Position numbers and translations under genes: made by a program
Source: a phage
Direction: 5' to 3' (one strand)
Sequence record: OZ335957.1
DNA length: 40,153 bases
In this document: positions 1 through 40,153 of the stretch, one piece after another
How positions within the stretch are numbered: position 1 is the stretch's first letter
Layout: every line of letters begins with the position of its first letter
The notes under the pieces: generated by a model
Database searches by the model: none
Told to the model about the DNA's origin: nothing
The model's input: the letters and a program-made list of their open reading frames with translations, nothing else

Positions 1-1764
1 TTGAGTAAAGATTTAGTGGCTCGTCAGGCGCTAATGACTGCCCGTATGAAGGCAGACTTCGTGTTCTTCCTGTTCGTCCTGTGGAAAGCTCTGTCACTAC
101 CAGTCCCGACTCGATGTCAGATTGACATGGCGAAGAAACTATCGGCTGGGGACAACAGGCGTTTCATCCTACAGGCGTTCCGTGGTATCGGGAAGTCATT
201 CATTACGTGCGCATTCGTGGTATGGAAACTGTGGAACAACCCAGACTTGAAGTTCATGATTGTGTCGGCCTCAAAGGAACGAGCCGATGCAAACTCCATC
301 TTCATCAAGCGAATCATCGACCTCATGCCTCAGCTTCGGGAACTCAAACCTAAGCAGGGGCAGCGAGATGCGGTTATCAGCTTCGACGTTGGACCAGCCA
401 AGCCAGACCACTCACCTTCGGTTAAGTCCGTTGGTATCACTGGTCAGTTGACTGGTAGTCGTGCTGACATCCTGATTGCCGATGACGTGGAGGTTCCGAA
501 CAACTCAGCGACTCAGGCTGCCCGAGACCGTCTGTCAGAGCTTGTGAAAGAGTTCGACGCTATCCTGAAGCCGGGAGGTACAATCATCTATCTGGGTACT
601 CCTCAGAACGAGATGACCTTGTATCGTGAGCTGGAAGGCCGTGGGTACACCACTACTATCTGGCCTGCTCGTTATCCACGCGACAGGAAGGACTGGCAGT
701 CTTACGGCGACCGTCTGGCTCCAATGCTTCAGGCAGAGCTTGAAGAGGACCCTGAGTCATTCTACTGGCGTCCGACTGATGAAGTACGCTTCGATGATAC
801 GGACCTTAAGGAACGTGAGCTGTCATATGGTAAGGCTGGCTTCGCTCTACAGTTCATGCTTAACCCGAACCTGAGTGATGCCGAGAAGTACCCACTGAAG
901 CTCCGTGACCTTATCGTAGCGGACTTGGACCCAGCGTCCAGCCCAATGGTCTACCAATGGTTACCGAACCCTCAGAACAAGCGTGAGGACGTTCCTAACG
1001 TTGGACTCATGGGTGACTCGTACCACACGTATCAGACTGTAGGTTCTGCCTTCAGCTCATACACCCAGAAGATTCTGGTCATTGACCCTAGTGGTCGTGG
1101 TAAGGATGAAACTGGCTATGCGGTACTGTATCAGCTTAATGGCTACATCTTCGCTATGGAAGTTGGTGGTATGCGTGGTGGTTATGAAGACTCTACGCTT
1201 GAAGCACTGGCTAAGATTGGTCGTAAGTGGAAGGTCAACGAATACGTCATTGAGGGTAACTTCGGTGATGGTATGTACCTTGAGCTATTCAAGCCTGTAG
1301 CGGCCCGTATCCATCCTGCGGCTGTAACTGAAGTGAAGAGTAAGGGTCAGAAAGAACTCCGCATCTGTGACGTTCTGGAGCCTATCATGGGATCTCACCG
1401 ACTTATCGTTAACGCTGCTGCTATCGTCCAAGACTACCAGTCGGCCTCTGATAAGGATGGTGTTCGTAACCCTATCTACTCTCTCTTCTACCAGATGACA
1501 CGTATCTCTCGTGAACGTGGAGCCTTGGCACACGATGACCGACTTGATGCGCTGGCTATCGGTGTACAGTTCTTCGTTGAGTCTATGGCTAAGGATGCCA
1601 ACAAGGGCGAACGTGAAGTAACTGAGGAGTGGCTGGAGGAGCAGATGGAGAACCCACGGAAAGGCTTCGAGTCCATCCACACTGAGTTCTGGGACAATGG
1701 GGTCCGGGTAACTCATAATACTGACGACGAGCTGGGACTAGGGTCCTACGTTACGTTCCACTAG
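1..1764 (+). CDS. 19: Terminase large subunit (T7 gp19-like), apparently full length with TTG as first codon at window position 1
   Basis: 587-aa ORF collinear with T7 gp19 (586 aa): [13 protein letters not shown], [60 protein letters not shown] motifs. Confidence 0.9.
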
Positions 1765-1858
1765 CTGAATGAATAACTATGGGTGAAAGCTGCATGAATA
1801 CGCAGTTAGTAACCTATAGTTACTACCAGTCTAACCTACTGTTTTACAAGGAGTTTGG

Positions 1859-1881
1859 ACTTAACTATCACTATAGGGAAG
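1859..1881 (+). promoter_or_regulatory. Phage single-subunit RNAP promoter (right-end, phiOR-like position), +1 G at 1876
   Basis: ACTTAACTATCACTATA GGGAAG; one of 10 copies of the CTATCACTATAGG core; lies between gene 19 and the terminal repeat. Confidence 0.75.
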
Positions 1882-2060
1882 ACCCCCGGTTACTTATAGT
1901 ATTACTGTAGTGAATATACATATGCAGACTTTATGCAAGACCTTAGGAGGCAGACTCCAAGTTCTTACCTAAGGCTTGCACCGATGGAAGGAGGTGATAT
2001 TAATCATAATACCTCCAATACAGATAGTCACAGACCATAGATACAGGAGGTATGTAGCAT

Positions 2061-2219
2061 ATGGCAAAGACCAAAGCTGTACTTAAAGCTCTGGCGACCA
2101 ATCGAGCTACATACAGGTTTCTTGCTGCTGTTCTACTTGCTGCTGGCGTTACTGCTGGAAGTCAGTGGGTCGGGTGGGTCGAGACTCTCATATGTTCTCT
2201 GGTGTCTGAGTGTCGTTAA
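2061..2219 (+). CDS. Small hydrophobic protein (52 aa) in the gene 19.5 position
   Basis: ATG 8 nt after AGGAGGT; one predicted TM-like segment (FLAAVLLAAGVTAG); position after terminase as in T7 gene 19.5. Confidence 0.35.
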   Translation: MAKTKAVLKALATNRATYRFLAAVLLAAGVTAGSQWVGWVETLICSLVSECR

Positions 2220-2453
2220 CTCCGTAATGGTAACAATCAACGAAAGGAGGTAGTATGGACGAAGAGTCTTACGGTTCGTTCTCTGAAGAGGACTATAAGA
2301 CGGAGTGGGAATACGCCCATTGAAGACCTAAGGTCAGTTCATAGCTGACGCTACTCTACTGACCTTAGCTACTGTAGTCAAGGACTTTAGGTAACACCTT
2401 AAGAGAAGCTCACTTAGGGTCATCCTACTTATTGGTCTATCCTAGTGTCGCCT

Positions 2454-2493
2454 GACCTACGGTCCTTGACCTACAGTGGCTGTGGCCTACAGT
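2454..2493 (+). repeat. Short direct repeats (GACCTACGG / GACCTACAGT / GGCCTACAGT) left of the terminal repeat
   Basis: Three related 9-10 bp copies within 40 bp, directly upstream of the presumed genome terminus. Confidence 0.5.
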
Positions 2494-2531
2494 AGTGACG
2501 ATGAGTTTTGGACCAAAAGTTTGAGACCACA

Positions 2532-2725
2532 TCTCACAGTTCAAGAACCTCAAGTCTCCCCATAGGCCCTCTTTAAGTCCAGACCAAAGGCCCTACCCAA
2601 GTCTATCATAAGGTTAGACCGATGGTCAAGACTTCAGGTCAACGATAGGTGGTGACTATGGCTTAGGGAAGGACGATAGGTGGTGACTATAGGTCTGTCT
2701 TTGAGTCTCTATCTGTATCAGACCT
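2532..2725 (+). repeat. Presumed terminal repeat (collapsed to one copy) beginning at the genome left terminus TCTCACAGT; right boundary approximate
   Basis: ATCTCACAGTTCAAGAACC...CCCCATAGGCCCTCTTTAAG matches the conserved left-end sequence of T7/T3 (TCTCA(C/T)AGT...); region is non-coding and flanked by short repeat arrays as in T7. Confidence 0.45.
2642..2690 (+). repeat. Perfect 18-bp direct repeat ACGATAGGTGGTGACTAT x2 (2642-2659 and 2673-2690)
   Basis: Exact duplication read directly from the sequence, 13-bp spacer. Confidence 0.85.
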
Positions 2726-2734
2726 TGAGTCACT

Positions 2735-2820
2735 AACTACAGTCTAACTACCTACAGTCTAACTACCTACAGTCATCGACCATCGGTAATGCTGATACCT
2801 ACAGTCTAAACCTACAGTTA
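2735..2820 (+). repeat. Array of CCTACAGT(C) short repeats including a tandem 15-bp unit TAACTACCTACAGTC x2
   Basis: Copies at 2737, 2751, 2766, 2798, 2811; analogous in position to the ACCTAAAG-type repeats right of the T7 terminal repeat. Confidence 0.6.
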
Positions 2821-3241
2821 ATAGACACAATGGCTATAGACTTAAGGTCTAAGACATGTTAGTCAAAGACTATATCCTCTTACACCATGGGGCCGACGAT
2901 AGCTTAATCAATATTATTTCAAATTACCTATTGACTATAGGTCCAGACTATGGCCTAATAGCTTCCGTCAACACGACACGGCAACAACCGGATAGTGAAG
3001 ACGCCGGTGTCATCCCGGTTAAGTAGACAGCCTGATAAGTCATACGAACAACAGGCAGATGACAATAAGGTAGTAAGGTCGCTGAGGGCTTCCACTTCAG
3101 CAGGTCGGAAAGGTCCTAAAACCTAACGAGAGTCTGACCAGCTCGCCAAGTCTGCCACTGAGGTGGATAACCAGAGGAGGCAACGTGTCGCCCACTGAGG
3201 GGCTACAGCTCACAGTTTAGGTTAACAGGCTAAACAAATGC

Positions 3242-3271
3242 TTGACAAGATGTAACGATAAGATGTAATAT
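3242..3271 (+). promoter_or_regulatory. Host sigma70-type early promoter (T7 A3-like)
   Basis: -35 TTGACA (3242-3247), 18-bp spacer, -10 TAATAT (3266-3271); flanking sequence resembles the T7 A2/A3 region (..TTGACAA..GTAA..; downstream GCTCTTTAACAATCTGG). Confidence 0.6.
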
Positions 3272-3449
3272 TTACCACATCGAAACAACGGTGATGACCA
3301 ACACTGAAATGGTCTACCTGAAGTCCTCTGACTGAAGGGAATGCTCTTTAACAATCTGGATAAACTCTTAATGTGCGCCGATAGCGACTAACTACAGGGC
3401 CTTTGAGCCTACATCTGAAGGCCCTGACTGATAGTCACTAACTTAACGG

Positions 3450-3704
3450 ATGGACACTATGAAACACTTAAGCACAATCACTAATCGCAATGAAGTATTC
3501 GTGAACACTAAAGGTTATGCGTGGATTCAGCTTAAAGAGATGAGAGGAGCGCGTCACCGTGTGGTAGTGCGCAAGGTATCAAGCAAGCAGTTCAGCAACT
3601 ACAGCGTCGATACTGTGCGTATAGACAACGAGACATACCTGATAGACTCGCAGATAACCGTGAGTACTACAGCGGGCGTCTCAGCTCCTTATTTCGCTAA
3701 CTGA
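3450..3704 (+). CDS. Hypothetical early protein (84 aa), first ORF after the early promoters
   Basis: ORF in early leader position; weak RBS; alternative start at 3459; no recognisable motif. Confidence 0.4.
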   Translation: MDTMKHLSTITNRNEVFVNTKGYAWIQLKEMRGARHRVVVRKVSSKQFSNYSVDTVRIDNETYLIDSQITVSTTAGVSAPYFAN

Positions 3705-3791
3705 GAGTGATTAACTACAGGTCGTTAGACTGATAGCGGCCTGACTGATAGTCACTAACATACACATAATTAACTTTGAGAGGATATAACT

Positions 3792-4295
3792 ATGGAACGT
3801 AATGCTAACGCATACTATGAGCTGCTGGCTGCAACAGTTGAGGCATTTATCGAGCGTATTCAGTACGACCACCTGACTAAAGATGATGACTACAGCGATG
3901 CGCTGCATGAGGTAGTAGACGGTCAGGTTCCACACTATTACCACGAGATTTTTACGGTGATGGCTGCTGATGGTATAGACCACGAGTTCGAAGACTCTGG
4001 GATGATGCCTGAAACCAAGGACGTAACGCGTATACTACAAGCTCGCATCTATGAGGCGCTTTATAACGATGTGTCTAATAGCTTGGATGTAGTCTGGTTT
4101 GAGGATGAAGAGGCAGACGAAGAGGATGAATATTGGGTAGTTGACGCTAAAACAGGCGCAATAATTGTGCAAGCTGTAGCTCTTGAGGTCGCTACTGCAT
4201 GTGCCAAGGTCAACTATGCAATAGGTCGCCACCTGAAGGTGGAAGACATCAATGATAACGTAGTGTTCGATCCTGCGGCTGAGGACTGCGAGTGA
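3792..4295 (+). CDS. ocr: Ocr-like anti-restriction protein (T7 gp0.3 DNA mimic) with about 50-aa C-terminal extension
   Basis: [43 protein letters not shown] closely matches T7 Ocr; acidic tract DEEADEEDE; RBS GAGAGG. Confidence 0.85.
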
Positions 4296-4444
4296 TGGTA
4301 ACTTATGGTATCTGCCAGCACCACGTCGCCAACGCCCGGCTTATGGTCAAGACCGGGCGGTTAACCCATGATGAGACTATGCGTCTCCTGAAGGTGGTCT
4401 ACAAGCGGCGCAAGCGTATTCACGACAGTTTGCACGCTGAGTGA
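4295..4444 (+). CDS. Hypothetical small early protein (49 aa)
   Basis: ATG overlaps Ocr stop (TGATG); basic C-terminus; below the ORF-track size cutoff. Confidence 0.3.
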   Translation: MVTYGICQHHVANARLMVKTGRLTHDETMRLLKVVYKRRKRIHDSLHAE

Positions 4445-4509
4445 TAAACGAGAGGTCACGACTGATAGGTGGCCTCAAAGATTATCACTTAAATTGATAG
4501 AGGTTAACT

Positions 4510-4599
4510 ATGAGTGTTGGACATTGGGTATGCTTATCTCCGGTCATCTTTCTGATAGCTTGGGGGATATACGACTGTATTAAACGGAAATCACTATGA
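4510..4599 (+). CDS. Hypothetical small hydrophobic peptide (29 aa)
   Basis: ATG after AGAGGT; stop overlaps next start (ATGA); hydrophobic core. Confidence 0.2.
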   Translation: MSVGHWVCLSPVIFLIAWGIYDCIKRKSL

Positions 4600-4793
4600 G
4601 TCTTGCACTATTGATAGCCATAGGCTATGGACTTATCGCATACGTGCTTGTGAGAGACATCAACAAAGCGCGTAAAGTCTACAAATTCAACTATGTACGT
4701 CTGGGCCGCTGGACTGTACGTCAACCTAACGGACGATTCATGCGCAACTTAGCGAACGTCTGGGATATAGCAACTATTGGGAGCAAACTGTAA
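4596..4793 (+). CDS. Hypothetical early membrane protein (65 aa)
   Basis: N-terminal hydrophobic helix LALLIAIGYGLIAYVLV; translationally coupled to flanking ORFs. Confidence 0.45.
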   Translation: MSLALLIAIGYGLIAYVLVRDINKARKVYKFNYVRLGRWTVRQPNGRFMRNLANVWDIATIGSKL

Positions 4794-5053
4794 TGAAAAC
4801 CGTATACATTAACAAACCATCTAGCCATAGCCGTGTAGAGCAAATAGAGCGTGACATGTTCTTACATCGCCGCATGAGGGCTGAGGGCCATAAGTACGAA
4901 CTGATGAGTCTGGCGTTTGGTGGACGACCGATCACTGACGATGGTAAACTTTTAGTCTCAGGCTGGAAGGCGATAGACCAACGGTCAACCATCAAGCACA
5001 CGACTCACGGTGACTTCAGCCATCTCCACGCTAACCCACTGATATGCAAGTGA
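4793..5053 (+). CDS. Hypothetical early protein (86 aa)
   Basis: TAATG coupling with upstream ORF; occupies the region where T7 carries gene 0.7, but far too small to be a kinase. Confidence 0.5.
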   Translation: MKTVYINKPSSHSRVEQIERDMFLHRRMRAEGHKYELMSLAFGGRPITDDGKLLVSGWKAIDQRSTIKHTTHGDFSHLHANPLICK

Positions 5054-5058
5054 TTATG

Positions 5059-5081
5059 ACTTAACTATCACTATAGGACTC
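5059..5081 (+). promoter_or_regulatory. Phage RNAP promoter immediately upstream of the RNAP gene, +1 G at 5076
   Basis: ACTTAACTATCACTATA GGACTC; 20-mer identical to the copy at 1859. Confidence 0.75.
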
Positions 5082-5150
5082 AAGGTCTAAGACTCCAAGT
5101 GAAAGACCAAAGAGACTTTAAGTGAAAGACTAATAACAAGGACTTTAAGT

Positions 5151-7832
5151 ATGAGCGTCATCTCTATTGATAAACACGACTTCTCTGATGTGTCTAACGC
5201 CATTGAGCCGTTTAACCTGCTGGCTGACCACTACGGGCAAGACCTTGCAGTCAAACAGCTTCAGCTTGAGCATGAGGCCTACACTGAAGGCGAGCGACGT
5301 TTCATCAAGAACCTTGAGCGTCAGACCGAGCGAGGGGAACTGGCAGACAATCAGGTCGCCAAGCCTTTGATGCAGACTCTGGTTCCTAAGATTGCGCAAG
5401 CCGTCAAGGAGTGGCACGAAGGTCCAGACGGGAAGCTGTCAACCTCACGTCCGAGCGTAGCGTTCACCATGTTAAGCACTGAAGAGAAGGCCGTCAAGGA
5501 CCGCTCTCTTCGCATCTCCTGCGAGTCTGCTGCGGTTATCATACTGAAGGTCATCCTCTCCAAGCTGGTCAAGCCTGAAGGTATACCGATTACACCGATG
5601 GCCTCCGCGATAGGTCGCACACTTGAGGATGAAATCCGATTCGGTCGCATTCGTGACAAGGAGAAGGAGCACTTCAAGAAGGCGATAGCTGATAACCTGA
5701 ACAAGAGAGCCGGGGCATCATACAAGAAAGCCTACATGCAAGCGGTCGAGACATCCATGCTGGAGCAAGGCCAACTAGAAGATGCGTGGGGAACTTGGAG
5801 TCCGACCGAGGCTGTCCACGTTGGAATCAAGATGCTGGAGATTGTCATACAGTCAACACAACTGGTCGAGCTTAAGCGTTACGGTGCTGGCAATGCAACG
5901 GCTGACGTTGAGATGGTCCACCTGTCAGACTTCTGGGTCAAGAAGATGGCACAACGCGGCTTCAGCCTTGCGGGTATCGCTCCAGTCTACCAACCTTGCG
6001 TAGTTCCACCTAAGCCGTGGACTGGTGTCGTAGGCGGTGGGTACTGGGCCAAAGGTCGCAGACCATTACCACTGATTCGCTTAGGGTCTAAGTCTGCGGT
6101 GGCACGTTACGAAGACGTGTATATGCCTGAAGTCTATGACGCTGTTAACATCATCCAGAATACACCTTGGAAAGTGAACAAGAAGGTTCTGGACGTGGTG
6201 AACATGGTCGAGAAGTTGAACAACACGCCTATTGATGACATCCCTCAGATGGAGCCACTGAAGCCTGAAGAATATGCGGGTGAGACTGAAGAGGAACTCA
6301 AGGCGTGGAAGAAAGCGGCTGCTGGTATCTATCGCCGCGAGAAGGCCAGACAGTCACGCAGATTGTCGCTGAGCTTTATCGTTAACCAAGCGAACAAGTT
6401 CTCTCAGTTCAAGGCCATCTGGTTCCCGTACAACATGGACTGGCGCGGTCGCGTCTACGCTGTGCCGATGTTCAACCCTCAGGGTAACGACATGCAAAAG
6501 GGTCTACTGACTCTGGCAGTCGGTAAGCCTATTGGTGCTGATGGTTTCAAATGGCTGAAGGTCCACGGTGCAAACTGTGCGGGTGTCGATAAAGTCACCT
6601 TCGAGGAGCGCATCAAGTGGGTGGAAGACAACCACGACAACATCATGGCTGCTGCTAAGGCACCGATGGATAGCATTGAGTGGTGGGGCAAGTTAGACTC
6701 TCCTTTCTGCTTCCTTGCGTTCTGCTTCGAGTATGCTGGCGTGATGCACCACGGATTGTCTTACTCCTGCTCGCTGCCGATAGCTTTCGATGGGTCCTGC
6801 TCTGGGATTCAGCACTTCAGCGCTATGCTTCGTGACCACATCGGTGGACATGCAGTAAACCTGACGCCTTCCGGTAAGGTCCAAGACATCTACCGCATCG
6901 TTTCTGACCGCATTGAGGAAGAGCTTAAAGTCCTGCTGGTTAACGGCACGGACAACGAGATGGTAACTCACGAGGACAAGAAAACTGGTGAGATTACCGA
7001 GCGTCTCAAGCTGGGGACACGAGAGCTGGCCCGTCAGTGGCTGACCTACGGTATGTCACGCAAGGTTACTAAGCGCTCAGTCATGACTCTGGCCTACGGG
7101 TCGAAAGAGTACGGCTTCGCAGACCAAGTTTACGAGGACATCGTGATGCCCGCGATTGACTCAGGGTCTGGCGCTATGTTCACTGAACCAAGCCAAGCAT
7201 CTCGCTTCATGGCTAAGATGATTTGGGAAGCTGTGAGTGTGACCGTAGTTGCTGCGGTTGACGCGATGAAATGGCTTCAGGGTGCTGCCAAGCTGCTGGC
7301 GGCTGAAGTGAAGGACAAGAAGACTGGCGAAATCCTGAAGCCTTGCCTTCCGGTACACTGGGTCACACCTGATGGGTTCCCGGTCTGGCAGGAATACCGC
7401 AAGAAGGATACCACTCGTCTGAATCTGATGTTCTTAGGGTCATTCAACCTTCAGCCTACCGTCAACAAAGGCACGAAGAAAGAGCTGGATAAGCACAAGC
7501 AGGAGTCAGGCATTAGCCCGAACTTCGTCCACTCACAAGATGGTAGCCACCTCCGCAAGACTGTAGTCCACACGCATCGCAAGTATGGCGTGATGTCATT
7601 CGCAGTGATTCATGATAGCTTCGGGACAATCCCGGCTGACGCTGAATATCTGTTCCGTGGTGTCCGTGAGACGATGGTCGAGACCTACCGCGACAACGAT
7701 GTGCTGCTTGACTTCTACGAGCAGTTTGAATACCAGCTTCACGAGAGCCAGCGCAATAAGTTGCCAGAGCTTCCGAAGAAAGGTAAACTGAATATCGAAG
7801 ACATCTTGTCTTCAGACTTTGCATTCGCTTAA
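5151..7832 (+). CDS. 1: Single-subunit DNA-directed RNA polymerase (T7 gp1-like)
   Basis: 893 aa; collinear with T7 RNAP: PFNLLADHYG, CVVPPKPWTG, WFPYNMDWRGRVYAV, FCFLAFCFEY, IHDSFGT, C-terminal FAFA. Confidence 0.98.
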   Translation: MSVISIDKHDFSDVSNAIEPFNLLADHYGQDLAVKQLQLEHEAYTEGERRFIKNLERQTERGELADNQVAKPLMQTLVPKIAQAVKEWHEGPDGKLSTSRPSVAFTMLSTEEKAVKDRSLRISCESAAVIILKVILSKLVKPEGIPITPMASAIGRTLEDEIRFGRIRDKEKEHFKKAIADNLNKRAGASYKKAYMQAVETSMLEQGQLEDAWGTWSPTEAVHVGIKMLEIVIQSTQLVELKRYGAGNATADVEMVHLSDFWVKKMAQRGFSLAGIAPVYQPCVVPPKPWTGVVGGGYWAKGRRPLPLIRLGSKSAVARYEDVYMPEVYDAVNIIQNTPWKVNKKVLDVVNMVEKLNNTPIDDIPQMEPLKPEEYAGETEEELKAWKKAAAGIYRREKARQSRRLSLSFIVNQANKFSQFKAIWFPYNMDWRGRVYAVPMFNPQGNDMQKGLLTLAVGKPIGADGFKWLKVHGANCAGVDKVTFEERIKWVEDNHDNIMAAAKAPMDSIEWWGKLDSPFCFLAFCFEYAGVMHHGLSYSCSLPIAFDGSCSGIQHFSAMLRDHIGGHAVNLTPSGKVQDIYRIVSDRIEEELKVLLVNGTDNEMVTHEDKKTGEITERLKLGTRELARQWLTYGMSRKVTKRSVMTLAYGSKEYGFADQVYEDIVMPAIDSGSGAMFTEPSQASRFMAKMIWEAVSVTVVAAVDAMKWLQGAAKLLAAEVKDKKTGEILKPCLPVHWVTPDGFPVWQEYRKKDTTRLNLMFLGSFNLQPTVNKGTKKELDKHKQESGISPNFVHSQDGSHLRKTVVHTHRKYGVMSFAVIHDSFGTIPADAEYLFRGVRETMVETYRDNDVLLDFYEQFEYQLHESQRNKLPELPKKGKLNIEDILSSDFAFA

Positions 7833-7846
7833 CAGGAGAGAGAGCT

Positions 7847-8062
7847 ATGAAATATGCACACAAGCATACTGGCGTTAATGGTGGGACTCAAATCGTGACC
7901 GTAACAGAACACAACGGCAAGGGTCTGGTGAAGACCACGGTCATCCCTACCGAGATGTCCAAGCAGCTTAACATCCCGTTCAAGACTCTTGTAGATCTGG
8001 TCGAGTCCAGCCACGAGAAGTACCTGAAGGACGCAGTGTCAAAACTGGAGCAGACCAAATGA
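7847..8062 (+). CDS. Hypothetical protein (71 aa) between RNAP gene and downstream promoter
   Basis: RBS AGGAGAGAGAG; no recognised motif. Confidence 0.5.
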   Translation: MKYAHKHTGVNGGTQIVTVTEHNGKGLVKTTVIPTEMSKQLNIPFKTLVDLVESSHEKYLKDAVSKLEQTK

Positions 8063-8136
8063 CAGACCTACAGTTGCTGGCCTTGTGGCTGGGAGCAATT
8101 GCAGTATTCACTTTAATCCAACGCAGAAGAGGTTAA
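8059..8136 (+). CDS. Hypothetical small hydrophobic peptide (25 aa)
   Basis: ATG overlapping upstream stop; LLALWLGAIAVFTLI helix; stop abuts promoter. Confidence 0.2.
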   Translation: MTDLQLLALWLGAIAVFTLIQRRRG

Positions 8137-8159
8137 CCTAAACTATCACTATAGGATTA
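8137..8159 (+). promoter_or_regulatory. Phage RNAP promoter (phi1.1-like position), +1 G at 8154
   Basis: CCTAAACTATCACTATA GGATTA. Confidence 0.8.
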
Positions 8160-8200
8160 GACTCAAGGTCATGACTCAAAGTCGTGGCCTTCATGATTAA
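8158..8200 (+). promoter_or_regulatory. Conserved hairpin element, copy 1 (RNase III site-like, R1.1 position)
   Basis: TAGACTCAAGGTCAT..GTGGCCTTCATGATTA; stem AAGGTCA/TGGCCTT conserved in three copies (8158, 15524, 39611). Confidence 0.4.
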
Positions 8201-8232
8201 CCCTAAATAAACACTACTGGAGATTTAACCGT

Positions 8233-8412
8233 ATGTATCAGAATACTATCAACTTCGAGCGCATCCGTGAACGTCAGCAGACTGAAGGTTACATTCCTAA
8301 GGGCCGCAAGCTGAACAAGACTAAACGTGGAGGCGGCATCAAAGGTGCTTTCCGTAACGCTGAAGGTAAAGACTCTATGGTCAACCAAGAGAAATACTTC
8401 GTAGGAGCATAA
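8233..8412 (+). CDS. 1.1: gp1.1-like small basic protein (59 aa)
   Basis: KGRKLNKTKR motif as in T7 gp1.1; GGAG RBS. Confidence 0.6.
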   Translation: MYQNTINFERIRERQQTEGYIPKGRKLNKTKRGGGIKGAFRNAEGKDSMVNQEKYFVGA

Positions 8413-8416
8413 CTCT

Positions 8417-8680
8417 ATGGGCCGACTTTATAGTGGCAACCTCAACGCTTTCAGAGCAGCGTGTAACAGGCTTTATCAGTTAGACTTCGCTGTTATATCT
8501 CAGGAGTTTCAAGACCATGTGTCACACCAAGAGTGCATGAAACTCAGGGTGGAGGACAGAACTGGTAACATCTTCGCGCTTGAGTCCTTCGCACACTACG
8601 ATGACGACGTGCTGTATAATACTGCAACCGACTACCTCAACGGTCTCGCTGACCAACTAGACACATGGAGCAAAGCATAA
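8417..8680 (+). CDS. 1.2: gp1.2-like protein (host dGTPase inhibitor in T7)
   Basis: MGRLYSGNLNAFRAACNRLYQLDFAVI...LRVEDRTGN matches T7 gp1.2 N-terminus. Confidence 0.85.
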   Translation: MGRLYSGNLNAFRAACNRLYQLDFAVISQEFQDHVSHQECMKLRVEDRTGNIFALESFAHYDDDVLYNTATDYLNGLADQLDTWSKA

Positions 8681-9720
8681 TGACAACTATCAAAACTAAC
8701 CCGCACCGCGCTGTAGATTACTCTGAGTCTGGCATTAAGAAGGCACTGGAAGCAGCCGGGTCTCTGGAAGCTGAAGTGAAGTACGATGGTGTCCGGCTGA
8801 ACCTTCCGGTGCTGCGAGAAGGTGAGACATACTGGTTAAGCCGTGAGTCTAAACCGCTGCCAGCACTGGAGTGGATGAACTCTGAGTTAGGGAATGCGTG
8901 GACTCAAGCTGACTGGCGATGGTTCCTGCGTCAAGCTGGATACGAAGGCGTGGGACTGATGATTGACGGAGAGGTAATGGTCAAAGGCGTTGACTTCAAC
9001 ACATCATCGGGTCTCATCCGAACGAAGTGGCTGAAGCCTAGCAACGAGGAGTTCGCTGAATGCTATCCGGGACGTGGCAAGAAGGTCCCGTTCTGGGTCG
9101 CCCGGTCACGACTCAAGGTTGTGGTCTACGGTGTCGTCGACATGACGACCATAGCCGACCCGAAAGCAGAAGGTCCTATCCATAGCGTCACACGCCTGAA
9201 GGCCGAAGCTATCGTACCTCTCCTCCAGAAATACTTCCCGGAAATCGACTGGGTTCTGTCTGAGTCACACACGGTCTATGACCTTGAGTCGCTCAACTCC
9301 CTGTACGAACAGAAGCGTCTGGAAGGACATGAGGGTCTGGTGGTCAAGGACCCACTTGGAAAATACAAGCGCGGCAAGAAGTCAGGCATGTGGAAAATGA
9401 AGCCTGAGGAGACAATTGACGGGACCGTGTGTGGACTCGTGTGGGGGACTCCGGGTAAGGCTAACGAAGGTAAGATCATCGGCTTTGAGGTTCTACTGGA
9501 AGATGGCATGGTGGTTAACGCCTGTGGTCTGACTGAGAAGCAGAAGGACGAGTTCACGGAAGCCTGTAACACTGACACATATATCCTTGGTGGTGTCAAT
9601 CCTTACGAGGGCTGGCAGGTTGAAGTCCTCTACATGGAGCGATTCCCTGACGGCTCACTGCGTCACCCTAGCTTCAAGTGCTGGCGCGGGACGGAAGATA
9701 ACCCGACCATTAAGAGCTAA
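8680..9720 (+). CDS. 1.3: ATP-dependent DNA ligase (T7 gp1.3-like); alternative upstream start at 8665
   Basis: MTTIKTNP N-terminus as in T7 ligase; adenylation motif KYDGVR; TAATG coupling at 8680. Confidence 0.92.
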   Translation: MTTIKTNPHRAVDYSESGIKKALEAAGSLEAEVKYDGVRLNLPVLREGETYWLSRESKPLPALEWMNSELGNAWTQADWRWFLRQAGYEGVGLMIDGEVMVKGVDFNTSSGLIRTKWLKPSNEEFAECYPGRGKKVPFWVARSRLKVVVYGVVDMTTIADPKAEGPIHSVTRLKAEAIVPLLQKYFPEIDWVLSESHTVYDLESLNSLYEQKRLEGHEGLVVKDPLGKYKRGKKSGMWKMKPEETIDGTVCGLVWGTPGKANEGKIIGFEVLLEDGMVVNACGLTEKQKDEFTEACNTDTYILGGVNPYEGWQVEVLYMERFPDGSLRHPSFKCWRGTEDNPTIKS

Positions 9721-9731
9721 CTAAATGTCAA

Positions 9732-9768
9732 CCCAGTGGTCTTAGGACTGCTGGGTTTCTTTGCTTTG
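9732..9768 (+). terminator. Intrinsic terminator after ligase gene (T7 TE-like position)
   Basis: 10-bp stem CCCAGTGGTC/GACTGCTGGG (two G-U pairs), loop TTAG, followed by TTTCTTTGCTTTG. Confidence 0.5.
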
Positions 9769-9803
9769 TGCTAGCAAGCTATCGTCTGGGCCACCAGCTC
9801 GAC

Positions 9804-9826
9804 CCTAAGCTATCACTATAGGACAA
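9804..9826 (+). promoter_or_regulatory. Phage RNAP promoter, +1 G at 9821
   Basis: CCTAAGCTATCACTATA GGACAA. Confidence 0.75.
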
Positions 9827-9850
9827 CCATCAACAACCTAAGGAGACTCT

Positions 9851-10111
9851 ATGTCTAAGAACTTAATGTTCAACCGCTATACCAATACATTCCACCTGTC
9901 CAACAACCCGTTCGCTTACATTAAGCGCAACGAGAAGCTGGGCTACTTCGGGAAGGCTGTTAAGTTATCACCTACAGTATTCGCTCTGATTACTCCGGGA
10001 AAAGCTGAAGAGGCTCGCCAAAAGCGTGAGACCAACGTACCTGTGGTCTACACTAAATGGCCTCGCGTTCGTCTGTTTGTTGAGTTCGTGAAGGAGGTGA
10101 TCAATGGTTAA
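9851..10111 (+). CDS. Hypothetical protein (86 aa), gene 1.6 position
   Basis: RBS AAGGAG; position and size only. Confidence 0.55.
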   Translation: MSKNLMFNRYTNTFHLSNNPFAYIKRNEKLGYFGKAVKLSPTVFALITPGKAEEARQKRETNVPVVYTKWPRVRLFVEFVKEVING

Positions 10112-10544
10112 GGTGGGGGATACAGTTGAATATGTTGGACCAGTTGAAGCCTACACGGGACGCTCCTGTGGCAAGGTGATAGTGGTTAAGAATGAGCATG
10201 TAGCTGTTGTTAAGTGGCCCGGTTTATCTGAACCACTCAGTCACTCCATTAGCTCCTTAAGTATTACCAATCAGGCTCAGTCCGAGCCGACAACCATAGA
10301 TCAGGGAGATAGCGTCCGTAAGCCGTCGTACTATCAGGTCTTTGACGGTGTGGAATCCATTGAGATTATCGCCAGGTCCATGACTGTCAGTGAGTTCCGT
10401 GGTTTCTGCATGGGTAACGTCCTGAAGTATCGACTCCGAGCTGGTAAGAAGTCCGAGCTGGCGACTATGGAGAAGGACATGGCGAAAGCTGAGTTCTATG
10501 GTGAACTTTACGAGAAACATAAGGACAAGTGTTATGACGCGTGA
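10104..10544 (+). CDS. Hypothetical protein (146 aa), gene 1.7 position; possibly DUF3310-type
   Basis: Position; C-terminal SYYQVF..IEII..MTVSEFRGFCMGNVLKYRLRAGKK pattern is tentatively recalled as DUF3310-like. Confidence 0.55.
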   Translation: MVKVGDTVEYVGPVEAYTGRSCGKVIVVKNEHVAVVKWPGLSEPLSHSISSLSITNQAQSEPTTIDQGDSVRKPSYYQVFDGVESIEIIARSMTVSEFRGFCMGNVLKYRLRAGKKSELATMEKDMAKAEFYGELYEKHKDKCYDA

Positions 10545-10761
10545 AGAACTTAAAGCTGTAGGGGTGAAGCGTAGAGCGCTCAGTTTTTACCGAGCATACA
10601 AGGCGCTACGTAAGGGTATGTTAGCGTTCTCATTAGGACACAGTGAGTATTGTGACTATGACCTCCTACCGTTTGCTTATATGAAGACTCCTAGTATGAT
10701 TATTAGGGTAGAGGAGTATGACCATTCTGACGACTGTGTAATGGTGAACCGATATGCTTAA
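10534..10761 (+). CDS. Hypothetical protein (75 aa)
   Basis: First ATG after end of upstream gene within a longer ORF-track frame; Cys/His-containing. Confidence 0.4.
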   Translation: MTREELKAVGVKRRALSFYRAYKALRKGMLAFSLGHSEYCDYDLLPFAYMKTPSMIIRVEEYDHSDDCVMVNRYA

Positions 10762-10848
10762 ACCGAGTGAGTGGTGCCGGGAGATGTACGAGAAGACTCT
10801 CAACCCGGACTACATTACGTTATACAACCAATGGAAGGAGCGTGGTCT

Positions 10849-11007
10849 ATGACTGACGTAGAAAAGAAATACATCGTGGAGCTTGAGGGTCGCGTTCAGT
10901 CATTCGAGGTTCCGGTGTACGCAAAGTCTCTTGAAGAGGCTACCCTGAAGTCCCAAGAGTATGAGGACGCTGGGTTTGTGGTCGGACGGATTCGTCCTGA
11001 GACCTAA
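10849..11007 (+). CDS. 2: gp2-like inhibitor of host RNA polymerase (52 aa)
   Basis: [14 protein letters not shown]...[10 protein letters not shown] matches T7 gp2 (SFEVPIYAETLDEA...GFEVTRVRP); AGGAG RBS; internal start of ORF-track 10771 frame. Confidence 0.75.
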
Positions 11008-11025
11008 ACTATCACTGTAGGACAG
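11003..11025 (+). promoter_or_regulatory. Phage RNAP promoter variant (CACTGTAGG), +1 G at 11020
   Basis: CCTAAACTATCACTGTA GGACAG; one mismatch at -3; overlaps gp2 stop codon. Confidence 0.6.
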
Positions 11026-11065
11026 ACGTCCAGTTCGTAACTTTTAAATTAGGAGATTTACACCA

Positions 11066-11758
11066 ATGGCTAAAGAGCAACTGAAGACTTTCACCACTCC
11101 GGTAGCTGGTATCGTTGAGCCTTACGCATGGCTGAACAAAGCAGACACCAAGTTTAACGAGCGTGGTGAGCATAAGGTTAACCTGACATTCGACCTGAAC
11201 GACCAGAAGGTCCGTAAGATGATTGATGTCTTACAGAAGATTCACGACGATGCGTATGCGAAAGCACTTGCAGACCACGAGAAGAACCCACCTCAGGTTC
11301 AGCGTGGCAAGAAGCCTATTGAACCACGAGAAGGCGACATGCCGTGGATTGAGAATGGTGACGGTACTGTTACCATGAAGTTTAAATGCTTCGCGTCTTA
11401 CCTGAAGGATGGTAAGTCAGAGCCTATCGTATTACGGTTCTACGACACCGATGCTAAGTTAATCCGTGACGTCCCGAATATCGGCGCTGGCTCAAAGCTG
11501 AAGGTCAAGTTTAAAGTCCTGCCGTTCAAGTGGAACGCTGCGACTGGTGCAAGCGTTAAGCTACAGCTTGAGTCATGCCTTCTGGTAGAACTGAAGGAGT
11601 GGAAAGGTGATGGTGGCGATGGTGGCTGGGGTGAGGATGAAGACCTCGGTACTGGTTACAAAGCGTCAACTGATGGTGACTTCGGGTCTGATGACTTCGG
11701 TGACGATGGTTCCGAAGGTGGTGACGACTCTGGCTCTGGTGGCGATTACGACTTCTAA
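11066..11758 (+). CDS. 2.5: Single-stranded DNA-binding protein (T7 gp2.5-like)
   Basis: 230 aa, Gly/Asp-rich acidic tail ending DYDF as in T7 gp2.5. Confidence 0.92.
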   Translation: MAKEQLKTFTTPVAGIVEPYAWLNKADTKFNERGEHKVNLTFDLNDQKVRKMIDVLQKIHDDAYAKALADHEKNPPQVQRGKKPIEPREGDMPWIENGDGTVTMKFKCFASYLKDGKSEPIVLRFYDTDAKLIRDVPNIGAGSKLKVKFKVLPFKWNAATGASVKLQLESCLLVELKEWKGDGGDGGWGEDEDLGTGYKASTDGDFGSDDFGDDGSEGGDDSGSGGDYDF

Positions 11759-12210
11759 TGGCCCAATGGTCTGCAAAACGGGGGCACTCTGTGGGTGCCT
11801 ACCGCTCTGGACTTGAAGCCAAGAACCAGCAGTGGCTGGAACAGAACGGCGTCAAAGCGGAGTACGAAAGCCATTATATCAACTATGTGATTCCGGCTTC
11901 CGACCACAAGTACACACCAGATTTTATCCTTCCCAACGGTATCATCGTGGAGACCAAAGGTATCTTCGATAGTGATGACCGTAAGAAGCACCTTCTGGTA
12001 CGAGAACAGCACCCAGAGTTAGACATCCGGTTCGTGTTCTCAAGTTCCCGCTCCAAGTTATACAAAGGGTCTCCGACCACGTATGGCGCATGGTGCGAAA
12101 AGAACGGCTTTAAATTTGCCGATAAATTCATCCCGGTTGAGTGGCTGCGAGAGGCGACTGTACGTCTGCCTTCAGGTATACTCATCCCCAAGAAGAAAGG
12201 AGTTAAGTGA
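11758..12210 (+). CDS. 3: Endonuclease I, Holliday-junction resolvase (T7 gp3-like)
   Basis: YVIPASDHKYTPDF, ETKG, DDRKKHLLVREQHPELDIRFVFSSSRSKLYKGSPTTYG matches T7 endo I. Confidence 0.93.
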   Translation: MAQWSAKRGHSVGAYRSGLEAKNQQWLEQNGVKAEYESHYINYVIPASDHKYTPDFILPNGIIVETKGIFDSDDRKKHLLVREQHPELDIRFVFSSSRSKLYKGSPTTYGAWCEKNGFKFADKFIPVEWLREATVRLPSGILIPKKKGVK

Positions 12211-12665
12211 TGACTACCTGTAAAGACCTTGAAGTTGGAACACGTTACAGATTCTCAAAGAACACCCTGTTGAATAACCCCAGCTTCACTGATGCTGTTT
12301 TCGAAAAGCGAGAAGACCATAGCGTAATTGTGGAGAAGGGGTGGCATCCTGAGGATTATATCGGTGAGACTACCAGCTGGAATGGTCACGAGACCTACAG
12401 TGTAGAAGTTGTTGACCAGCCTCAAGTCCTGCCAGCTTCGAGCGTACCTCCTGTGACTGTGAAGCGTGAAGTCCTGACAATCGACAAGATTGGTGTAGGC
12501 CAGACGTTCATCGTCCATGGAAAGCCTGAAGAAGTTTACGTGAAGATTAGCAACTCACACGTCTTCAACCATAAGCGTCTCCAGATGCACACCACGGACG
12601 CACAACGCTTCACCCAGCACCTGAATCTAGTGGTCGTAGAATTGGTGGTGTACAATGGTAAGTAA
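12207..12665 (+). CDS. Hypothetical protein (152 aa) inserted between endonuclease I and lysozyme genes
   Basis: ORF coupled to both neighbours (overlapping start/stop); no T7 counterpart at this position; no motif recognised. Confidence 0.6.
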   Translation: MMTTCKDLEVGTRYRFSKNTLLNNPSFTDAVFEKREDHSVIVEKGWHPEDYIGETTSWNGHETYSVEVVDQPQVLPASSVPPVTVKREVLTIDKIGVGQTFIVHGKPEEVYVKISNSHVFNHKRLQMHTTDAQRFTQHLNLVVVELVVYNGK

Positions 12666-13113
12666 GGTACAGTTCAACCCACGGTCCCGGACTGACGCTA
12701 TCTTCGTTCACTGTTCGGCTACCAAGCCAGAGATGGACATCGGGGTAGAGACCATCCGTATGTGGCACAAGCAGCAAGGCTGGCTGGACGTAGGCTACCA
12801 CTTTATCATCAAGCGCGATGGTACTGTGGAAGAGGGTCGCCCGGTAAACGTCGTAGGGTCACACGTTAAGGACTGGAACTCACGGTCTGTAGGCGTCTGC
12901 CTTGTAGGTGGAATTGACGCTAAGGGCAAGTTTGAAGCTAACTTCACTCCTGACCAGATGAACTCCCTACGCAACAAGCTGGCTGACCTGAAGTCCCTGT
13001 ATCCTCAGGCAGAAATCAAAGCACATCATGATGTAGCACCAAAGGCGTGTCCAAGTTTCGACTTACAGCGCTGGCTGTCTATTAATGAGCTGGTCACTTC
13101 CGACCACGGTTAA
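12655..13113 (+). CDS. 3.5: Lysozyme / N-acetylmuramoyl-L-alanine amidase (T7 gp3.5-like)
   Basis: DAIFVHCSATKP, WLDVGYHFIIKRDGTVEEGR, HHDVAPKACPSFDL, NELVTSD match T7 lysozyme. Confidence 0.95.
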   Translation: MVSKVQFNPRSRTDAIFVHCSATKPEMDIGVETIRMWHKQQGWLDVGYHFIIKRDGTVEEGRPVNVVGSHVKDWNSRSVGVCLVGGIDAKGKFEANFTPDQMNSLRNKLADLKSLYPQAEIKAHHDVAPKACPSFDLQRWLSINELVTSDHG

Positions 13114-13137
13114 TAAACTCTAAAGGAGAATAACTTA

Positions 13138-13353
13138 ATGATTAAACTTATCGAATTTCTAGGTCGTCTGGTGGTGCGTGGTTATCGTCGTGCTGCGGTA
13201 CTGGAACGAAAGGTAGAAAAGAAGACTGCTGATGGCGCGGCTGATGCGGCTGCTCTGGCTGACAAGCTAACCATCGCGTCACTGGAAGCTGGCATGAAGG
13301 CTCGTCAGGCTGATACCAAAGCTGACCAGTTGGCTCAGTTCTTCAAAGACTAA
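13138..13353 (+). CDS. Hypothetical protein (71 aa)
   Basis: RBS AAAGGAG; Ala-rich helical sequence. Confidence 0.5.
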   Translation: MIKLIEFLGRLVVRGYRRAAVLERKVEKKTADGAADAAALADKLTIASLEAGMKARQADTKADQLAQFFKD

Positions 13354-13391
13354 ACTATCACCTTAGGGATGGGACCATGAGTCCTGTCCCT
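13349..13391 (+). promoter_or_regulatory. Degenerate promoter-like sequence overlapping an 11-bp-stem hairpin (R3.8-like)
   Basis: ACTAAACTATCACCTTAGGG (CTTA replaces TATA at -4..-1); hairpin AGGGATGGGAC-CATGA-GTCCTGTCCCT at 13365-13391. Confidence 0.35.
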
Positions 13392-13421
13392 TTGTTCGCA
13401 TTTGTGACTAAGGAGTGACCG

Positions 13422-13601
13422 ATGGTTACAGTTATTCTAGTTCTAACGCTTATCAGTGGTAGTGGGCAAACTATCAGCCAAGTACCTATAACAGCACCAA
13501 CATTACAGGACGCATTCACAATATGTGACCAGTCCGGCTCAAAGTGGGCCGACAAGTTTGGCGATGTCTCAAACGTTGCAGCAGGGTATGAGTGTATTTA
13601 A
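13422..13601 (+). CDS. Hypothetical small protein (59 aa) with signal-peptide-like N-terminus
   Basis: RBS TAAGGAGTGACC identical to that of the primase gene; MVTVILVLTLISGSG hydrophobic N-terminus. Confidence 0.4.
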   Translation: MVTVILVLTLISGSGQTISQVPITAPTLQDAFTICDQSGSKWADKFGDVSNVAAGYECI

Positions 13602-13608
13602 GGAGTGA

Positions 13609-15312
<1,704 letters not shown>

Positions 15313-15355
15313 TCGGGACATCGCTGACTATAAGAATTTTTACGGAGGACCGTTA

Positions 15356-15520
15356 GTGTTAAAGAAACTTAAAGCTCGATATCACATGTTCATGTACAAA
15401 TGGTGGAGCGATGAAGCAACCTGCCTGTCGAACATTCTGGGAGACCAGCGGTTCAACTCTGAGGCATGGAAGAAAGCTAACCGGAAGTTCATGTATCACT
15501 TCTTGCGTACAGACTTCTAG
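15356..15520 (+). CDS. Hypothetical small protein (54 aa, GTG start)
   Basis: GGAGG 7 nt upstream of GTG; 3' part of ORF-track frame 15041..15520 lying downstream of primase stop. Confidence 0.3.
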   Translation: MLKKLKARYHMFMYKWWSDEATCLSNILGDQRFNSEAWKKANRKFMYHFLRTDF

Positions 15521-15523
15521 GTC

Positions 15524-15566
15524 TAGACTCAAGGTCATTCATAGCGAGTGGCCTTTATGATTAGAC
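15524..15566 (+). promoter_or_regulatory. Conserved hairpin element, copy 2 (RNase III site-like, R4.7 position)
   Basis: TAGACTCAAGGTCATTCATAGCGAGTGGCCTTTATGATTAGACT. Confidence 0.4.
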
Positions 15567-15584
15567 TAAAGCGGAGGATTAACC

Positions 15585-17756
15585 ATGTTTGACCTTAAGA
15601 GTATCTGGGGTTCTGACATCGAGACCAACGGTCTCCTTGATACAGTCTCCCAGTTTCACTGTGGGGTCCTGATTAACGCCGAGTCGAATGAGACCCTTAA
15701 GTATGGGGTAGCTCCGATGGTCGGTATCGTCGGCGGCTTCAAAGAGTATGTTCATAAAGTGGAAGAGATTGCAGCATCACCTGATGGTATGCTGGTATTC
15801 CATAACGGTATCAACTATGACGTCCCGGCTATAGACAAGCTGAAGCGTTTGTACTTTGGGAAACGCTTTAACTTCCCGAAACATAAGATGATTGATACCT
15901 TGGTGCTGGGACGCTTGATGTATCCAAACATTAAGTTCTCAGACATGGGCGCAGTGAAAGCTGGTCGTCTGCCACCTAAGATGATGGGACGCCAGTCTCT
16001 TGAGGCTTGGGGCTATCGTCTCGGTGAGATGAAAGGTGAGTACAAACACGATTACGTTGCCAAGTGCAAGGCTGAAGGTATCGAATATAAGGCTGGGGAC
16101 GAATGGTTGTTCCCGTCTCAGGAGATGCTGGACTATAACGTTCAAGACGTTGTGGTCACACTGGCGTTGTTCAAGAAGTTCCTGACTGACAAGTATTACT
16201 TCCAGTCTGAACAGTTCGCTTTCGACCAGATTTATGCGTTGCGTCTGGAACATGATGCTGCGTGGACCTGTGCGAAGATGGAGCGTAACGGCTATCCGAT
16301 GAACACCGAGATGGTCGAAGGCTTATATCGTGAACTCACTGTCAAACGTGCAGAGTTGCTGGACAAGCTGCGTTCGACTTTCGGTAGCTGGTACGCACCA
16401 AAGGGAGGCAAGGAGTTCTTCAGGCATCCACGGACAGGTAAGGACCTTCCGAAGTATCCGAGGGTCGTGTATCCTAAGGTCGGTGGCATCTTTAAGAAGC
16501 CGAAGAACAAAGCTCAACGCTTAGGTCTTGAACCTTGTGAACGCGATACGCGAGACACGATGGAAGGAGCACCATTCACGCCAATCACTTACGTTGAGTT
16601 TAATCCGGGAAGCGGAGACCACTTAGCGAAAGTCCTGATGGAGCGTGGCTGGGAGCCTGTTGACTTCACTGACACCGGGAAACCTGTAGTCGATGACGAG
16701 ACGTTGGAACACGTTAAGTTACCAGACGCAGAGGCTCAGGCTTGTGTAGAGCTGGTCCGTGAGTATCTGGTAGTCCAGAAGCGCATCGGGCAGGCTGCTG
16801 AAGGTAAGAACGCATGGTTGAAACTTGTAGGTCCAGACGGACGTATGCACGGTTCAATCAACCCTTGTGGAGCAGTAACCGGACGTGCGACCCATAGTTC
16901 ACCAAACATGGCTCAGGTCCCGGCTAACGGTGCTCCATACGGTGAGACTTGCCGTGGTGCTTTCGGTGCAGCGTGGAACAAGAAGGACGGTAAGCCAGAC
17001 CCTTGGATTCAAGTAGGTGTGGACGCTTCAGGTCTTGAGCTTCGTTGTCTGGGGAACCGAGCGGCTCCGTTTGATGGTGGAGACTATGCGAAGACTGTGG
17101 TCGAAGGGGACATCCACTGGGCCAACGCAGTAAACGCTGGGTTAGCACCTAACGTCCCACGCGATAAGTCGAACCATGACCATGATGCTTTCCGTAACAA
17201 CGCTAAGACGTTCATCTATGCGTTCCTGTATGGTGCAGGGGCCGCTAAGATTGGACTGATAGTTGGCGGTGGTAAGAAGGAAGGTGCTACCCTGATGAAG
17301 AAATTCATTGAGGGTACACCAGCTATTAAAGACCTCAGGGAAGCTGTGAGTAATACGTTAATCTCCGAATCCAAATGGGTAGATGGAGAGAACATCGTGA
17401 AGTGGAAACGTCGCTGGCTGAAAGGTCTGGATGGTCGCCGTATCCACATCCGGTCTCCACACTCAGCACTAAACGCATTACTTCAAGGCGATGGTGCGGT
17501 TGTCTGTAAGCACTGGATTGTAGAGACTGAACGTATGCTTGAAGAGGCAGGGTATGTTCACGGCTGGGAGGGAGACTTCGCGTACATGGCCTGGGTTCAC
17601 GACGAATTGCAGATTGCGTGCCGTACTCAGGAGATTGCCGAAGAAGTCGTCAAGATTGCTCAACTTGCTATGCGTAAGGTGGGTGAGTTCTATAACTTTA
17701 AATGTGTCCTTGATACCGAAGGTAAGATTGGACCAACGTGGAAGGAGTGCCATTGA
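15585..17756 (+). CDS. 5: DNA polymerase (T7 gp5-like, family A) with 3'-5' exonuclease domain
   Basis: 723 aa; SDIETNGL (exo I), FHNG.NYDVPA, GSWY.PKGG, KTFIYAFLYGAG (motif B), WVHDELQ (motif C) collinear with T7 gp5. Confidence 0.98.
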   Translation: MFDLKSIWGSDIETNGLLDTVSQFHCGVLINAESNETLKYGVAPMVGIVGGFKEYVHKVEEIAASPDGMLVFHNGINYDVPAIDKLKRLYFGKRFNFPKHKMIDTLVLGRLMYPNIKFSDMGAVKAGRLPPKMMGRQSLEAWGYRLGEMKGEYKHDYVAKCKAEGIEYKAGDEWLFPSQEMLDYNVQDVVVTLALFKKFLTDKYYFQSEQFAFDQIYALRLEHDAAWTCAKMERNGYPMNTEMVEGLYRELTVKRAELLDKLRSTFGSWYAPKGGKEFFRHPRTGKDLPKYPRVVYPKVGGIFKKPKNKAQRLGLEPCERDTRDTMEGAPFTPITYVEFNPGSGDHLAKVLMERGWEPVDFTDTGKPVVDDETLEHVKLPDAEAQACVELVREYLVVQKRIGQAAEGKNAWLKLVGPDGRMHGSINPCGAVTGRATHSSPNMAQVPANGAPYGETCRGAFGAAWNKKDGKPDPWIQVGVDASGLELRCLGNRAAPFDGGDYAKTVVEGDIHWANAVNAGLAPNVPRDKSNHDHDAFRNNAKTFIYAFLYGAGAAKIGLIVGGGKKEGATLMKKFIEGTPAIKDLREAVSNTLISESKWVDGENIVKWKRRWLKGLDGRRIHIRSPHSALNALLQGDGAVVCKHWIVETERMLEEAGYVHGWEGDFAYMAWVHDELQIACRTQEIAEEVVKIAQLAMRKVGEFYNFKCVLDTEGKIGPTWKECH

Positions 17757-17917
17757 TGAAGAAGCAGATCTTTACAAGACAGGAGGTCATAGACCTTATG
17801 AGAAGTGCTTGGTGGAGTGGTCACGAGACCTCTCGCTATTGCCCGAACTTGTCAGGGTCTTGTGCTTCTGACATCCGTGAGCTTCTTACACCTGATGCCG
17901 AAGAGGAGAAAGACTAA
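17756..17917 (+). CDS. Hypothetical small protein (53 aa)
   Basis: ATG overlaps DNAP stop; stop overlaps gp5.5 start; Cys-containing. Confidence 0.4.
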   Translation: MKKQIFTRQEVIDLMRSAWWSGHETSRYCPNLSGSCASDIRELLTPDAEEEKD

Positions 17918-18207
17918 TGGCTATGACCAAACGTATGCGAGTATCGTTCTCGCTGGGTGCTGTGCTGTCTACTGAAGACGTGAAGCAGTTCGAGAAGTCT
18001 CTCTGTGAGCTGAGCCATAAGGTCCTGAACGGTGAGAAAGTCTCAGGGTTCGAGCGTAAGATGGTCGAAGTTGGCGTGACTGAGGGTCTGGAAGCTGTAG
18101 TCGAGCTGGTCTTCAAGAAAGGTATCGTCGATGGCCTGAAAGAGGACCTAAGCCACTACGCCGACCAACCGTCCTTCGGTGACTTCCGAGTGGAGTTCAA
18201 GAAATGA
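17917..18207 (+). CDS. 5.5: gp5.5-like protein (H-NS binding in T7)
   Basis: MAMTKRMRVSF N-terminus matches T7 gp5.5 (MAMTKKFKVSF). Confidence 0.8.
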   Translation: MAMTKRMRVSFSLGAVLSTEDVKQFEKSLCELSHKVLNGEKVSGFERKMVEVGVTEGLEAVVELVFKKGIVDGLKEDLSHYADQPSFGDFRVEFKK

Positions 18208-18413
18208 GTGAATACTTACGGGTCCTAGCGGCCCTTAAGTCCTGCCCGAAGACCTTCCAGTCCAACTATGTGCGCAACAACGCTGCACTGGTGGCTGAGG
18301 CTGCGAGTCGTGGACATCTAAGCTGCCTGTCTATGGATGGGCGTAACAACGGTGCGTGGGAGATTACCGCTGCTGGCACCAAGTTCCTGAACCAACATGG
18401 AGGCTGTCTATGA
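18204..18413 (+). CDS. 5.7: gp5.7-like protein
   Basis: KSCPKTFQSNYVRNNAALVAEAASRGHLSCL...GAWEITAAGTKFL nearly identical in pattern to T7 gp5.7. Confidence 0.85.
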   Translation: MSEYLRVLAALKSCPKTFQSNYVRNNAALVAEAASRGHLSCLSMDGRNNGAWEITAAGTKFLNQHGGCL

Positions 18414-18865
18414 AGATACCTGAAAGTCTGAAAGAGCTGGTCCTTGACATAGGTGAGTGTGAGTGCGAGAAGGAGCACCGCAAGTACGCTGAGTTCTACG
18501 CATCTTGGTCATACACCTTGACAGAGAATGACGTTGAGTCATATACCGAGTCTCCCGCTGAGGCCTATGAGTGGCGTCAGTTCATCGGGCTGACCATCGT
18601 AGCCAGTGGTATGTGGAATGACAGCTACGGTTCAGAGGTAAATGACTGGGGAGTATATCGCCAGGTTGAGAAGGAGACTGAGATGTCTTCAAACTTCTGG
18701 AACCTGATGTCCCACCTCAACTCAGATGACAACGACATGGCACATGAGTTCGCCAACAAATGGCTGAAGCCTGAGGTGACTCTGGAACGTATTGAGGAGC
18801 CTAAAGTTCCCTTGATGCCATATGCAGTCGCTATGGCTACAGGAGGTCTGGACGATGGGTGCTGA
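18410..18865 (+). CDS. Hypothetical acidic protein (151 aa) in the gene 5.9 position
   Basis: Internal ATG of ORF-track frame 18356 that overlaps gp5.7 stop; CECEKEH motif; Glu/Asp-rich; T7 gp5.9 is only about 52 aa. Confidence 0.6.
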   Translation: MKIPESLKELVLDIGECECEKEHRKYAEFYASWSYTLTENDVESYTESPAEAYEWRQFIGLTIVASGMWNDSYGSEVNDWGVYRQVEKETEMSSNFWNLMSHLNSDDNDMAHEFANKWLKPEVTLERIEEPKVPLMPYAVAMATGGLDDGC

Positions 18866-19724
18866 GAAGAAGATAGCTCTTGTTCTTGATGGCGATTACC
18901 TAGTATTCTCTTCTATGGCTGCTGCCGAGGACGAGACAGACTGGGGTGATGACATCTGGACCCTTATCTGCGACCACGAGAAGGCTCGCCGTATCCTTGA
19001 TAACACCATCGCTGAAATCGTTAAGAAGCGCAAGGCGTGGAAAGACGCTAAGATTGTGATGTGCTTTACTGATGATAACAACTGGCGTAAGGACGTTTTG
19101 CCTACCTATAAGGCCAACCGTAAAGGTTCTCGCAAGCCTGTAGGTTACAAGAAGTTCGTAGCCGAAGTGATGGCTGACCCACGGTTCAACAGCTTCCTGC
19201 GTCCAACGCTTGAGGGTGATGACTGTATGGGTATCATCGGGACCAGACCTCAGATTGTCGGATGCGACCATGCGGTGCTGGTGTCCTGCGATAAGGACTT
19301 CAAGACCATCCCGAACTGTGAGTTCTTCTGGTTAACCACTGGTGAAATCCTGAGTCATACGACTGCTGAGGCAGACTACTGGCACATGGAGCAAACCATC
19401 AAGGGTGACACTACAGATGGCTACGGTGGCATTCCGGGGATGGGTGAGGACACCACTCGTGCGTTCCTTGACGAGCCGTACTACTTCGTGCAGGAGAGAC
19501 GTGAGCTTAAGACTGGTAAGAACAAAGGCCAGATTAAGACTGAGTGGAAGAAGTATCCAAAGCGTGAAGACATGACGCTGTGGGACTGCATGGTGACTCT
19601 GGCTGCTAAAGCGGGGATGACCGAGGAGGAACTTCTGGTCCAAGCTCAGGTCGCTCGTATTTGTCGAGCCTCTGACTACGACCCTAAGTCAAAGGAGGTC
19701 ATCCTGTGGACACCATCCATGTAA
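18855..19724 (+). CDS. 6: 5'-3' exonuclease (T7 gp6-like)
   Basis: VLDGDYLVF, CDHEKARRIL, YKANRK, SCDKDFKTIPNC, TIKGDTTDGY, LWDC..AKAGMTEE match T7 gp6; AGGAGG RBS. Confidence 0.93.
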   Translation: MGAEKKIALVLDGDYLVFSSMAAAEDETDWGDDIWTLICDHEKARRILDNTIAEIVKKRKAWKDAKIVMCFTDDNNWRKDVLPTYKANRKGSRKPVGYKKFVAEVMADPRFNSFLRPTLEGDDCMGIIGTRPQIVGCDHAVLVSCDKDFKTIPNCEFFWLTTGEILSHTTAEADYWHMEQTIKGDTTDGYGGIPGMGEDTTRAFLDEPYYFVQERRELKTGKNKGQIKTEWKKYPKREDMTLWDCMVTLAAKAGMTEEELLVQAQVARICRASDYDPKSKEVILWTPSM

Positions 19725-19798
19725 TTTACTGGGCCGGACTTCTGGCCCTTTACTGCATGTACAAGTGGTTCGGGTCGAACAACCGCCCTAAACACTGA
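19706..19798 (+). CDS. Hypothetical small hydrophobic peptide (30 aa, GTG start)
   Basis: AAAGGAGG 7 nt upstream of GTG; overlaps 3' end of exonuclease gene; gene 6.3 position. Confidence 0.25.
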   Translation: MDTIHVIYWAGLLALYCMYKWFGSNNRPKH

Positions 19799-19850
19799 GT
19801 CTAACCGATAGTCATATCCTATCAATCCAACAGTCATCCATAGGTAAAAT

Positions 19851-19873
19851 ACTAAACTATCACTATAGGGACT
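19851..19873 (+). promoter_or_regulatory. Phage RNAP promoter (phi6.5-like), +1 G at 19868
   Basis: ACTAAACTATCACTATA GGGACT. Confidence 0.8.
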
Positions 19874-19934
19874 TTAGGACCTAAGATATGACTATAAGAT
19901 AGACTTTAGTCTTAACTTAAAGAGGAGATTCAAG

Positions 19935-20207
19935 ATGGCTCTTAATGCTATTGAAAACGTTGTTAAGCAGTTACAGGAAGAAAGACTCGATGTCCCTAAC
20001 ATCTCCCAGTCTGCCATCCAGTTCCTGCACGTATTGTTCAACGCAAGCTATGCTGAGAAGATGGGAGCTATCAGTCTCCTCAAGCAGCAAGGCTACAGCG
20101 ATGCGTTCATTGCCGGGTTCATCAAGGGTCTCCAGTATTGTTCTGACACTCTCGACTCTGCGATTGCTATGCGTCGTGAGCTGAAAGATACCGTTCAGTT
20201 CGATTAA
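19935..20207 (+). CDS. Hypothetical protein (90 aa), gene 6.5 position
   Basis: RBS AAAGAGGAG; first gene after promoter. Confidence 0.6.
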   Translation: MALNAIENVVKQLQEERLDVPNISQSAIQFLHVLFNASYAEKMGAISLLKQQGYSDAFIAGFIKGLQYCSDTLDSAIAMRRELKDTVQFD

Positions 20208-20221
20208 CTGTAGGAGGGACT

Positions 20222-20446
20222 ATGTGTTTCAGTCCAAAGATTAGCACTCCGAAGCCTTCGGTCCAAGCACCTGAACCAGCACCTCTGAGTGAGGAAGTTG
20301 CGTCAGTTGACATAGGGGCTGAATCGGATGTTGACACCAACGAGACCAAAGGTATCAAAGACCTGAAGGTCAAGAAGGAGTCTGCACCTAAAGATAAATC
20401 GTCAGTTAGCCGCGCTATGCGAGCCTCTGGCGTCAACATGGGGTAA
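20222..20446 (+). CDS. 6.7: gp6.7-like virion protein
   Basis: MCFSPKISTPKP...EPAPL N-terminus matches T7 gp6.7 (MCFSPKIKTPK...EPAPL). Confidence 0.8.
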   Translation: MCFSPKISTPKPSVQAPEPAPLSEEVASVDIGAESDVDTNETKGIKDLKVKKESAPKDKSSVSRAMRASGVNMG

Positions 20447-20450
20447 GACA

Positions 20451-20873
20451 ATGCTACCATATCTCAACTCACGCGAAGGTCGCCACATGTGCGCTTGTCG
20501 CCTCTGGGAAGACGGGCAGTCTAACTTCAAGTCATTCGAGGACTTCAAGGCTCATACTTACCGTATGGCTGACGAGTTCGACGGTGAAGAATACACAATC
20601 TACGATGTCTCAGGTCAACCAGTAGCGTATCTCTACATGCTGGCTACCGCATCTTGGCACAGACCGACTCCCGGTCTTGACCTTTCAATAGTCGCTATTC
20701 GTCGTGACTCGCAGTCCTCCCGCAAGGTTCTTGAGACTGTCAGACACATCATAGACGAAGAGTGCAAGCGTTGGGGTCTTGGCTGGTATTCTCGTGTCAA
20801 GCATGTTTCTGGGTCGGTAGACATCGTAACAACCAAGTGCGTTAGCACGAACAAGGAGATTAACCGTGGGTAA
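20451..20873 (+). CDS. Hypothetical protein (140 aa) in gene 7 position
   Basis: Synteny and size only (T7 gp7 is 133 aa); identity not verified. Confidence 0.55.
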   Translation: MLPYLNSREGRHMCACRLWEDGQSNFKSFEDFKAHTYRMADEFDGEEYTIYDVSGQPVAYLYMLATASWHRPTPGLDLSIVAIRRDSQSSRKVLETVRHIIDEECKRWGLGWYSRVKHVSGSVDIVTTKCVSTNKEINRG

Positions 20874-21114
20874 ATCAATCAGTAAGGCTTTCAAGAAAGT
20901 GGTGAAAAGTACGTTAGGGACAGTGGGTATTGGCTCTGACGATGCACCTAAGGTTGTTGAGGCTCAGACCCCAGCAGCACCAGTGGAAGTACCGAACGAT
21001 AAAGTGGAAGATGTGGATACCGAAGCAACCGCATCTGACGAGAAGAAAGTGAAGCGTTCAGGTAAGCGTAGCCTTCAGGTCTCTCGCACCTCTGGTGGTG
21101 GTATTTCTATTTAA
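20866..21114 (+). CDS. 7.3: gp7.3-like tail-associated protein
   Basis: MGK..KKVVK N-terminus and C-terminal KRSGKRSLQVSRTSGGGISI match T7 gp7.3. Confidence 0.8.
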   Translation: MGKSISKAFKKVVKSTLGTVGIGSDDAPKVVEAQTPAAPVEVPNDKVEDVDTEATASDEKKVKRSGKRSLQVSRTSGGGISI

Positions 21115-21125
21115 GGAGGTGACGA

Positions 21126-22694
21126 ATGGCTGAACGTGAAGGGTTCGCTGCTGAAGGAGCCAAAGCGGTCTATGACCGACTGAAGAACGGTAGACAGCCA
21201 TATGAGACACGCGCTCAGAATTGTGCTGCTGTCACTATCCCGTCACTGTTTCCTAAGGAGTCCGACAACTCGTCTACTGAGTACACCACTCCGTGGCAAG
21301 CTGTAGGTGCTCGATGTTTGAACAACTTGGCTGCAAAGCTGATGTTGGCATTATTCCCTCAGTCACCGTGGATGCGACTTACAGTCTCCGAATATGAGGC
21401 TAAGACCTTGAGTCAGGACTCAGAGGCTGCTGCTCGTGTGGACGAGGGGCTTGCTATGGTCGAGCGTGTGTTGATGGCCTACATGGAGACAAACAGTTTC
21501 CGTGTGCCATTGTTCGAAGCTCTGAAGCAGCTTATAGTCTCCGGTAACTGTCTGCTCTACATTCCAGAGCCTGAACAGGGAACCTACAGTCCTATGCGAA
21601 TGTACCGCTTAGTGTCCTACGTTGTTCAACGTGATGCTTTCGGTAACATCTTACAGATTGTGACTCTCGACAAGGTAGCGTTTAGTGCTCTACCGGAAGA
21701 CGTGAAGTCTCAACTCAACGCAGACGACTATGAGCCTGACACCGAGCTGGAAGTGTATACGCACATCTACCGTCAGGACGACGAGTATCTGCGCTACGAG
21801 GAAGTGGAAGGCATTGAGGTAGCAGGGACCGATGGTTCTTACCCACTGACTGCCTGTCCATACATCCCGGTACGAATGGTTCGACTGGACGGTGAAGACT
21901 ATGGTCGCTCTTATTGCGAGGAGTATCTGGGAGACCTGAACTCGCTGGAGACGATTACAGAAGCTATCACCAAAATGGCTAAGGTAGCCTCCAAAGTGGT
22001 GGGCCTCGTTAACCCGAATGGTATCACGCAACCTCGTCGTCTGAATAAGGCGGCTACAGGTGAGTTCGTGGCTGGACGCGTTGAGGACATCAACTTCCTG
22101 CAACTGACGAAAGGTCAGGACTTTACGATTGCTAAATCGGTGGCTGACGCTATCGAGCAACGTCTAGGTTGGGCCTTCCTTCTTAATAGTGCTGTTCAGC
22201 GTAATGCCGAGCGAGTCACTGCCGAAGAGATTCGTTATGTTGCTGGCGAACTGGAGGCGACCTTAGGTGGCGTGTACTCAGTACAGTCACAAGAGCTTCA
22301 GTTACCTATCGTACGTGTGCTGATGAACCAACTTCAGTCTGCTGGCATGATTCCTGACCTTCCGAAAGAAGCGGTAGAGCCTACTGTCTCAACTGGTCTG
22401 GAAGCTCTGGGCCGTGGTCAGGACTTGGAGAAGCTGACTCAGGCGGTTAACATGATGACTGGTCTTCAGCCGCTATCTCAGGACCCGGACATCAATTTGC
22501 CGACCCTTAAGCTGCGACTCCTGAACGCTCTGGGTATCGACACCGCTGGCCTACTCCTGACGCAAGACGAGAAGATTCAGCGCATGGCTGAGCAGTCGTC
22601 TCAACAGGCAGTTGTCCAAGGTGCTAGTGCTGCTGGTGCTAACATGGGTGCTGCTGTAGGTCAGGGAGCTGGTGAGGACATGGCTCAAGCCTAA
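21126..22694 (+). CDS. 8: Portal (head-tail connector) protein (T7 gp8-like)
   Basis: 522 aa; PYETRAQNCA..IPSLFPKESDNSSTEYTTPWQAVGAR nearly identical in pattern to T7 gp8 N-terminus. Confidence 0.97.
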   Translation: MAEREGFAAEGAKAVYDRLKNGRQPYETRAQNCAAVTIPSLFPKESDNSSTEYTTPWQAVGARCLNNLAAKLMLALFPQSPWMRLTVSEYEAKTLSQDSEAAARVDEGLAMVERVLMAYMETNSFRVPLFEALKQLIVSGNCLLYIPEPEQGTYSPMRMYRLVSYVVQRDAFGNILQIVTLDKVAFSALPEDVKSQLNADDYEPDTELEVYTHIYRQDDEYLRYEEVEGIEVAGTDGSYPLTACPYIPVRMVRLDGEDYGRSYCEEYLGDLNSLETITEAITKMAKVASKVVGLVNPNGITQPRRLNKAATGEFVAGRVEDINFLQLTKGQDFTIAKSVADAIEQRLGWAFLLNSAVQRNAERVTAEEIRYVAGELEATLGGVYSVQSQELQLPIVRVLMNQLQSAGMIPDLPKEAVEPTVSTGLEALGRGQDLEKLTQAVNMMTGLQPLSQDPDINLPTLKLRLLNALGIDTAGLLLTQDEKIQRMAEQSSQQAVVQGASAAGANMGAAVGQGAGEDMAQA

Positions 22695-22712
22695 ACTATC
22701 ACTATAGGAACA
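22690..22712 (+). promoter_or_regulatory. Phage RNAP promoter (phi9-like), +1 G at 22707
   Basis: CCTAAACTATCACTATA GGAACA; overlaps portal stop codon. Confidence 0.8.
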
Positions 22713-22802
22713 ACACAACTTGAGTGAGTGAACGCATAGCCAGCCGTAACTGGAGGGCAGGTTGTTGTGTTTCCTATTAACGACTTAAAGGAGAATGACT
22801 TA

Positions 22803-23687
22803 ATGTCTCAATCAGTTTATGCCGAGTTCGGCGTTAGCTCTAATGCAATCACTGGTTCCGTTGAGGACCTGAACGAACATCAGAAGTCTATGCTTGAACA
22901 GGACGTAGCTGTTCGTGATGGCGATGACGCTATTACCTTCAAGCAACTGGAAGCCGAAAACGAAGAGGAGACCGAAGAAGACGAGAACGTCGAAGAGACT
23001 GAGGGTACTGAAGACAACGAGTCAGATGACGAAGAGTCTGAGACAGATGGTGAGCAACCTGAGTTCGTAGAACTTGGTGATGCACCGAAAGAGCTGACCG
23101 AAAGTGTCACCGCTCTGGATGAAAACGAAGCTGCATTCGACGACATGGTGTCTTCTGCTGTGGAAGCTGGCAAGGTCACTGCTGATGAAATTACCGCTAT
23201 CAAGGCTGAATACGCCAAGGACGGTAAGCTGTCTGACGCATCCTACGCTAAGTTGCAGGAAGCAGGTTACACCAAGCGTTTCGTAGATTCGTTTGTTCGC
23301 GGTCAGGAAGCTCTGGCTGAACAGTACGCTGCTGGTGTGGTTCGCTACGCAGGTGGCGCTGACCAGTTTAATCGCATCCTGTCACACCTTGAGTCAAACG
23401 ACCCGTCAACTCGTGAAGCACTTGAAGCTGCTATCGTTCGTAAGGACATTGCGACTACCAAAGCTCTGCTGAATCTGGCTGGCAAGACTCTGGGTAAAGC
23501 TGTTGGCGTTAAACCTCAGCGTACCATCACCACTCAGGCTAAACCTGTGGTCGCACCTAAGGCTCCTCAGACCGAAGCATTCAGCTCCAAGGCTGACATG
23601 ATTAAGGCTATGAGTGACCCGCGATACCTGCGTGACGATAAGTACACGATGGAAGTTCGCGCTAAGGTAGCTGCCTCAAGCCTGTAG
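22803..23687 (+). CDS. 9: Capsid assembly (scaffolding) protein (T7 gp9-like)
   Basis: Highly acidic; VYAEFGV, RDGDDAI, GYTKRFVDSFVRGQEALAEQY, MIKAMSDPRY match T7 gp9; start at internal ATG with AAAGGAG RBS. Confidence 0.9.
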   Translation: MSQSVYAEFGVSSNAITGSVEDLNEHQKSMLEQDVAVRDGDDAITFKQLEAENEEETEEDENVEETEGTEDNESDDEESETDGEQPEFVELGDAPKELTESVTALDENEAAFDDMVSSAVEAGKVTADEITAIKAEYAKDGKLSDASYAKLQEAGYTKRFVDSFVRGQEALAEQYAAGVVRYAGGADQFNRILSHLESNDPSTREALEAAIVRKDIATTKALLNLAGKTLGKAVGVKPQRTITTQAKPVVAPKAPQTEAFSSKADMIKAMSDPRYLRDDKYTMEVRAKVAASSL

Positions 23688-23688
23688 G

Positions 23689-23711
23689 ACTAAACTATCA
23701 CTATAGGGAGA
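23689..23711 (+). promoter_or_regulatory. Phage RNAP promoter (phi10-like, best consensus match), +1 G at 23706
   Basis: ACTAAACTATCACTATA GGGAGA; immediately upstream of capsid gene. Confidence 0.85.
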
Positions 23712-23814
23712 CCAAGAGACAGACTCAAGGTTTCCCCTATTACTTCAGTCCATACGGATTGGGCGTACAGTAAGTAATAAACTTTATCTTTCAATTGAAT
23801 AGGAGAATTATCAT

Positions 23815-24864
23815 ATGGCAAACGTTCCGGGTCAGAAAGTTGGTACAGACCAAGGTAAAGGCAAATCTGGTTCCGACGCTCTGGCGTTGTTCCTGAAGGT
23901 CTTTGCTGGTGAAGTCCTGACTGCATTCACTCGCCGCTCTGTAACCGCTGACAAGCATATTGTCCGTACCATTCAGAACGGTAAGTCTGCTCAGTTCCCG
24001 GTCATGGGTCGCACCTCTGGTGTGTATCTGGCTCCGGGTGAGCGACTGTCCGATAAGCGTAAAGGTATCAAACATACCGAGAAAGTGATTACCATTGATG
24101 GTCTGCTGACTGCCGATGTGATGATTTTCGACATTGAAGACGCGATGAACCACTATGACGTGGCTGGCGAGTACTCCAACCAGTTGGGCGAAGCTCTGGC
24201 TATCGCTGCCGATGGTGCGGTACTGGCTGAGATGGCTATTCTGTGTAACCTACCGGCTGCATCTGATGAAAACATCGCTGGTCTTGGCAAAGCGTCTGTG
24301 CTGGAAGTTGGTACTAAAGCCGACCTGAACACTCCGGCTAAGCTGGGTGAAGCAATCATCGGTCAACTGACCATTGCTCGTGCGAAGCTGACATCCAACT
24401 ACGTTCCTGCTGGCGACCGTTACTTCTACACCACGCCGGACAACTACTCTGCAATCCTCGCGGCTCTGATGCCGAACGCTGCTAACTATGCTGCGCTGAT
24501 TGACCCAGAGACTGGTAACATCCGTAACGTAATGGGCTTCGTGGTTGTTGAAGTTCCACACTTGACTCAGGGTGGTGCTGGGGAAACTCGTGGTGACGAT
24601 GGTATCACTATTGCGACTGGTCAGAAGCATGCCTTCCCAGCTACTGCTACTGGTGATGTTAAAGTTGCTCTGGACAACGTTGTGGGCCTGTTCTCTCACC
24701 GTTCTGCTGTAGGTACTGTTAAGCTGCGTGACTTGGCGCTGGAACGTGACCGTGACGTCGATGCTCAGGGCGACCTGATTGTTGGTAAGTACGCTATGGG
24801 TCACGGAGGTCTGCGTCCAGAAGCGGCAGGAGCACTGGTTTTCACAGCGGCGTCAGCGGGTTAA
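23815..24864 (+). CDS. 10A: Major capsid protein (T7 gp10A-like)
   Basis: 349 aa; KLALFLKVF.GEVLTAF, KSAQFPV.GRT, HTEKVITIDGLLTADV, AALMPNAANYAALIDPE, HRSAVGTVKLRDLALER, YAMGHGGLRPEAAG match T7 gp10A. Confidence 0.98.
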   Translation: MANVPGQKVGTDQGKGKSGSDALALFLKVFAGEVLTAFTRRSVTADKHIVRTIQNGKSAQFPVMGRTSGVYLAPGERLSDKRKGIKHTEKVITIDGLLTADVMIFDIEDAMNHYDVAGEYSNQLGEALAIAADGAVLAEMAILCNLPAASDENIAGLGKASVLEVGTKADLNTPAKLGEAIIGQLTIARAKLTSNYVPAGDRYFYTTPDNYSAILAALMPNAANYAALIDPETGNIRNVMGFVVVEVPHLTQGGAGETRGDDGITIATGQKHAFPATATGDVKVALDNVVGLFSHRSAVGTVKLRDLALERDRDVDAQGDLIVGKYAMGHGGLRPEAAGALVFTAASAG

Positions 24865-25127
24865 CGACCTTTAAGGCCCTCTCTACAGAGGGTCCTACCT
24901 TAGAGACGTATAGTTCTACGGTGGGGACCAGCTTGAAGGTTGACTTCCAGGAGCTTTCAGATGTGACCGATTGGTCGCTTCTTGAGGTGACTACGCCTGA
25001 TGGTGTTAGCTACTCCCGTAGAACCAACAGTCTCTACTTCAAGGCCACCTCTGGCGTGGAAGGTCTGGTGATTGTTGGGTATGACGGTTCGCCTGTGCGT
25101 TCCTTCAACGTATCTTTCACAAACTAA
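24837..25127 (+). other. 10B: Programmed -1 ribosomal frameshift site (G GTT TTC) and 94-codon extension giving a minor capsid protein (gp10B-like)
   Basis: Heptamer G GTT TTC in the 10A frame 7 codons before its stop; -1 frame open from 24843 to TAA at 25125-25127; 8-bp hairpin at 24875-24894. Confidence 0.6.
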
Positions 25128-25133
25128 TTGAAA

Positions 25134-25170
25134 CCCCTTGGGTGCCTTCGGGTGCTTGAGGGGTTTTTTG
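25134..25170 (+). terminator. Intrinsic terminator for phage RNAP (T7 Tphi-like)
   Basis: CCCCTTGGGTGCCTTCGGGTGCTTGAGGGG hairpin followed by TTTTTT; close to T7 Tphi (AACCCCTTGGGGCCTCTAAACGGGTCTTGAGGGGTTTTTTG). Confidence 0.9.
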
Positions 25171-25190
25171 CTTAATGATGAGGAGGGACT

Positions 25191-25280
25191 ATGTTCCTTA
25201 TTTACACATGGTTAGTACTATTCGTCTTATTCTGGTCGTACCTGCTGCCAAGCTCACCGTCCAGCCCATATGACCGTTAA
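25191..25280 (+). CDS. Hypothetical small membrane peptide (29 aa)
   Basis: GAGGAGGG RBS 5 nt upstream; FLIYTWLVLFVLFWSYLL hydrophobic. Confidence 0.3.
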   Translation: MFLIYTWLVLFVLFWSYLLPSSPSSPYDR

Positions 25281-25291
25281 GGAGTAAACCT

Positions 25292-25858
25292 ATGCCTCAA
25301 TACATTCCACTGAATGCTAACGATGACTTAGACGCCATCAACGATATGTTAGCTGCTATCGGTGAACCAGCAGTCCTACAGCTTGACGAAGGTAACGCTG
25401 ACGTCTCGAACGCTCAACGTATCCTGCATCGTGTTAATCGTCAGGTCCAAGCTAAAGGCTGGAACTTTAACATCAACGAAGCTGCTGTCCTGACGCCTGA
25501 TGTCCAAGACAACAGGATTCGATTCCTGCAGTCTTACCTTCGGGTCATGACTGCTGGTGCTACCAGTTACTACAGCAACATGGGGGGCTATCTCTATGAC
25601 CTGTCCACTCAGTCCACGACCTTCACTGGACCAATTACAGTCGAACTGGTGGAGATGAAACCGTTCGCTGAGATGCCTGTAGTATTCCGTGACTACATCG
25701 TTACCAAGGCTAGCCGTGAGTTCAACGCTAAGTTCTTCGGTAGCCCAGAGTCTGAACTGTACCTTCGTGAGCAGGAAGCAGAACTCTACCAGCAGGTGAT
25801 GGAGTACGAGATGGACACTGGTCGCTACAACATGATGTCCGACATCGGGAGGGACTAA
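25292..25858 (+). CDS. 11: Tail tubular protein A (T7 gp11-like)
   Basis: 188 aa; position and size match gp11; RBS AAGGAG. Confidence 0.9.
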   Translation: MPQYIPLNANDDLDAINDMLAAIGEPAVLQLDEGNADVSNAQRILHRVNRQVQAKGWNFNINEAAVLTPDVQDNRIRFLQSYLRVMTAGATSYYSNMGGYLYDLSTQSTTFTGPITVELVEMKPFAEMPVVFRDYIVTKASREFNAKFFGSPESELYLREQEAELYQQVMEYEMDTGRYNMMSDIGRD

Positions 25859-26085
25859 TGGCTAGTCACAACCTGAAGATTCACCGCCAGCACTTTGGTC
25901 CGGTACAACTAGGTCTAAAGACAGCAGAGCTGAGACTTAACGACCGGGACTTTAAGGTTGGCGACTGGCTTATCCTGAATGAGTGGGACAACGGGTATAC
26001 TGGACAACAGGTAGCACGTAAGGTTGTCCACATTGCTGACGTTGGTGACATCGCTGAGGGATACGTCCTAATGAGTATGATTTAA
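25858..26085 (+). CDS. Hypothetical small protein (75 aa) between tail tube genes; ASCH/DUF3850-like fold suspected
   Basis: TAATG coupling to gp11; KTAELRLNDRDFKVGDWLILNEWD resembles DUF3850/ASCH-type motifs (from memory); T7 has no gene here. Confidence 0.6.
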   Translation: MASHNLKIHRQHFGPVQLGLKTAELRLNDRDFKVGDWLILNEWDNGYTGQQVARKVVHIADVGDIAEGYVLMSMI

Positions 26086-26094
26086 GGAGGGCCT

Positions 26095-28452
26095 ATGCCA
26101 CTAATTACTCAATCAATCAAGAACCTTAAAGGTGGTATTAGCCAGCAGCCAGACATACTGAGGTTCTCAGACCAAGGCGAGGCACAGGTTAACTGCTGGT
26201 CATCCGAGAGTGATGGCCTCCAGAAGCGCCCACCTACAGTCTTCAAGAGACGTCTTAACATCGACGTTGGGAGTAACCCTAAGTTCCACCTGATTAACCG
26301 TGACGAGCATGAGCAGTATTACATCGTGTTCAATGGGTCCAACATTCAGGTAGTGGACTTGAGTGGTAATCAATACTCAGTTTCCGGTGCGGTAGATTAC
26401 GTTAAGTCCTCCAACCCACGAGATGACATCCGTGTCGTTACCGTTGCAGACTATACGTTCATCGTGAACCGTAAGGTTGTCGTTAAAGGTGGAAGCGAGA
26501 AGTCACACTCTGGTTATAATCGTAAAGCACGTGCTTTAATTAACCTGCGTGGTGGACAGTATGGTCGCACCCTTAAGGTAGGAATCAACGGAGGAGTTAA
26601 GGTTTCGCATAAGTTGCCAGCAGGTAATGATGCCGAGAATGACCCTCCTAAGGTTGATGCTCAGGCTATCGGTGCAGCTCTAAGAGACCTTCTTGTTGCT
26701 GCTTACCCTACCTTCACGTTCGACCTTGGGTCTGGATTCCTGTTAATCACTGCCCCTTCAGGTACTGACATTAACTCAGTGGAGACGGAGGATGGATACG
26801 CTAACCAGCTAATCAGCCCAGTCCTCGACACGGTGCAAACAATCTCTAAGTTGCCTCTTGCAGCTCCAAATGGGTACATCATTAAGATTCAAGGTGAGAC
26901 CAACAGTAGCGCCGATGAATATTACGTGATGTATGACTCCAACACTAAGACGTGGAAGGAGACAGTAGAGCCGGGAGTTGTCACTGGGTTCGATAACACC
27001 ACAATGCCACACGCTCTGGTACGACAATCTGATGGCTCCTTTGAGTTCAAGGCTCTGGACTGGTCTAAGCGTGGTGCTGGTAATGATGACACAAACCCTA
27101 TGCCTAGCTTCGTGGATGCTACGATTAACGATGTGTTCTTCTACAGGAACAGGCTAGGGTTCTTGTCAGGCGAGAACGTAATCATGAGCCGTTCAGCCAG
27201 CTACTTTGCGTTCTTCCCTAAGAGTGTGGCGACACTGAGTGATGATGACCCTATTGATGTAGCTGTAAGTCACCCTCGAATCTCAATCCTTAAGTATGCC
27301 GTTCCGTTTAGCGAGCAGCTACTACTTTGGTCGGATGAGGTTCAGTTCGTGATGACAAGCTCTGGTGTCCTTACCTCGAAGTCTATCCAGCTTGATGTAG
27401 GCTCAGAGTTTGCCTTAGGAGATAATGCCCGACCGTTCGCTGTAGGACGCTCAGTCTTCTTCTCAGCGCCTCGTGGGTCATTCACCAGCATTAAGCGATA
27501 CTTCGCTGTAGCAGATGTGTCTGACGTGAAGGATGCCGATGATACCACAGGCCACGTACTGTCCTATATTCCTAACGGGGTGTTTGATATTCAAGGTACA
27601 GGGACTGAGAACTACATCTGCGTCAACTCTACAGGTGCATACAACCGAATCTACCTCTACAAGTTCTTGTTTAAGGACGGAGTACAGCTTCAAGCCTCTT
27701 GGTCTCACTGGGAGTTCCCTAAAGCTGATAAGATTCTGGCGTCTGCGTCGATTGGCTCTACCATGTTCATTGTTCGTCAGCACCAAGGCGGCGTGGACCT
27801 TGAGCACCTTAAGTTCATCAAGGAGGCAACTGACTTTCCGTCAGAGCCGTATAGACTCCACGTTGACTCCAAGGTGTCTATGGTCATCCCAATTGGCTCG
27901 TTTAATGCTGACACATATAAGACTACGGTTGACATTGGTGCTGCTTATGGTGGTAATGCTCCGTCTCCCGGTCGGTACTATCTGATTGACAGTCAGGGTG
28001 CTTATTTGGACCTTGGGGACTTGACCAGTATCTCTACTGTGATTACCCTCAACGGCGATTGGTCAGGACGTACAGTGTTCATCGGGCGGTCCTATCTGAT
28101 GTCCTACAAGTTCTCACGGTTCCTGATTAAGATTGAAGATGATAGTGGCACTCAGTCTGAAGACACTGGTCGTCTACAGCTTCGTCGGGCTTGGGTCAAC
28201 TACAAGGACACTGGCGCTCTGAGGCTCATTGTCAGAAACGGTGAGCGAGAGTTCGTTAACACCTTTAATGGGTACACCCTTGGTCAGCAAACCATAGGGA
28301 CTACTAACATTGGTGACGGGCAGTATCGCTTCGCTATGAATGGTAACGCATTAACCACGAGTCTAACCTTAGAGTCCGACTATCCTACCCCAGTGTCAAT
28401 CGTTGGATGTGGCTGGGAGGCGTCATACGCTAAGAAAGCTCGTTCCGTCTAA
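26095..28452 (+). CDS. 12: Tail tubular protein B (T7 gp12-like)
   Basis: 785 aa; MPLITQSIKNLKGGISQQPDILR start typical of gp12; position. Confidence 0.95.
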   Translation: MPLITQSIKNLKGGISQQPDILRFSDQGEAQVNCWSSESDGLQKRPPTVFKRRLNIDVGSNPKFHLINRDEHEQYYIVFNGSNIQVVDLSGNQYSVSGAVDYVKSSNPRDDIRVVTVADYTFIVNRKVVVKGGSEKSHSGYNRKARALINLRGGQYGRTLKVGINGGVKVSHKLPAGNDAENDPPKVDAQAIGAALRDLLVAAYPTFTFDLGSGFLLITAPSGTDINSVETEDGYANQLISPVLDTVQTISKLPLAAPNGYIIKIQGETNSSADEYYVMYDSNTKTWKETVEPGVVTGFDNTTMPHALVRQSDGSFEFKALDWSKRGAGNDDTNPMPSFVDATINDVFFYRNRLGFLSGENVIMSRSASYFAFFPKSVATLSDDDPIDVAVSHPRISILKYAVPFSEQLLLWSDEVQFVMTSSGVLTSKSIQLDVGSEFALGDNARPFAVGRSVFFSAPRGSFTSIKRYFAVADVSDVKDADDTTGHVLSYIPNGVFDIQGTGTENYICVNSTGAYNRIYLYKFLFKDGVQLQASWSHWEFPKADKILASASIGSTMFIVRQHQGGVDLEHLKFIKEATDFPSEPYRLHVDSKVSMVIPIGSFNADTYKTTVDIGAAYGGNAPSPGRYYLIDSQGAYLDLGDLTSISTVITLNGDWSGRTVFIGRSYLMSYKFSRFLIKIEDDSGTQSEDTGRLQLRRAWVNYKDTGALRLIVRNGEREFVNTFNGYTLGQQTIGTTNIGDGQYRFAMNGNALTTSLTLESDYPTPVSIVGCGWEASYAKKARSV

Positions 28453-28476
28453 CTTATTGAAGGGCCTATAGATTTA

Positions 28477-28499
28477 CCTTAACTATCACTATAGGGACT
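28477..28499 (+). promoter_or_regulatory. Phage RNAP promoter (phi13-like), +1 G at 28494, bracketed by an 11-bp perfect inverted repeat
   Basis: CCTTAACTATCACTATA GGGACT; AGGGCCTATAG (28461-28471) / CTATAGGCCCT (28497-28507). Confidence 0.8.
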
Positions 28500-28528
28500 A
28501 TAGGCCCTTAAGGTTATAAGGAGACTTT

Positions 28529-28999
28529 ATGTATATTCGCAAGGCTACGGAACCAGATGTCCACTACTTTCTGTGGCATCTTTCAGCAGATGATGTTAAT
28601 GAGTGCAAAGCAAACTATGGGTCAACCGTTGGTATCTCTGAAAGACTGCTTAAGCACCTATCTCCGTCATCTGTGGTTTTAACGAACGGTGTAGGCGAAG
28701 TGTTTGCCTATGGTGGAAACCAAGGGGATAACGTATGGTTCTTGACTTCCGGTCTTGTCTATAAGCTGAGACCTAAAGAGAAGCGAGAGTTCATGAAGCG
28801 TATCTCTGAGTACAGGGACTTAATGTTAGACCAATACGGGACCATCTGGAACTACGTGTGGTCAGGCAATAAGTCTCACATTAAATTCTTGAAGTTGCTT
28901 GGGGCTAAATTCCATGATGATTGGACTGTAAGCCCAGTAACTGGTGAGCGTTTTCAACTATTCACTATCTCTAAGGAGGACGTATGTGCGAGCCAGTAA
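28529..28999 (+). CDS. 13: Internal virion / head assembly protein (gp13 position)
   Basis: 156 aa; synteny between tail tube B and gp14; RBS AAGGAG. Confidence 0.7.
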   Translation: MYIRKATEPDVHYFLWHLSADDVNECKANYGSTVGISERLLKHLSPSSVVLTNGVGEVFAYGGNQGDNVWFLTSGLVYKLRPKEKREFMKRISEYRDLMLDQYGTIWNYVWSGNKSHIKFLKLLGAKFHDDWTVSPVTGERFQLFTISKEDVCASQ

Positions 29000-29571
29000 G
29001 TATCGGCATGGGTATTATGGCTGTAGCTGGTGCCACTATGTCCGCATCACAACAGGCCAAGGCTGAAGGAGCAGCAATTGACGCTCAGAACCGTCAGGCT
29101 CAGGAGATGGTTAAGCAGATGAACTACTCTGACGCCAACCTGAGGATGCAGGAGCGAGACCTGAAGGAGCAGCAGATGGCTGAACTGACAGAGACCACTC
29201 TAAACGGTATCCGCAATCAGGGTATGGTACGAGCTGCGGTGGCTGAGTCAGGTCTGGAGGGTAACTCTATGGACAGGATTGAACGTCAGGTCGCAGGAGA
29301 TACCGTCAAGGAGCGAGCAGGGATTACCGAAAGCTACAACCGTGACTATGCGGCTATCTTCGGGAACCGTATCGCCAACATTGAGAATACCAAGTCTGCT
29401 ATCCGTGGTCAGGGTAAAATCATCAAGACCAGCCCACTGGCTCATGCACTTAATGTTGCTAACGCCGGGATGCAGGGGTACGCTGCTGGTAAGTCAATAT
29501 CTGGGGCATCAAGCTCTGGTGGTGCTGCACCGATTAGTGCTGCTAAAGGCACACCTACAAGTCATAGCTAA
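28984..29571 (+). CDS. 14: Internal virion protein B (T7 gp14-like)
   Basis: 195 aa; QQAKAEG...Q.....NYSDANL....R..L.E..........GSMDRI pattern matches T7 gp14. Confidence 0.9.
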   Translation: MCEPVSIGMGIMAVAGATMSASQQAKAEGAAIDAQNRQAQEMVKQMNYSDANLRMQERDLKEQQMAELTETTLNGIRNQGMVRAAVAESGLEGNSMDRIERQVAGDTVKERAGITESYNRDYAAIFGNRIANIENTKSAIRGQGKIIKTSPLAHALNVANAGMQGYAAGKSISGASSSGGAAPISAAKGTPTSHS

Positions 29572-29582
29572 GAGGAGGACTA

Positions 29583-31865
29583 ATGGCTAGTAATATTGAA
29601 TCAGCTCTGGCTAATCGGACTATGGGTCGTGGCAGAGCGCCGGGTAAAACCATCGCCGTCAACTATCAAGCAGCCAGCGTTCAGGCTCCGACTGGTGACT
29701 CCGGTCTTGCTCGTGCGTTAACCAACTTCGTTGAGTCTGGGACTGGATTGTACAAGCAGTTCAAGGACGAGGAGAAGACCAGAGCTGACGAGCGGTCTAA
29801 CGAGATTATCCGTAAGCTGACACCTCAGCAAAGACGTGAGGCTATCCAGAACGGCACATTGCTGTATCAGGATGACCCTTACGCTATGGAAGCACTTCGA
29901 GTCAAGACAGGTCGTAACGCTGCCTTTGCGGTGGATGACGAGATTAACGTTAAGATTCAGAACGGTGAGTTCCGTACACGTCAGGACATGGAAGAGTATC
30001 GACACCAGCGACTTCAGGACGCCGCTAAGTCCTATGCTGAAGAGGCGGGTATTAACCCTACAGACGAGTTCTTCCAGCGTGGGTTCAACGATAACATCAC
30101 AGACCGCAACATCGCTATCTATGGGTCTTTCAATAAGTATTTCAGTAAGCAGTCTGAAGAGACAGCAATGTTGAATACTCGTATTGAGATGAACTCATTC
30201 CTGAACGATGGCGACCTGATGCGTTCACCTGAGTCTGGCAAGACCTTCATGGCCTACCTTCGTGATGGACTAACTACTGCTGCTATCCCTTCGGACCAGC
30301 GAGCACGGGAGGTAATTACCCAGACGGTCCGTGACGCAATCCAGAAGTCAGGCGGCTCCAACTTCCTACAGCAAGTACGAGGCGAGCGAATCACCCTTAA
30401 CGGTGTGGATGCTACAGTCGAAGAGATTGTAGGACCTGATGTCTTCAACGCTGCTATTGTTGAGGCGCAAGGAACTGAGTACAAGCTGGTGGCTAAGTAT
30501 CAGGAAGACTTATCGTTAGGCGTTCAGTCTGCGATTCTTCAGGACGACCCAACCATCGGTCTGGCCCAGATTCAGAAACTCAAGGAGCAGAACAACCTGC
30601 TTCAGCCGGGTGAAGAACTCACTCCTCAGCGTCAGATGCTTATTAATGCCGAAGCCAGCTTACTGGAAGCGGTCAAGCGTAAGTCCGCTGAACAGGCGAA
30701 GGAGAACACTACGTTAATCCAGACTCAGAACAAGCAACTGGTCATCGACCAAGTGTATCAGCGACGTCTGGCTGGGGACAACGTGTCCACCAACTATGAG
30801 GACCTTCCGGTATCAGATGCTACAGGCGAGTTCAAGCGTTCGGACATGAACAACTATGCGTCTGCCAAGCTACAGCAGATTGACCAGATGGACATCCCTG
30901 AGGCTGCTAAAGACGCACAGAAGGTGGCATTGTTAAGGGCTGACACTAACAATGGTCCGTTCCGTAATGCCTTCCAGACGCTGACTCAGGACGCTGCTAG
31001 CGAGTGGCAAGCTGCGGTCATCCGTGGGCAGTACGACCCAGACAAGATGCAACGCTTCGAGTCTCTTCGTCGTGCCTACACTCAGGACCCTTCAAGTTTT
31101 GCTGCTCTATATCCTGACCAATCTCAGTTGTTCTCTACGTTCGACCAGATGGACAAGATGGGTCTGGACCCTCAGACGATGATTGAAGCTGATAAGCAAG
31201 CTGCAAGTCAAAGCCGTGAGATGCGCATGGAGTCAGACAAGGCGTGGCAGGAGTTGAAGAACGACTCTCGGAATAAGGACCTTTCGCGTCTTCCTACGTC
31301 TCTGGACTCAAGTGCTCGTAAGGTCTGGGACTCATGGTACTATCGTACAGGTAACGCTGACGCTGCAACGCAGCAGACTCAACGCTGGCTGAATGAGAAC
31401 ACCGTAACGTTCCAATCTGAAGGTTCGGACGGTAAGTCCATCGGCATGGTGTCCAAACACCAGCTTATGGTCGGGGATAACCCAGAGTCGTGGCAGGTGG
31501 GTCGAGACATTATCGACACAGCTCGTCAGCAGCTCATTAAGGCCCACCCTTGGGTAGTGAACTCTCAGTTGTCCGTTGTTGAACAGAACGGCTCTATCTT
31601 CCTCCAAGACGCTACGGGGACTATTCGTATTCGCTACGATAAAGAACTTGTAGGTAAACTCTACCGCGAACAACAGCAGAAGGCACAAGATGCCGCATAT
31701 GCTCAGGCAGAACGTGACGCTAACAAGCGAGCGCGTATCGTCGGGACTAAAGCTGCTGGTGACAAACGTCGAGCTGACCGAGAGGCCAACATCGAGAAGC
31801 GTGGTGGGATGTACAATGACGTCTCACTGGAGGGTATCGCAAACGTACTAATCGGTAAGGAGTAA
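29583..31865 (+). CDS. 15: Internal virion (core) protein C (T7 gp15-like)
   Basis: 760 aa; ADERSNEIIRKLTPQQRREAIQNGTLLYQDDPYAMEALRVKTGRNAA nearly identical to T7 gp15 segment. Confidence 0.92.
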   Translation: MASNIESALANRTMGRGRAPGKTIAVNYQAASVQAPTGDSGLARALTNFVESGTGLYKQFKDEEKTRADERSNEIIRKLTPQQRREAIQNGTLLYQDDPYAMEALRVKTGRNAAFAVDDEINVKIQNGEFRTRQDMEEYRHQRLQDAAKSYAEEAGINPTDEFFQRGFNDNITDRNIAIYGSFNKYFSKQSEETAMLNTRIEMNSFLNDGDLMRSPESGKTFMAYLRDGLTTAAIPSDQRAREVITQTVRDAIQKSGGSNFLQQVRGERITLNGVDATVEEIVGPDVFNAAIVEAQGTEYKLVAKYQEDLSLGVQSAILQDDPTIGLAQIQKLKEQNNLLQPGEELTPQRQMLINAEASLLEAVKRKSAEQAKENTTLIQTQNKQLVIDQVYQRRLAGDNVSTNYEDLPVSDATGEFKRSDMNNYASAKLQQIDQMDIPEAAKDAQKVALLRADTNNGPFRNAFQTLTQDAASEWQAAVIRGQYDPDKMQRFESLRRAYTQDPSSFAALYPDQSQLFSTFDQMDKMGLDPQTMIEADKQAASQSREMRMESDKAWQELKNDSRNKDLSRLPTSLDSSARKVWDSWYYRTGNADAATQQTQRWLNENTVTFQSEGSDGKSIGMVSKHQLMVGDNPESWQVGRDIIDTARQQLIKAHPWVVNSQLSVVEQNGSIFLQDATGTIRIRYDKELVGKLYREQQQKAQDAAYAQAERDANKRARIVGTKAAGDKRRADREANIEKRGGMYNDVSLEGIANVLIGKE

Positions 31866-31869
31866 CATA

Positions 31870-34800
31870 ATGGCGACTCGTGGTATTCGCAATAACAATC
31901 CGGGTAACATCCGGGTAAGTAAGGACAAATGGGAAGGAATGACTGGAGATGATGGCGCATTCGTCACCTTCGATAGTCCAGAGTCTGGCGTCCGAGCTTT
32001 AGGTAAAAACCTGCTGTCCTACGGTCGCCAAGGTTATGACTCCATCGAGAAGATTATAAACCGATGGGCACCTCCTAACGAGAACGACACTAAGGCTTAT
32101 ATCGACTCAGTGGTGGCTGCAACTGGTATTCCAGCTACCCAGAGTCTCGACCTATCGGACCCTGACACCCTGTCTTCTCTTGCTCAAGCTATCAGCTTCC
32201 ATGAGACAGGCTCCCGGTACGACCCTGAAGTCTATCAGAAGGGAGTCGCACGAGCACTCAATGGCATTAGCCCAAAGACTCCACCAGTAAGCGCTAACGT
32301 ATTTGACGCACTCACGGAAGGACTCAAGGCTAAACCTAAAGTAGCTCTGGGCGAGAACCTTCCGACCGCTGCTGGTCTAAACATTGAGGGTCAAGCACCT
32401 GAAGCTCCCAACGAATCGTTCGGTGAGATGTTCTATAAGTCTACTGGCGAGACCATGCAGGAACGAGAGGATCGCTCTACGTGGTTCGGTTTCGGCTCGG
32501 CTACAGAAGCTGAAGTGAAGAACTCTATGGTCGGCGTGGCTATCCGCGCTGGTCAGACCGAGGACTCACTTGATGTCATTGGCGATGTGTTCAACCCTAC
32601 CCGCTGGAACAACCATAAGTGGACTCGTGAAGAGCTTGACCAGATTCGTAACGCTGGGGTTCTGCCTCAGTATTACGGAGTAATTACTGGCGGTTCTCCT
32701 CAGAATCTGACAGAGCTGATCAACTTGGCGTTGGAGAACCAGAAGTTGGACCAAGAGAAGGCCAAGGCTGGGACTGGTGCTAAGTTAGCTGCTGGTGTGA
32801 TTGGCGCTGGTGTGGATCCTCTGACCTACGTTCCTATAGCTGGACAGATTGGTAAGGGTGGCAAGCTGGTCAACAAGATGTTCACCGTGGCTGCTCAATC
32901 TGGAGCACTTGCTGGTGTATCAGAGATGTCCCGTACCTCAGTGGCTGGTGGTGATGCTCATGTGGCTGAGGCTATCCTTGGCGGTGCTCTCTTCGGCGGA
33001 GGTATGACTGCTATCGCTGATGGTTTAGGCAGAGCCTTAGGTCGCAACACTAATGAGTTCGCTGGCCCAGCTACACGTCTGGAAGCTCGTGAGACCGCTC
33101 GTAACATTGATGGTCAGGACCTGTCTCGTCTCCCTATTCAGGAAGGTGAGCAGACCTTTAGTCATCAAGGCGTTAAGTTCGCCGACGTTCCGAATGAGCC
33201 TGGTAGTGTGCGGCTGGAGGATGGTTCAATCCTGATTGGTGAGAACCCTCTGAACCCTAAGACACGTAAGGTCTTTGACGAAGTGATTGAGCCTGAACGG
33301 GCCGCTGCTGGTGTGAACCTTGGTGGTCTGACTGAGATTGGCCTGAAGCTGCTTCGGTCTGAGAACCCTGAGATTCGTGGAGTAGCTGCTGACTTAGTGC
33401 GTTCACCGACTGGTATGCAGTCTGGGGCCTCAGGTAAAATCGGGACCACTGCGTCTGACGTATTCGAGAGACTTCGTGCTGTGGACCATCGGTTCTACAA
33501 TGACATCGACGATGCGGTTACTGAGGCCCTAAAGGACCCGTACTTCCAGACAGCATTCTGGCGAGACTCTGGAGCATTCCGTCAGGACATCTACCAGCGT
33601 GTGTCTATGGCTATCGAAGATGGTAGCGGAAACCTGAAGGCTGAACTGACTCCGGGAGAACTGAAAGTCTATGACCTGCTGAAGAACCAGTTTGACGCCA
33701 AGCGTGAGATGATGGAGAACCCGGCTATGTTTGGTCGTCCAGACGCTCAGTCTATCTTTCCGGGCAGCCGCTTCAAGGGAACCTACGTCCCGCATGTGTA
33801 TAGCAACCAGATGAAGGAGCTGTACATCAAGGAGCTTGGGAGTCCAGAGGCACTACAGGAGGCCATCAAGAAGTCATGGTTGACCAGCTATGCGTCTCGA
33901 CCTGAGGTCAAGAAACGTGTGGACGAGGCACTCTTAGAGGCTGACCCTACGTTGACTCCAGAAGGACTTGCGGCTGCGGTCGATAAGTACGCCAACGATA
34001 AGGCTTATGGTATCTCTCACACCGAGCAGTTCGAGCGTTCATCCGTAATGGAAGAGAACATCAATGGTCTGGTGGGTCTGGAGAACAACAGCTTCCTTGA
34101 GGCTCGTAACCTGTTCGATAGCGATATGTCAATCGTCCTACCTAACGGTCAGACCTTCAGTGTCAACAACCTGCGTGAGTGGGACATGGACAAGATTGTC
34201 CCGGCCTACAACCGTCGAGTTAATGGCGATATTGCTATCATGGCTGGTACAGGCAAGACCACGAAGGACATGAAGGACTTGGTTGAGACCATGATGAACA
34301 AGGCTGGGGATGACGGTAAGTTGAAAGGTGAAGTATCTACCTTACGTGACACCTTGAAGATTCTAACTGGTCGTGCTCGACGTGATGGTGCTGATGATGC
34401 AGCCTTCGCTACCGTGATGCGCACAATGACAGACCTATCGTTCTTCGCTAAGAATGCCTACATGGGTGTTCAGAACTTAACGGAGATTGGTGGAATGCTG
34501 GCTCGTGGCAACGTTCGTGCAATGCTGCATGGAGTCCCAATTTTCCGTGACCTAGCCTTCCGTAACAAGAAGGTTGGGGCCTCAGAGATTAAGGACCTGC
34601 ACAATGTTATCTTCGGTAAGGAACTGGATGACTCAATCCGTCCGTCTAAACAGGATGTCATTGACCGTCTGCGATCTTACAGTGACCTCGGTCGTGGTAC
34701 AGCTACAGCTCTGGGGACTGCCAAGTATTACACTGGCGAACTTGCAGTACGCTCTCCGTTCACTAAAGTCCTCAACGGTACGACCAACTACCTGTTAGAT

Positions 34801-35757
34801 GCTGGACGTCAAGGCTTCCTGTCTGACATCGTGGAGCATAGCCTGACTGGTAGTAAGCGTAAGTTCGATGACCGCTGGCTTAAGACCGCTGGTATCTCTG
34901 ACGAGCAGTGGAAGGGCATTAAGTCCCTCATCCGTGAGTCAGTGACGCGTGGTCCAGACGGGAAGTACACCATCAAGGATAAGAAGGCGTTCAGTCAGGA
35001 CCCAAGGGCTATGGACCTCTGGCGTATGGGTGACACCATCGCTGATGAGACACTGCTCCGTCCCCACAAGCTGAGCAACATGGACGCCAAGGCTTATGGT
35101 CCTCTCGCTAAGACTGTCCTTCAGTTTAAGAACTTCGTTATCAAGTCTATCAACGGTCGAACCATGCGTACCTTCTACAACGCCACCAAGAACAACCGAG
35201 CTATTGATGCTGCACTGTCCACGGTTATGTCTATGGGTCTGGCTGGGATGTACTACATGGCTCAGGCGCACATCAAGGCTTACGCTATGCAGGACGGTCG
35301 TGACCGTGAGTACCTGAAGCAAGCCCTGAACCCGACGATGATTGGCTATGCGGCCCTGTCCCGTAGTTCACATCTAGGTGGACCACTTGGGGTCGCTAAC
35401 ATTCTTGGTGGTATCGCTGGGTATGAGGACACTAAGATGCTCCGTTCGTCTATCCTCCCGCGTTCACCTACAGAGAAGCCCGAACGTGCCATCTCATATG
35501 GTGCGGCTACAAGTGACCCTGTGATGAATGTCGTTGGTAACTTCTTGGAGCAGGTCCCGGCTTTCGGCTATGCTGCTAACGTTGGCGCTTCGGCATACAA
35601 CTTGGCTGGCTACCTCAAGGCTGATACCCGTGTCAACGAGCGAGACTACATGACCGGGATGTATAACACGTTCCGTGAACTTGTACCGAATGACCCGATT
35701 ACCCAGAAGTTGCTGCTTGGGACGTTTGAGGAGCAAGGCATCCACATCAAGGACTAA
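31870..35757 (+). CDS. 16: Internal virion protein D (T7 gp16-like) with divergent N-terminal domain
   Basis: 1295 aa; body collinear with T7 gp16 (PTRWN, VDPLTYVP, RLEARETARN, DLVRSPTGMQSGASGK, VPNDP.TQ); N-terminal 190 aa lack the T7 transglycosylase signature. Confidence 0.93.
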   Translation: MATRGIRNNNPGNIRVSKDKWEGMTGDDGAFVTFDSPESGVRALGKNLLSYGRQGYDSIEKIINRWAPPNENDTKAYIDSVVAATGIPATQSLDLSDPDTLSSLAQAISFHETGSRYDPEVYQKGVARALNGISPKTPPVSANVFDALTEGLKAKPKVALGENLPTAAGLNIEGQAPEAPNESFGEMFYKSTGETMQEREDRSTWFGFGSATEAEVKNSMVGVAIRAGQTEDSLDVIGDVFNPTRWNNHKWTREELDQIRNAGVLPQYYGVITGGSPQNLTELINLALENQKLDQEKAKAGTGAKLAAGVIGAGVDPLTYVPIAGQIGKGGKLVNKMFTVAAQSGALAGVSEMSRTSVAGGDAHVAEAILGGALFGGGMTAIADGLGRALGRNTNEFAGPATRLEARETARNIDGQDLSRLPIQEGEQTFSHQGVKFADVPNEPGSVRLEDGSILIGENPLNPKTRKVFDEVIEPERAAAGVNLGGLTEIGLKLLRSENPEIRGVAADLVRSPTGMQSGASGKIGTTASDVFERLRAVDHRFYNDIDDAVTEALKDPYFQTAFWRDSGAFRQDIYQRVSMAIEDGSGNLKAELTPGELKVYDLLKNQFDAKREMMENPAMFGRPDAQSIFPGSRFKGTYVPHVYSNQMKELYIKELGSPEALQEAIKKSWLTSYASRPEVKKRVDEALLEADPTLTPEGLAAAVDKYANDKAYGISHTEQFERSSVMEENINGLVGLENNSFLEARNLFDSDMSIVLPNGQTFSVNNLREWDMDKIVPAYNRRVNGDIAIMAGTGKTTKDMKDLVETMMNKAGDDGKLKGEVSTLRDTLKILTGRARRDGADDAAFATVMRTMTDLSFFAKNAYMGVQNLTEIGGMLARGNVRAMLHGVPIFRDLAFRNKKVGASEIKDLHNVIFGKELDDSIRPSKQDVIDRLRSYSDLGRGTATALGTAKYYTGELAVRSPFTKVLNGTTNYLLDAGRQGFLSDIVEHSLTGSKRKFDDRWLKTAGISDEQWKGIKSLIRESVTRGPDGKYTIKDKKAFSQDPRAMDLWRMGDTIADETLLRPHKLSNMDAKAYGPLAKTVLQFKNFVIKSINGRTMRTFYNATKNNRAIDAALSTVMSMGLAGMYYMAQAHIKAYAMQDGRDREYLKQALNPTMIGYAALSRSSHLGGPLGVANILGGIAGYEDTKMLRSSILPRSPTEKPERAISYGAATSDPVMNVVGNFLEQVPAFGYAANVGASAYNLAGYLKADTRVNERDYMTGMYNTFRELVPNDPITQKLLLGTFEEQGIHIKD

Positions 35758-35775
35758 ACTATCACTATAGGAAAC
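35753..35775 (+). promoter_or_regulatory. Phage RNAP promoter (phi17-like), +1 G at 35770
   Basis: ACTAAACTATCACTATA GGAAAC; overlaps gp16 stop codon. Confidence 0.8.
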
Positions 35776-35822
35776 GGGAGGCGCTACCATAGGTCTCCCT
35801 TTAATTCATAACAGGAGGCATA

Positions 35823-38800
35823 ATGTCCACGATTACACAATTCCCTTCAGGAAACACTCAGTACAGGATTGAGTTCGACTACCTAGCCAGAACGTTTGTT
35901 GTTGTTACGCTGGTGAATAACTCTAACCCTACCCTGAACCGTGTACTGGAAGTTGGTCGAGATTATCGATTCCTTAATCCAACGATGATTGAGATGTTGG
36001 TTGACCAATCAGGTTTCGACATCGTTCGCATTCACCGTCAGACTGGAACTGACTTAGTGGTAGACTTCAGGAATGGCTCAGTGTTGACGGCTAGTGACCT
36101 GACAAATTCAGAGCTTCAGGCTATCCATATTGCAGAAGAAGGTCGAGACCAAACGGTTGACTTAGCGAAGGAATATGCCGATGCTGCTGGTAGCTCTGCT
36201 GGCAACGCTAAGGATAGCGAGGACGAAGCACGCCGAATCGCTGAGAGTATCAGGGAAGCTGGTCTAATTGGCTATATGACCCGTCGCTCCTTCGAGAAAG
36301 GCTACAACGTTACAACATGGAGCGAGGTCCTGCTATGGGAAGAGGATGGTGATTATTACCGCTGGGATGGTACGCTTCCAAAGAACGTTCCTGCTGGTTC
36401 AACTCCTGAAACTTCCGGTGGGATTGGATTAGGTGCGTGGGTTAGTGTTGGTGATGCTGCTTTAAGAAGTCAGATTTCAAACCCGGAAGGGGCAATACTC
36501 TACCCTGAATTACATAGAGCACGCTGGCTTGATGAAAATGATGTTCGTGGTTGGGGTGCTAAAGGGGATGGTGTCACTGATGATACAGCAGCGTTAACGA
36601 GCGCATTAAACGACATACCGGTTGGACAAAAGATTAATGGCAATGGGAAGACATATAAGGTCACATCCCTGCCTGACATTAGTCGCTTCATCAACACTCG
36701 TTTCGTTTATGAGCGCATTCCCGGACAACCTCTTTATTATGCCTCTGAAGAATTTGTTCAGGGTGAGTTGTTCAAAATAACGGACACCCCTTATTACAAT
36801 GCGTGGCCTCAGGATAAAGCGTTCGTATATGATAATGTGATATATGCACCTTACATGGGTAGCGATCGTCATGGTGTTAGTCGTCTGCATGTGTCATGGG
36901 TTAAGTCTGGTGATGATGGTCAAACATGGTCTACTCCAGAGTGGCTAACTGATCTGCATCCAGATTACCCTACAGTGAACTATCACTGTATGAGTATGGG
37001 TGTATGTCGCAACCGTCTGTTTGCCATGATTGAAACACGTACTTTAGCCAATAACGCATTAACCAATTGTGCATTGTGGGATCGCCCCATGTCTCGTAGC
37101 CTGCATCTTACTGGTGGTATCACTAAAGCTGCAAATCAGCGATATGCAACAATACATGTACCAGACCACGGACTATTCGTGGGTGATTTTGTTAACTTCT
37201 CTAATTCTGCGGTAACAGGTGTATCCGGTGATATGACTGTTGCAACCGTAATAGATAAGGACAACTTCACGGTTCTTACACCCAACCAGCAGACTTCAGA
37301 TTTGAATAACGCTGGAAAGAATTGGCACATGGGTACTTCTTTCCATAAGTCTCCATGGCGTAAGACAGACCTTGGTCTAATCCCTCGTGTCACAGAGGTG
37401 CATAGCTTTGCTACTATTGATAACAATGGCTTTGTTATGGGCTATCATCAAGGCGATGTAGCTCCACGCGAAGTTGGGCTTTTCTACTTCCCTGATGCTT
37501 TCAATAGCCCATCTAGTTATGTTCGTCGTCAGATACCATCTGAGTATGAACCAGATGCGTCAGAGCCGTGCATCAAGTACTATGACGGTGTATTATACCT
37601 TATCACTCGTGGCACTCGTGGGGATAGACTAGGTAGCTCTTTGCATCGTAGTAGAGACATAGGTCAGACTTGGGAGTCACTGAGATTTCCACATAATGTT
37701 CATCATACTACATTACCTTTTGCTAAAGTAGGGGATGACCTTATTATGTTTGGTTCAGAACGTGCAGAAAATGAATGGGAAGCAGGTGCACCAGATGATA
37801 GGTACAAGGCATCTTATCCTCGCACCTTCTATGCACGCTTGAATGTAAACAATTGGAATGCAGATGATATTGAATGGGTTAACATCACTGACCAGATTTA
37901 TCAGGGCGGAATAGTTAACTCAGGTGTAGGTGTTGGTTCGGTAGTTGTGAAGGATAATTACATCTACTACATGTTTGGTGGAGAGGACCATTTTAACCCA
38001 TGGACATATGGAGATAACTCAGCGAGGGACCCATTCAAATCAGATGGTCATCCCTCAGATTTGTATTGCTACAAAATGAAGATTGGCCCAAGCAATCATG
38101 TTTCCCGTGATTTCAGGTATGGTGCTGTACCTAACAGAGCTGTTCCCGTGTTTTTTGATACGAATGGGATTCGCACTGTTCCTGCGCCAATGGAATTTAC
38201 AGGGGATTTGGGTTTAGGTCATGTGACCATTAGAGCCAGCACCAGTAGTAACATTCGCTCTGAAGTTTTAATGGAAGGTGAATATGGGTTTATCGGGAAA
38301 TCTATACCGACTGATAACCCGGCAGGGCAGCGCACCATATTTTGCGGGGGTGAAGGCACCAGTTCAACGACTGGCGCACAGATTACGCTTCATGGTGCAA
38401 ATAGCACCGACTCAAGGCGAATAGTTTACAATGGTGATGAGCATCTGTTCCAGACTGCTGACGTTAAGCCTTATCACGATAACGTCACTGCGCTTGGTGG
38501 ACCACGTAACCGTTTCACAACTGCATATCTCGGAAGCAACCCTATTGTTACTTCTAATGGGGAGAGGAAAACAGAGCCGGTAGTTTTTGATGATGCTTTC
38601 CTAGATGCCTGGGATGACGTTCACTACATCATGTATCAATGGTTAGACGCTGTTCAACTGAAAGGCAATGATGCTCGTATTCACTTCGGGGTTATTGCTC
38701 AGCAAATTCGTGATGTATTCATTGCACACGGTCTGATGGATGAAAACAGTACGAATTGTCGTTATGCAGTTCTGTGCTATGACAAGTATCCACGGATGAC

Positions 38801-39017
38801 TGATACGGTATTTTCGCACTATGAAATCATTGAACACACTGACGAGGAGGGTAATGTCACTACTACGGAAGAGCCTGTATTCACTGAGGTGGTTATCCAT
38901 GAAGAGGGTGAGGAGTGGGGTGTTCGGCCTGACGGAATTTTCTTTGCTGAAGCCGCTTATCAGAGAAGAAAACTGAAAAGAATCGAAGCCAGACTTTCTG
39001 CTCTTGAACAGAAGTAA
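35823..39017 (+). CDS. 17: Tailspike endosialidase (endo-N-acetylneuraminidase) with T7 gp17-like N-terminal adaptor and C-terminal intramolecular chaperone domain
   Basis: 1064 aa; N-terminus FDYLARTFVVVTL like T7 gp17; Asp boxes SGDDGQTW (36906-36929) and SRDIGQTW (37650-37673); C-terminal 153 aa after Ser911 with S74-type chaperone motifs. Confidence 0.93.
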   Translation: MSTITQFPSGNTQYRIEFDYLARTFVVVTLVNNSNPTLNRVLEVGRDYRFLNPTMIEMLVDQSGFDIVRIHRQTGTDLVVDFRNGSVLTASDLTNSELQAIHIAEEGRDQTVDLAKEYADAAGSSAGNAKDSEDEARRIAESIREAGLIGYMTRRSFEKGYNVTTWSEVLLWEEDGDYYRWDGTLPKNVPAGSTPETSGGIGLGAWVSVGDAALRSQISNPEGAILYPELHRARWLDENDVRGWGAKGDGVTDDTAALTSALNDIPVGQKINGNGKTYKVTSLPDISRFINTRFVYERIPGQPLYYASEEFVQGELFKITDTPYYNAWPQDKAFVYDNVIYAPYMGSDRHGVSRLHVSWVKSGDDGQTWSTPEWLTDLHPDYPTVNYHCMSMGVCRNRLFAMIETRTLANNALTNCALWDRPMSRSLHLTGGITKAANQRYATIHVPDHGLFVGDFVNFSNSAVTGVSGDMTVATVIDKDNFTVLTPNQQTSDLNNAGKNWHMGTSFHKSPWRKTDLGLIPRVTEVHSFATIDNNGFVMGYHQGDVAPREVGLFYFPDAFNSPSSYVRRQIPSEYEPDASEPCIKYYDGVLYLITRGTRGDRLGSSLHRSRDIGQTWESLRFPHNVHHTTLPFAKVGDDLIMFGSERAENEWEAGAPDDRYKASYPRTFYARLNVNNWNADDIEWVNITDQIYQGGIVNSGVGVGSVVVKDNYIYYMFGGEDHFNPWTYGDNSARDPFKSDGHPSDLYCYKMKIGPSNHVSRDFRYGAVPNRAVPVFFDTNGIRTVPAPMEFTGDLGLGHVTIRASTSSNIRSEVLMEGEYGFIGKSIPTDNPAGQRTIFCGGEGTSSTTGAQITLHGANSTDSRRIVYNGDEHLFQTADVKPYHDNVTALGGPRNRFTTAYLGSNPIVTSNGERKTEPVVFDDAFLDAWDDVHYIMYQWLDAVQLKGNDARIHFGVIAQQIRDVFIAHGLMDENSTNCRYAVLCYDKYPRMTDTVFSHYEIIEHTDEEGNVTTTEEPVFTEVVIHEEGEEWGVRPDGIFFAEAAYQRRKLKRIEARLSALEQK

Positions 39018-39151
39018 TAAACAAAAACCTTTTGCCATTAAGTTGGTGGGGTAGATGTTAGAAGGTTGTGGAGGTAGAGGCTAACTACACGCTAAACAAC
39101 ATAGGGTAACAACTTTGGGTCACGGACGACCCGCTTTAAACTGGAGGTTTT

Positions 39152-39346
39152 ATGATTGAGTTAGACTTCAAGAATGAGGTCCTTAAAGCCTCTCCTATAG
39201 TCGGGACCGCTGCGGCTGATGGTGCCAGTCGGTTCTTCTTCGGACTCACACTTAACGAATGGTTCTACGTTGCAGCTATCGCGTACACCGTTGTCCAGAT
39301 TGGTGTGCTAGTCTACAAAACGATTAAAGGAGGTGGTAAAACATGA
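39152..39346 (+). CDS. 17.5: Holin (T7 gp17.5-like)
   Basis: 64 aa; LNEWFYVAAIAYTVVQIG transmembrane segment nearly identical to T7 gp17.5. Confidence 0.85.
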   Translation: MIELDFKNEVLKASPIVGTAAADGASRFFFGLTLNEWFYVAAIAYTVVQIGVLVYKTIKGGGKT

Positions 39347-39606
39347 CGCAGATGGACTTAGAGAAGTTCCTCTTGATGCTAGATACTGAACGTGCTCGAC
39401 TCATGCTGCAAGACCTGCGGGATGACACTAAGCGTTCACCTCAGCTTTACAACGCCATTGAGAAGCTACTGGCTCGTCACAACTTCGTGCTAAGCAAGGT
39501 GTCTGTAGACGAGAAGACTCTGGCTGATATGGAGGCCCTGAACGCAGAGTACGATAAGGTTCTTTCAGCGACTGAGGATAATGACACAGGGTATGGTGTT
39601 CAATAA
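39343..39606 (+). CDS. 18: Terminase small subunit (T7 gp18-like)
   Basis: 87 aa; LLMLDTERARLMLQDL...RSPQLYNAIEKLLARH matches T7 gp18. Confidence 0.88.
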   Translation: MTQMDLEKFLLMLDTERARLMLQDLRDDTKRSPQLYNAIEKLLARHNFVLSKVSVDEKTLADMEALNAEYDKVLSATEDNDTGYGVQ

Positions 39607-39610
39607 GTGT

Positions 39611-39655
39611 TAGACTCAAGGTCATTACTATATGTAGTGGCCTTTATGGTTAACA
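39611..39655 (+). promoter_or_regulatory. Conserved hairpin element, copy 3 (RNase III site-like, R18.5 position)
   Basis: TAGACTCAAGGTCATTACTATATGTAGTGGCCTTTATGGTTAAC. Confidence 0.4.
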
Positions 39656-39707
39656 CTAACTAGTGGAGGAGACTCTACGTGAAATCTGATAAACCGGGAG
39701 GGCAACT

Positions 39708-40153
39708 ATGCTCGAATTTTTAAAGAGAGCGGCTCCGTGGTTACTTGCAGCAGTGATGTTTGCTGGTGGCTACCACACCGCTAACAATAAGTGGGAGGCT
39801 AAGGTCAATGAAGAATACACCTCGAATCTTAAGGCATCGGAAGATACAAGGCTTGCTGTCCAAGCTGAAGTCAACAAAGTGTCCAAACGGTTTCAGGACG
39901 AAATGTCCTCGCTGGAAGGCAGCACTGATAGGATTATTGCTGACCTTCAGTCTGACAATAAGCGGCTGCGCATCCGAGTCAAACCAACGAGTGGAACCAC
40001 GCAAAGTGACGGTCGATGCGTCATTGATGGTTACGCCGAACTTGACGAACGAGATGCTAAACGTCTTATCGCCATCGGAGTGAAAGGAGACAAGTGGATT
40101 AAGGCCCTTCAGGACACTGTGAGAGCCTTGCAGCAAGATAAGGAGGTGACGCA
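39708..40153 (+). CDS. 18.5: i-spanin (Rz-like, T7 gp18.5-like), 3' end truncated by window edge
   Basis: MLEFLKRAAPWLLAAVMFAGG N-terminal TM; EGSTDRIIADLQSDNKRLRIRVK and DERDAKRLIA match T7 gp18.5; GGGAGGG RBS. Confidence 0.85.
   Translation, partial: MLEFLKRAAPWLLAAVMFAGGYHTANNKWEAKVNEEYTSNLKASEDTRLAVQAEVNKVSKRFQDEMSSLEGSTDRIIADLQSDNKRLRIRVKPTSGTTQSDGRCVIDGYAELDERDAKRLIAIGVKGDKWIKALQDTVRALQQDKEVT
39808..40083 (+). CDS. 18.7: o-spanin (Rz1-like lipoprotein, T7 gp18.7-like) nested in +1 frame inside i-spanin gene
   Basis: Lipobox LTISGC; PRWKAALIGLLL and SLMVTPNLTNEMLNV match T7 gp18.7; GGGAGG RBS. Confidence 0.8.
   Translation: MKNTPRILRHRKIQGLLSKLKSTKCPNGFRTKCPRWKAALIGLLLTFSLTISGCASESNQRVEPRKVTVDASLMVTPNLTNEMLNVLSPSE

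Follow-up and report, generated by a model that had tools for sequence, protein, structure and literature searches.

The window, the whole 40,153-nt stretch of phage DNA analysed here (OZ335957.1), belongs to a Kayfunavirus, a K1F-like coliphage of the T7 family. The plus-strand open reading frame at 23,815-24,864, taken from the ORF list, encodes the 349-amino-acid, 36.4-kDa major capsid protein in the zero frame (gene 10A) and ends with the TAA at 24,862-24,864. Its product matched the Gp10A-like family in Pfam (E=3.4e-105) and T7 gp10A in the PDB (E=1e-145; solved homologues 9vvq, 7y23 and, for T7, 2xvr), which identifies it as a T7-like major capsid protein of the HK97 fold, and is 96% identical to the capsid protein of K1F and 71% identical to that of T7. 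Codons 341 to 343, CTG GTT TTC (Leu341-Val342-Phe343), hold the slippery heptamer G GTT TTC (24,837-24,843, plus strand) in X XXY YYZ register, to which motif G GUU UUC conforms imperfectly. The first-pass annotation had placed this heptamer in the capsid frame seven codons before the stop, and register and position are as it described, the TTC being the seventh codon before the 10A TAA. GGTTTTC occurs only this once on the plus strand of the entire 40-kb window.

The -1 frame opens at 24,789 and runs uninterrupted through 24,843 to a TAA at 25,125-25,127, also in keeping with the first-pass annotation, giving a plus-strand extension (24,843-25,127) of 94 sense codons (HSGVSGL...NVSFTN) and the stop. 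Codons 1 to 343 joined to this extension specify a 10B protein of 437 amino acids, with YAMGHGGLRPEAAGALVFHSGVSGLTTFK as the predicted junction peptide across the shift. The computed mass of 10B is 46.0 kDa rather than the roughly 47 kDa first proposed; likewise, the earlier statement that the capsid protein is extended by 94 residues is correct as a count of -1-frame residues, but 10B exceeds 10A by a net 88 (437 versus 349 amino acids). Directly after the extension, where a Tphi-like terminator had been noticed, a plus-strand hairpin resembling that of T7 Tphi begins 2 nt past the stop (25,130-25,167; 17 pairs including G-U, dG -25.2, z -5.4) and is followed by a T-run to 25,169. It agrees with T7 Tphi in the AACCCCTTGGG...TGAGGGGTTTTTTG motif, which is common to T7, K1F, KP32, PP74 and T3, and has CCCC inside it at 25,134-25,137. 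The Tphi CCCC of T7 has been reported to influence gene 10 frameshifting and to be needed for its full efficiency (PMC5009743).

The extension is predicted to comprise two parts. Residues 1 to 20 (24,843-24,902, plus strand) form a linker predicted to be disordered, with AF2 pLDDT values below 50 over residues 1 to 17, and the first seven of these residues overlap the end of 10A. Residues 21 to 94 (24,903-25,124, plus strand) are modelled as an Ig-like beta-sandwich of seven strands, the first at residues 21 to 26, and this predicted fold is well formed and confident. Pfam and PDB profile searches did not place the extension in a recognised Ig-like sequence family (Big_2, I-set, FN3): the Pfam search at E<=1 returned no family, only a single spurious M14 match below the cut-off, and the PDB profile search returned nothing below E=1. 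The only match in PHROG was phrog_7473, of 'unknown function', and BLASTP detected no similarity to the T3 extension (E=1).

Conservation of the slip site and selection on the extension

We compared 23 gene 10 loci from five genera. That the site is conserved, as the first-pass annotation had claimed, is borne out by an unchanged G GTT TTC in 22 of them, spanning Kayfunavirus, Przondovirus, Berlinvirus and Teseptimavirus; the exception is T3, which has a different site. Wobble positions beside the heptamer vary among the compared loci, and in 16 aligned capsid genes only 18% of the third codon positions of gene 10A are invariant. The same alignment has 16 columns of invariant Val, and the GTT of the heptamer is the sole one in which the codon is invariant as well. 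The heptamer also falls within the second-longest invariant run of the gene. Against this background of synonymous change, the heptamer is conserved beyond chance.

In all 22 relatives carrying the heptamer, the -1 frame continues without a stop well beyond the end of 10A, and in every window-type lineage its stop lies 91 to 96 codons after the heptamer, indels notwithstanding. Homologues of the extension were found by tblastn in 455 phage records (42-99% identity), most of which align from residue 1; those in Klebsiella and Pectobacterium phages align from this same residue, the shift point, at 42-46% identity. Across five genera, the dN/dS of the extension in the -1 frame is 0.15 to 0.47, indicative of purifying selection. 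The linker has pN/pS values mostly below 1 over residues 8 to 26 (0.09-0.84 in close and intermediate pairs), its -1 frame is stop-free in all lineages despite indels of one to two codons, and the part of it from the 10A stop to the first possible start codon looks coding.

A wider survey found the heptamer in 49 of 79 T7-like loci. Among 74 non-identical T7-like loci, the -1 frame stayed open for 40 codons or more beyond the 10A stop in 53 of the 56 with a slip motif and in 5 of the 18 without one (p=3.6e-8), and extension-less loci typically have GTC TTC, not GTT TTC. On the basis of the codon invariance of the heptamer, the dN/dS of the extension and this association between motif and extension, slip site and extension are maintained by selection.

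Frameshifting and C-terminal cassettes in related phages

The -1 programmed ribosomal frameshift of T7 gene 10A/10B was reportedly described by Condron, Atkins and Gesteland in 1991. The mechanism is already known and is annotated in close relatives of the window; the T7 and T3 records carry joined 10B CDSs. The T7 heptamer at the matching place has been proven experimentally (cited in PMC5009743; PMC1635266) and, as the first-pass annotation stated, is the identical G GUU UUC in the same codon register, there too only a few codons upstream of the stop of 10A. The -1 ORF of T7 likewise ends just before a Tphi terminator with the AACCCC...GGGGTTTTTT motif, and the distance from slip site to Tphi CCCC is ~290 nt in the window and >200 nt in T7. 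The two extensions differ, with no apparent similarity between them. The T7 extension had been given as about 53 amino acids, which is right as a net gain (398 versus 345 codons), but it measures 56 from the shift point. The window's extension is indeed considerably longer (94 from the shift, 88 net), but a length of 94 amino acids is not unusual for the family, since T3 has 89 and other loci have 87 to 304. The T7 extension has been reported as not Ig-like (PMC5009743).

Escherichia phage Peacock (MK903279) carries the orthologous locus, with 98.6% nucleotide identity over 92% of a 1601-nt query. Its CPT_Peacock_041, 'minor capsid protein', is a two-piece joined CDS whose start and stop are identical to those in the window, with the same heptamer and a 94-amino-acid extension that is 95.7% identical, differing by few substitutions. 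The window has an insertion of ~100 nt after the terminator that Peacock lacks. In another genus, the capsid protein of Klebsiella phage KP32 (Przondovirus) is ~73% identical to that of the window, and the record of its gene 30 carries the note 'minor capsid protein is produced from gene 30 by a -1...'. KP32, PP74 and PP81 (Pectobacterium) have the slip site of the window, apart from the variants C GTT TTC (L049/L050) and A GTT TTC (PP81), and a homologous extension of 96 amino acids, 42-46% identical from the shift point, with the terminator directly after it. T3 and phiYeO3-12 resemble the window in that frameshifting by -1 close to the 3' end of gene 10 places an Ig-like domain of ~89 amino acids on some subunits (work cited in PMC5009743). 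However, T3 slips at a lysine codon (C CCA AAG), whereas the window has G GUU UUC, and the extensions are dissimilar, so the window is not of the T3 type.

K1F, the type species of Kayfunavirus, shares the heptamer and the terminator with the window in addition to its closely similar capsid protein. Functional g10b::GFP fusions prove frameshift expression in K1F, and adhesin fusions work too (PMC6277420). Unlike that of the window, the K1F extension is of the short T7 type, 48 amino acids from the shift; homology between K1F and the window is lost immediately 3' of the heptamer and picks up again at the stop of the extension, indicating that the extension behaves as a swapped cassette. For Gp10B of Kluyvera phage Kvp1, a -1 shift at TTTTCA was shown by MALDI MS/MS of a virion band (PMC2579914), although here again the extension is of the short T7 type and the product is 42.1 kDa. 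The conserved slip site is a docking point for at least four unrelated C-terminal cassettes that have been exchanged among T7-like phages. Such cassette docking is useful for phage display and engineering, and has already been exploited in K1F. Literature searches returned no proteomic proof for the window's type of extension. The SH4 extension is 97.9% identical to it, and the SH4 virion proteome lists only a 36-kDa capsid protein from a search database that did not contain the extension sequence.

Proposed decoding and alternative readings

Conservation, selection, annotation and experiments in relatives together support the proposal, made in the first-pass annotation, of a longer minor capsid protein produced by frameshifting, and we consider it highly probable that the locus is a T7-type gene 10A/10B -1 frameshift site yielding a minor 437-amino-acid 10B. 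Most ribosomes would translate gene 10 to the TAA at 24,862-24,864 and produce the 349-amino-acid major capsid protein. A minority, with Val-tRNA and Phe-tRNA on GUU UUC of the heptamer (24,837-24,843), would slip back one base in tandem, Val-tRNA re-pairing from GUU to GGU and Phe-tRNA from UUC to UUU. The slipped ribosomes would then decode CAC AGC GGC and onwards, 94 codons in the -1 frame as far as the TAA at 25,125-25,127, and the slip product would be a 46-kDa minor capsid protein with a flexible linker of ~20 residues and an Ig-like beta-sandwich of ~74 residues as its extra part. For the slippage itself, its rate, the incorporation of 10B into virions, the ligand of the domain and the 3' elements that would set efficiency (hairpin, Tphi), we infer from relatives and from the literature, which gives a T7 slippage rate of ~10% and a mixture of 10A with roughly 10% 10B.

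The C-terminus of T7-type capsid proteins is on the outer surface, and a subset of subunits would therefore display the Ig-like domain on the virion. Judging from the structural model, part of the capsid surface would then carry a domain with an Ig-like fold and a sequence belonging to no classified family. Weak adhesion to mucus or to host surfaces is the role ascribed to domains of this kind, and this one is probably a weak accessory adhesion module, as has been proposed for other phage Ig-like domains. In one natural variant (L015/L034) the second half of the domain is gone, suggesting that the domain is dispensable at least there.

The ORF at 24,921-25,127 (GTG start, 68 amino acids) is in the mechanical ORF list, and it might be made as a separate small protein without any frameshift; most related GenBank records have a separate small CDS here, labelled 'hypothetical protein', and public gene calls at the extension give proteins of 49 to 87 amino acids. 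We nevertheless regard independent expression as very unlikely. The extension frame is without any ATG, the GTG at 24,921 has a very weak SD (-2.9 kcal/mol versus -7 to -13 for most real genes), and gene callers chose five different start positions among homologues of the extension. The 26 codons upstream of this GTG are open from the heptamer and conserved at the protein level in all lineages, a start at 24,921 would remove predicted beta-strand 1, and the presence of the downstream ORF correlates with the slip motif in gene 10. We also considered Pectobacterium phage MA1A, in which the domain has the appearance of a stand-alone gene with a gene 10 leader. The MA1A record, a 'partial genome', lacks the capsid gene, and in PP81, a relative with a complete genome, the capsid gene is followed by its -1 extension as usual; MA1A is therefore no evidence for independent expression. 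The 68-amino-acid 'hypothetical protein' belongs merged with gene 10 as its -1 product (10B, 437 amino acids), and at the extension most related GenBank records are wrong, among them that of SH4, which leaves it unannotated.

A nearly identical protein would result if the phage RNA polymerase slipped on the run of four T's, deleting a U in some mRNAs, and no ribosome slipped. The site does contain this short T run, where sequence alone cannot separate transcriptional from ribosomal slippage, but four T's are far below the homopolymer lengths normally tied to efficient polymerase slippage. Moreover, conservation covers all seven nucleotides, the G preceding GTT among them, and keeps them in one codon register, which fits tandem tRNA re-pairing. 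The literature treats the T7 site as one of ribosomal frameshifting (PMC5009743), and we accord polymerase slippage only a very small probability. Least probable, to the point of being barely credible, is that the heptamer and the open -1 frame persist as relics of an ancestor and that the OZ335957.1 phage makes no meaningful extended protein. It could be argued from the bare G GUU UUC heptamer, which gives <1% frameshifting when removed from its native 3' context (PMC1635266), from the truncated domain of one relative (L015/L034) and from the viability of T7-family members that have no extension at all. Against it, the extension is under purifying selection across five genera, the slip codons are strictly conserved whereas other synonymous sites are not, and the extension fold is well formed and confidently predicted. 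Read as a ribosomal frameshift site of the known T7 type, the OZ335957.1 locus leaves current understanding unchanged.

RNA structure downstream of the slip site

An 8-bp hairpin noted in the first-pass annotation ~30 nt downstream of the heptamer is real and is at that distance, but has nine pairs with one bulge (GGCCCUCU-CUAC-AGAGGGUCC; 24,874-24,896, plus strand, starting 30 nt past the heptamer and 9 nt past the stop codon of 10A). With a dG of -13.2 and a local z of -3.1 (1/200 shuffles), it ranks in the top ~4% when equivalent gene 10 blocks are compared (40-nt windows). It is invariant in close relatives and partly eroded in two other loci (L021/L022). At 30 nt from the slip site, this hairpin is too distant to be a canonical stimulator. 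No canonical stimulator was found 5-9 nt downstream of the heptamer, and the 77 nt that follow the heptamer fold no better than shuffles (z -0.67).

Three other candidate signals were rejected. The dnaX-type -1 PRF signal consists of an SD-like element ~10 nt upstream and a stem-loop 5-9 nt downstream; in the window, AGGAG (24,828-24,832) is only 4 nt from the heptamer and is unconserved (GGC or GGT instead in relatives), and the nearest stable hairpin is 30 nt downstream. A shifty stop formed by the end of 10A itself (G GGU UAA, 9 nt ahead of the hairpin) is not retained in relatives, which have GGC, CCG, GCG or GAG before the TAA, whereas the heptamer is invariant. Pairing of the Tphi CCCC with GGGUU at 24,858-24,862 is a possible 5-bp match by eye, for which KP32 and L013 types have no equivalent G-run. 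An Rfam scan of 24,600-25,400 (E<=1) gave two chance-level matches only, far under gathering scores.

A stable stem-loop is found at the matching position in the window-type, L013-type, KP32-type, T7-type and Kvp1-type lineages; K1F-type and Big_2-type extensions have a weak one or none. Where present, the stem-loop starts ~4-13 nt past the 10A stop codon and 13-31 nt past the heptamer, and in each of the five lineages its stability ranks within the top 1-5% of equivalent gene 10 blocks. We tentatively suggest, though we think it rather unlikely, that the post-stop hairpin is a hitherto undescribed part of the recoding cassette of the T7 family, conserved in position. Were it to tune how often ribosomes shift, perhaps in concert with Tphi, this would help to explain why the T7 site depends on its 3' context, a long-standing puzzle. 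Alternatively, the hairpin may modulate the fate of terminating zero-frame ribosomes, or it could have nothing to do with recoding and act, for instance, in the processing or stability of the mRNA. The KP32-type stem-loop is longer than that of the window, with 16 bp, and shows two compensatory base-pair changes brought about through amino-acid changes in the linker.

The frameshift site and its product

Nucleotide searches with the 1.6 kb around the frameshift site matched 386 phage records, led by Escherichia phage vB_EcoM_SHAK7854 (98.6%), with many coliphages of Kayfunavirus (K1F-like, Autographiviridae/Studiervirinae) next at 92-98%; across 20 kb the top match is vB_EcoP_F (95.5%). On these matches the window is a Kayfunavirus. 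Gene 10A (23815-24864, + strand) encodes a T7-type major capsid protein of 349 aa and 36.4 kDa (Pfam Gp10A-like, E=3e-105), to which 9vvq, 7y23 and T7 gp10A are close solved structures. Capsid codons 341-343 read CTG GTT TTC, therefore the heptamer G GTT TTC (24837-24843, + strand) stands in X XXY YYZ register, and its TTC is the seventh codon ahead of the TAA at 24862-24864, as proposed in the first-pass annotation. The -1 frame opens at 24789 and translation from the heptamer gives 94 sense codons (HSGVSGLTTFKALSTEGPTLETYSSTVGTSLKVDFQELSDVTDWSLLEVTTPDGVSYSRRTNSLYFKATSGVEGLVIVGYDGSPVRSFNVSFTN) followed by a TAA at 25125-25127 (24843-25127, + strand), again as proposed. The frameshift observation is thereby confirmed, and its interpretation as a capsid-extending -1 frameshift is supported. 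Although 94 codons are indeed read in the -1 frame, the net gain over 10A is 88 aa, and the fused product (343+94 = 437 aa) has a computed mass of 46.0 kDa rather than the anticipated ~47 kDa. Alignment places the heptamer at the same codon position in T7, bearing out the suggestion of a shared slip site; the ~53 aa given there for the T7 extension is correct as a net figure (345 vs 398 codons), but from the shift point it is 56 aa.

In T7 gene 10 the site of the -1 shift is G GUU UUC, where G_GU is tolerated as an imperfect X_XX (PMC5009743); the shift takes place in about 10% of translations in the native context and <1% with the bare heptamer (PMC1635266). For Kvp1, MS/MS sequencing of 10B, the longer frameshift product, placed the shift at TTTTCA (PMC2579914), and K1F g10b fusions to GFP and to adhesins have been expressed and displayed (PMC6277420, PMC13370021). 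The capsid frameshift is thus a known feature that is annotated in the closest relatives: the Peacock record has a 'minor capsid protein' CDS, annotated as a join, whose ends coincide with those of the window prediction, and the KP32 RefSeq note likewise describes a minor capsid protein made by -1 frameshift. Most other related records list the extension piece as a separate 'hypothetical protein', the SH4 record leaves it unannotated, and the SH4/SH5 paper reported a gp10.1-like gene to be absent from both phages. The main practical value of the finding is annotation correction.

Conservation of the slip site and coding of the extension

Among 23 compared loci (the window, 19 others with the heptamer and a long -1 ORF, and T7, K1F and T3), G GTT TTC is present at the same codon position in all except T3, and the flanking codons vary synonymously (GCA/GCG/GCT, GGA/GGC/GGT, CTG/GTG). 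When 16 capsid genes are aligned by codon, invariance is seen at only 18% of third positions; the codon itself is invariant in just one of 16 invariant-Val columns, the GTT of the heptamer, and TGGTTTTCA ranks second in length among the invariant stretches of the gene. A wider IMG/VR sweep of 79 T7-like capsid loci recovered G GTT TTC in 49, C GTT TTC in two and G GTT TTT in one, the others having T3-like xxA AAG sites or, for the remainder, GTC TTC, ATC TTC and similar. After removal of identical loci (74 retained), a -1 ORF continuing for 40 codons or more beyond the end of 10A was found in 53/56 loci with a slip motif and 5/18 without (Fisher p=3.6e-8, a statistic that ignores phylogeny). 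Variant sites also precede homologous extensions, namely A GTT TTC in PP81 (L028, 1410-1425) and C GTT TTC in two further loci (L049/L050), so perfect P-site re-pairing (G GU) would not be strictly needed, the constant element being TT TTC.

Homologues of the 94-aa extension were found by tblastn in 455 phage records, with 78-99% identity in Kayfunavirus and relatives from Salmonella, Citrobacter, Cronobacter, Enterobacter and Morganella, and 42-46% in Klebsiella Przondovirus (KP32, K11) and Pectobacterium phages. Most of these alignments start at residue 1, which is the shift point, and in every window-type lineage the heptamer is followed by 91-96 open codons of the -1 frame in spite of 1-2-codon indels. 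The dN/dS of this frame is 0.15-0.47 (Nei-Gojobori), and pN/pS for the 19-codon stretch from the 10A stop to the first candidate start is 0.09-0.84 in close and intermediate comparisons, nearing 1 only at saturation. That start, GTG 24921, would allow the extension to be translated independently of any frameshift, which is unlikely given that the frame contains no ATG, that the Shine-Dalgarno duplex of the GTG is weak (-2.9 kcal/mol, where most long window genes have -7 to -13), that gene callers chose five different starts in homologues, and that the modelled first beta-strand (residues 21-26) lies upstream of the GTG. A frameshift origin is thus preferred for the extension. In the 'partial genome' record of Pectobacterium phage MA1A (MN308080; L020, 1300-1620), the capsid gene is missing, and an internal ATG of the extension comes straight after the promoter, leader and ATG of gene 10; this apparent stand-alone extension gene probably arose as an artefact of assembly or submission.

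RNA structure and the downstream terminator

The predicted 8-bp hairpin about 30 nt downstream is present at that distance, but folds as 9 pairs with a bulge (24874-24896, + strand; dG -13.2 kcal/mol, z -3.1). Classical frameshift stimulators are spaced 5-9 nt from the slip site, and the window hairpin at 30 nt falls outside this spacing. The 77 nt after the heptamer have no unusual structure overall (z -0.67). The hairpin is invariant in close relatives, so its conservation there is uninformative, and it is partly remodelled in L021/L022. A stable hairpin that begins 4-13 nt past the 10A stop falls within the most stable 1-5% of comparable gene 10 blocks in window-type, L013-type, KP32-type, T7-type and Kvp1-type lineages, but not in K1F-type, T3 or T3-like extension lineages. 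The KP32-type hairpin (L018, L019, L023, L049 and L100-L108; 12 distinct sequences) is a 16-bp helix, 99% paired and 21-60 nt past the heptamer, in which two pairs have compensatory changes (AU to GC and CG to UA) made via non-synonymous changes in the linker; only 1/500 shuffles matched this covariation. The recurrent stable hairpins and KP32-type covariation suggest selection on RNA structure at the post-stop position; a role in frameshift efficiency is hypothetical.

The Tphi-like terminator (25130-25167, + strand), a 17-pair hairpin with a T-run (dG -25.2, z -5.4), begins 2 nt past the extension stop, in keeping with the first reading, and has the motif AACCCCTTGGG...TGAGGGGTTTTTTG in common with T7 Tphi. 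Frameshift efficiency in T7 is influenced by the terminator CCCC >200 nt downstream (PMC5009743). Between the terminator and the gene 11 Shine-Dalgarno sequence, the window has a ~100-nt insertion (25171-25291); among the phages that lack it, and in which the terminator leads straight into gene 11, are Peacock, L012 and L021. The insertion encodes a 29-aa hydrophobic peptide (25191-25280; MFLIYTWLVLFVLFWSYLLPSSPSSPYDR) that has a strong Shine-Dalgarno sequence, GAGGAGGG, and no match to Pfam; its ORF falls below the length cut-off of the default ORF listing. A 75-aa ORF between genes 11 and 12 (25858-26085) encodes a DUF3850/ASCH-domain protein (Pfam E=1.9e-19) and is an accessory gene inserted in the tail-tube module.

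Fold and exchange of the extension

An AlphaFold2 model built with a 20-sequence alignment indicates a disordered linker at residues 1-17 (pLDDT <50) and a seven-strand beta-sandwich at residues 21-93 (block pLDDT 87-91). The sole strong BFVD match to the model is the PP81 'minor capsid protein' and the sole family match is phrog_7473 'unknown function'; there is no Pfam family and no sequence relative in the PDB, and the T3 extension is not similar in sequence. Given the modelled beta-sandwich and the lack of Pfam, PDB and T3 sequence matches, the extension is predicted to be an Ig-like fold of an unclassified sequence family. The frameshift-derived extension is Ig-like in T3 and not in T7 (PMC5009743).

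At least four types of unrelated extension follow the G GTT TTC site in the survey: window-type (91-96 aa), T7/K1F-type (45-57 aa), T3-like (87-89 aa; L053, L094, L097) and the multi-domain tail of L084 (IMGVR_UViG_3300034349_000001; 304 aa, heptamer G GTT TTT). The last, a 304-codon -1 ORF with several apparent Big_2-like repeats, is the longest capsid extension surveyed. The window extension is, as first noted, considerably longer than that of T7 (88 vs 53 aa net), but is unexceptional for a family that includes L084 and T3 itself (89 aa). K1F belongs to the same genus as the window and has a 96% identical capsid, yet carries a T7-type tail. Nucleotide homology between K1F (L025, 1160-1312) and the window (24843-25127) is lost directly after the heptamer and returns at the extension stop and terminator, so the extension behaves as an exchangeable cassette flanked by two conserved landmarks and swapped within one genus. 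A natural variant, L015/L034 (IMGVR_UViG_2974604219_000001), has a deletion that removes the latter half of its Ig-like extension, so the domain would be dispensable in at least one lineage. The -1 frame of this variant continues into a hydrophobic tail (…TTPEWFFLLKVRMIMFYLLTALGLFVSFWAIILLTGPCSPYDR) like that of the small window ORF in the insertion.

Follow-up and report, generated by a model that had tools for sequence, protein, structure and literature searches.

Results

An ASCH-domain ORF between the two tail-tube genes

The window analyzed here is a stretch of phage DNA of 40,153 nucleotides (sequence record OZ335957.1). On its + strand, at 25858–26085, it carries a 75-aa ORF (translation MASHNLKIHRQHFGPVQLGLKTAELRLNDRDFKVGDWLILNEWDNGYTGQQVARKVVHIADVGDIAEGYVLMSMI) that encodes a minimal ASCH (PUA-like) protein and that begins on the stop codon of gp11, as the first-pass annotation had described. 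The ATG (25858–25860) and the gp11 TAA (25856–25858) have one base in common, giving a TAATG overlap. At the other end, the TAA of the ORF ends at 26085 and the ATG of gp12 lies at 26095; the intervening sequence (GGAGGGCCT) is 9 nt long, one less than the 10 bp originally reported. The Shine–Dalgarno sequence of gp12, GGAGG (26086–26090, + strand), directly follows the ORF stop and forms the 3′ edge of what we describe below as a cassette. Profile matches bear out the description of the flanking genes as a tail-tube pair: gp11 (25292–25858, + strand), the 188-aa tail tubular protein A or adaptor, matches Pfam Tube (4.6e-46) and is 100% identical to Vec13 gp41, and gp12 (26095–28452, + strand), the 785-aa tail tubular protein B or nozzle, matches Pfam Phage_nozzle (E = 0) over positions 1–793 of the 794-position profile. 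In T7, gene 11 (24229–24819) is followed by gene 12 (from 24843) after a spacer of 23 nt without an ORF, in agreement with the adjacency that had been claimed for that phage.

The whole genome is present in the window, in circularly permuted form. An ORF of 587 aa (1–1764), with the size of a large terminase and the position of gene 19, begins at base 1, and a small gene-18-like ORF (39343–39606) lies at the far end. With Escherichia phage Vec13, the 1.3-kb stretch around the 75-aa ORF shares 98.3% identity, and with many other Kayfunavirus genomes 94–98%; the window is a K1F-like phage of that genus (Autographiviridae, Studiervirinae). Its 1064-aa tailspike (35823–39017) is a complete K1F-type endosialidase, with an End_beta_propel match at 1.6e-221 as well as N-terminal, beta-barrel, tail-spike, and S74 chaperone domains. 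We therefore take it to be a K1-capsule phage that, unlike K1F, has retained the DUF3850 gene.

Two further features of the window were noted in passing. A 68-aa ORF with a GTG start (24921–25127, + strand), in the interval between gene 10 and the terminator-like hairpin described below, is read in the −1 frame relative to gene 10; this frame is open from 24789, so that the open stretch (24789–25127) runs over the final 25 codons of 10A, whose end is at 24864. Relatives' annotations call this ORF hypothetical, minor capsid, or major head protein, but it looks like a frameshift extension of the T7 10B type and not an independent gene. In addition, an element of about 50 nt, TTAGACTCAAGGTCAT...GTGGCCTT.ATG.TTAAC, is repeated at 8157–8209, just downstream of a phage promoter, and at 39610–39662, near the end of the window, with a third, partial copy of 21 nt at 15518–15538 (in common: TAGACTCAAGGTCAT).

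The gene is already known from deposited genomes, in which the same locus holds a "DUF3850 domain-containing" or "RNA-binding" protein. Vec13 gp42 (YP_009807365, "RNA-binding protein") is 98.7% identical to the ORF product and occupies the same slot with the same TAATG overlap, as does the 96% identical "DUF3850 domain-containing protein" of vB_EcoP_FFK3; LM33_P1 is another Kayfunavirus genome with the same gene between gp11 and gp12, and six listed records hold a protein 100% identical to the ORF product.

Family membership and fold

The first-pass annotation had likened the ORF product to DUF3850 and ASCH domains, and profile searches place it in both families. It matches Pfam DUF3850 (PF12961) with E = 1.9e-19 and 70.1 bits against a cut-off of 22.9, residues 4–73 aligning with positions 2–76 of the 77-position profile, and Pfam ASCH (PF04266) with 1.4e-5 and 26.2 bits against a cut-off of 21.2. 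The protein also matches PHROG 986 ("RNA-binding protein"; 2.8e-35), in which it covers positions 95–171 of 253, whereas a search of NCBIfam with it gave no match. The ASCH octapeptide GxKxxExR is present as G19-L-K21-T22-A-E24-L-R26 and is followed by N28-D29-R30, all within the ORF at 25858–26085. Close homologues are invariant at K21, T22, E24, R26, N28, D29, R30, G35, L40, E42, G49, H58, V70, and S73, and the K, E, R, D, and R of the motif are invariant even among 149 diverse representatives of clusters at 50% identity. The family as a whole is large, with 16,098 representatives of such clusters at E ≤ 1e-3 in a profile search.

By sequence, the PDB contains a single relative, 3IUW (1.2e-10 for a search with the sequence alone, 3.7e-19 for a profile search), which is also the sole solved DUF3850 structure. 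The fold of the ORF protein, a PUA-like beta-barrel, agrees with it, and a Foldseek TM of 0.88 backs the assignment. The AF2 model has its lowest confidence at residues 21–30, the motif loop, with a block mean pLDDT of 56. 3IUW is a structural-genomics entry of 83 aa from Enterococcus faecalis V583 (NP_814290, "activating signal cointegrator"); it is of Gram-positive origin, unlike the ORF protein, and supplies the fold and not the mechanism. Taken together, we regard it as practically certain that the ORF encodes a stand-alone minimal ASCH domain of the DUF3850 family.

Predicted expression from the gp11–gp12 transcript

The consensus of the phage RNA-polymerase promoter, CTAAACTATCACTATAGGRA, has 11 matches in the window, all on the + strand, with 0 expected by chance. 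The last one ahead of the ORF is the phi10 equivalent upstream of gene 10 (23690–23709, + strand), and the next lies upstream of gene 13 (28478–28497, + strand), with no match to CTAAACTATCACTATAGGRA between 23690 and 28478. In the gap between gene 10 and gp11, a terminator-like hairpin equivalent to Tphi (25145–25172, + strand) consists of a 7-bp stem followed by GTTTTTTGCT. The order is the same as in T7, where phi10, 10A, Tphi, 11, and 12 follow one another. The promoter-free interval and the Tphi-like hairpin together argue that gp11, the ORF, and gp12 lie on a common late read-through transcript, and on this layout the ORF is predicted to be expressed late, from the gp11–gp12 mRNA. A 56-aa ORF on the minus strand (25881–26051) was rejected as a shadow of the coding frame; the phage promoter matches are confined to the + strand.

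The Shine–Dalgarno sequence of the ORF, GGAGG (25848–25852, + strand), lies within the final Gly-Arg codons of gp11 (GGG AGG GAC), 5 nt before the ATG. These codons vary with what follows them. In every genome in which an ORF starts on the gp11 stop, be it the DUF3850 gene or, in K1F and the related locus L006, gp12 itself, the terminal codons of gp11 read GGG AG(G/A) GAC; where gp12 has its own Shine–Dalgarno sequence downstream (TAATAGGAGGTGATATG), they read GGT CGA GAC, and in the most divergent locus, L026, they read AGC CGA GAG. Such synonymous covariation indicates that initiation of translation at the overlapped ATG is selected for, and the ORF is probably translationally coupled to gp11. 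The comparison set 25847–25855 of the window against loci L002–L034; in its GGG AG(G/A) form, the Gly-Arg pair supplies an internal Shine–Dalgarno sequence by means of a rare Arg codon.

A real gene under selection

The coding sequence shows the constraint expected of a protein-coding gene. Among 15 distinct nucleotide alleles from related loci, the median dN/dS was 0.11 (89 allele pairs with dS > 0.05), as compared with 0.03 for gp11, and the most distant alleles are nearly saturated at synonymous sites. Alleles of 68–100% identity all encode 75 aa and keep the motif unchanged. Judged from these comparisons, purifying selection acts on the ORF. Its full-length Pfam match at 70 bits, this dN/dS, its own Shine–Dalgarno sequence, and its conservation at this site in deposited genomes, well over 150 in number, set it apart from a chance reading frame. 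The GC content equals that of the neighboring genes, and the composition is not anomalous.

An optional cassette with defined edges

The gene is not universal. Among IMG/VR relatives with a full gp11, it is found in 13 of 24. In GenBank, 218 records hold gp11 at ≥80% identity, and the ORF is found in 155 records at ≥80% and in up to 181 at ≥60% identity, a carriage of about 70–80% of Kayfunavirus-type genomes. The type phage K1F has gp11 and gp12 directly joined by TAATG, and the published gene tables of Dev2 and SH3–SH5 likewise have gp12 directly after gp11. K1F and L006 have gp11 and gp12 near-identical to those of the window (98–99%), yet the ORF is missing from both; taking exactly 237 nt out of the window, from one ATG to the next, gives L006. 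This cassette is bordered on both sides by the short repeat GGAGGG-CT-ATG. Dev2-type lineages have the same GGAGGTGATATG ahead of gp12 with or without the ORF. By its distribution, then, the ORF is optional and dispensable in Kayfunavirus. The first-pass annotation had called a gene of this kind within the tail operon unusual. This holds relative to T7 and to K1F, in both of which comparison of gene order confirmed that gp12 directly follows gp11, but not within the genus, where the gene is the majority state and already annotated.

The cassette does not look like a recent arrival. The slot is also filled by alleles of 85%, 75%, and 68% identity, and the identity of the ORF follows that of the gp12 allele (98%, ~75%, or ~69%), whereas gp11 stays at 94–98%. 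We rejected recent horizontal insertion on the basis of the normal composition and of the alleles of 68–85% identity in the slot of lineages with equally diverged gp12. The same observations suggest that the ORF is ancestral to much of the genus and was lost later, and in these sequence comparisons it has the look of a long-established occupant of the slot that was cleanly lost in several lineages, including K1F.

Three observations concern variants of the slot. Locus L025 (IMGVR_UViG_2700988881_000001, 3567–3791) holds a 74-aa DUF3850 variant of 45% identity that has in common with the ORF its opening 11 nt and, in the center, the block GDWLI..EWDNG.TG.QV.RKV.H, is without N28/D29/R30, and matches PF12961 with 26.6 bits; either the copy is decaying or it arose by mosaic replacement. 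The gene table of Enterobacter phage B1 (ORF40–ORF42) lists, after the 75-aa ORF and before a full-length gp12, an extra 158-aa hypothetical ORF (24,315–24,791; PMC12785254); in some phages the slot may contain additional cargo. In Enterobacter phage 03_vB_Eclo_IJM (L041, OP272492.1), an additional ORF suspected behind the gene was rejected as a product of a frameshift-ridden assembly; capsid, gp11, and gp12 are each split into several CDSs in this record, and its annotation around the ORF is unreliable.

Homologues in unrelated phages

A tblastn search found homologues in 561 phage records from unrelated groups, and in all cases examined in unrelated phages the gene lay in a non-structural accessory region. 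It is part of a small-ORF block in a Kagunavirus, lies among small, probably early ORFs near polynucleotide kinase in a T1-like phage, and directly follows replication gene A in a P2-like phage; in a P2/186-like Vibrio phage it belongs to the early operon, upstream of gene A. A Listeria siphophage has it flanked by DnaD and SSB, and in an Erwinia phage it adjoins NinX in the lambdoid nin region.

Many members of the family are longer than the domain. Flanking extensions of at least 40 residues occur in 110 of the 149 diverse representatives, and in 98 of these they are C-terminal only. For the C-terminal extension seen most often (68 of 149), the only matches are to PHROGs of unknown function; identifiable partners are DUF551 (11 of 149) and, in single cases, dATP/dGTP pyrophosphohydrolase and LexA/HTH domains. 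With nearly all partners of unknown function, we discarded fusions as a functional lead. A 2025 survey described ParB-CTPase-DUF3850 fusions that are prophage-enriched and paired with ParA, and in which DUF3850 stands in for the DNA-binding HTH (bioRxiv 10.1101/2025.10.10.680097 / PNAS 2025). These fusions, which are enriched in phages and prophages, share with the ORF protein the DUF3850 domain, but they are multidomain proteins that bind CTP via the ParB fold, whereas the ORF protein is the bare domain.

Discussion

Our analysis supports a model in which the 75-aa ORF is a genuine but dispensable accessory gene that encodes a non-structural minimal ASCH protein with a putative nucleic-acid or nucleotide ligand. 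We assign this explanation as a whole a probability of about 60%, although its parts differ in strength. A non-structural accessory role is very likely, whereas the proposed molecular activity, the binding of a nucleic acid or nucleotide, stands at roughly even odds. The product would be a soluble, cytoplasmic protein made late in infection and not part of the tail. Residues K21, E24, and R26 of the octapeptide, together with the DUF3850-specific N28-D29-R30 loop, would bind single-stranded nucleic acid or a (possibly modified) nucleoside or nucleotide, and the ligand held by K21/E24/R26/D29/R30 may be RNA, ssDNA, or a modified nucleotide. The benefit to the phage would depend on the host and be gained through host take-over or counter-defense, with no essential step involved.

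The label "RNA-binding" (PHROG 986, RefSeq) should not be read as evidence of the ligand, as it is inherited from the ASCH/PUA superfamily. ASCH ribonucleases of the ZmASCH type cleave single-stranded RNA in a metal-dependent manner. An ASCH fold is nonetheless no guarantee of RNA binding, because in vitro no binding of nucleic acids was seen with ASCH proteins of the YqfB type (PMC9599836). In the literature on DUF3850, phage ASCH domains, and Kayfunavirus ASCH, we found no functional study.

YqfB also provides the best alternative, which we nevertheless consider unlikely: that the ORF protein works, in the manner of YqfB, as a small hydrolase of modified nucleosides or nucleotides in their free form and thereby feeds or detoxifies the nucleotide pool in phage DNA synthesis. 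E. coli YqfB (PDB 1TE7, 9KYF), the nearest characterized fold, is a 103-aa ASCH N4-acetylcytidine amidohydrolase with catalytic Lys21, Thr24 (the nucleophile), Arg26, and Glu74 (PMC9599836). Its Lys21 and Arg26 align with the ORF protein, and in an hhalign comparison that aligned only YqfB residues 10–49, at a probability of 21%, K21, T22, and R26 were in register. However, the nucleophile Thr24 is replaced by Glu24, and the C-terminal helical region of YqfB, whose insert holds the acidic Glu74, has no counterpart in the 75-aa protein. With the catalytic triad not present, we rejected membership in the YqfB-type amidohydrolases; the ORF protein may act on a ligand class similar to that of YqfB.

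A second possibility, by analogy with host sensors and quite improbable in our estimate, is that the protein would serve as a counter-defense sponge or decoy. Its PUA-like pocket would capture a modified-nucleotide alarm, for example m6-dAMP from degraded Dam-methylated host DNA, or mask modified bases, and so blind PUA-like host sensors (Metis/PUA-Cal-HAD, type IV restriction). T7-like phages degrade host DNA, which counts in favor of this idea, and presence/absence polymorphism, location in accessory regions, and faster evolution than the neighboring genes make up the usual signature of anti-defense genes. Moreover, host PUA-like domains do sense m6-dAMP in Metis and PUA-Cal-HAD (10.1101/2025.11.05.686725; 10.64898/2026.01.15.699771). 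On the other hand, the counter-measures to PUA-Cal-HAD known so far are DNA mimics (10.64898/2026.01.15.699771), the DUF3850 family is abundant in temperate phages, and a search of the PADLOC defense HMMs gave only a marginal partial match (PDC-M07B; E = 0.007, 14 bits), which provides no link to known defense families. If true, the protein would be the first of its kind, a sponge against a methylome-derived signal, and this would account for the comings and goings of the gene between near-identical phages.

A role as tail-assembly factor or minor virion protein seems very improbable, even though the gene's position in the tail operon, its predicted late co-transcription, and its probable coupling to gp11 are what such a role would lead one to expect. 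The distribution of the gene decided us against it. The first-pass annotation had considered the gene non-structural, and it is indeed not a conserved virion component: T7, K1F, and 11 of the 24 close IMG/VR relatives are without the ORF, many of them with near-identical gp11, whereas a T7-like tail protein would be present wherever the gp11–gp12 tail is conserved. The nucleic-acid-type ASCH/PUA-like fold also speaks against a structural part, and a virion role is made unlikely by the homologues in unrelated sipho- and myoviruses, which sit in early, replication, or nin-type accessory regions. In phage B1, whose ORF40 is the same gene, mass spectrometry of eight excised gel bands of virions did not report the protein, although such band-based evidence is weak (PMC12785254); the mass-spectrometry study of SH3/SH4 concerned phages without the gene. 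It is hardly credible, finally, that the ORF is a decaying passenger or a spacer cistron whose translation matters and whose product does not: its repeated loss and the degenerate L025 copy would fit, but a dN/dS of 0.11 with dS near saturation, the constant length, and the invariant motif do not.

We therefore return to an accessory gene for a non-structural ASCH protein as the preferred reading. Small non-essential genes are interspersed among essential genes in T7-like phages. The ORF resembles them in being short, wedged among essential genes, joined by overlapping stop and start codons, and variable between relatives, although T7, unlike the window, has no such gene between genes 11 and 12. 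The finding is a routine one: the window is another isolate with the gene, in nothing of substance different from the deposited versions, and the existing annotation is confirmed as that of an optional accessory cassette and not a part of the tail. What our analysis adds is that the cassette has defined edges, that its gene is under purifying selection and is probably translationally coupled to gp11, and that its product is neither a YqfB-type enzyme nor a tail component.

The value of the ORF is thus that of a pointer to DUF3850, a very large family (>16,000 clusters at 50% identity) that is enriched in phages and prophages and has an invariant charged motif. Kayfunavirus offers natural near-isogenic pairs with and without the gene, such as the phage of the window and K1F, for cheap functional tests.

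Follow-up and report, generated by a model that had tools for sequence, protein, structure and literature searches.

We found a 12-bp perfect inverted repeat in the spacer between tail gene 12 and core gene 13 of a K1F-type coliphage with a Kayfunavirus genome, in which AAGGGCCTATAG (28460-28471) pairs with CTATAGGCCCTT (28498-28509) and 26 nt lie between the two arms. RNA transcribed across the spacer is predicted to fold into a hairpin with a late phage promoter in its loop. By analogy with the T7 group, this hairpin is probably the K1F-clade counterpart of the processing signal R13, an RNase III processing site. Positions are those of the window, i.e. the whole 40,153-nt stretch of DNA that was analysed (OZ335957.1).

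Inverted repeat, promoter and predicted RNA fold

Over the 1 kb surrounding the repeat (28000-29000), identity was 99% with Mt1B1_P3 and ASO2B and 97.7% with K1F. The repeat is located on the transcribed strand, within the 76 nt that separate the end of gene 12 (28452) from the start of gene 13 (28529). Gene 12, encoding tail tubular protein B (26095-28452, plus strand), was recognised as an ORF and is annotated as gene 12 or tail tube in K1F and its relatives. Gene 13, encoding internal virion protein A (28529-28999, plus strand), was likewise assigned from its ORF and from the annotation in relatives. With the adjoining gene ends, the spacer reads ...GTC TAA CTTATTG AAGGGCCTATAG ATTTA CCTTAACTATCACTATA G(+1)GGA CTATAGGCCCTT AAGGTTATAAGGAGACTTT ATG..., and a gene 13 Shine-Dalgarno sequence, AAGGAG (28518-28523, plus strand), can be read from it 5 nt ahead of the AUG.

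An earlier note on this DNA had described the repeat as a perfect one of 11 bp. Its perfection was confirmed, but the length is 12 bp, the extra outer pair being A28460/T28509. The left arm in that note, AGGGCCTATAG at 28461-28471, was correctly placed; the right arm, put at 28497-28507, was off by one, and the reverse complement CTATAGGCCCT sits at 28498-28508. The repeat stops at a mismatch on either side, with G28459/A28510 as the next outer pair and A28472/A28497 as the next inner pair. To estimate how often such repeats arise by chance, we scanned the whole window and compared it with dinucleotide-preserving shuffles. Perfect inverted repeats of at least 12 bp with a loop of no more than 60 nt occurred once in the 40-kb window versus 0.07 times per shuffle. 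The hexamer CTATAG, which is its own reverse complement, is part of the promoter core and makes up half of each arm, and it is found three times within 40 nt (at 28466, 28489 and 28498). The complementarity that goes beyond this repeated promoter motif comprises only the outer 6 bp (AAGGGC/GCCCTT). Apart from the 12-bp repeat, the window has a single perfect inverted repeat of at least 11 bp with a short loop; in this repeat, at 2328-2368, a 19-nt loop separates the 11-bp arms CTAAGGTCAGT/ACTGACCTTAG.

The enclosed promoter, CCTTAACTATCACTATAGGGACT (28477-28499, plus strand, -17 to +6), is of the type used by the K1F phage RNA polymerase and is the equivalent of phi13. It matches the core at 19 of 19 positions, and this 19-nt core, TTAACTATCACTATAGGGA, occurs nine times in the window versus zero expected. 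The promoter is annotated in relatives, namely in MZ726794 (as a K1F-consensus promoter) and in CR44b (HG818823). The transcription start proposed in the earlier note, 28494, agrees with our assignment of +1 to G28494, which was made by analogy with T7-type promoters. The loop of the repeat holds the entire promoter except +5 and +6, which overlap the 3' arm. We also considered a divergent minus-strand promoter using the left arm, and rejected it as only 4 of 11 specificity positions matched.

A search for phage promoters from 23691 to 28479 found none in between, and a Tphi-like terminator is located at 25145-25162, upstream of gene 12. The mRNAs for genes 11-12 must therefore come from further upstream and cross the repeat. 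The terminator region itself (25145-25172) consists of CCTTCGGGTGCTTGAGGG followed by GTTTTTTGCT, has the appearance of a Tphi-like intrinsic terminator and is located behind the capsid gene. No recognisable phage promoter separates it from gene 11, at a place where T3 has phi11.

We next predicted the folding of the transcripts. RNA covering 28445-28535 (91 nt) gave a fold centred on the 12-bp stem, at -27.8 kcal/mol (z=-3.2), and the 60-nt hairpin core alone gave -21.5 kcal/mol (z=-3.0). The earlier note had envisaged that read-through RNA would form a hairpin with the promoter in its loop and that RNA started at the promoter would carry the right arm only. Both proposals held up. In the predicted fold, the promoter up to +4 occupies the 26-nt loop, whereas RNA starting at G28494 lacks the 5' arm and had no significant structure (-7.1 kcal/mol, z=+1.0), leaving the gene 13 Shine-Dalgarno sequence unpaired. 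In some of the read-through folds, the Shine-Dalgarno sequence was partly paired.

RNAalifold, applied to 24 distinct K1F-type sequences, yielded a 9-bp upper stem (GGCCUAUAG/CUAUAGGCC) and, across an internal loop, a lower stem of 5 bp, UAACU/AGUUA (28450-28454 with 28512-28516), that takes in the stop codon UAA of gene 12. The two strands of this lower stem, UAACU and, in the window, GGUUA (both on the plus strand), were also paired in the single-sequence fold. Pair counts showed that three of its five pairs are invariant and that one alternates between U-A and U-G. A scan of the whole window at the Rfam gathering threshold gave no matches, and we found no Rfam family for T7-type RNase III sites either.

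Several other promoters in the window are accompanied by predicted structures. The promoter at 1861 (1861-1879), whose 19-nt core is identical to that at 28479, is flanked in the MFE fold of 1806-1895 by the short complementary segments AGUAACC...GGUUACU. At 19798-19905, between a gene 6-like ORF and an ORF starting at 19935, a second promoter-enclosing hairpin is formed by a 24-nt imperfect inverted repeat (83% complementary; RNA fold z=-3.6), with an 11-bp perfect core, AUAGUCAUAUC/GAUAUGACUAU, around the phage promoter at 19853-19875; its layout is that of R6.5 and phi6.5 in T3. The heptamer GTCTAAC is present in 18 copies over both strands versus 5.6 expected, and none of 100 shuffles reached 18. 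Its sites include 1829, 19799 and 28447, three copies that lie 30-70 nt upstream of the three hairpin-enclosed promoters. Transcripts from the promoters at 13351 and 23691 have a stable RNA hairpin that starts exactly at +1 (13366-13395 and 23706-23740), which we take to resemble the 5' stem-loop of T7 phi10 transcripts.

Conservation in the K1F clade and across the subfamily

The 96-nt hairpin region was present in 221 phage records, with an identity of 99% or more in 81. From IMG/VR, metagenomes and GenBank, we gathered 24 distinct K1F-type sequence types. Conservation in relatives had been named in the earlier note as a check on the repeat, and the 9-bp core was indeed almost invariant, being unchanged in about 22 of the 24 types. 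Single changes occurred in L006 (A to G, with the pair kept as G-U), L106 (the innermost G to U) and L108 (U to C). In the 5' arm, this core (28463-28471) forms an invariant island, the sequences immediately flanking the arm being variable; the 3' arm was invariant save in one sequence. The core was retained even where the promoter specificity region from -17 to -5 had been wholly replaced (L021, L026 and L028). The third pair, G28462-C28507, was mismatched in 16 of the 24 types, so that the perfect 12-bp stem, found in the remaining 8, is a feature of the K1F subclade.

Double compensatory changes were found at none of 19 pairs within the clade, and shuffles equalled the observed values. As the arms barely vary within the clade, a covariation test is uninformative there, and the evidence from the K1F clade is purifying selection, not covariation. 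Helices outside the stem that reach over the Shine-Dalgarno sequence were also considered as a conserved feature and rejected, since they vary among relatives.

More divergent Kayfunavirus records keep the arms. In Ro103C3lw (L124, MN067430), the stem extends inward to 15 bp, covers the promoter start and thereby spans two registers, that of the window and that of T7, in which the promoter start itself is the 3' arm. The T7-style register was also seen in L024 (IMGVR_UViG_2700988933), which belongs to the K1F-like gp13 clade and has different arms, GUCCCCUAUGGU/ACUAUAGGGGAC. These two cases indicate that the 3' arm has changed its place as the clade evolved. For the window itself, we rejected a T7-style register, as only 7 consecutive base pairs form (10 of 15 pairs).

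We then compared the gene 12/13 spacer in approximately 23 lineages whose gp13 homologues are 36-67% identical, comprising T7-, T3-, K11- and K1F-like phages and several unnamed ones. In all of them, the stop codon of gene 12 is closely followed by a segment that pairs either with the start of the promoter or with the bases just after it, and the MFE folds of 23 of 23 lineages contained a helix with one strand upstream of -17 and the other at or after -6. In one layout, the partner is the promoter's -7 to +8, as in T7 (UUCUCCCUGUGGUG/CACUAUAGGGAGAA), T3-like and K11-like phages, L084, L063 (where the start region AGCCCAAC is paired by GUUGGGUU, 15 of 15 pairs) and L024, with the arms given above. 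In the other, the partner lies just after +1, at +5 to +16 in the window, +1 to +13 in L111, +1 to +12 in L090 and +8 to +15 in L055. Pairing was thus kept with different arm sequences, for example GUUGGGUUAGUAGUG/CACUAUUAGCCCAAC in L063 and CCUCUUGACUC/GAGUCAAGAGG in L111, and similarly in L084, L024, L090 and L055.

The pairing was then assessed by shuffling and by strand, using 23-24 representative lineages that are not fully independent of each other. When the left segment was shuffled 300 times, no more than 3 shuffles matched the observed duplex energy in 18 of 24 representatives. In 20 of 23 lineages, the sense RNA had a more stable fold than its antisense counterpart (mean -24.4 versus -19.9 kcal/mol; Wilcoxon p=0.0007), and the enclosing helix contained G-U pairs in 22 of 23. 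With the same pairing built from differing sequences and with wobble pairs available to the sense strand only, the pattern across the subfamily favours an RNA structure of the transcribed strand over a palindrome in the DNA. The comparison shows that the embedding of phi13 in a hairpin is a subfamily-wide design, which co-variation maintains despite changes in promoter specificity and in the sequence of the arms.

In several lineages, the 3' part of the promoter recurs downstream of phi13 as a degenerate direct copy. Such copies are seen in the window (CTATAGG twice, 28489-28504), in T7 (AATACGACTCAC/AATACGACTAC; L004 358-400) and in K11-like phages (CACACTATAGGGAGAC/CACACTAAGAGGGGAC; L086), and they provide two alternative partners for the 5' arm. 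In L077, the best duplex was the one given by the downstream copy. A further peculiarity of this spacer is a run of approximately 15 G between phi13/R13 and gene 13 in T3 strain Luria (L093 1001-1016; AJ318471 ~25500-25515), at a position where phiYeO3-12 and T3-like contigs have GGGG.

Candidate RNase III processing and rival explanations

Late transcripts that start at upstream promoters and encode genes 11-12 must pass through the gene 12/13 spacer. There, the read-through RNA would fold into the 12-bp upper stem, an internal loop and a short lower stem, with the promoter in the 26-nt apical loop. If the hairpin acts as R13 does, host RNase III may make a single cut on the 3' side, at or near the base of the upper stem, roughly at 28509-28512. 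The gene 11-12 mRNA would then have a protective hairpin at its 3' end, and the cut would release an mRNA for gene 13 onward whose 5' end lies ~15-18 nt downstream of the promoter-initiated 5' end. RNA initiated at G28494, having no 5' arm, would be unable to form the structure and would presumably not be processed.

The predicted structure has several properties expected of a substrate. E. coli RNase III needs a minimum of 11 bp between the cut and the helix end (PMC1540722), and the 12-bp perfect stem of the window satisfies this minimum. RNase III substrates typically comprise two helical turns, which coaxially stacked short helices can supply (PMC1540722). If stacked, the helices here would total ~17-21 bp, made up of the 12-bp stem, the conserved 5-bp lower stem and 3-4 non-conserved outer pairs, with internal loops between them. 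Internal loops limit cleavage to one strand, and the 3' hairpins that remain shield upstream RNA from 3'-5' exonucleases (PMC1540722). Assuming a cut at the stem base, proximal-box positions pb4 and pb3 would be A-U and pb1 would be G-C, all of which are favourable. Position pb2 would be G-C, which is inhibitory at this position in microR1.1 (PMC1540722); under the same assumption, pb2 is a U-C mismatch in 16 of 24 relatives. The short stem and the large 26-nt apical loop speak against a canonical two-turn substrate. Searches of the open literature gave neither RNA-end data for K1F-type phages nor a paper linking RNase III specifically with K1F or Kayfunavirus.

These unfavourable features leave room for a functional RNA structure that is not cut by RNase III, a reading that we consider rather unlikely. 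The hairpin could then be a barrier to 3' exonucleases that stabilises the gene 11-12 mRNA, or it could discriminate between transcripts by origin, as the lower and outer helices of read-through RNA partly cover the ribosome-binding region of gene 13 and promoter-initiated RNA leaves it open. The short stem, the large loop and the unfavourable G-C at the would-be pb2 fit this reading, as do the lack of structure in promoter-initiated RNA and those read-through folds in which AUAAG/AGAC, or the Shine-Dalgarno GGA, pair with the region of the gene 12 stop codon; moreover, RNase III binds some structures without cutting them (PMC1540722). However, conservation is lacking in the outer helices that reach the Shine-Dalgarno sequence, with GUCU replaced by AUCU or AUAU in many relatives and the Shine-Dalgarno sequence displaced by a 10-11-nt insertion in others. 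They also lie in or beside the coding end of gene 12, where terminating ribosomes would melt them, and the T3 and phiYeO3-12 hairpins at the corresponding position carry an RNase III site annotation. A more specific form of this idea, to which we give little credence, is an origin-dependent switch. In that case, the 3' arm at +5 to +16 and the two CUAUAGG partners would give read-through and promoter-initiated gene 13 RNAs different fates, in stability or translation, without cleavage, or RNase III would bind without cutting.

It is also improbable that the repeat works only as DNA, as a protein-binding palindrome or cruciform, or that it is a remnant of a local duplication or inversion of CTATAG with no function as RNA. 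The three self-complementary CTATAG copies within 40 nt account for half of each arm and could stem from local duplication, the repeat is perfect as DNA in the window, and compensatory changes are absent within the clade. Yet the G-U wobbles of other lineages would be mismatches in DNA and on the opposite strand, stability is significantly higher for sense than for antisense RNA, arm sequences differ wholly among lineages while the pairing is kept, and the 5' arm core stays invariant between variable flanks. A GC-containing stem directly after the stop codon would be in keeping with a signal that makes phage or host RNA polymerase pause or terminate where gene 12 ends, but we regard such a signal as highly improbable. 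The stem lacks a U-run behind it (the sequence reads UUAAGGUUAUAAGG), its loop measures 26 nt and the downstream genes 13-16 need to be expressed. A scan around the hairpin for sigma-70 promoters and terminators returned nothing relevant there, whereas the Tphi-like site was found at 25145-25162. The T7 class II termination signal is ATCTGTT, and this sequence is absent from the gene 12/13 spacer. As for a chance repeat without function, the genome-wide expectation of 0.07 per shuffle for a perfect 12-bp repeat is not negligible. However, the repeat falls within a 76-nt spacer and around a promoter, is conserved over 221 records and has structural equivalents with other sequences throughout the subfamily, and these comparative data effectively refute chance.

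Comparison with known processing signals

The hairpin occupies the position of R13, as the earlier note had suggested on the basis of T7, since R13 is placed in the gene 12/13 spacer in the curated records of T3 and phiYeO3-12. In T3 (AJ318471), a stem_loop at 25443-25480 is annotated as 'RNase III recognition site R13', with phi13 (25457-25479) nested inside. In phiYeO3-12 (AJ251805), a stem_loop at 26209-26246, 'putative RNase III site R13', contains phi13 at 26223-26245. T7 records list phi13 and not R13, and the equivalent T7 hairpin is formed by UUCUCCCUGUGGUGG/UCACUAUAGGGAGAA (z=-4.2). We take the published cleavage coordinate of T7 R13 to be 27281, presumably +8 of phi13. R13 is among the T7 RNase cleavage sites listed in PMC6938266.

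Among 60 sampled Kayfunavirus-type records, including both K1F references, none carried a stem-loop or processing-site annotation at this place, the promoter being annotated at most. The hairpin thus fills an annotation gap at the gene 12/13 spacer of Kayfunavirus-type genomes, although it may have been mentioned in the original K1F genome paper. It is relevant to those who engineer K1F and related therapeutic phages or reuse K1F promoters, as edits to this spacer could change how the tail-gene and core-gene mRNAs are processed and how stable they are. It opens no new question in RNA biology.

Like R13 of T7, T3 and phiYeO3-12, the hairpin of the window is on the same strand, and its 5' arm begins a few nucleotides past the gene 12 stop codon. 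It also contains the phi13 promoter, so that promoter-initiated RNA lacks the 5' arm. The stem length is comparable, with 12 bp versus 14-15 bp in the three R13 sites. The arm sequences, in contrast, are unrelated to those of T7 and T3 R13, and the stem pairs are all Watson-Crick, whereas the T7 and T3 stems include 2-3 G-U pairs. The register differs as well. The 3' arm of T7, T3 and K11-type phages consists of promoter positions -7 to +8 and the loop measures 10-19 nt, whereas in the window the 3' arm lies at +5 to +16 and the promoter up to +4 is in the 26-nt loop.

The predicted upper stem, internal loop and lower stem resemble those of single-cut signals of the T7 R1.1 type, of which microR1.1 is a minimal substrate (PMC1540722). 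The upper stem meets the 11-bp minimum, and the expected product, an upstream RNA ending in a hairpin, is also the same. Unlike these signals, the predicted hairpin of the window has a much larger apical loop and box sequences that are not obviously canonical.

The layout is that of R6.5 of T3 (AJ318471, 17135-17206), which encloses phi6.5 (17160-17182) with arms that flank the promoter as in the window. In both, the 5' arm stops just ahead of -17, and +5 is the first position of the 3' arm. R6.5 differs in its locus, which is gene 6.3/6.5 and not 12/13, and in its longer, imperfect arms within a 72-nt element. The register variant in the window already has a precedent at T3 R6.5. The hairpin would not surprise a specialist in T7-like phages and is probably best seen as an ordinary, previously unannotated instance of the known R13 design.

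Follow-up and report, generated by a model that had tools for sequence, protein, structure and literature searches.

Predicted replacement of the gp16 lytic transglycosylase domain by an Enc34-type muralytic domain in a K1F-like phage

The gp16 protein of phage T7 begins with a wing domain (residues 1-156), an SLT lytic transglycosylase, which is followed by a 'molecular tape' (residues 157-228) binding gp15 (PMC8954989). The muralytic domains of ejectosomes are known to be mobile cassettes (PMC8954989; bioRxiv 10.64898/2026.05.18.726046). The lysozyme domains of the phiKMV-like Ar-KM gp42 and of the gp15-like proteins of SP6 and K1-5 are likewise mobile; in these phages a T4-lysozyme-like domain has moved to the gp15-like tunnel protein, at its C-terminus or in the middle.

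Another group of peptidoglycan-degrading proteins, the PHA02564 family, includes the ORF39 endolysin of Hafnia phage Enc34 (PDB 7Q47) and M4Lys of Salmonella phage BSPM4. According to the Enc34 paper (PMC8943055), the fold is all-helical and permuted lysozyme-like, the signature residues are Trp79, Tyr95 and the catalytic Glu131, the last assigned by superposition, and the ORF39ΔC protein causes lysis of E. coli, P. aeruginosa and H. alvei cells whose outer membrane was permeabilised. The nearest structural relative is the GH73 glucosaminidase TM0633; the authors conclude that the enzyme is a β-N-acetylglucosaminidase, with a GH73-like mechanism that was argued from structure only. M4LysΔTMD frees GlcNAc from muropeptides, as detected by HPLC-MS; the bond specificity of the family comes from this one study, in which endopeptidase activity was suggested too (PMC7143992).

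In the phage described here a PHA02564-type domain appears to stand in the same slot of the same protein and operon as the SLT domain of T7 and T3 gp16 (GH23, PF01464; 7K5C, 7EYB, 6YT5). The two domains are of similar size (~131 vs. ~156 amino acids), are followed by homologous linkers and bodies, and presumably share the job of breaching the peptidoglycan for the periplasmic tunnel. In T7 the phenotype of the catalytic E37 comes to light at low temperature (20 °C) or on stationary-phase cells. They differ in the order of helices, the catalytic Glu being near the C-terminus of the Enc34-type domain, and probably also in bond chemistry, hydrolytic glucosaminidase vs. non-hydrolytic transglycosylase. 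Unlike in Enc34 ORF39 and M4Lys, the domain here begins an ejected core protein of 1295 amino acids, and presumably works from outside, at entry and not at lysis. Compared to Ar-KM, SP6 and K1-5, the gp16 slot is unchanged, and the enzyme family alone differs.

Gene 16 and its T7-like core

The DNA analysed (the window) is a stretch of 40,153 nucleotides, sequence record OZ335957.1, of a phage belonging to the genus Kayfunavirus (K1F-like), and the long ORF listed in Table 1 is its gp16. The translation begins MATRGIRNNNPGNIRVSKDKWEGMTGDDGAFVTFDSPESGVRALG, identical to the N-terminal sequence that had been quoted in an earlier note on this DNA. The preceding gp15 gene ends with a TAA stop codon at 31863-31865, and gp16 is followed on its 3' side by a tailspike with a T7 tail-fibre N-domain. 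The window thus contains the gene order gp13-gp14-gp15-gp16-tail fibre/spike, and the order from gp13 to gp17 is identical in T7, K1F and STP-SP6.

Table 1. Features of the gene 16 region and of the lysis gene in the window
Feature	Position	Strand	Basis or remark
T7-type amidase gp3.5	12655..13113		Pfam PF01510; the phage's own lysis enzyme
gp13 homologue	28529..28999		Pfam PF11090
gp14 homologue, ejectosome outer-membrane pore component	28984..29571	+	Pfam PF24072 T7_gp14, E=6.5e-46
gp15 homologue, periplasmic tunnel protein, gp16 partner	29583..31865	+	synteny gp13-gp14-gp15-gp16-gp17; 760-aa ORF, gp15-sized
Shine-Dalgarno AAGGAG of gene 16	31857..31862	+	direct sequence reading; 7 nt 5' of ATG
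Gene 16, gp16 / internal virion protein D, ejectosome inner-membrane component	31870..35757 (incl. stop)	+	1295 aa
Swapped module, putative Enc34-type (PHA02564 / 'structural protein P5') muralytic domain, aa 1-131	31870..32262	+	
GIRNNNPGNIR motif, aa 5-15	31882..31914	+	family hallmark; conserved columns R4-R15
W66, equivalent of Enc34 Trp79	32065..32067	+	HMMER alignment; at least 90% conserved in 62 homologues
Y77, equivalent of Enc34 Tyr95	32098..32100	+	HMMER alignment; invariant in 62 homologues
E112 (in FHETGS), equivalent of Enc34 catalytic Glu131	32203..32205	+	HMMER alignment; invariant in 62 homologues
Linker, aa 132-206	32263..32487	+	low-identity homologue of T7 gp16 aa 157-228; aligned with T7 and T3
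Conserved T7-like gp16 body, aa 207-1295	32488..35754	+	identity to T7 0.38-0.75, 40-aa windows

The protein matched PHROG 342 with E=0. In BLASTP residues 125-1295 aligned with residues 152-1315 of T7 gp16 at 53.6% identity (E=0), which bears out the collinearity of the body with T7 gp16 claimed in the note, and phmmer searches of the PDB gave the same alignment limits with 7eyb, 7k5c and 6yt5. When calculated in 40-aa windows, identity to T7 was 0.28-0.30 across residues 121-200 and climbed to 0.5-0.75 past residue 200. Judged by the alignments, residues 132-206 correspond to the T7 linker in a diverged form; the start of this segment (residues 131-150) had pLDDT values of 63-68 in the predicted structure. 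The swap junction falls on the border that separates the wing domain and the molecular tape in T7.

Two very close relatives of the protein were found. One is Gp29 of E. coli phage E1004, a near-identical chain of PDB entry 9VVP ('Core proteins of the bacteriophage E1004', released 2025-11-12), which phmmer aligned over the full 1295 residues; it provides indirect evidence that gp16 of the window would be packaged in the capsid core. The other is K1F gp16 (YP_338126), with 97% identity in the first 250 residues and the same N-domain. Only strain-level substitutions distinguish our gp16 from these two proteins.

The N-terminal domain

The first 200 residues of the window gp16 and of T7 gp16 yielded in BLASTP only fragments with E>3. 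The Pfam SLT model PF01464 recognised residues 15-127 of the positive controls, T7 gp16 (E=1.7e-31) and T3 gp16 (E=4.5e-31), but neither this nor any other Pfam family, the GH73 family PF01832 included, matched the window gp16 at E≤1, and K1F gp16 had no Pfam match at E≤0.001. Pfam and NCBIfam scans with the whole protein and with residues 1-200 were equally negative. Comparison of a profile of the N-domain with that of SLT-type gp16 N-termini by hhalign gave a probability of 4.3% over 38 aligned columns, and a GH23 fold whose Glu is close to the domain's N-terminus, such as E37 in the WTESRF sequence of T7, was not found. The earlier note had placed the mismatch with T7 in the first 190 residues (31870-32440) and had suggested that the conserved gp16 core had received another module, either cell-wall-active or binding, by a swap. 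The mismatch itself stands: profile searches (Pfam and hhalign) revealed no canonical SLT domain, and BLASTP and alignment showed that the N-terminus, although common to our phage and K1F, is absent from T7 and T3. The extent must be corrected, because the alignment with T7 resumes from residue 125, thus the non-T7 module comprises approximately residues 1-131 (31870-32262). The idea of a swapped module on a T7-like core is supported as well, with an Enc34-type domain as the module.

Since Pfam and NCBIfam have no model for the Enc34-type family, the identity of the domain was drawn from a PDB sequence search, the PHROGs and a fold search. In phmmer residues 3-123 matched 7q47_A with E=2.6e-15, and in the HMMER alignment with the Enc34 catalytic domain 51 of the 117 aligned residues (44%) were identical. 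PHROGs 873, 992, 2276, 7182 and 1044 share the module. The predicted fold is, like that of 7Q47, all-helical and similar to the α-lobe of lysozyme; the Foldseek overlap between the 9vvp model and the N-domain was only 83 alignment columns. On these sequence grounds the N-terminal module belongs to the Enc34-endolysin/PHA02564 family.

The counterparts of W66, Y77 and E112 in the 7q47_A chain are at positions 80, 96 and 132, a constant offset of +1 relative to Trp79, Tyr95 and Glu131. Y77 and E112 were kept in every gp16-borne copy examined, E112 in K1F, HHH, STP-SP6, P0133, P0154 and Bp-AMP3. The GIRNNNPGNIR motif, pointed out in the note, is real and conserved across the 62 aligned homologues: N8, N10, N13, I14 and R15 are invariant, conservation of R4-G12 is at least 90%, and the Enc34 counterpart reads PRGIRNNNPGNIE. 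With such conservation it is evidently not a chance feature. Within the genus the dN/dS of the N-domain was 0.07-0.14, similar to that of the gp16 body (0.06-0.10).

Predicted function and alternative explanations

Our main reading, to which we assign a probability of about 85%, is that the SLT wing of gp16 was replaced by an Enc34-type domain of ~131 amino acids, which would cut peptidoglycan at entry. That the domain cleaves peptidoglycan, which bond it prefers and at which stage it acts are deduced: it most likely cuts the cell wall locally while the genome is ejected, probably as a glycosidase. In the proposed mechanism gp16 would exit the capsid core during infection by way of the portal and the tail, and the N-domain would then cut the glycan strands of the peptidoglycan locally. 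E112 would be the catalytic acid, and correct placement of the substrate would probably be aided by W66 and Y77. The cut would make a hole where the gp15/gp16 periplasmic tunnel can assemble, the linker (residues 132-206) would tape gp15 together, and the conserved body would insert in the inner membrane. We infer a role in entry rather than in lysis because gp16 is a core/ejection protein, it is encoded in a gp13-gp14-gp15-gp16-tailspike operon, and the phage has a separate amidase, gp3.5.

A lytic transglycosylase or muramidase, which attacks the MurNAc-GlcNAc bond as T7 gp16 does, only with a different scaffold, is a possible but in our opinion unlikely identity of the domain. The signature of Glu, Tyr and an aromatic residue is common to Enc34-type enzymes, GH23 (lytic transglycosylases, lysozymes) and GH73 (PMC8943055), the N-domain has a single evident catalytic Glu like the GH23 lytic transglycosylases, and the best local alignment obtained with hhalign, which was not significant, puts E112 onto the catalytic E37 of T7. 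The bond assignment of M4Lys is not clean either, because a figure legend names the activity 'N-acetylmuramidase' (PMC7143992). Against this, the HPLC-MS text of the same paper describes loss of GlcNAc from the muropeptides, which indicates a glucosaminidase, and the closeness of Enc34 to TM0633, together with its authors' conclusion, points in the same direction. The names 'peptidoglycan lytic exotransglycosylase' and 'peptidoglycan transglycosylase', which GenBank uses for Kayfunavirus gp16, were evidently carried over from T7; the RefSeq note on K1F gp16 cites T7. The probable activity of the N-domain is in our view that of a hydrolytic N-acetylglucosaminidase and not that of a lytic transglycosylase.

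With E112, Y77 and W66 conserved, the N-domain looks catalytic, more than a binding module alone. A non-catalytic peptidoglycan binder, or a structural 'wing' that positions the ejectosome, would agree with the existence of gp16 proteins without the N-domain, but we find it very improbable: free-standing enzymes and gp16 fusions alike have the Glu and the Tyr without exception and the Trp almost always, the aligned residues are 44% identical to those of the active Enc34 enzyme, and the domain is under strong purifying selection, which supports a function. A highly diverged SLT domain, reached by vertical descent with no replacement, could be imagined on the ground that Enc34-type, GH23 and GH73 enzymes may have a very remote common ancestry (PMC8943055) and that hhalign aligned the Glu-bearing helices. 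This can hardly be reconciled with a body that is 54% identical to T7 next to an N-domain that has no detectable similarity to it, or with the 39-56% identity of this domain to hundreds of free-standing proteins of 130-220 amino acids, and to Enc34 (44%). Compared with GH23 the helices are, moreover, in a permuted order: here the predicted fifth helix bears the catalytic Glu, whereas in the GH23/GH73 homologues it is on the helix preceding the counterpart of α2 (PMC8943055). The bodies of Kayfunavirus gp16 nest among SLT-type gp16 proteins in an NJ tree, which has no support values, and we regard vertical divergence as extremely unlikely.

A cassette slot in gp16

Replacement by an Enc34-type domain is not confined to this phage. 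At an identity of at least 60% the Enc34-type gp16 N-domain was present in ~220 phage records, K1F included; with this cut-off ~850 records had the SLT domain of the T7 type. Other gp16-family proteins have SLT, Phage_lysozyme2 (PF18013) or Glucosaminidase (PF01832) in the same N-terminal slot, the last of these being found at the N-terminus of P0260, a distant member of the family. In some T7-like phages gp16 lacks any N-terminal muralytic domain, thus the domain may be conditionally dispensable. The explanation that short (~1100-aa) gp16 proteins are truncated gene calls was rejected for P0124, where the N-domain is genuinely absent because only 68 nt separate gp15 and gp16. The N-terminus of gp16 acts like a slot for cassettes, which is occupied by at least four enzyme families or by none.

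The domain family has other carriers among virion and ejection proteins, in which its position varies; identity is 37-54%. A 'structural protein P5'-like domain is present in the gp18-type 'head protein' of ε15 and phiV10, internally in phiV10. Such domains occur also in a 1665-aa gp16-like protein of Burkholderia phage Bp-AMP3, in the Mu-like Pseudomonas phages JBD5 and MP48, in GP11 of Vibrio phage NO16 and in P5 of corticovirus PM2; in NO16 and PM2-like phages the domain stands alone or belongs to a virion that contains a membrane.

The NJ tree gives a weak indication that the Enc34-type gp16 would have arisen by replacement in an SLT-type background, possibly repeatedly. Nucleotide identity profiles against HHH and STP-SP6 showed no sharp recombination edge at the domain border, and we therefore rejected ongoing exchange of the domain as a discrete unit among Kayfunaviruses; relative to these two phages gp15 and gp16 show patchy mosaicism throughout. 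The dS of the N-domain was, however, higher (about 1.1 vs. 0.54-0.74). What happened at the gp16 N-terminus is an ordinary module swap. That the change from a transglycosylase to an Enc34-type glucosaminidase was adaptive and not neutral, and that the cassette is a freely exchangeable determinant of host range or condition range, seems to us quite doubtful. If it was adaptive, the advantage might be breaching of SLT-resistant walls or evasion of periplasmic inhibitors of lysozymes and transglycosylases, or, alternatively, that no 1,6-anhydro-muropeptide signals are released at entry.

Engineering work directed at therapy makes use of K1F-like phages, and enzybiotics are being developed from Enc34-type domains. 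The gp16 N-domain would be a compact, virion-borne variant (~131 amino acids) with an apparently complete active site. The practical outcome of this work is a correction of annotation: as far as the sequence tells, the transglycosylase name is borrowed from T7 and unsupported, and the databases mostly mislabel these proteins. In a 2025 review no domain could be recognised in the 1295-aa proteins of phages LNA3, LNA5 and SHAK, and the Enc34/PHA02564 assignment closes this gap. We found no literature joining 'Enc34' with 'internal virion protein'. The findings will not surprise a specialist. The cassette slot at the N-terminus of gp16 agrees with what has been published on mosaic ejection proteins and adds to it.

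The N-terminal module of gp16

The gp16 ORF has the start quoted in the earlier note, which had held that the N-terminus does not match that of T7 and that the core is collinear. BLASTP gave a single alignment with T7 gp16 (NC_001604), window aa 125-1295 against T7 aa 152-1315 with 53.6% identity, and the limits were the same when the PDB chains of T7 gp16 were searched with phmmer. Between the first 200 aa of the two proteins BLASTP found no similarity (E>3). The T7 transglycosylase domain (SLT, PF01464) was recognized by Pfam at aa 15-127 of the positive controls T7 gp16 (E=1.7e-31) and T3 gp16 (E=4.5e-31), Pfam found no domain in the window gp16 or in K1F gp16, and an NCBIfam scan of the window gp16 gave no match. 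When a profile of the N-domain and 61 homologues was compared by hhalign with a profile of the SLT-type N-termini of the gp16 family, the probability was 4.3%. Thus the earlier note was right about T7 and the difference is real: profile searches of aa 1-200 detected no canonical SLT domain, and T7 lacks the N-terminus of the window protein. The sole, non-significant local alignment of the hhalign comparison covers window aa 66-116 (32065..32217) and aligns E112 exactly with E37, the catalytic residue of T7, in line with the proposal that Enc34 and GH23 are related by circular permutation.

A phmmer search of all PDB sequences matched the N-domain (E=2.6e-15) to 7Q47, which is the endolysin catalytic domain of Hafnia phage Enc34. 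The AlphaFold2 model built from a 62-sequence alignment had a mean pLDDT of 91.2, and 7Q47 ranked first for it in Foldseek (TM 0.75, E=1.7e-9). Cernooka et al. (PMC8943055) describe the family (PHA02564 at NCBI) as all-helical and related, in permuted form, to the α-lobe of lysozyme, and name Trp79, Tyr95 and the catalytic Glu131 of Enc34 as important for catalysis. These correspond to W66, Y77 and E112 of the window gp16; all 62 sequences keep Y77 and E112, and conservation of W66 reaches at least 90%. The GIRNNNPGNIR motif, which is also present in Enc34, is the most conserved stretch of this alignment. Sequence and model thus identify the feature as a predicted Enc34-type muralytic domain occupying the N-terminal slot of T7 gp16, and the match, together with the identity of aa 125-1295 to T7, supports the proposal of a different module on a conserved core.

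The proposed length of the module, aa 1-190, has to be shortened. Since the alignment with T7 and T3 gp16 restarts at about aa 125-132 and the predicted globular domain stops at aa 131, the foreign module comprises aa 1-131 (31870-32262). The following aa 132-206 are a diverged counterpart (~28-30% identity) of T7 aa 157-228, the gp15-binding 'molecular tape' (PMC8954989).

Genomic setting

The window is the entire genome, in circularly permuted form, of a K1F-like phage of the genus Kayfunavirus; at the nucleotide level it best matches the Escherichia phages PhiNW-B1, LNA3 and vB_EcoP_F (94-97% identity), and T7-type gp13 and gp14 are present. The phage is K1-capsule-specific because its tailspike is a K1F-type endosialidase fused to the T7 tail-fibre N-domain and an S74 chaperone. 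The gp15 stop codon (31863-31865) is followed by the gp16 ATG, which has AAGGAG 7 nt on its 5' side. As the phage encodes a separate gp3.5 amidase, the gp16 N-domain need not serve as lysis endolysin.

Features of the window discussed in the text
Feature	Position	Strand	Remarks
Terminase large subunit, T7-type	1..1764		window begins here
Endonuclease I	11758..12210		
152-aa ORF	12207..12665	+	GTG start; between endonuclease I and gp3.5; no Pfam match
gp3.5 amidase, T7-type	12655..13113		PF01510
gp15 homologue	29583..31865	+	no Pfam match (hmmscan)
gp16	31870..35757	+	1295 aa; starts MATRGIRNNNPGNIR
Endosialidase tailspike, K1F-type	35823..39017		PF12217, PF12219, PF12195, PF12218

Homologues of gp15 on metagenomic contigs carry PF26212 (Phage_T7_Gp15), and the gp15 accompanying the gp16 cluster representative P0154 (contig L009, 3401-5923) has no Pfam match. 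The absence of a match for the window gp15 may be due to the library version or to true divergence.

Distribution and history of the domain

The K1F gp16 N-terminus is 97% identical to that of the window over the first 250 aa. About 224 phage-collection records match the N-domain at 60% identity or higher, and the examples inspected (STP-SP6, HHH, CR44b) are gp16 genes of ~39-kb T7-like phages; at the same threshold the T7 SLT domain has ~850 records. The Enc34-type N-domain of gp16 is widespread in sequenced phages. Among the 150 listed representatives of the gp16 family (50% identity clusters), ~55 begin with SLT and only two, P0133 and P0154, with an Enc34-type domain, both within T7-like gp13-gp14-gp15-gp16 operons of metagenomic contigs. 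Of two distant members of the family, P0198 starts with Phage_lysozyme2 (PF18013, aa 3-131, E=1.1e-27) and P0260 with a GH73 glucosaminidase (PF01832, aa 45-159, E=7.9e-07), so four or more enzyme families use the N-terminal position. In some representatives the N-terminal domain is missing: P0124 (1108 aa; 3560-6886 of the T7-like phage contig L008) lacks a muralytic domain there, with a gp15-gp16 gap of only 68 nt, and SHAK7163 and SHAK7704 have similarly short internal virion proteins (1106 and 1102 aa; PMC12031403).

In Burkholderia phage Bp-AMP3, which belongs to a different subfamily (Okabevirinae), a 1665-aa gp16-like 'putative transglycosylase' (L004, 4941-9938) also starts with an Enc34-type domain, 43% identical to the window N-domain and with Glu and Tyr kept. 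The body of this protein has no BLASTP-detectable similarity to that of the window gp16, and the protein has no Pfam match. Outside gp16 the domain occurs in chi-like siphovirus endolysins, in an ejection protein of ε15/phiV10, in tape-measure proteins and 'head' proteins, in Mu-like Pseudomonas phages and in membrane-containing phages of the NO16/PM2 type. It also occurs in many free-standing proteins of 130-220 aa, a few of them named 'structural protein' by the sources.

In a neighbour-joining tree of gp16 bodies, drawn without support values, the Kayfunavirus clade is nested among SLT-type proteins, a position that agrees with an ancestral SLT having been replaced. Nucleotide identity within the genus shows no sharp boundary at the domain edge, therefore the swap is older than the diversification of Kayfunavirus. 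Relative to HHH and STP-SP6, the synonymous divergence of the N-domain is ~1.1 versus 0.54-0.74 for the gp16 body, and protein identities are 78-82% and 89-95%, respectively. The higher divergence without a sharp boundary suggests patchy recombination within the genus rather than clean cassette exchange.

Function and significance

The N-domain evolves under purifying selection within Kayfunavirus, with dN/dS of 0.07-0.14, comparable to the remainder of gp16. E112 and Y77 are retained in all gp16-borne copies examined (K1F, HHH, STP-SP6, two metagenomic lineages and Bp-AMP3). The window gp16 is a probable capsid-core component; a near-identical chain was deposited as 'core protein' of phage E1004 (PDB 9VVP). 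Muralytic activity has been measured for members of the family: Enc34 ORF39ΔC was active against Gram-negative cells with permeabilised outer membrane (PMC8943055). With another member, M4LysΔTMD, HPLC-MS showed loss of GlcNAc from muropeptides, which suggests a glucosaminidase, endopeptidase activity being also possible (PMC7143992). In T7 the periplasmic tunnel bears outward-facing 'wings' made of the gp16 N-terminal domain, and the activity of this domain is required when peptidoglycan is highly cross-linked (PMC8954989). By analogy, the Enc34-type N-domain would digest peptidoglycan locally during ejection, which would let the gp15/gp16 tunnel form. That the probable change of enzyme chemistry was adaptive, affecting the hosts or conditions open to infection, appears unlikely.

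That podovirus ejection proteins exchange muralytic domains in mosaic fashion is already established (PMC4819975, PMC8954989, bioRxiv 10.64898/2026.05.18.726046). In the searchable literature (the K1F genome and E1004 structure papers apart) we found no explicit statement of an Enc34-type domain on Kayfunavirus gp16, nor any paper with both 'Enc34' and 'internal virion protein'; a 2025 review lists exactly these 1295-aa proteins as having no recognisable domain (PMC12031403). GenBank product names vary between 'peptidoglycan lytic exotransglycosylase', 'endo-type membrane-bound chitopentaose' and 'hypothetical protein', and the Enc34-type N-domain of gp16 is probably mis-annotated. Both the enzyme family and the cassette position were already known, and the window domain adds a case to each.

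Follow-up and report, generated by a model that had tools for sequence, protein, structure and literature searches.

Tailspike Gene and Genomic Setting

What kind of tailspike does a phage encode at its gene 17 locus, and which host does that protein imply? The window analyzed here is a stretch of phage DNA of 40,153 nucleotides (OZ335957.1), and its gene 17 is a confirmed ATG-start open reading frame of 1064 codons and a stop at positions 35823–39017 of the plus strand, on which the features of the gene described below also lie. The initial annotation had read the product as an endosialidase with a self-cleaving C-terminal chaperone and had concluded that the host carries a K1 capsule. The analysis presented here leads, with high confidence, to the same reading, in which gene 17 encodes the endosialidase tailspike precursor of a K1F-like Kayfunavirus, the protein would work through the K1 capsule, and a K1 strain of Escherichia coli is the most likely host.

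Genome searches aligned the window at 95–97% DNA identity with K1F-like Kayfunavirus genomes over nearly its whole length, and gene 17 itself has 97.5% DNA identity with its K1F counterpart. The gene order is also K1F-like, with gene 16, a promoter, gene 17, the 17.5 holin and gene 18 following one another. Judged by this identity and synteny, the source of gene 17 is a K1F-like Kayfunavirus.

The promoter in front of the gene (35753–35775, ACTAAACTATCACTATAGGAAAC) is of the type read by the K1F phage RNA polymerase, differs from the K1F consensus at one position and overlaps the stop codon of gene 16. It has an annotated counterpart at the same site in phage ASO2B and a positional equivalent in promoter phi17 of T7, and it is one of nine K1F-type promoters in the window, where none is expected by chance. 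The ribosome-binding site AGGAGG (35813–35818), read directly 4 nt ahead of the ATG, stands at the same site as the annotated one of phage Pipis. In a scan of positions 35600–39400, the counts of sigma-70 promoters and intrinsic terminators did not exceed the shuffle expectation, and therefore no host-type regulatory signal is claimed beside the phage-type promoter; the 134-nt spacer 3' of gene 17 yielded no intrinsic terminator in the same scan. Antisense open reading frames within gene 17 (for example 38643–39038, 131 aa) were dismissed as mechanical by-products because the sense gene is conserved from end to end, with a dN/dS of 0.165.

N-Terminal Particle-Binding Region

The tailspike was compared with Pfam profiles, and the matches to four endosialidase domains, Peptidase_S74, Phage_T7_tail and Tail_spike_N all exceeded the curated cut-offs. 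At the N-terminus lies a tail-attachment domain like that of T7 gp17 (aa 6–115, 35838–36167), which was delimited by Pfam PF03906 (Phage_T7_tail, aa 10–115, E 1e-15) and by BLASTP, with 40% identity to T7 gp17 over aa 6–113 (E 3e-20). The PDB entry 7boz, T7 gp17 in the tail, matches the same end of the protein. The initial annotation had assigned the first 150 residues to this domain; the homology stands, but not over that length, as it ceases to be detectable near aa 115. The rest of the protein had been described as unrelated to the T7 fibre, and indeed aa 151–1064 have no similarity to T7 gp17, with a best E-value of 0.42.

The particle-binding region extends to aa 245. PDB entry 9vvr is almost identical over aa 1–245 and carries a different C-terminal enzyme. 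Within this region, a Tail_spike_N module of the TSP1/Gp66 type (aa 156–211, 36288–36455; Pfam PF18668, E 4.1e-19), which matches the CBA120 tailspike structures 4oj5 and 5w6h, had been overlooked in the first reading.

Catalytic Propeller and Beta-Barrel

The enzyme begins where the particle-binding region ends. An endosialidase N-terminal extension (aa 246–312, 36558–36758; Pfam PF12218, End_N_terminal, E 2.7e-37) is followed by a six-bladed catalytic beta-propeller of family GH58 (aa 313–754, 36759–38084; Pfam PF12217, End_beta_propel, E 1.6e-221). Nested in the propeller is the beta-barrel domain for polysialic acid binding (aa 424–506, 37092–37340; Pfam PF12195, End_beta_barrel, E 6e-48), which has no substitution relative to K1F. 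The crystal structures 1v0e and 3gvl of K1F endoNF, whose constructs begin at aa 245/246, align without gaps over aa 245–910, further near-identical matches were obtained with the endoNF structures 3gvj and 3gvk, and in total aa 245–1064 are covered by solved structures at about 98% identity.

Two Asp boxes had been noticed from the sequence, and exactly two were found, SGDDGQTW at aa 362–369 (36906–36929) and SRDIGQTW at aa 610–617 (37650–37673). With all six frames of the window searched, the pattern S.D.G.[TS][WFY] occurs nowhere else, and at least two matches occurred in just 1 of 20,000 shuffles of the tailspike protein. The published count for the K1F endosialidase is also two, in blades 1 and 4 (PMC2716378). 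The catalytic and substrate-coordinating residues H350, R549, E581, R596 and R647, whose roles in the propeller have been described (PMC12632334), are all kept at the same positions, as are Q330, K585, N699, R866, D994, R897, S911 and K916, for which functions have likewise been published (PMC12632334, PMC8326128). The sole exception among the published catalytic and cleavage residues is K410, which is replaced by Asn.

The assignment as an endosialidase, which had been made from the letters alone, is thus borne out by all four endosialidase Pfam domains, by the endoNF structures and by the identity of gene 17. Comparison with the K1F endosialidase, one of the checks that had been proposed, gave 97.46% protein identity at equal length, and the profile search proposed beside it returned both the sialidase (PF12217) and the S74 domain (PF13884). 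We infer that the protein is a bacteriophage endosialidase (GH58) and that it would cleave polysialic acid as does the characterized enzyme to which it is 97.5% identical.

Stalk and Predicted Self-Cleaving Chaperone

The fourth endosialidase domain is a triple-beta-helix and beta-prism stalk (aa 757–910, 38091–38552; Pfam PF12219, End_tail_spike, E 4.5e-78). Its residues R812, Y821, R837, S848, Q853, R866 and R897 are kept, of which R837, S848 and Q853 have roles in endoNF connected with the polysialic acid site of the stalk. The stalk roles of R812 and Y821 have been described (PMC12632334).

Behind the stalk lies the autocleavage center (38553–38570), which reaches from the codon of Ser911 (38553–38555) to that of Lys916 (38568–38570). 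According to the mat_peptide boundary 910/911 of K1F, the scissile bond is Thr910|Ser911, in the local sequence NPIVT|SNGERK. Earlier work has described the Ser911-Lys916 dyad and has shown that Arg897 assists in cleavage (PMC8326128). The initial annotation had compared the length of 1064 aa and the Ser at residue 911 with K1F endoNF, and K1F gp17 is also 1064 aa long and residue 911 of the window protein is Ser.

The C-terminal intramolecular chaperone domain (Peptidase_S74, aa 911–1064, 38553–39014) matches Pfam PF13884 at aa 916–971 (E 6e-9, 36.5 bits, with the cut-off at 22), and the C-terminal motifs quoted in the first reading, at aa 928–948 and 952–966, fall within this match. PDB 3gw6, the stalk and chaperone of endoNF, aligns with aa 790–1064 (E 1.4e-179), and the chaperone domain of the GA-1 neck appendage, 3gud, matches with an E-value of 4.4e-13. 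The domain had therefore been recognized correctly, but its size had been given as 153 aa and is 154 aa by the boundaries of the K1F record, where gp17* is annotated as aa 2–910 and gp17-CTD as aa 911–1064.

Allelic Variation and the K410N Substitution

The protein differs from that of K1F by 27 substitutions, among them K410N and N565S, at a dN/dS of 0.165. The closest alleles, from the Kayfunavirus phages vB_EcoP_FFK3, PR_Kaz2018, Mt1B1_P3 and ASO2B, are 98.0–98.4% identical at the protein level (Mt1B1_P3 98.0%). These tailspikes have most of the differences from K1F in common with gene 17 of the window and carry K at position 410, and none is identical to it. Six substitutions (S33N, Y857H, N861S, G931D, N1000Y and E1052K) are absent from the 15 other alleles compared. 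The exact protein was not found in a collection of 15 billion proteins and is therefore a new allele, which leaves its classification unaffected.

PMC12632334 cites a report that K410 is essential in vitro, and it could be asked whether K410N leaves a catalytically impaired spike that binds polysialic acid without cleaving it. This is scarcely credible. In the deep mutational scan of K1F, K410 was dispensable during infection, and phage with K410A had no defect in plating or growth (PMC12632334). K410N itself is present in this allele and in those of three other phages, making 4 among the 16 compared, all of them from plaque-forming phages; one of the three, phiYIO1-1, was isolated on DSM 30083. 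The remaining catalytic residues are intact, and the dN/dS of 0.165 speaks against loss of the enzyme. The natural occurrence of K410N agrees independently with the dispensability of K410 during infection, which is one modest point that the locus adds.

The second alternative keeps the enzyme and its polysialic acid specificity and supposes that K410N and the changes in the stalk have altered its processivity, the length of its products or its discrimination among K1 strains, for example by O-acetylation of the capsule or by O-antigen context. The stalk is the most substituted region, with 9 of the 27 changes and a dN above that of the three other regions compared, and a cluster of changes lies there, with I838T adjoining R837, Y857H, N861S, and S895R two residues ahead of R897. 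Of the 16 alleles, this one alone has Y857H and N861S, K410 had been proposed as a gateway residue, and the K1F scan calls the stalk a "tuning knob" and reports variants that discriminate among K1 strains (PMC12632334). However, the majority of the changes in the stalk are frequent polymorphisms that also occur in phages infecting ordinary K1 strains, the beta-barrel is identical to that of K1F, and the sites to which the scan attributes tuning or discrimination (R812, Y821, G730, N732, G742, S460, S468, G504, N386, E373 and Y387) are unchanged relative to K1F. A retuned enzyme is accordingly unlikely, though it is the most probable of the alternatives considered here; if it were real, the allele would be a natural example of the stalk behavior that the scan proposed.

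Proposed Mechanism and Host

If gene 17 encodes an ordinary K1F-like endosialidase tailspike, its mode of action can be outlined from experiments with near-identical proteins, on which the following steps rest. The phage RNA polymerase would transcribe gene 17 from the promoter at 35753–35775, and three chains of 1064 aa would assemble into a trimer. When the stalk has attained its proper fold, the Ser911/Lys916 dyad together with Arg897 would cut the bond Thr910|Ser911, releasing the chaperone of 154 aa and leaving a very stable mature spike. The T7 tail bears six tail fibres, and by analogy with T7, aa 1–245, which comprise the T7 gp17-like domain and the Tail_spike_N module, would anchor the trimer to the tail. 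The beta-barrel and the stalk would bind alpha-2,8-polysialic acid and the six-bladed propeller would cleave it, and this cleavage would enable the virion to tunnel through the capsule of E. coli K1 to the outer membrane.

Binding and cleavage of polysialic acid and tunnelling through the K1 capsule would make K1-encapsulated E. coli the most likely host. Relatives that carry the gene were isolated on strains that their records name as O18ac:K1:H7 and K1 LU_100, on Mt1B1, which is reported to be K1-positive, and on UTI89 and DSM 30083, both of which we presume to be K1 strains. Experiments on close relatives strongly support such a host for this phage too. K1F needs the polysialic acid gene cluster, to which resistance to K1F also maps (PMC9241782). 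Mt1B1_P3 loses its infectivity on a strain that lacks emrR, a gene regulating the formation of the K1 capsule, and that is capsule-free according to the authors (PMC12361893); the range of strains that this phage infects follows K1 status (bioRxiv 10.1101/2023.11.22.567924).

It is conceivable that the host is instead another bacterium with polysialic acid or a related capsule, such as E. coli K92 or a species other than E. coli, or that infection does not depend on a capsule. The records of near-identical genes include the host labels Klebsiella pneumoniae (IME207), Acinetobacter baumannii (vB_Aba_01KA) and K-12 MG1655 (LNA3), and for related phages the prediction of infection from K1 status reached just 73% precision and 72% recall (bioRxiv 10.1101/2023.11.22.567924). 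Yet these labels belong to an UNVERIFIED record, to a same-submitter twin of an E. coli phage (PV615262, PV615263) and to a phage of another genus, whereas the genome examined here has 95–97% identity with coliphages whose isolation hosts were K1 strains. Disruption of capsule synthesis, moreover, abolished infection by both K1F and Mt1B1_P3 (PMC9241782, PMC12361893). A host of this other kind, or independence of the capsule, is therefore very improbable, and a K1-encapsulated strain of E. coli is retained.

Relation to Known Systems

The closest characterized system is K1F gp17, endoNF (AM084414/DQ111067; 1v0e, 3gvl and 3gw6), which is equal in length, domain order and genomic position and has in common with the window protein the Asp boxes, Ser911/Lys916, R897 and the pair R866-D994; 27 substitutions separate the two. 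For K1F, the enzyme, its structure, the self-cleaving chaperone and the host dependence are already established, and public records contain many alleles that are near-identical. The scientific gain from this locus is thus small, since the K1F enzyme is already understood and only the allele is new. In practice, gene 17 would mark the phage as a coliphage that targets the K1 capsule, which is of relevance to phage therapy against E. coli of neonatal meningitis and urinary-tract infection and wherever endosialidases serve as reagents for polysialic acid.

The endosialidase of phi92 (4hiz) has the same catalytic architecture, with a match over aa 246–908 (E 3.3e-237), and that of the Shuimuvirus IME207 is 91% identical over aa 141–1064, chaperone domain included. 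In both, however, the N-terminal particle-binding modules differ and the phage backbones are unrelated; the endosialidase module has been exchanged horizontally between phages. With T7 gp17, the window protein shares the tail-attachment domain, the position after gene 16 and a phage promoter in front, but T7 gp17 is a fibre with a receptor-binding tip and has neither an enzyme nor a self-cleaving chaperone. The chaperone belongs to the same fold family as the Peptidase S74 domains of the GA-1 neck appendage (3gud), the T5 L-shaped tail fibre, the K5 lyase and MYRF, and self-cleavage by a Ser-Lys dyad after trimerization is common to these proteins, the eukaryotic MYRF included (PMC8326128).

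Domain Architecture of the Tailspike

Gene 17 (35823..39017, + strand) encodes a textbook K1F-type endosialidase tailspike that is already known. The ORF opens with an ATG, carries the ribosome-binding site AGGAGG 4 nt upstream and specifies 1064 aa with Ser at residue 911; the length and the serine are those of K1F endoNF, as the initial annotation noted. The observation and the endosialidase reading made there are right but for minor points, and the assignment is borne out by 97.46% protein identity to K1F gp17 and by Pfam and structure matches. In the Pfam profile search, every domain match was far over the curated cut-off: Phage_T7_tail (aa 10-115, E 1e-15), Tail_spike_N (PF18668; aa 156-211, E 4.1e-19), End_N_terminal (aa 246-312, E 2.7e-37), End_beta_propel (aa 313-754, E 1.6e-221), End_beta_barrel (aa 424-506, E 6e-48), End_tail_spike (aa 757-910, E 4.5e-78) and Peptidase_S74 (aa 916-971, E 6e-9); the sialidase beta-propeller and the S74 domain, both anticipated from sequence, are thus present. 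The K1F endoNF structures 1v0e, 3gvl, 3gvj and 3gvk align without gaps to aa 245-910, and the stalk-plus-chaperone structure 3gw6 aligns to aa 790-1064 (E 1.4e-179). The phi92 endosialidase structure 4hiz also matches (E 3.3e-237).

Two Asp boxes were found as described, SGDDGQTW at aa 362-369 and SRDIGQTW at aa 610-617. They are the only matches to the pattern S.D.G.[TS][WFY] in all six frames of the whole 40-kb window, and at least two such matches arose in 1 of 20,000 shuffles of the tailspike protein. At the C-terminus, Ser911 and Lys916 are present in the local sequence NPIVT/SNGERK, and the motifs quoted in the initial annotation lie at aa 928-966. The S74 chaperone proposed there is present, but the released domain counts 154 aa and not 153, because the K1F record sets gp17-CTD at aa 911-1064 (gp17*, aa 2-910).

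Sequence Variation Among Alleles

The DNA of gene 17 shares 97.5% identity with its K1F counterpart and as much as 98.6% with tailspike genes from other Kayfunavirus phages, and 31 phage records match at least 80% of its length. The tailspike and K1F gp17 are of equal length and differ at 27 positions, nine of them in the stalk and none in the beta-barrel. The dN/dS against K1F is 0.165, and gene 17 is therefore intact and under purifying selection. The residues H350, R549, E581, R596, R647, Q330, K585, N699, R866 and D994, described as critical in K1F (PMC12632334), are all kept, as are S911, K916 and R897 (PMC8326128). The sole literature-critical residue changed is K410 (K410N; codon at 37050-37052). 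K410 is reportedly essential in vitro, yet its substitutions were tolerated in a phage-based scan and K410A phage plated normally (PMC12632334). Asn410 occurs in 4 of 16 aligned alleles (the window, phiYIO1-1, Esher2 and LNA3), so that K410N is a natural polymorphism; it fits the recent K1F mutational scan and is mildly informative. The only other mildly informative point is that a few substitutions in the stalk and chaperone are unique to this allele. S33N, Y857H, N861S, G931D, N1000Y and E1052K are absent from the 15 other compared alleles, and the exact protein had no entry in a large protein collection; the sequence thus represents a new allele of an already known protein.

Modular Exchange of the Tailspike

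The initial annotation matched the N-terminal 150 aa to T7 gp17. The similarity is real (40% identity, E 3e-20) but extends only over aa 6-113, while the remainder is indeed unlike the T7 fibre (aa 151-1064, best E-value 0.42). The Tail_spike_N module, which follows the T7-like domain and precedes the enzyme, had not been mentioned. An 843-aa tailspike (PDB 9vvr) is nearly identical to aa 1-245 and divergent afterwards. Shuimuvirus IME207 is the converse, with the same enzyme and chaperone behind another, unrelated N-terminus (KX523699.2, 1242-4172; 91% protein identity over aa 141-1064, 94% DNA identity). It belongs to a different genus and its record host is Klebsiella pneumoniae; its endosialidase-chaperone module looks like a recent horizontal transfer. 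Because 9vvr shares only the N-terminus and IME207 only the enzyme and chaperone, the protein is a typical modular tailspike with exchange points on both sides of the enzyme module.

Proposed Mechanism and Host

From near-identity to the characterised protein, we infer the following mechanism. The Ser911/Lys916 dyad, assisted by Arg897 of the folded stalk, would cut between Thr910 and Ser911 and free the chaperone (PMC8326128). The mature trimer would be anchored to the tail through its N-terminal 245 aa. Polysialic acid would be bound by the beta-barrel and stalk and its alpha-2,8 linkages cut by the propeller (PMC12632334), which would allow the virion to pass through the K1 capsule.

Relatives carrying gene 17 provide supporting evidence for the K1-capsule host that had been suggested. 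Their records name two isolation strains as K1 (O18ac:K1:H7 and K1 LU_100). UTI89 and DSM 30083, the latter the isolation host of phiYIO1-1 with its Asn410 allele, are further isolation hosts and presumably K1 strains. Mt1B1, the host of another relative, was reported as K1-positive (PMC12361893). IS insertions in kpsE and neuC give rise to K1F resistance (PMC9241782). Mt1B1_P3, whose tailspike is 98.0% identical to the window's, had no effect on a strain lacking emrR, a K1 capsule regulator, where the authors consider the capsule absent (PMC12361893). The host range of Mt1B1_P3 follows K1 strains; for related phages, K1 status predicted infection with 73% precision and 72% recall (bioRxiv 10.1101/2023.11.22.567924). 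Other hosts stand in a few matching records, namely Acinetobacter baumannii, Klebsiella and, in an UNVERIFIED entry, K-12 MG1655; we regard such labels as unreliable or as coming from other phage backbones. In phage 1RS (vB_Eco_1RS, PV615263.1, 301-3539), the gene 17 homologue is frameshifted and annotated as three ORFs, and its near-twin PV615262.1, from the same submitters, is labelled an Acinetobacter baumannii phage despite an E. coli K1-type tailspike. Sequencing or labelling errors are likely.

Expression Signals and Genome Context

As in K1F, gene 17 is flanked by gene 16 (31870..35757, upstream) and holin gene 17.5 (39152..39346). A K1F-type phage promoter with one mismatch to the consensus (35753-35775, +) runs over the gene 16 stop codon, the position equivalent to that of phi17 in T7. 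With up to three mismatches, the K1F phage-RNA-polymerase promoter consensus has nine matches in the window versus 0 expected by chance, all nine on the coding (+) strand and 23 nt each, at 1859, 8137, 9804, 11003, 19851, 22690, 23689, 28477 and 35753. Scans for host-type promoters and terminators near gene 17 gave counts at chance level.

The window holds an entire K1F-like genome with 95-97% identity to PhiNW-B1, ASO2B, Mt1B1_P3 and K1F. In assembly it was collapsed to a circle and re-oriented so that it opens exactly on TTG, the start codon of gene 19 (terminase large subunit). The Rz-like gene 18.5 crosses the end/start junction (39709-40153 plus 1-8) and is therefore whole in no ORF list, and a single copy of the K1F terminal direct repeat (about 178 bp) lies at about 2532-2709. 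The DNA polymerase gene (15585-17756) is one uninterrupted 723-aa ORF, whereas the K1F annotation gives gene 5 as two joined pieces that enclose gp5.3. Bases 14932-15530 of K1F, which fall within gene 5, find no match in the window, and the phage therefore lacks the gene 5 intervening element. A segment unmatched in K1F, located between tail genes 11 and 12, carries a 75-aa DUF3850/ASCH-domain ORF (25858-26085). Further segments without a K1F counterpart are 18356-18865, 10103-10367, 12214-12422, 13425-13597 and 24858-25121; among the unmatched segments is a 169-aa ORF between genes 5.7 and 6 with no Pfam match, and the DUF3310 protein (10104-10544) differs from that of K1F in its N-terminal half.
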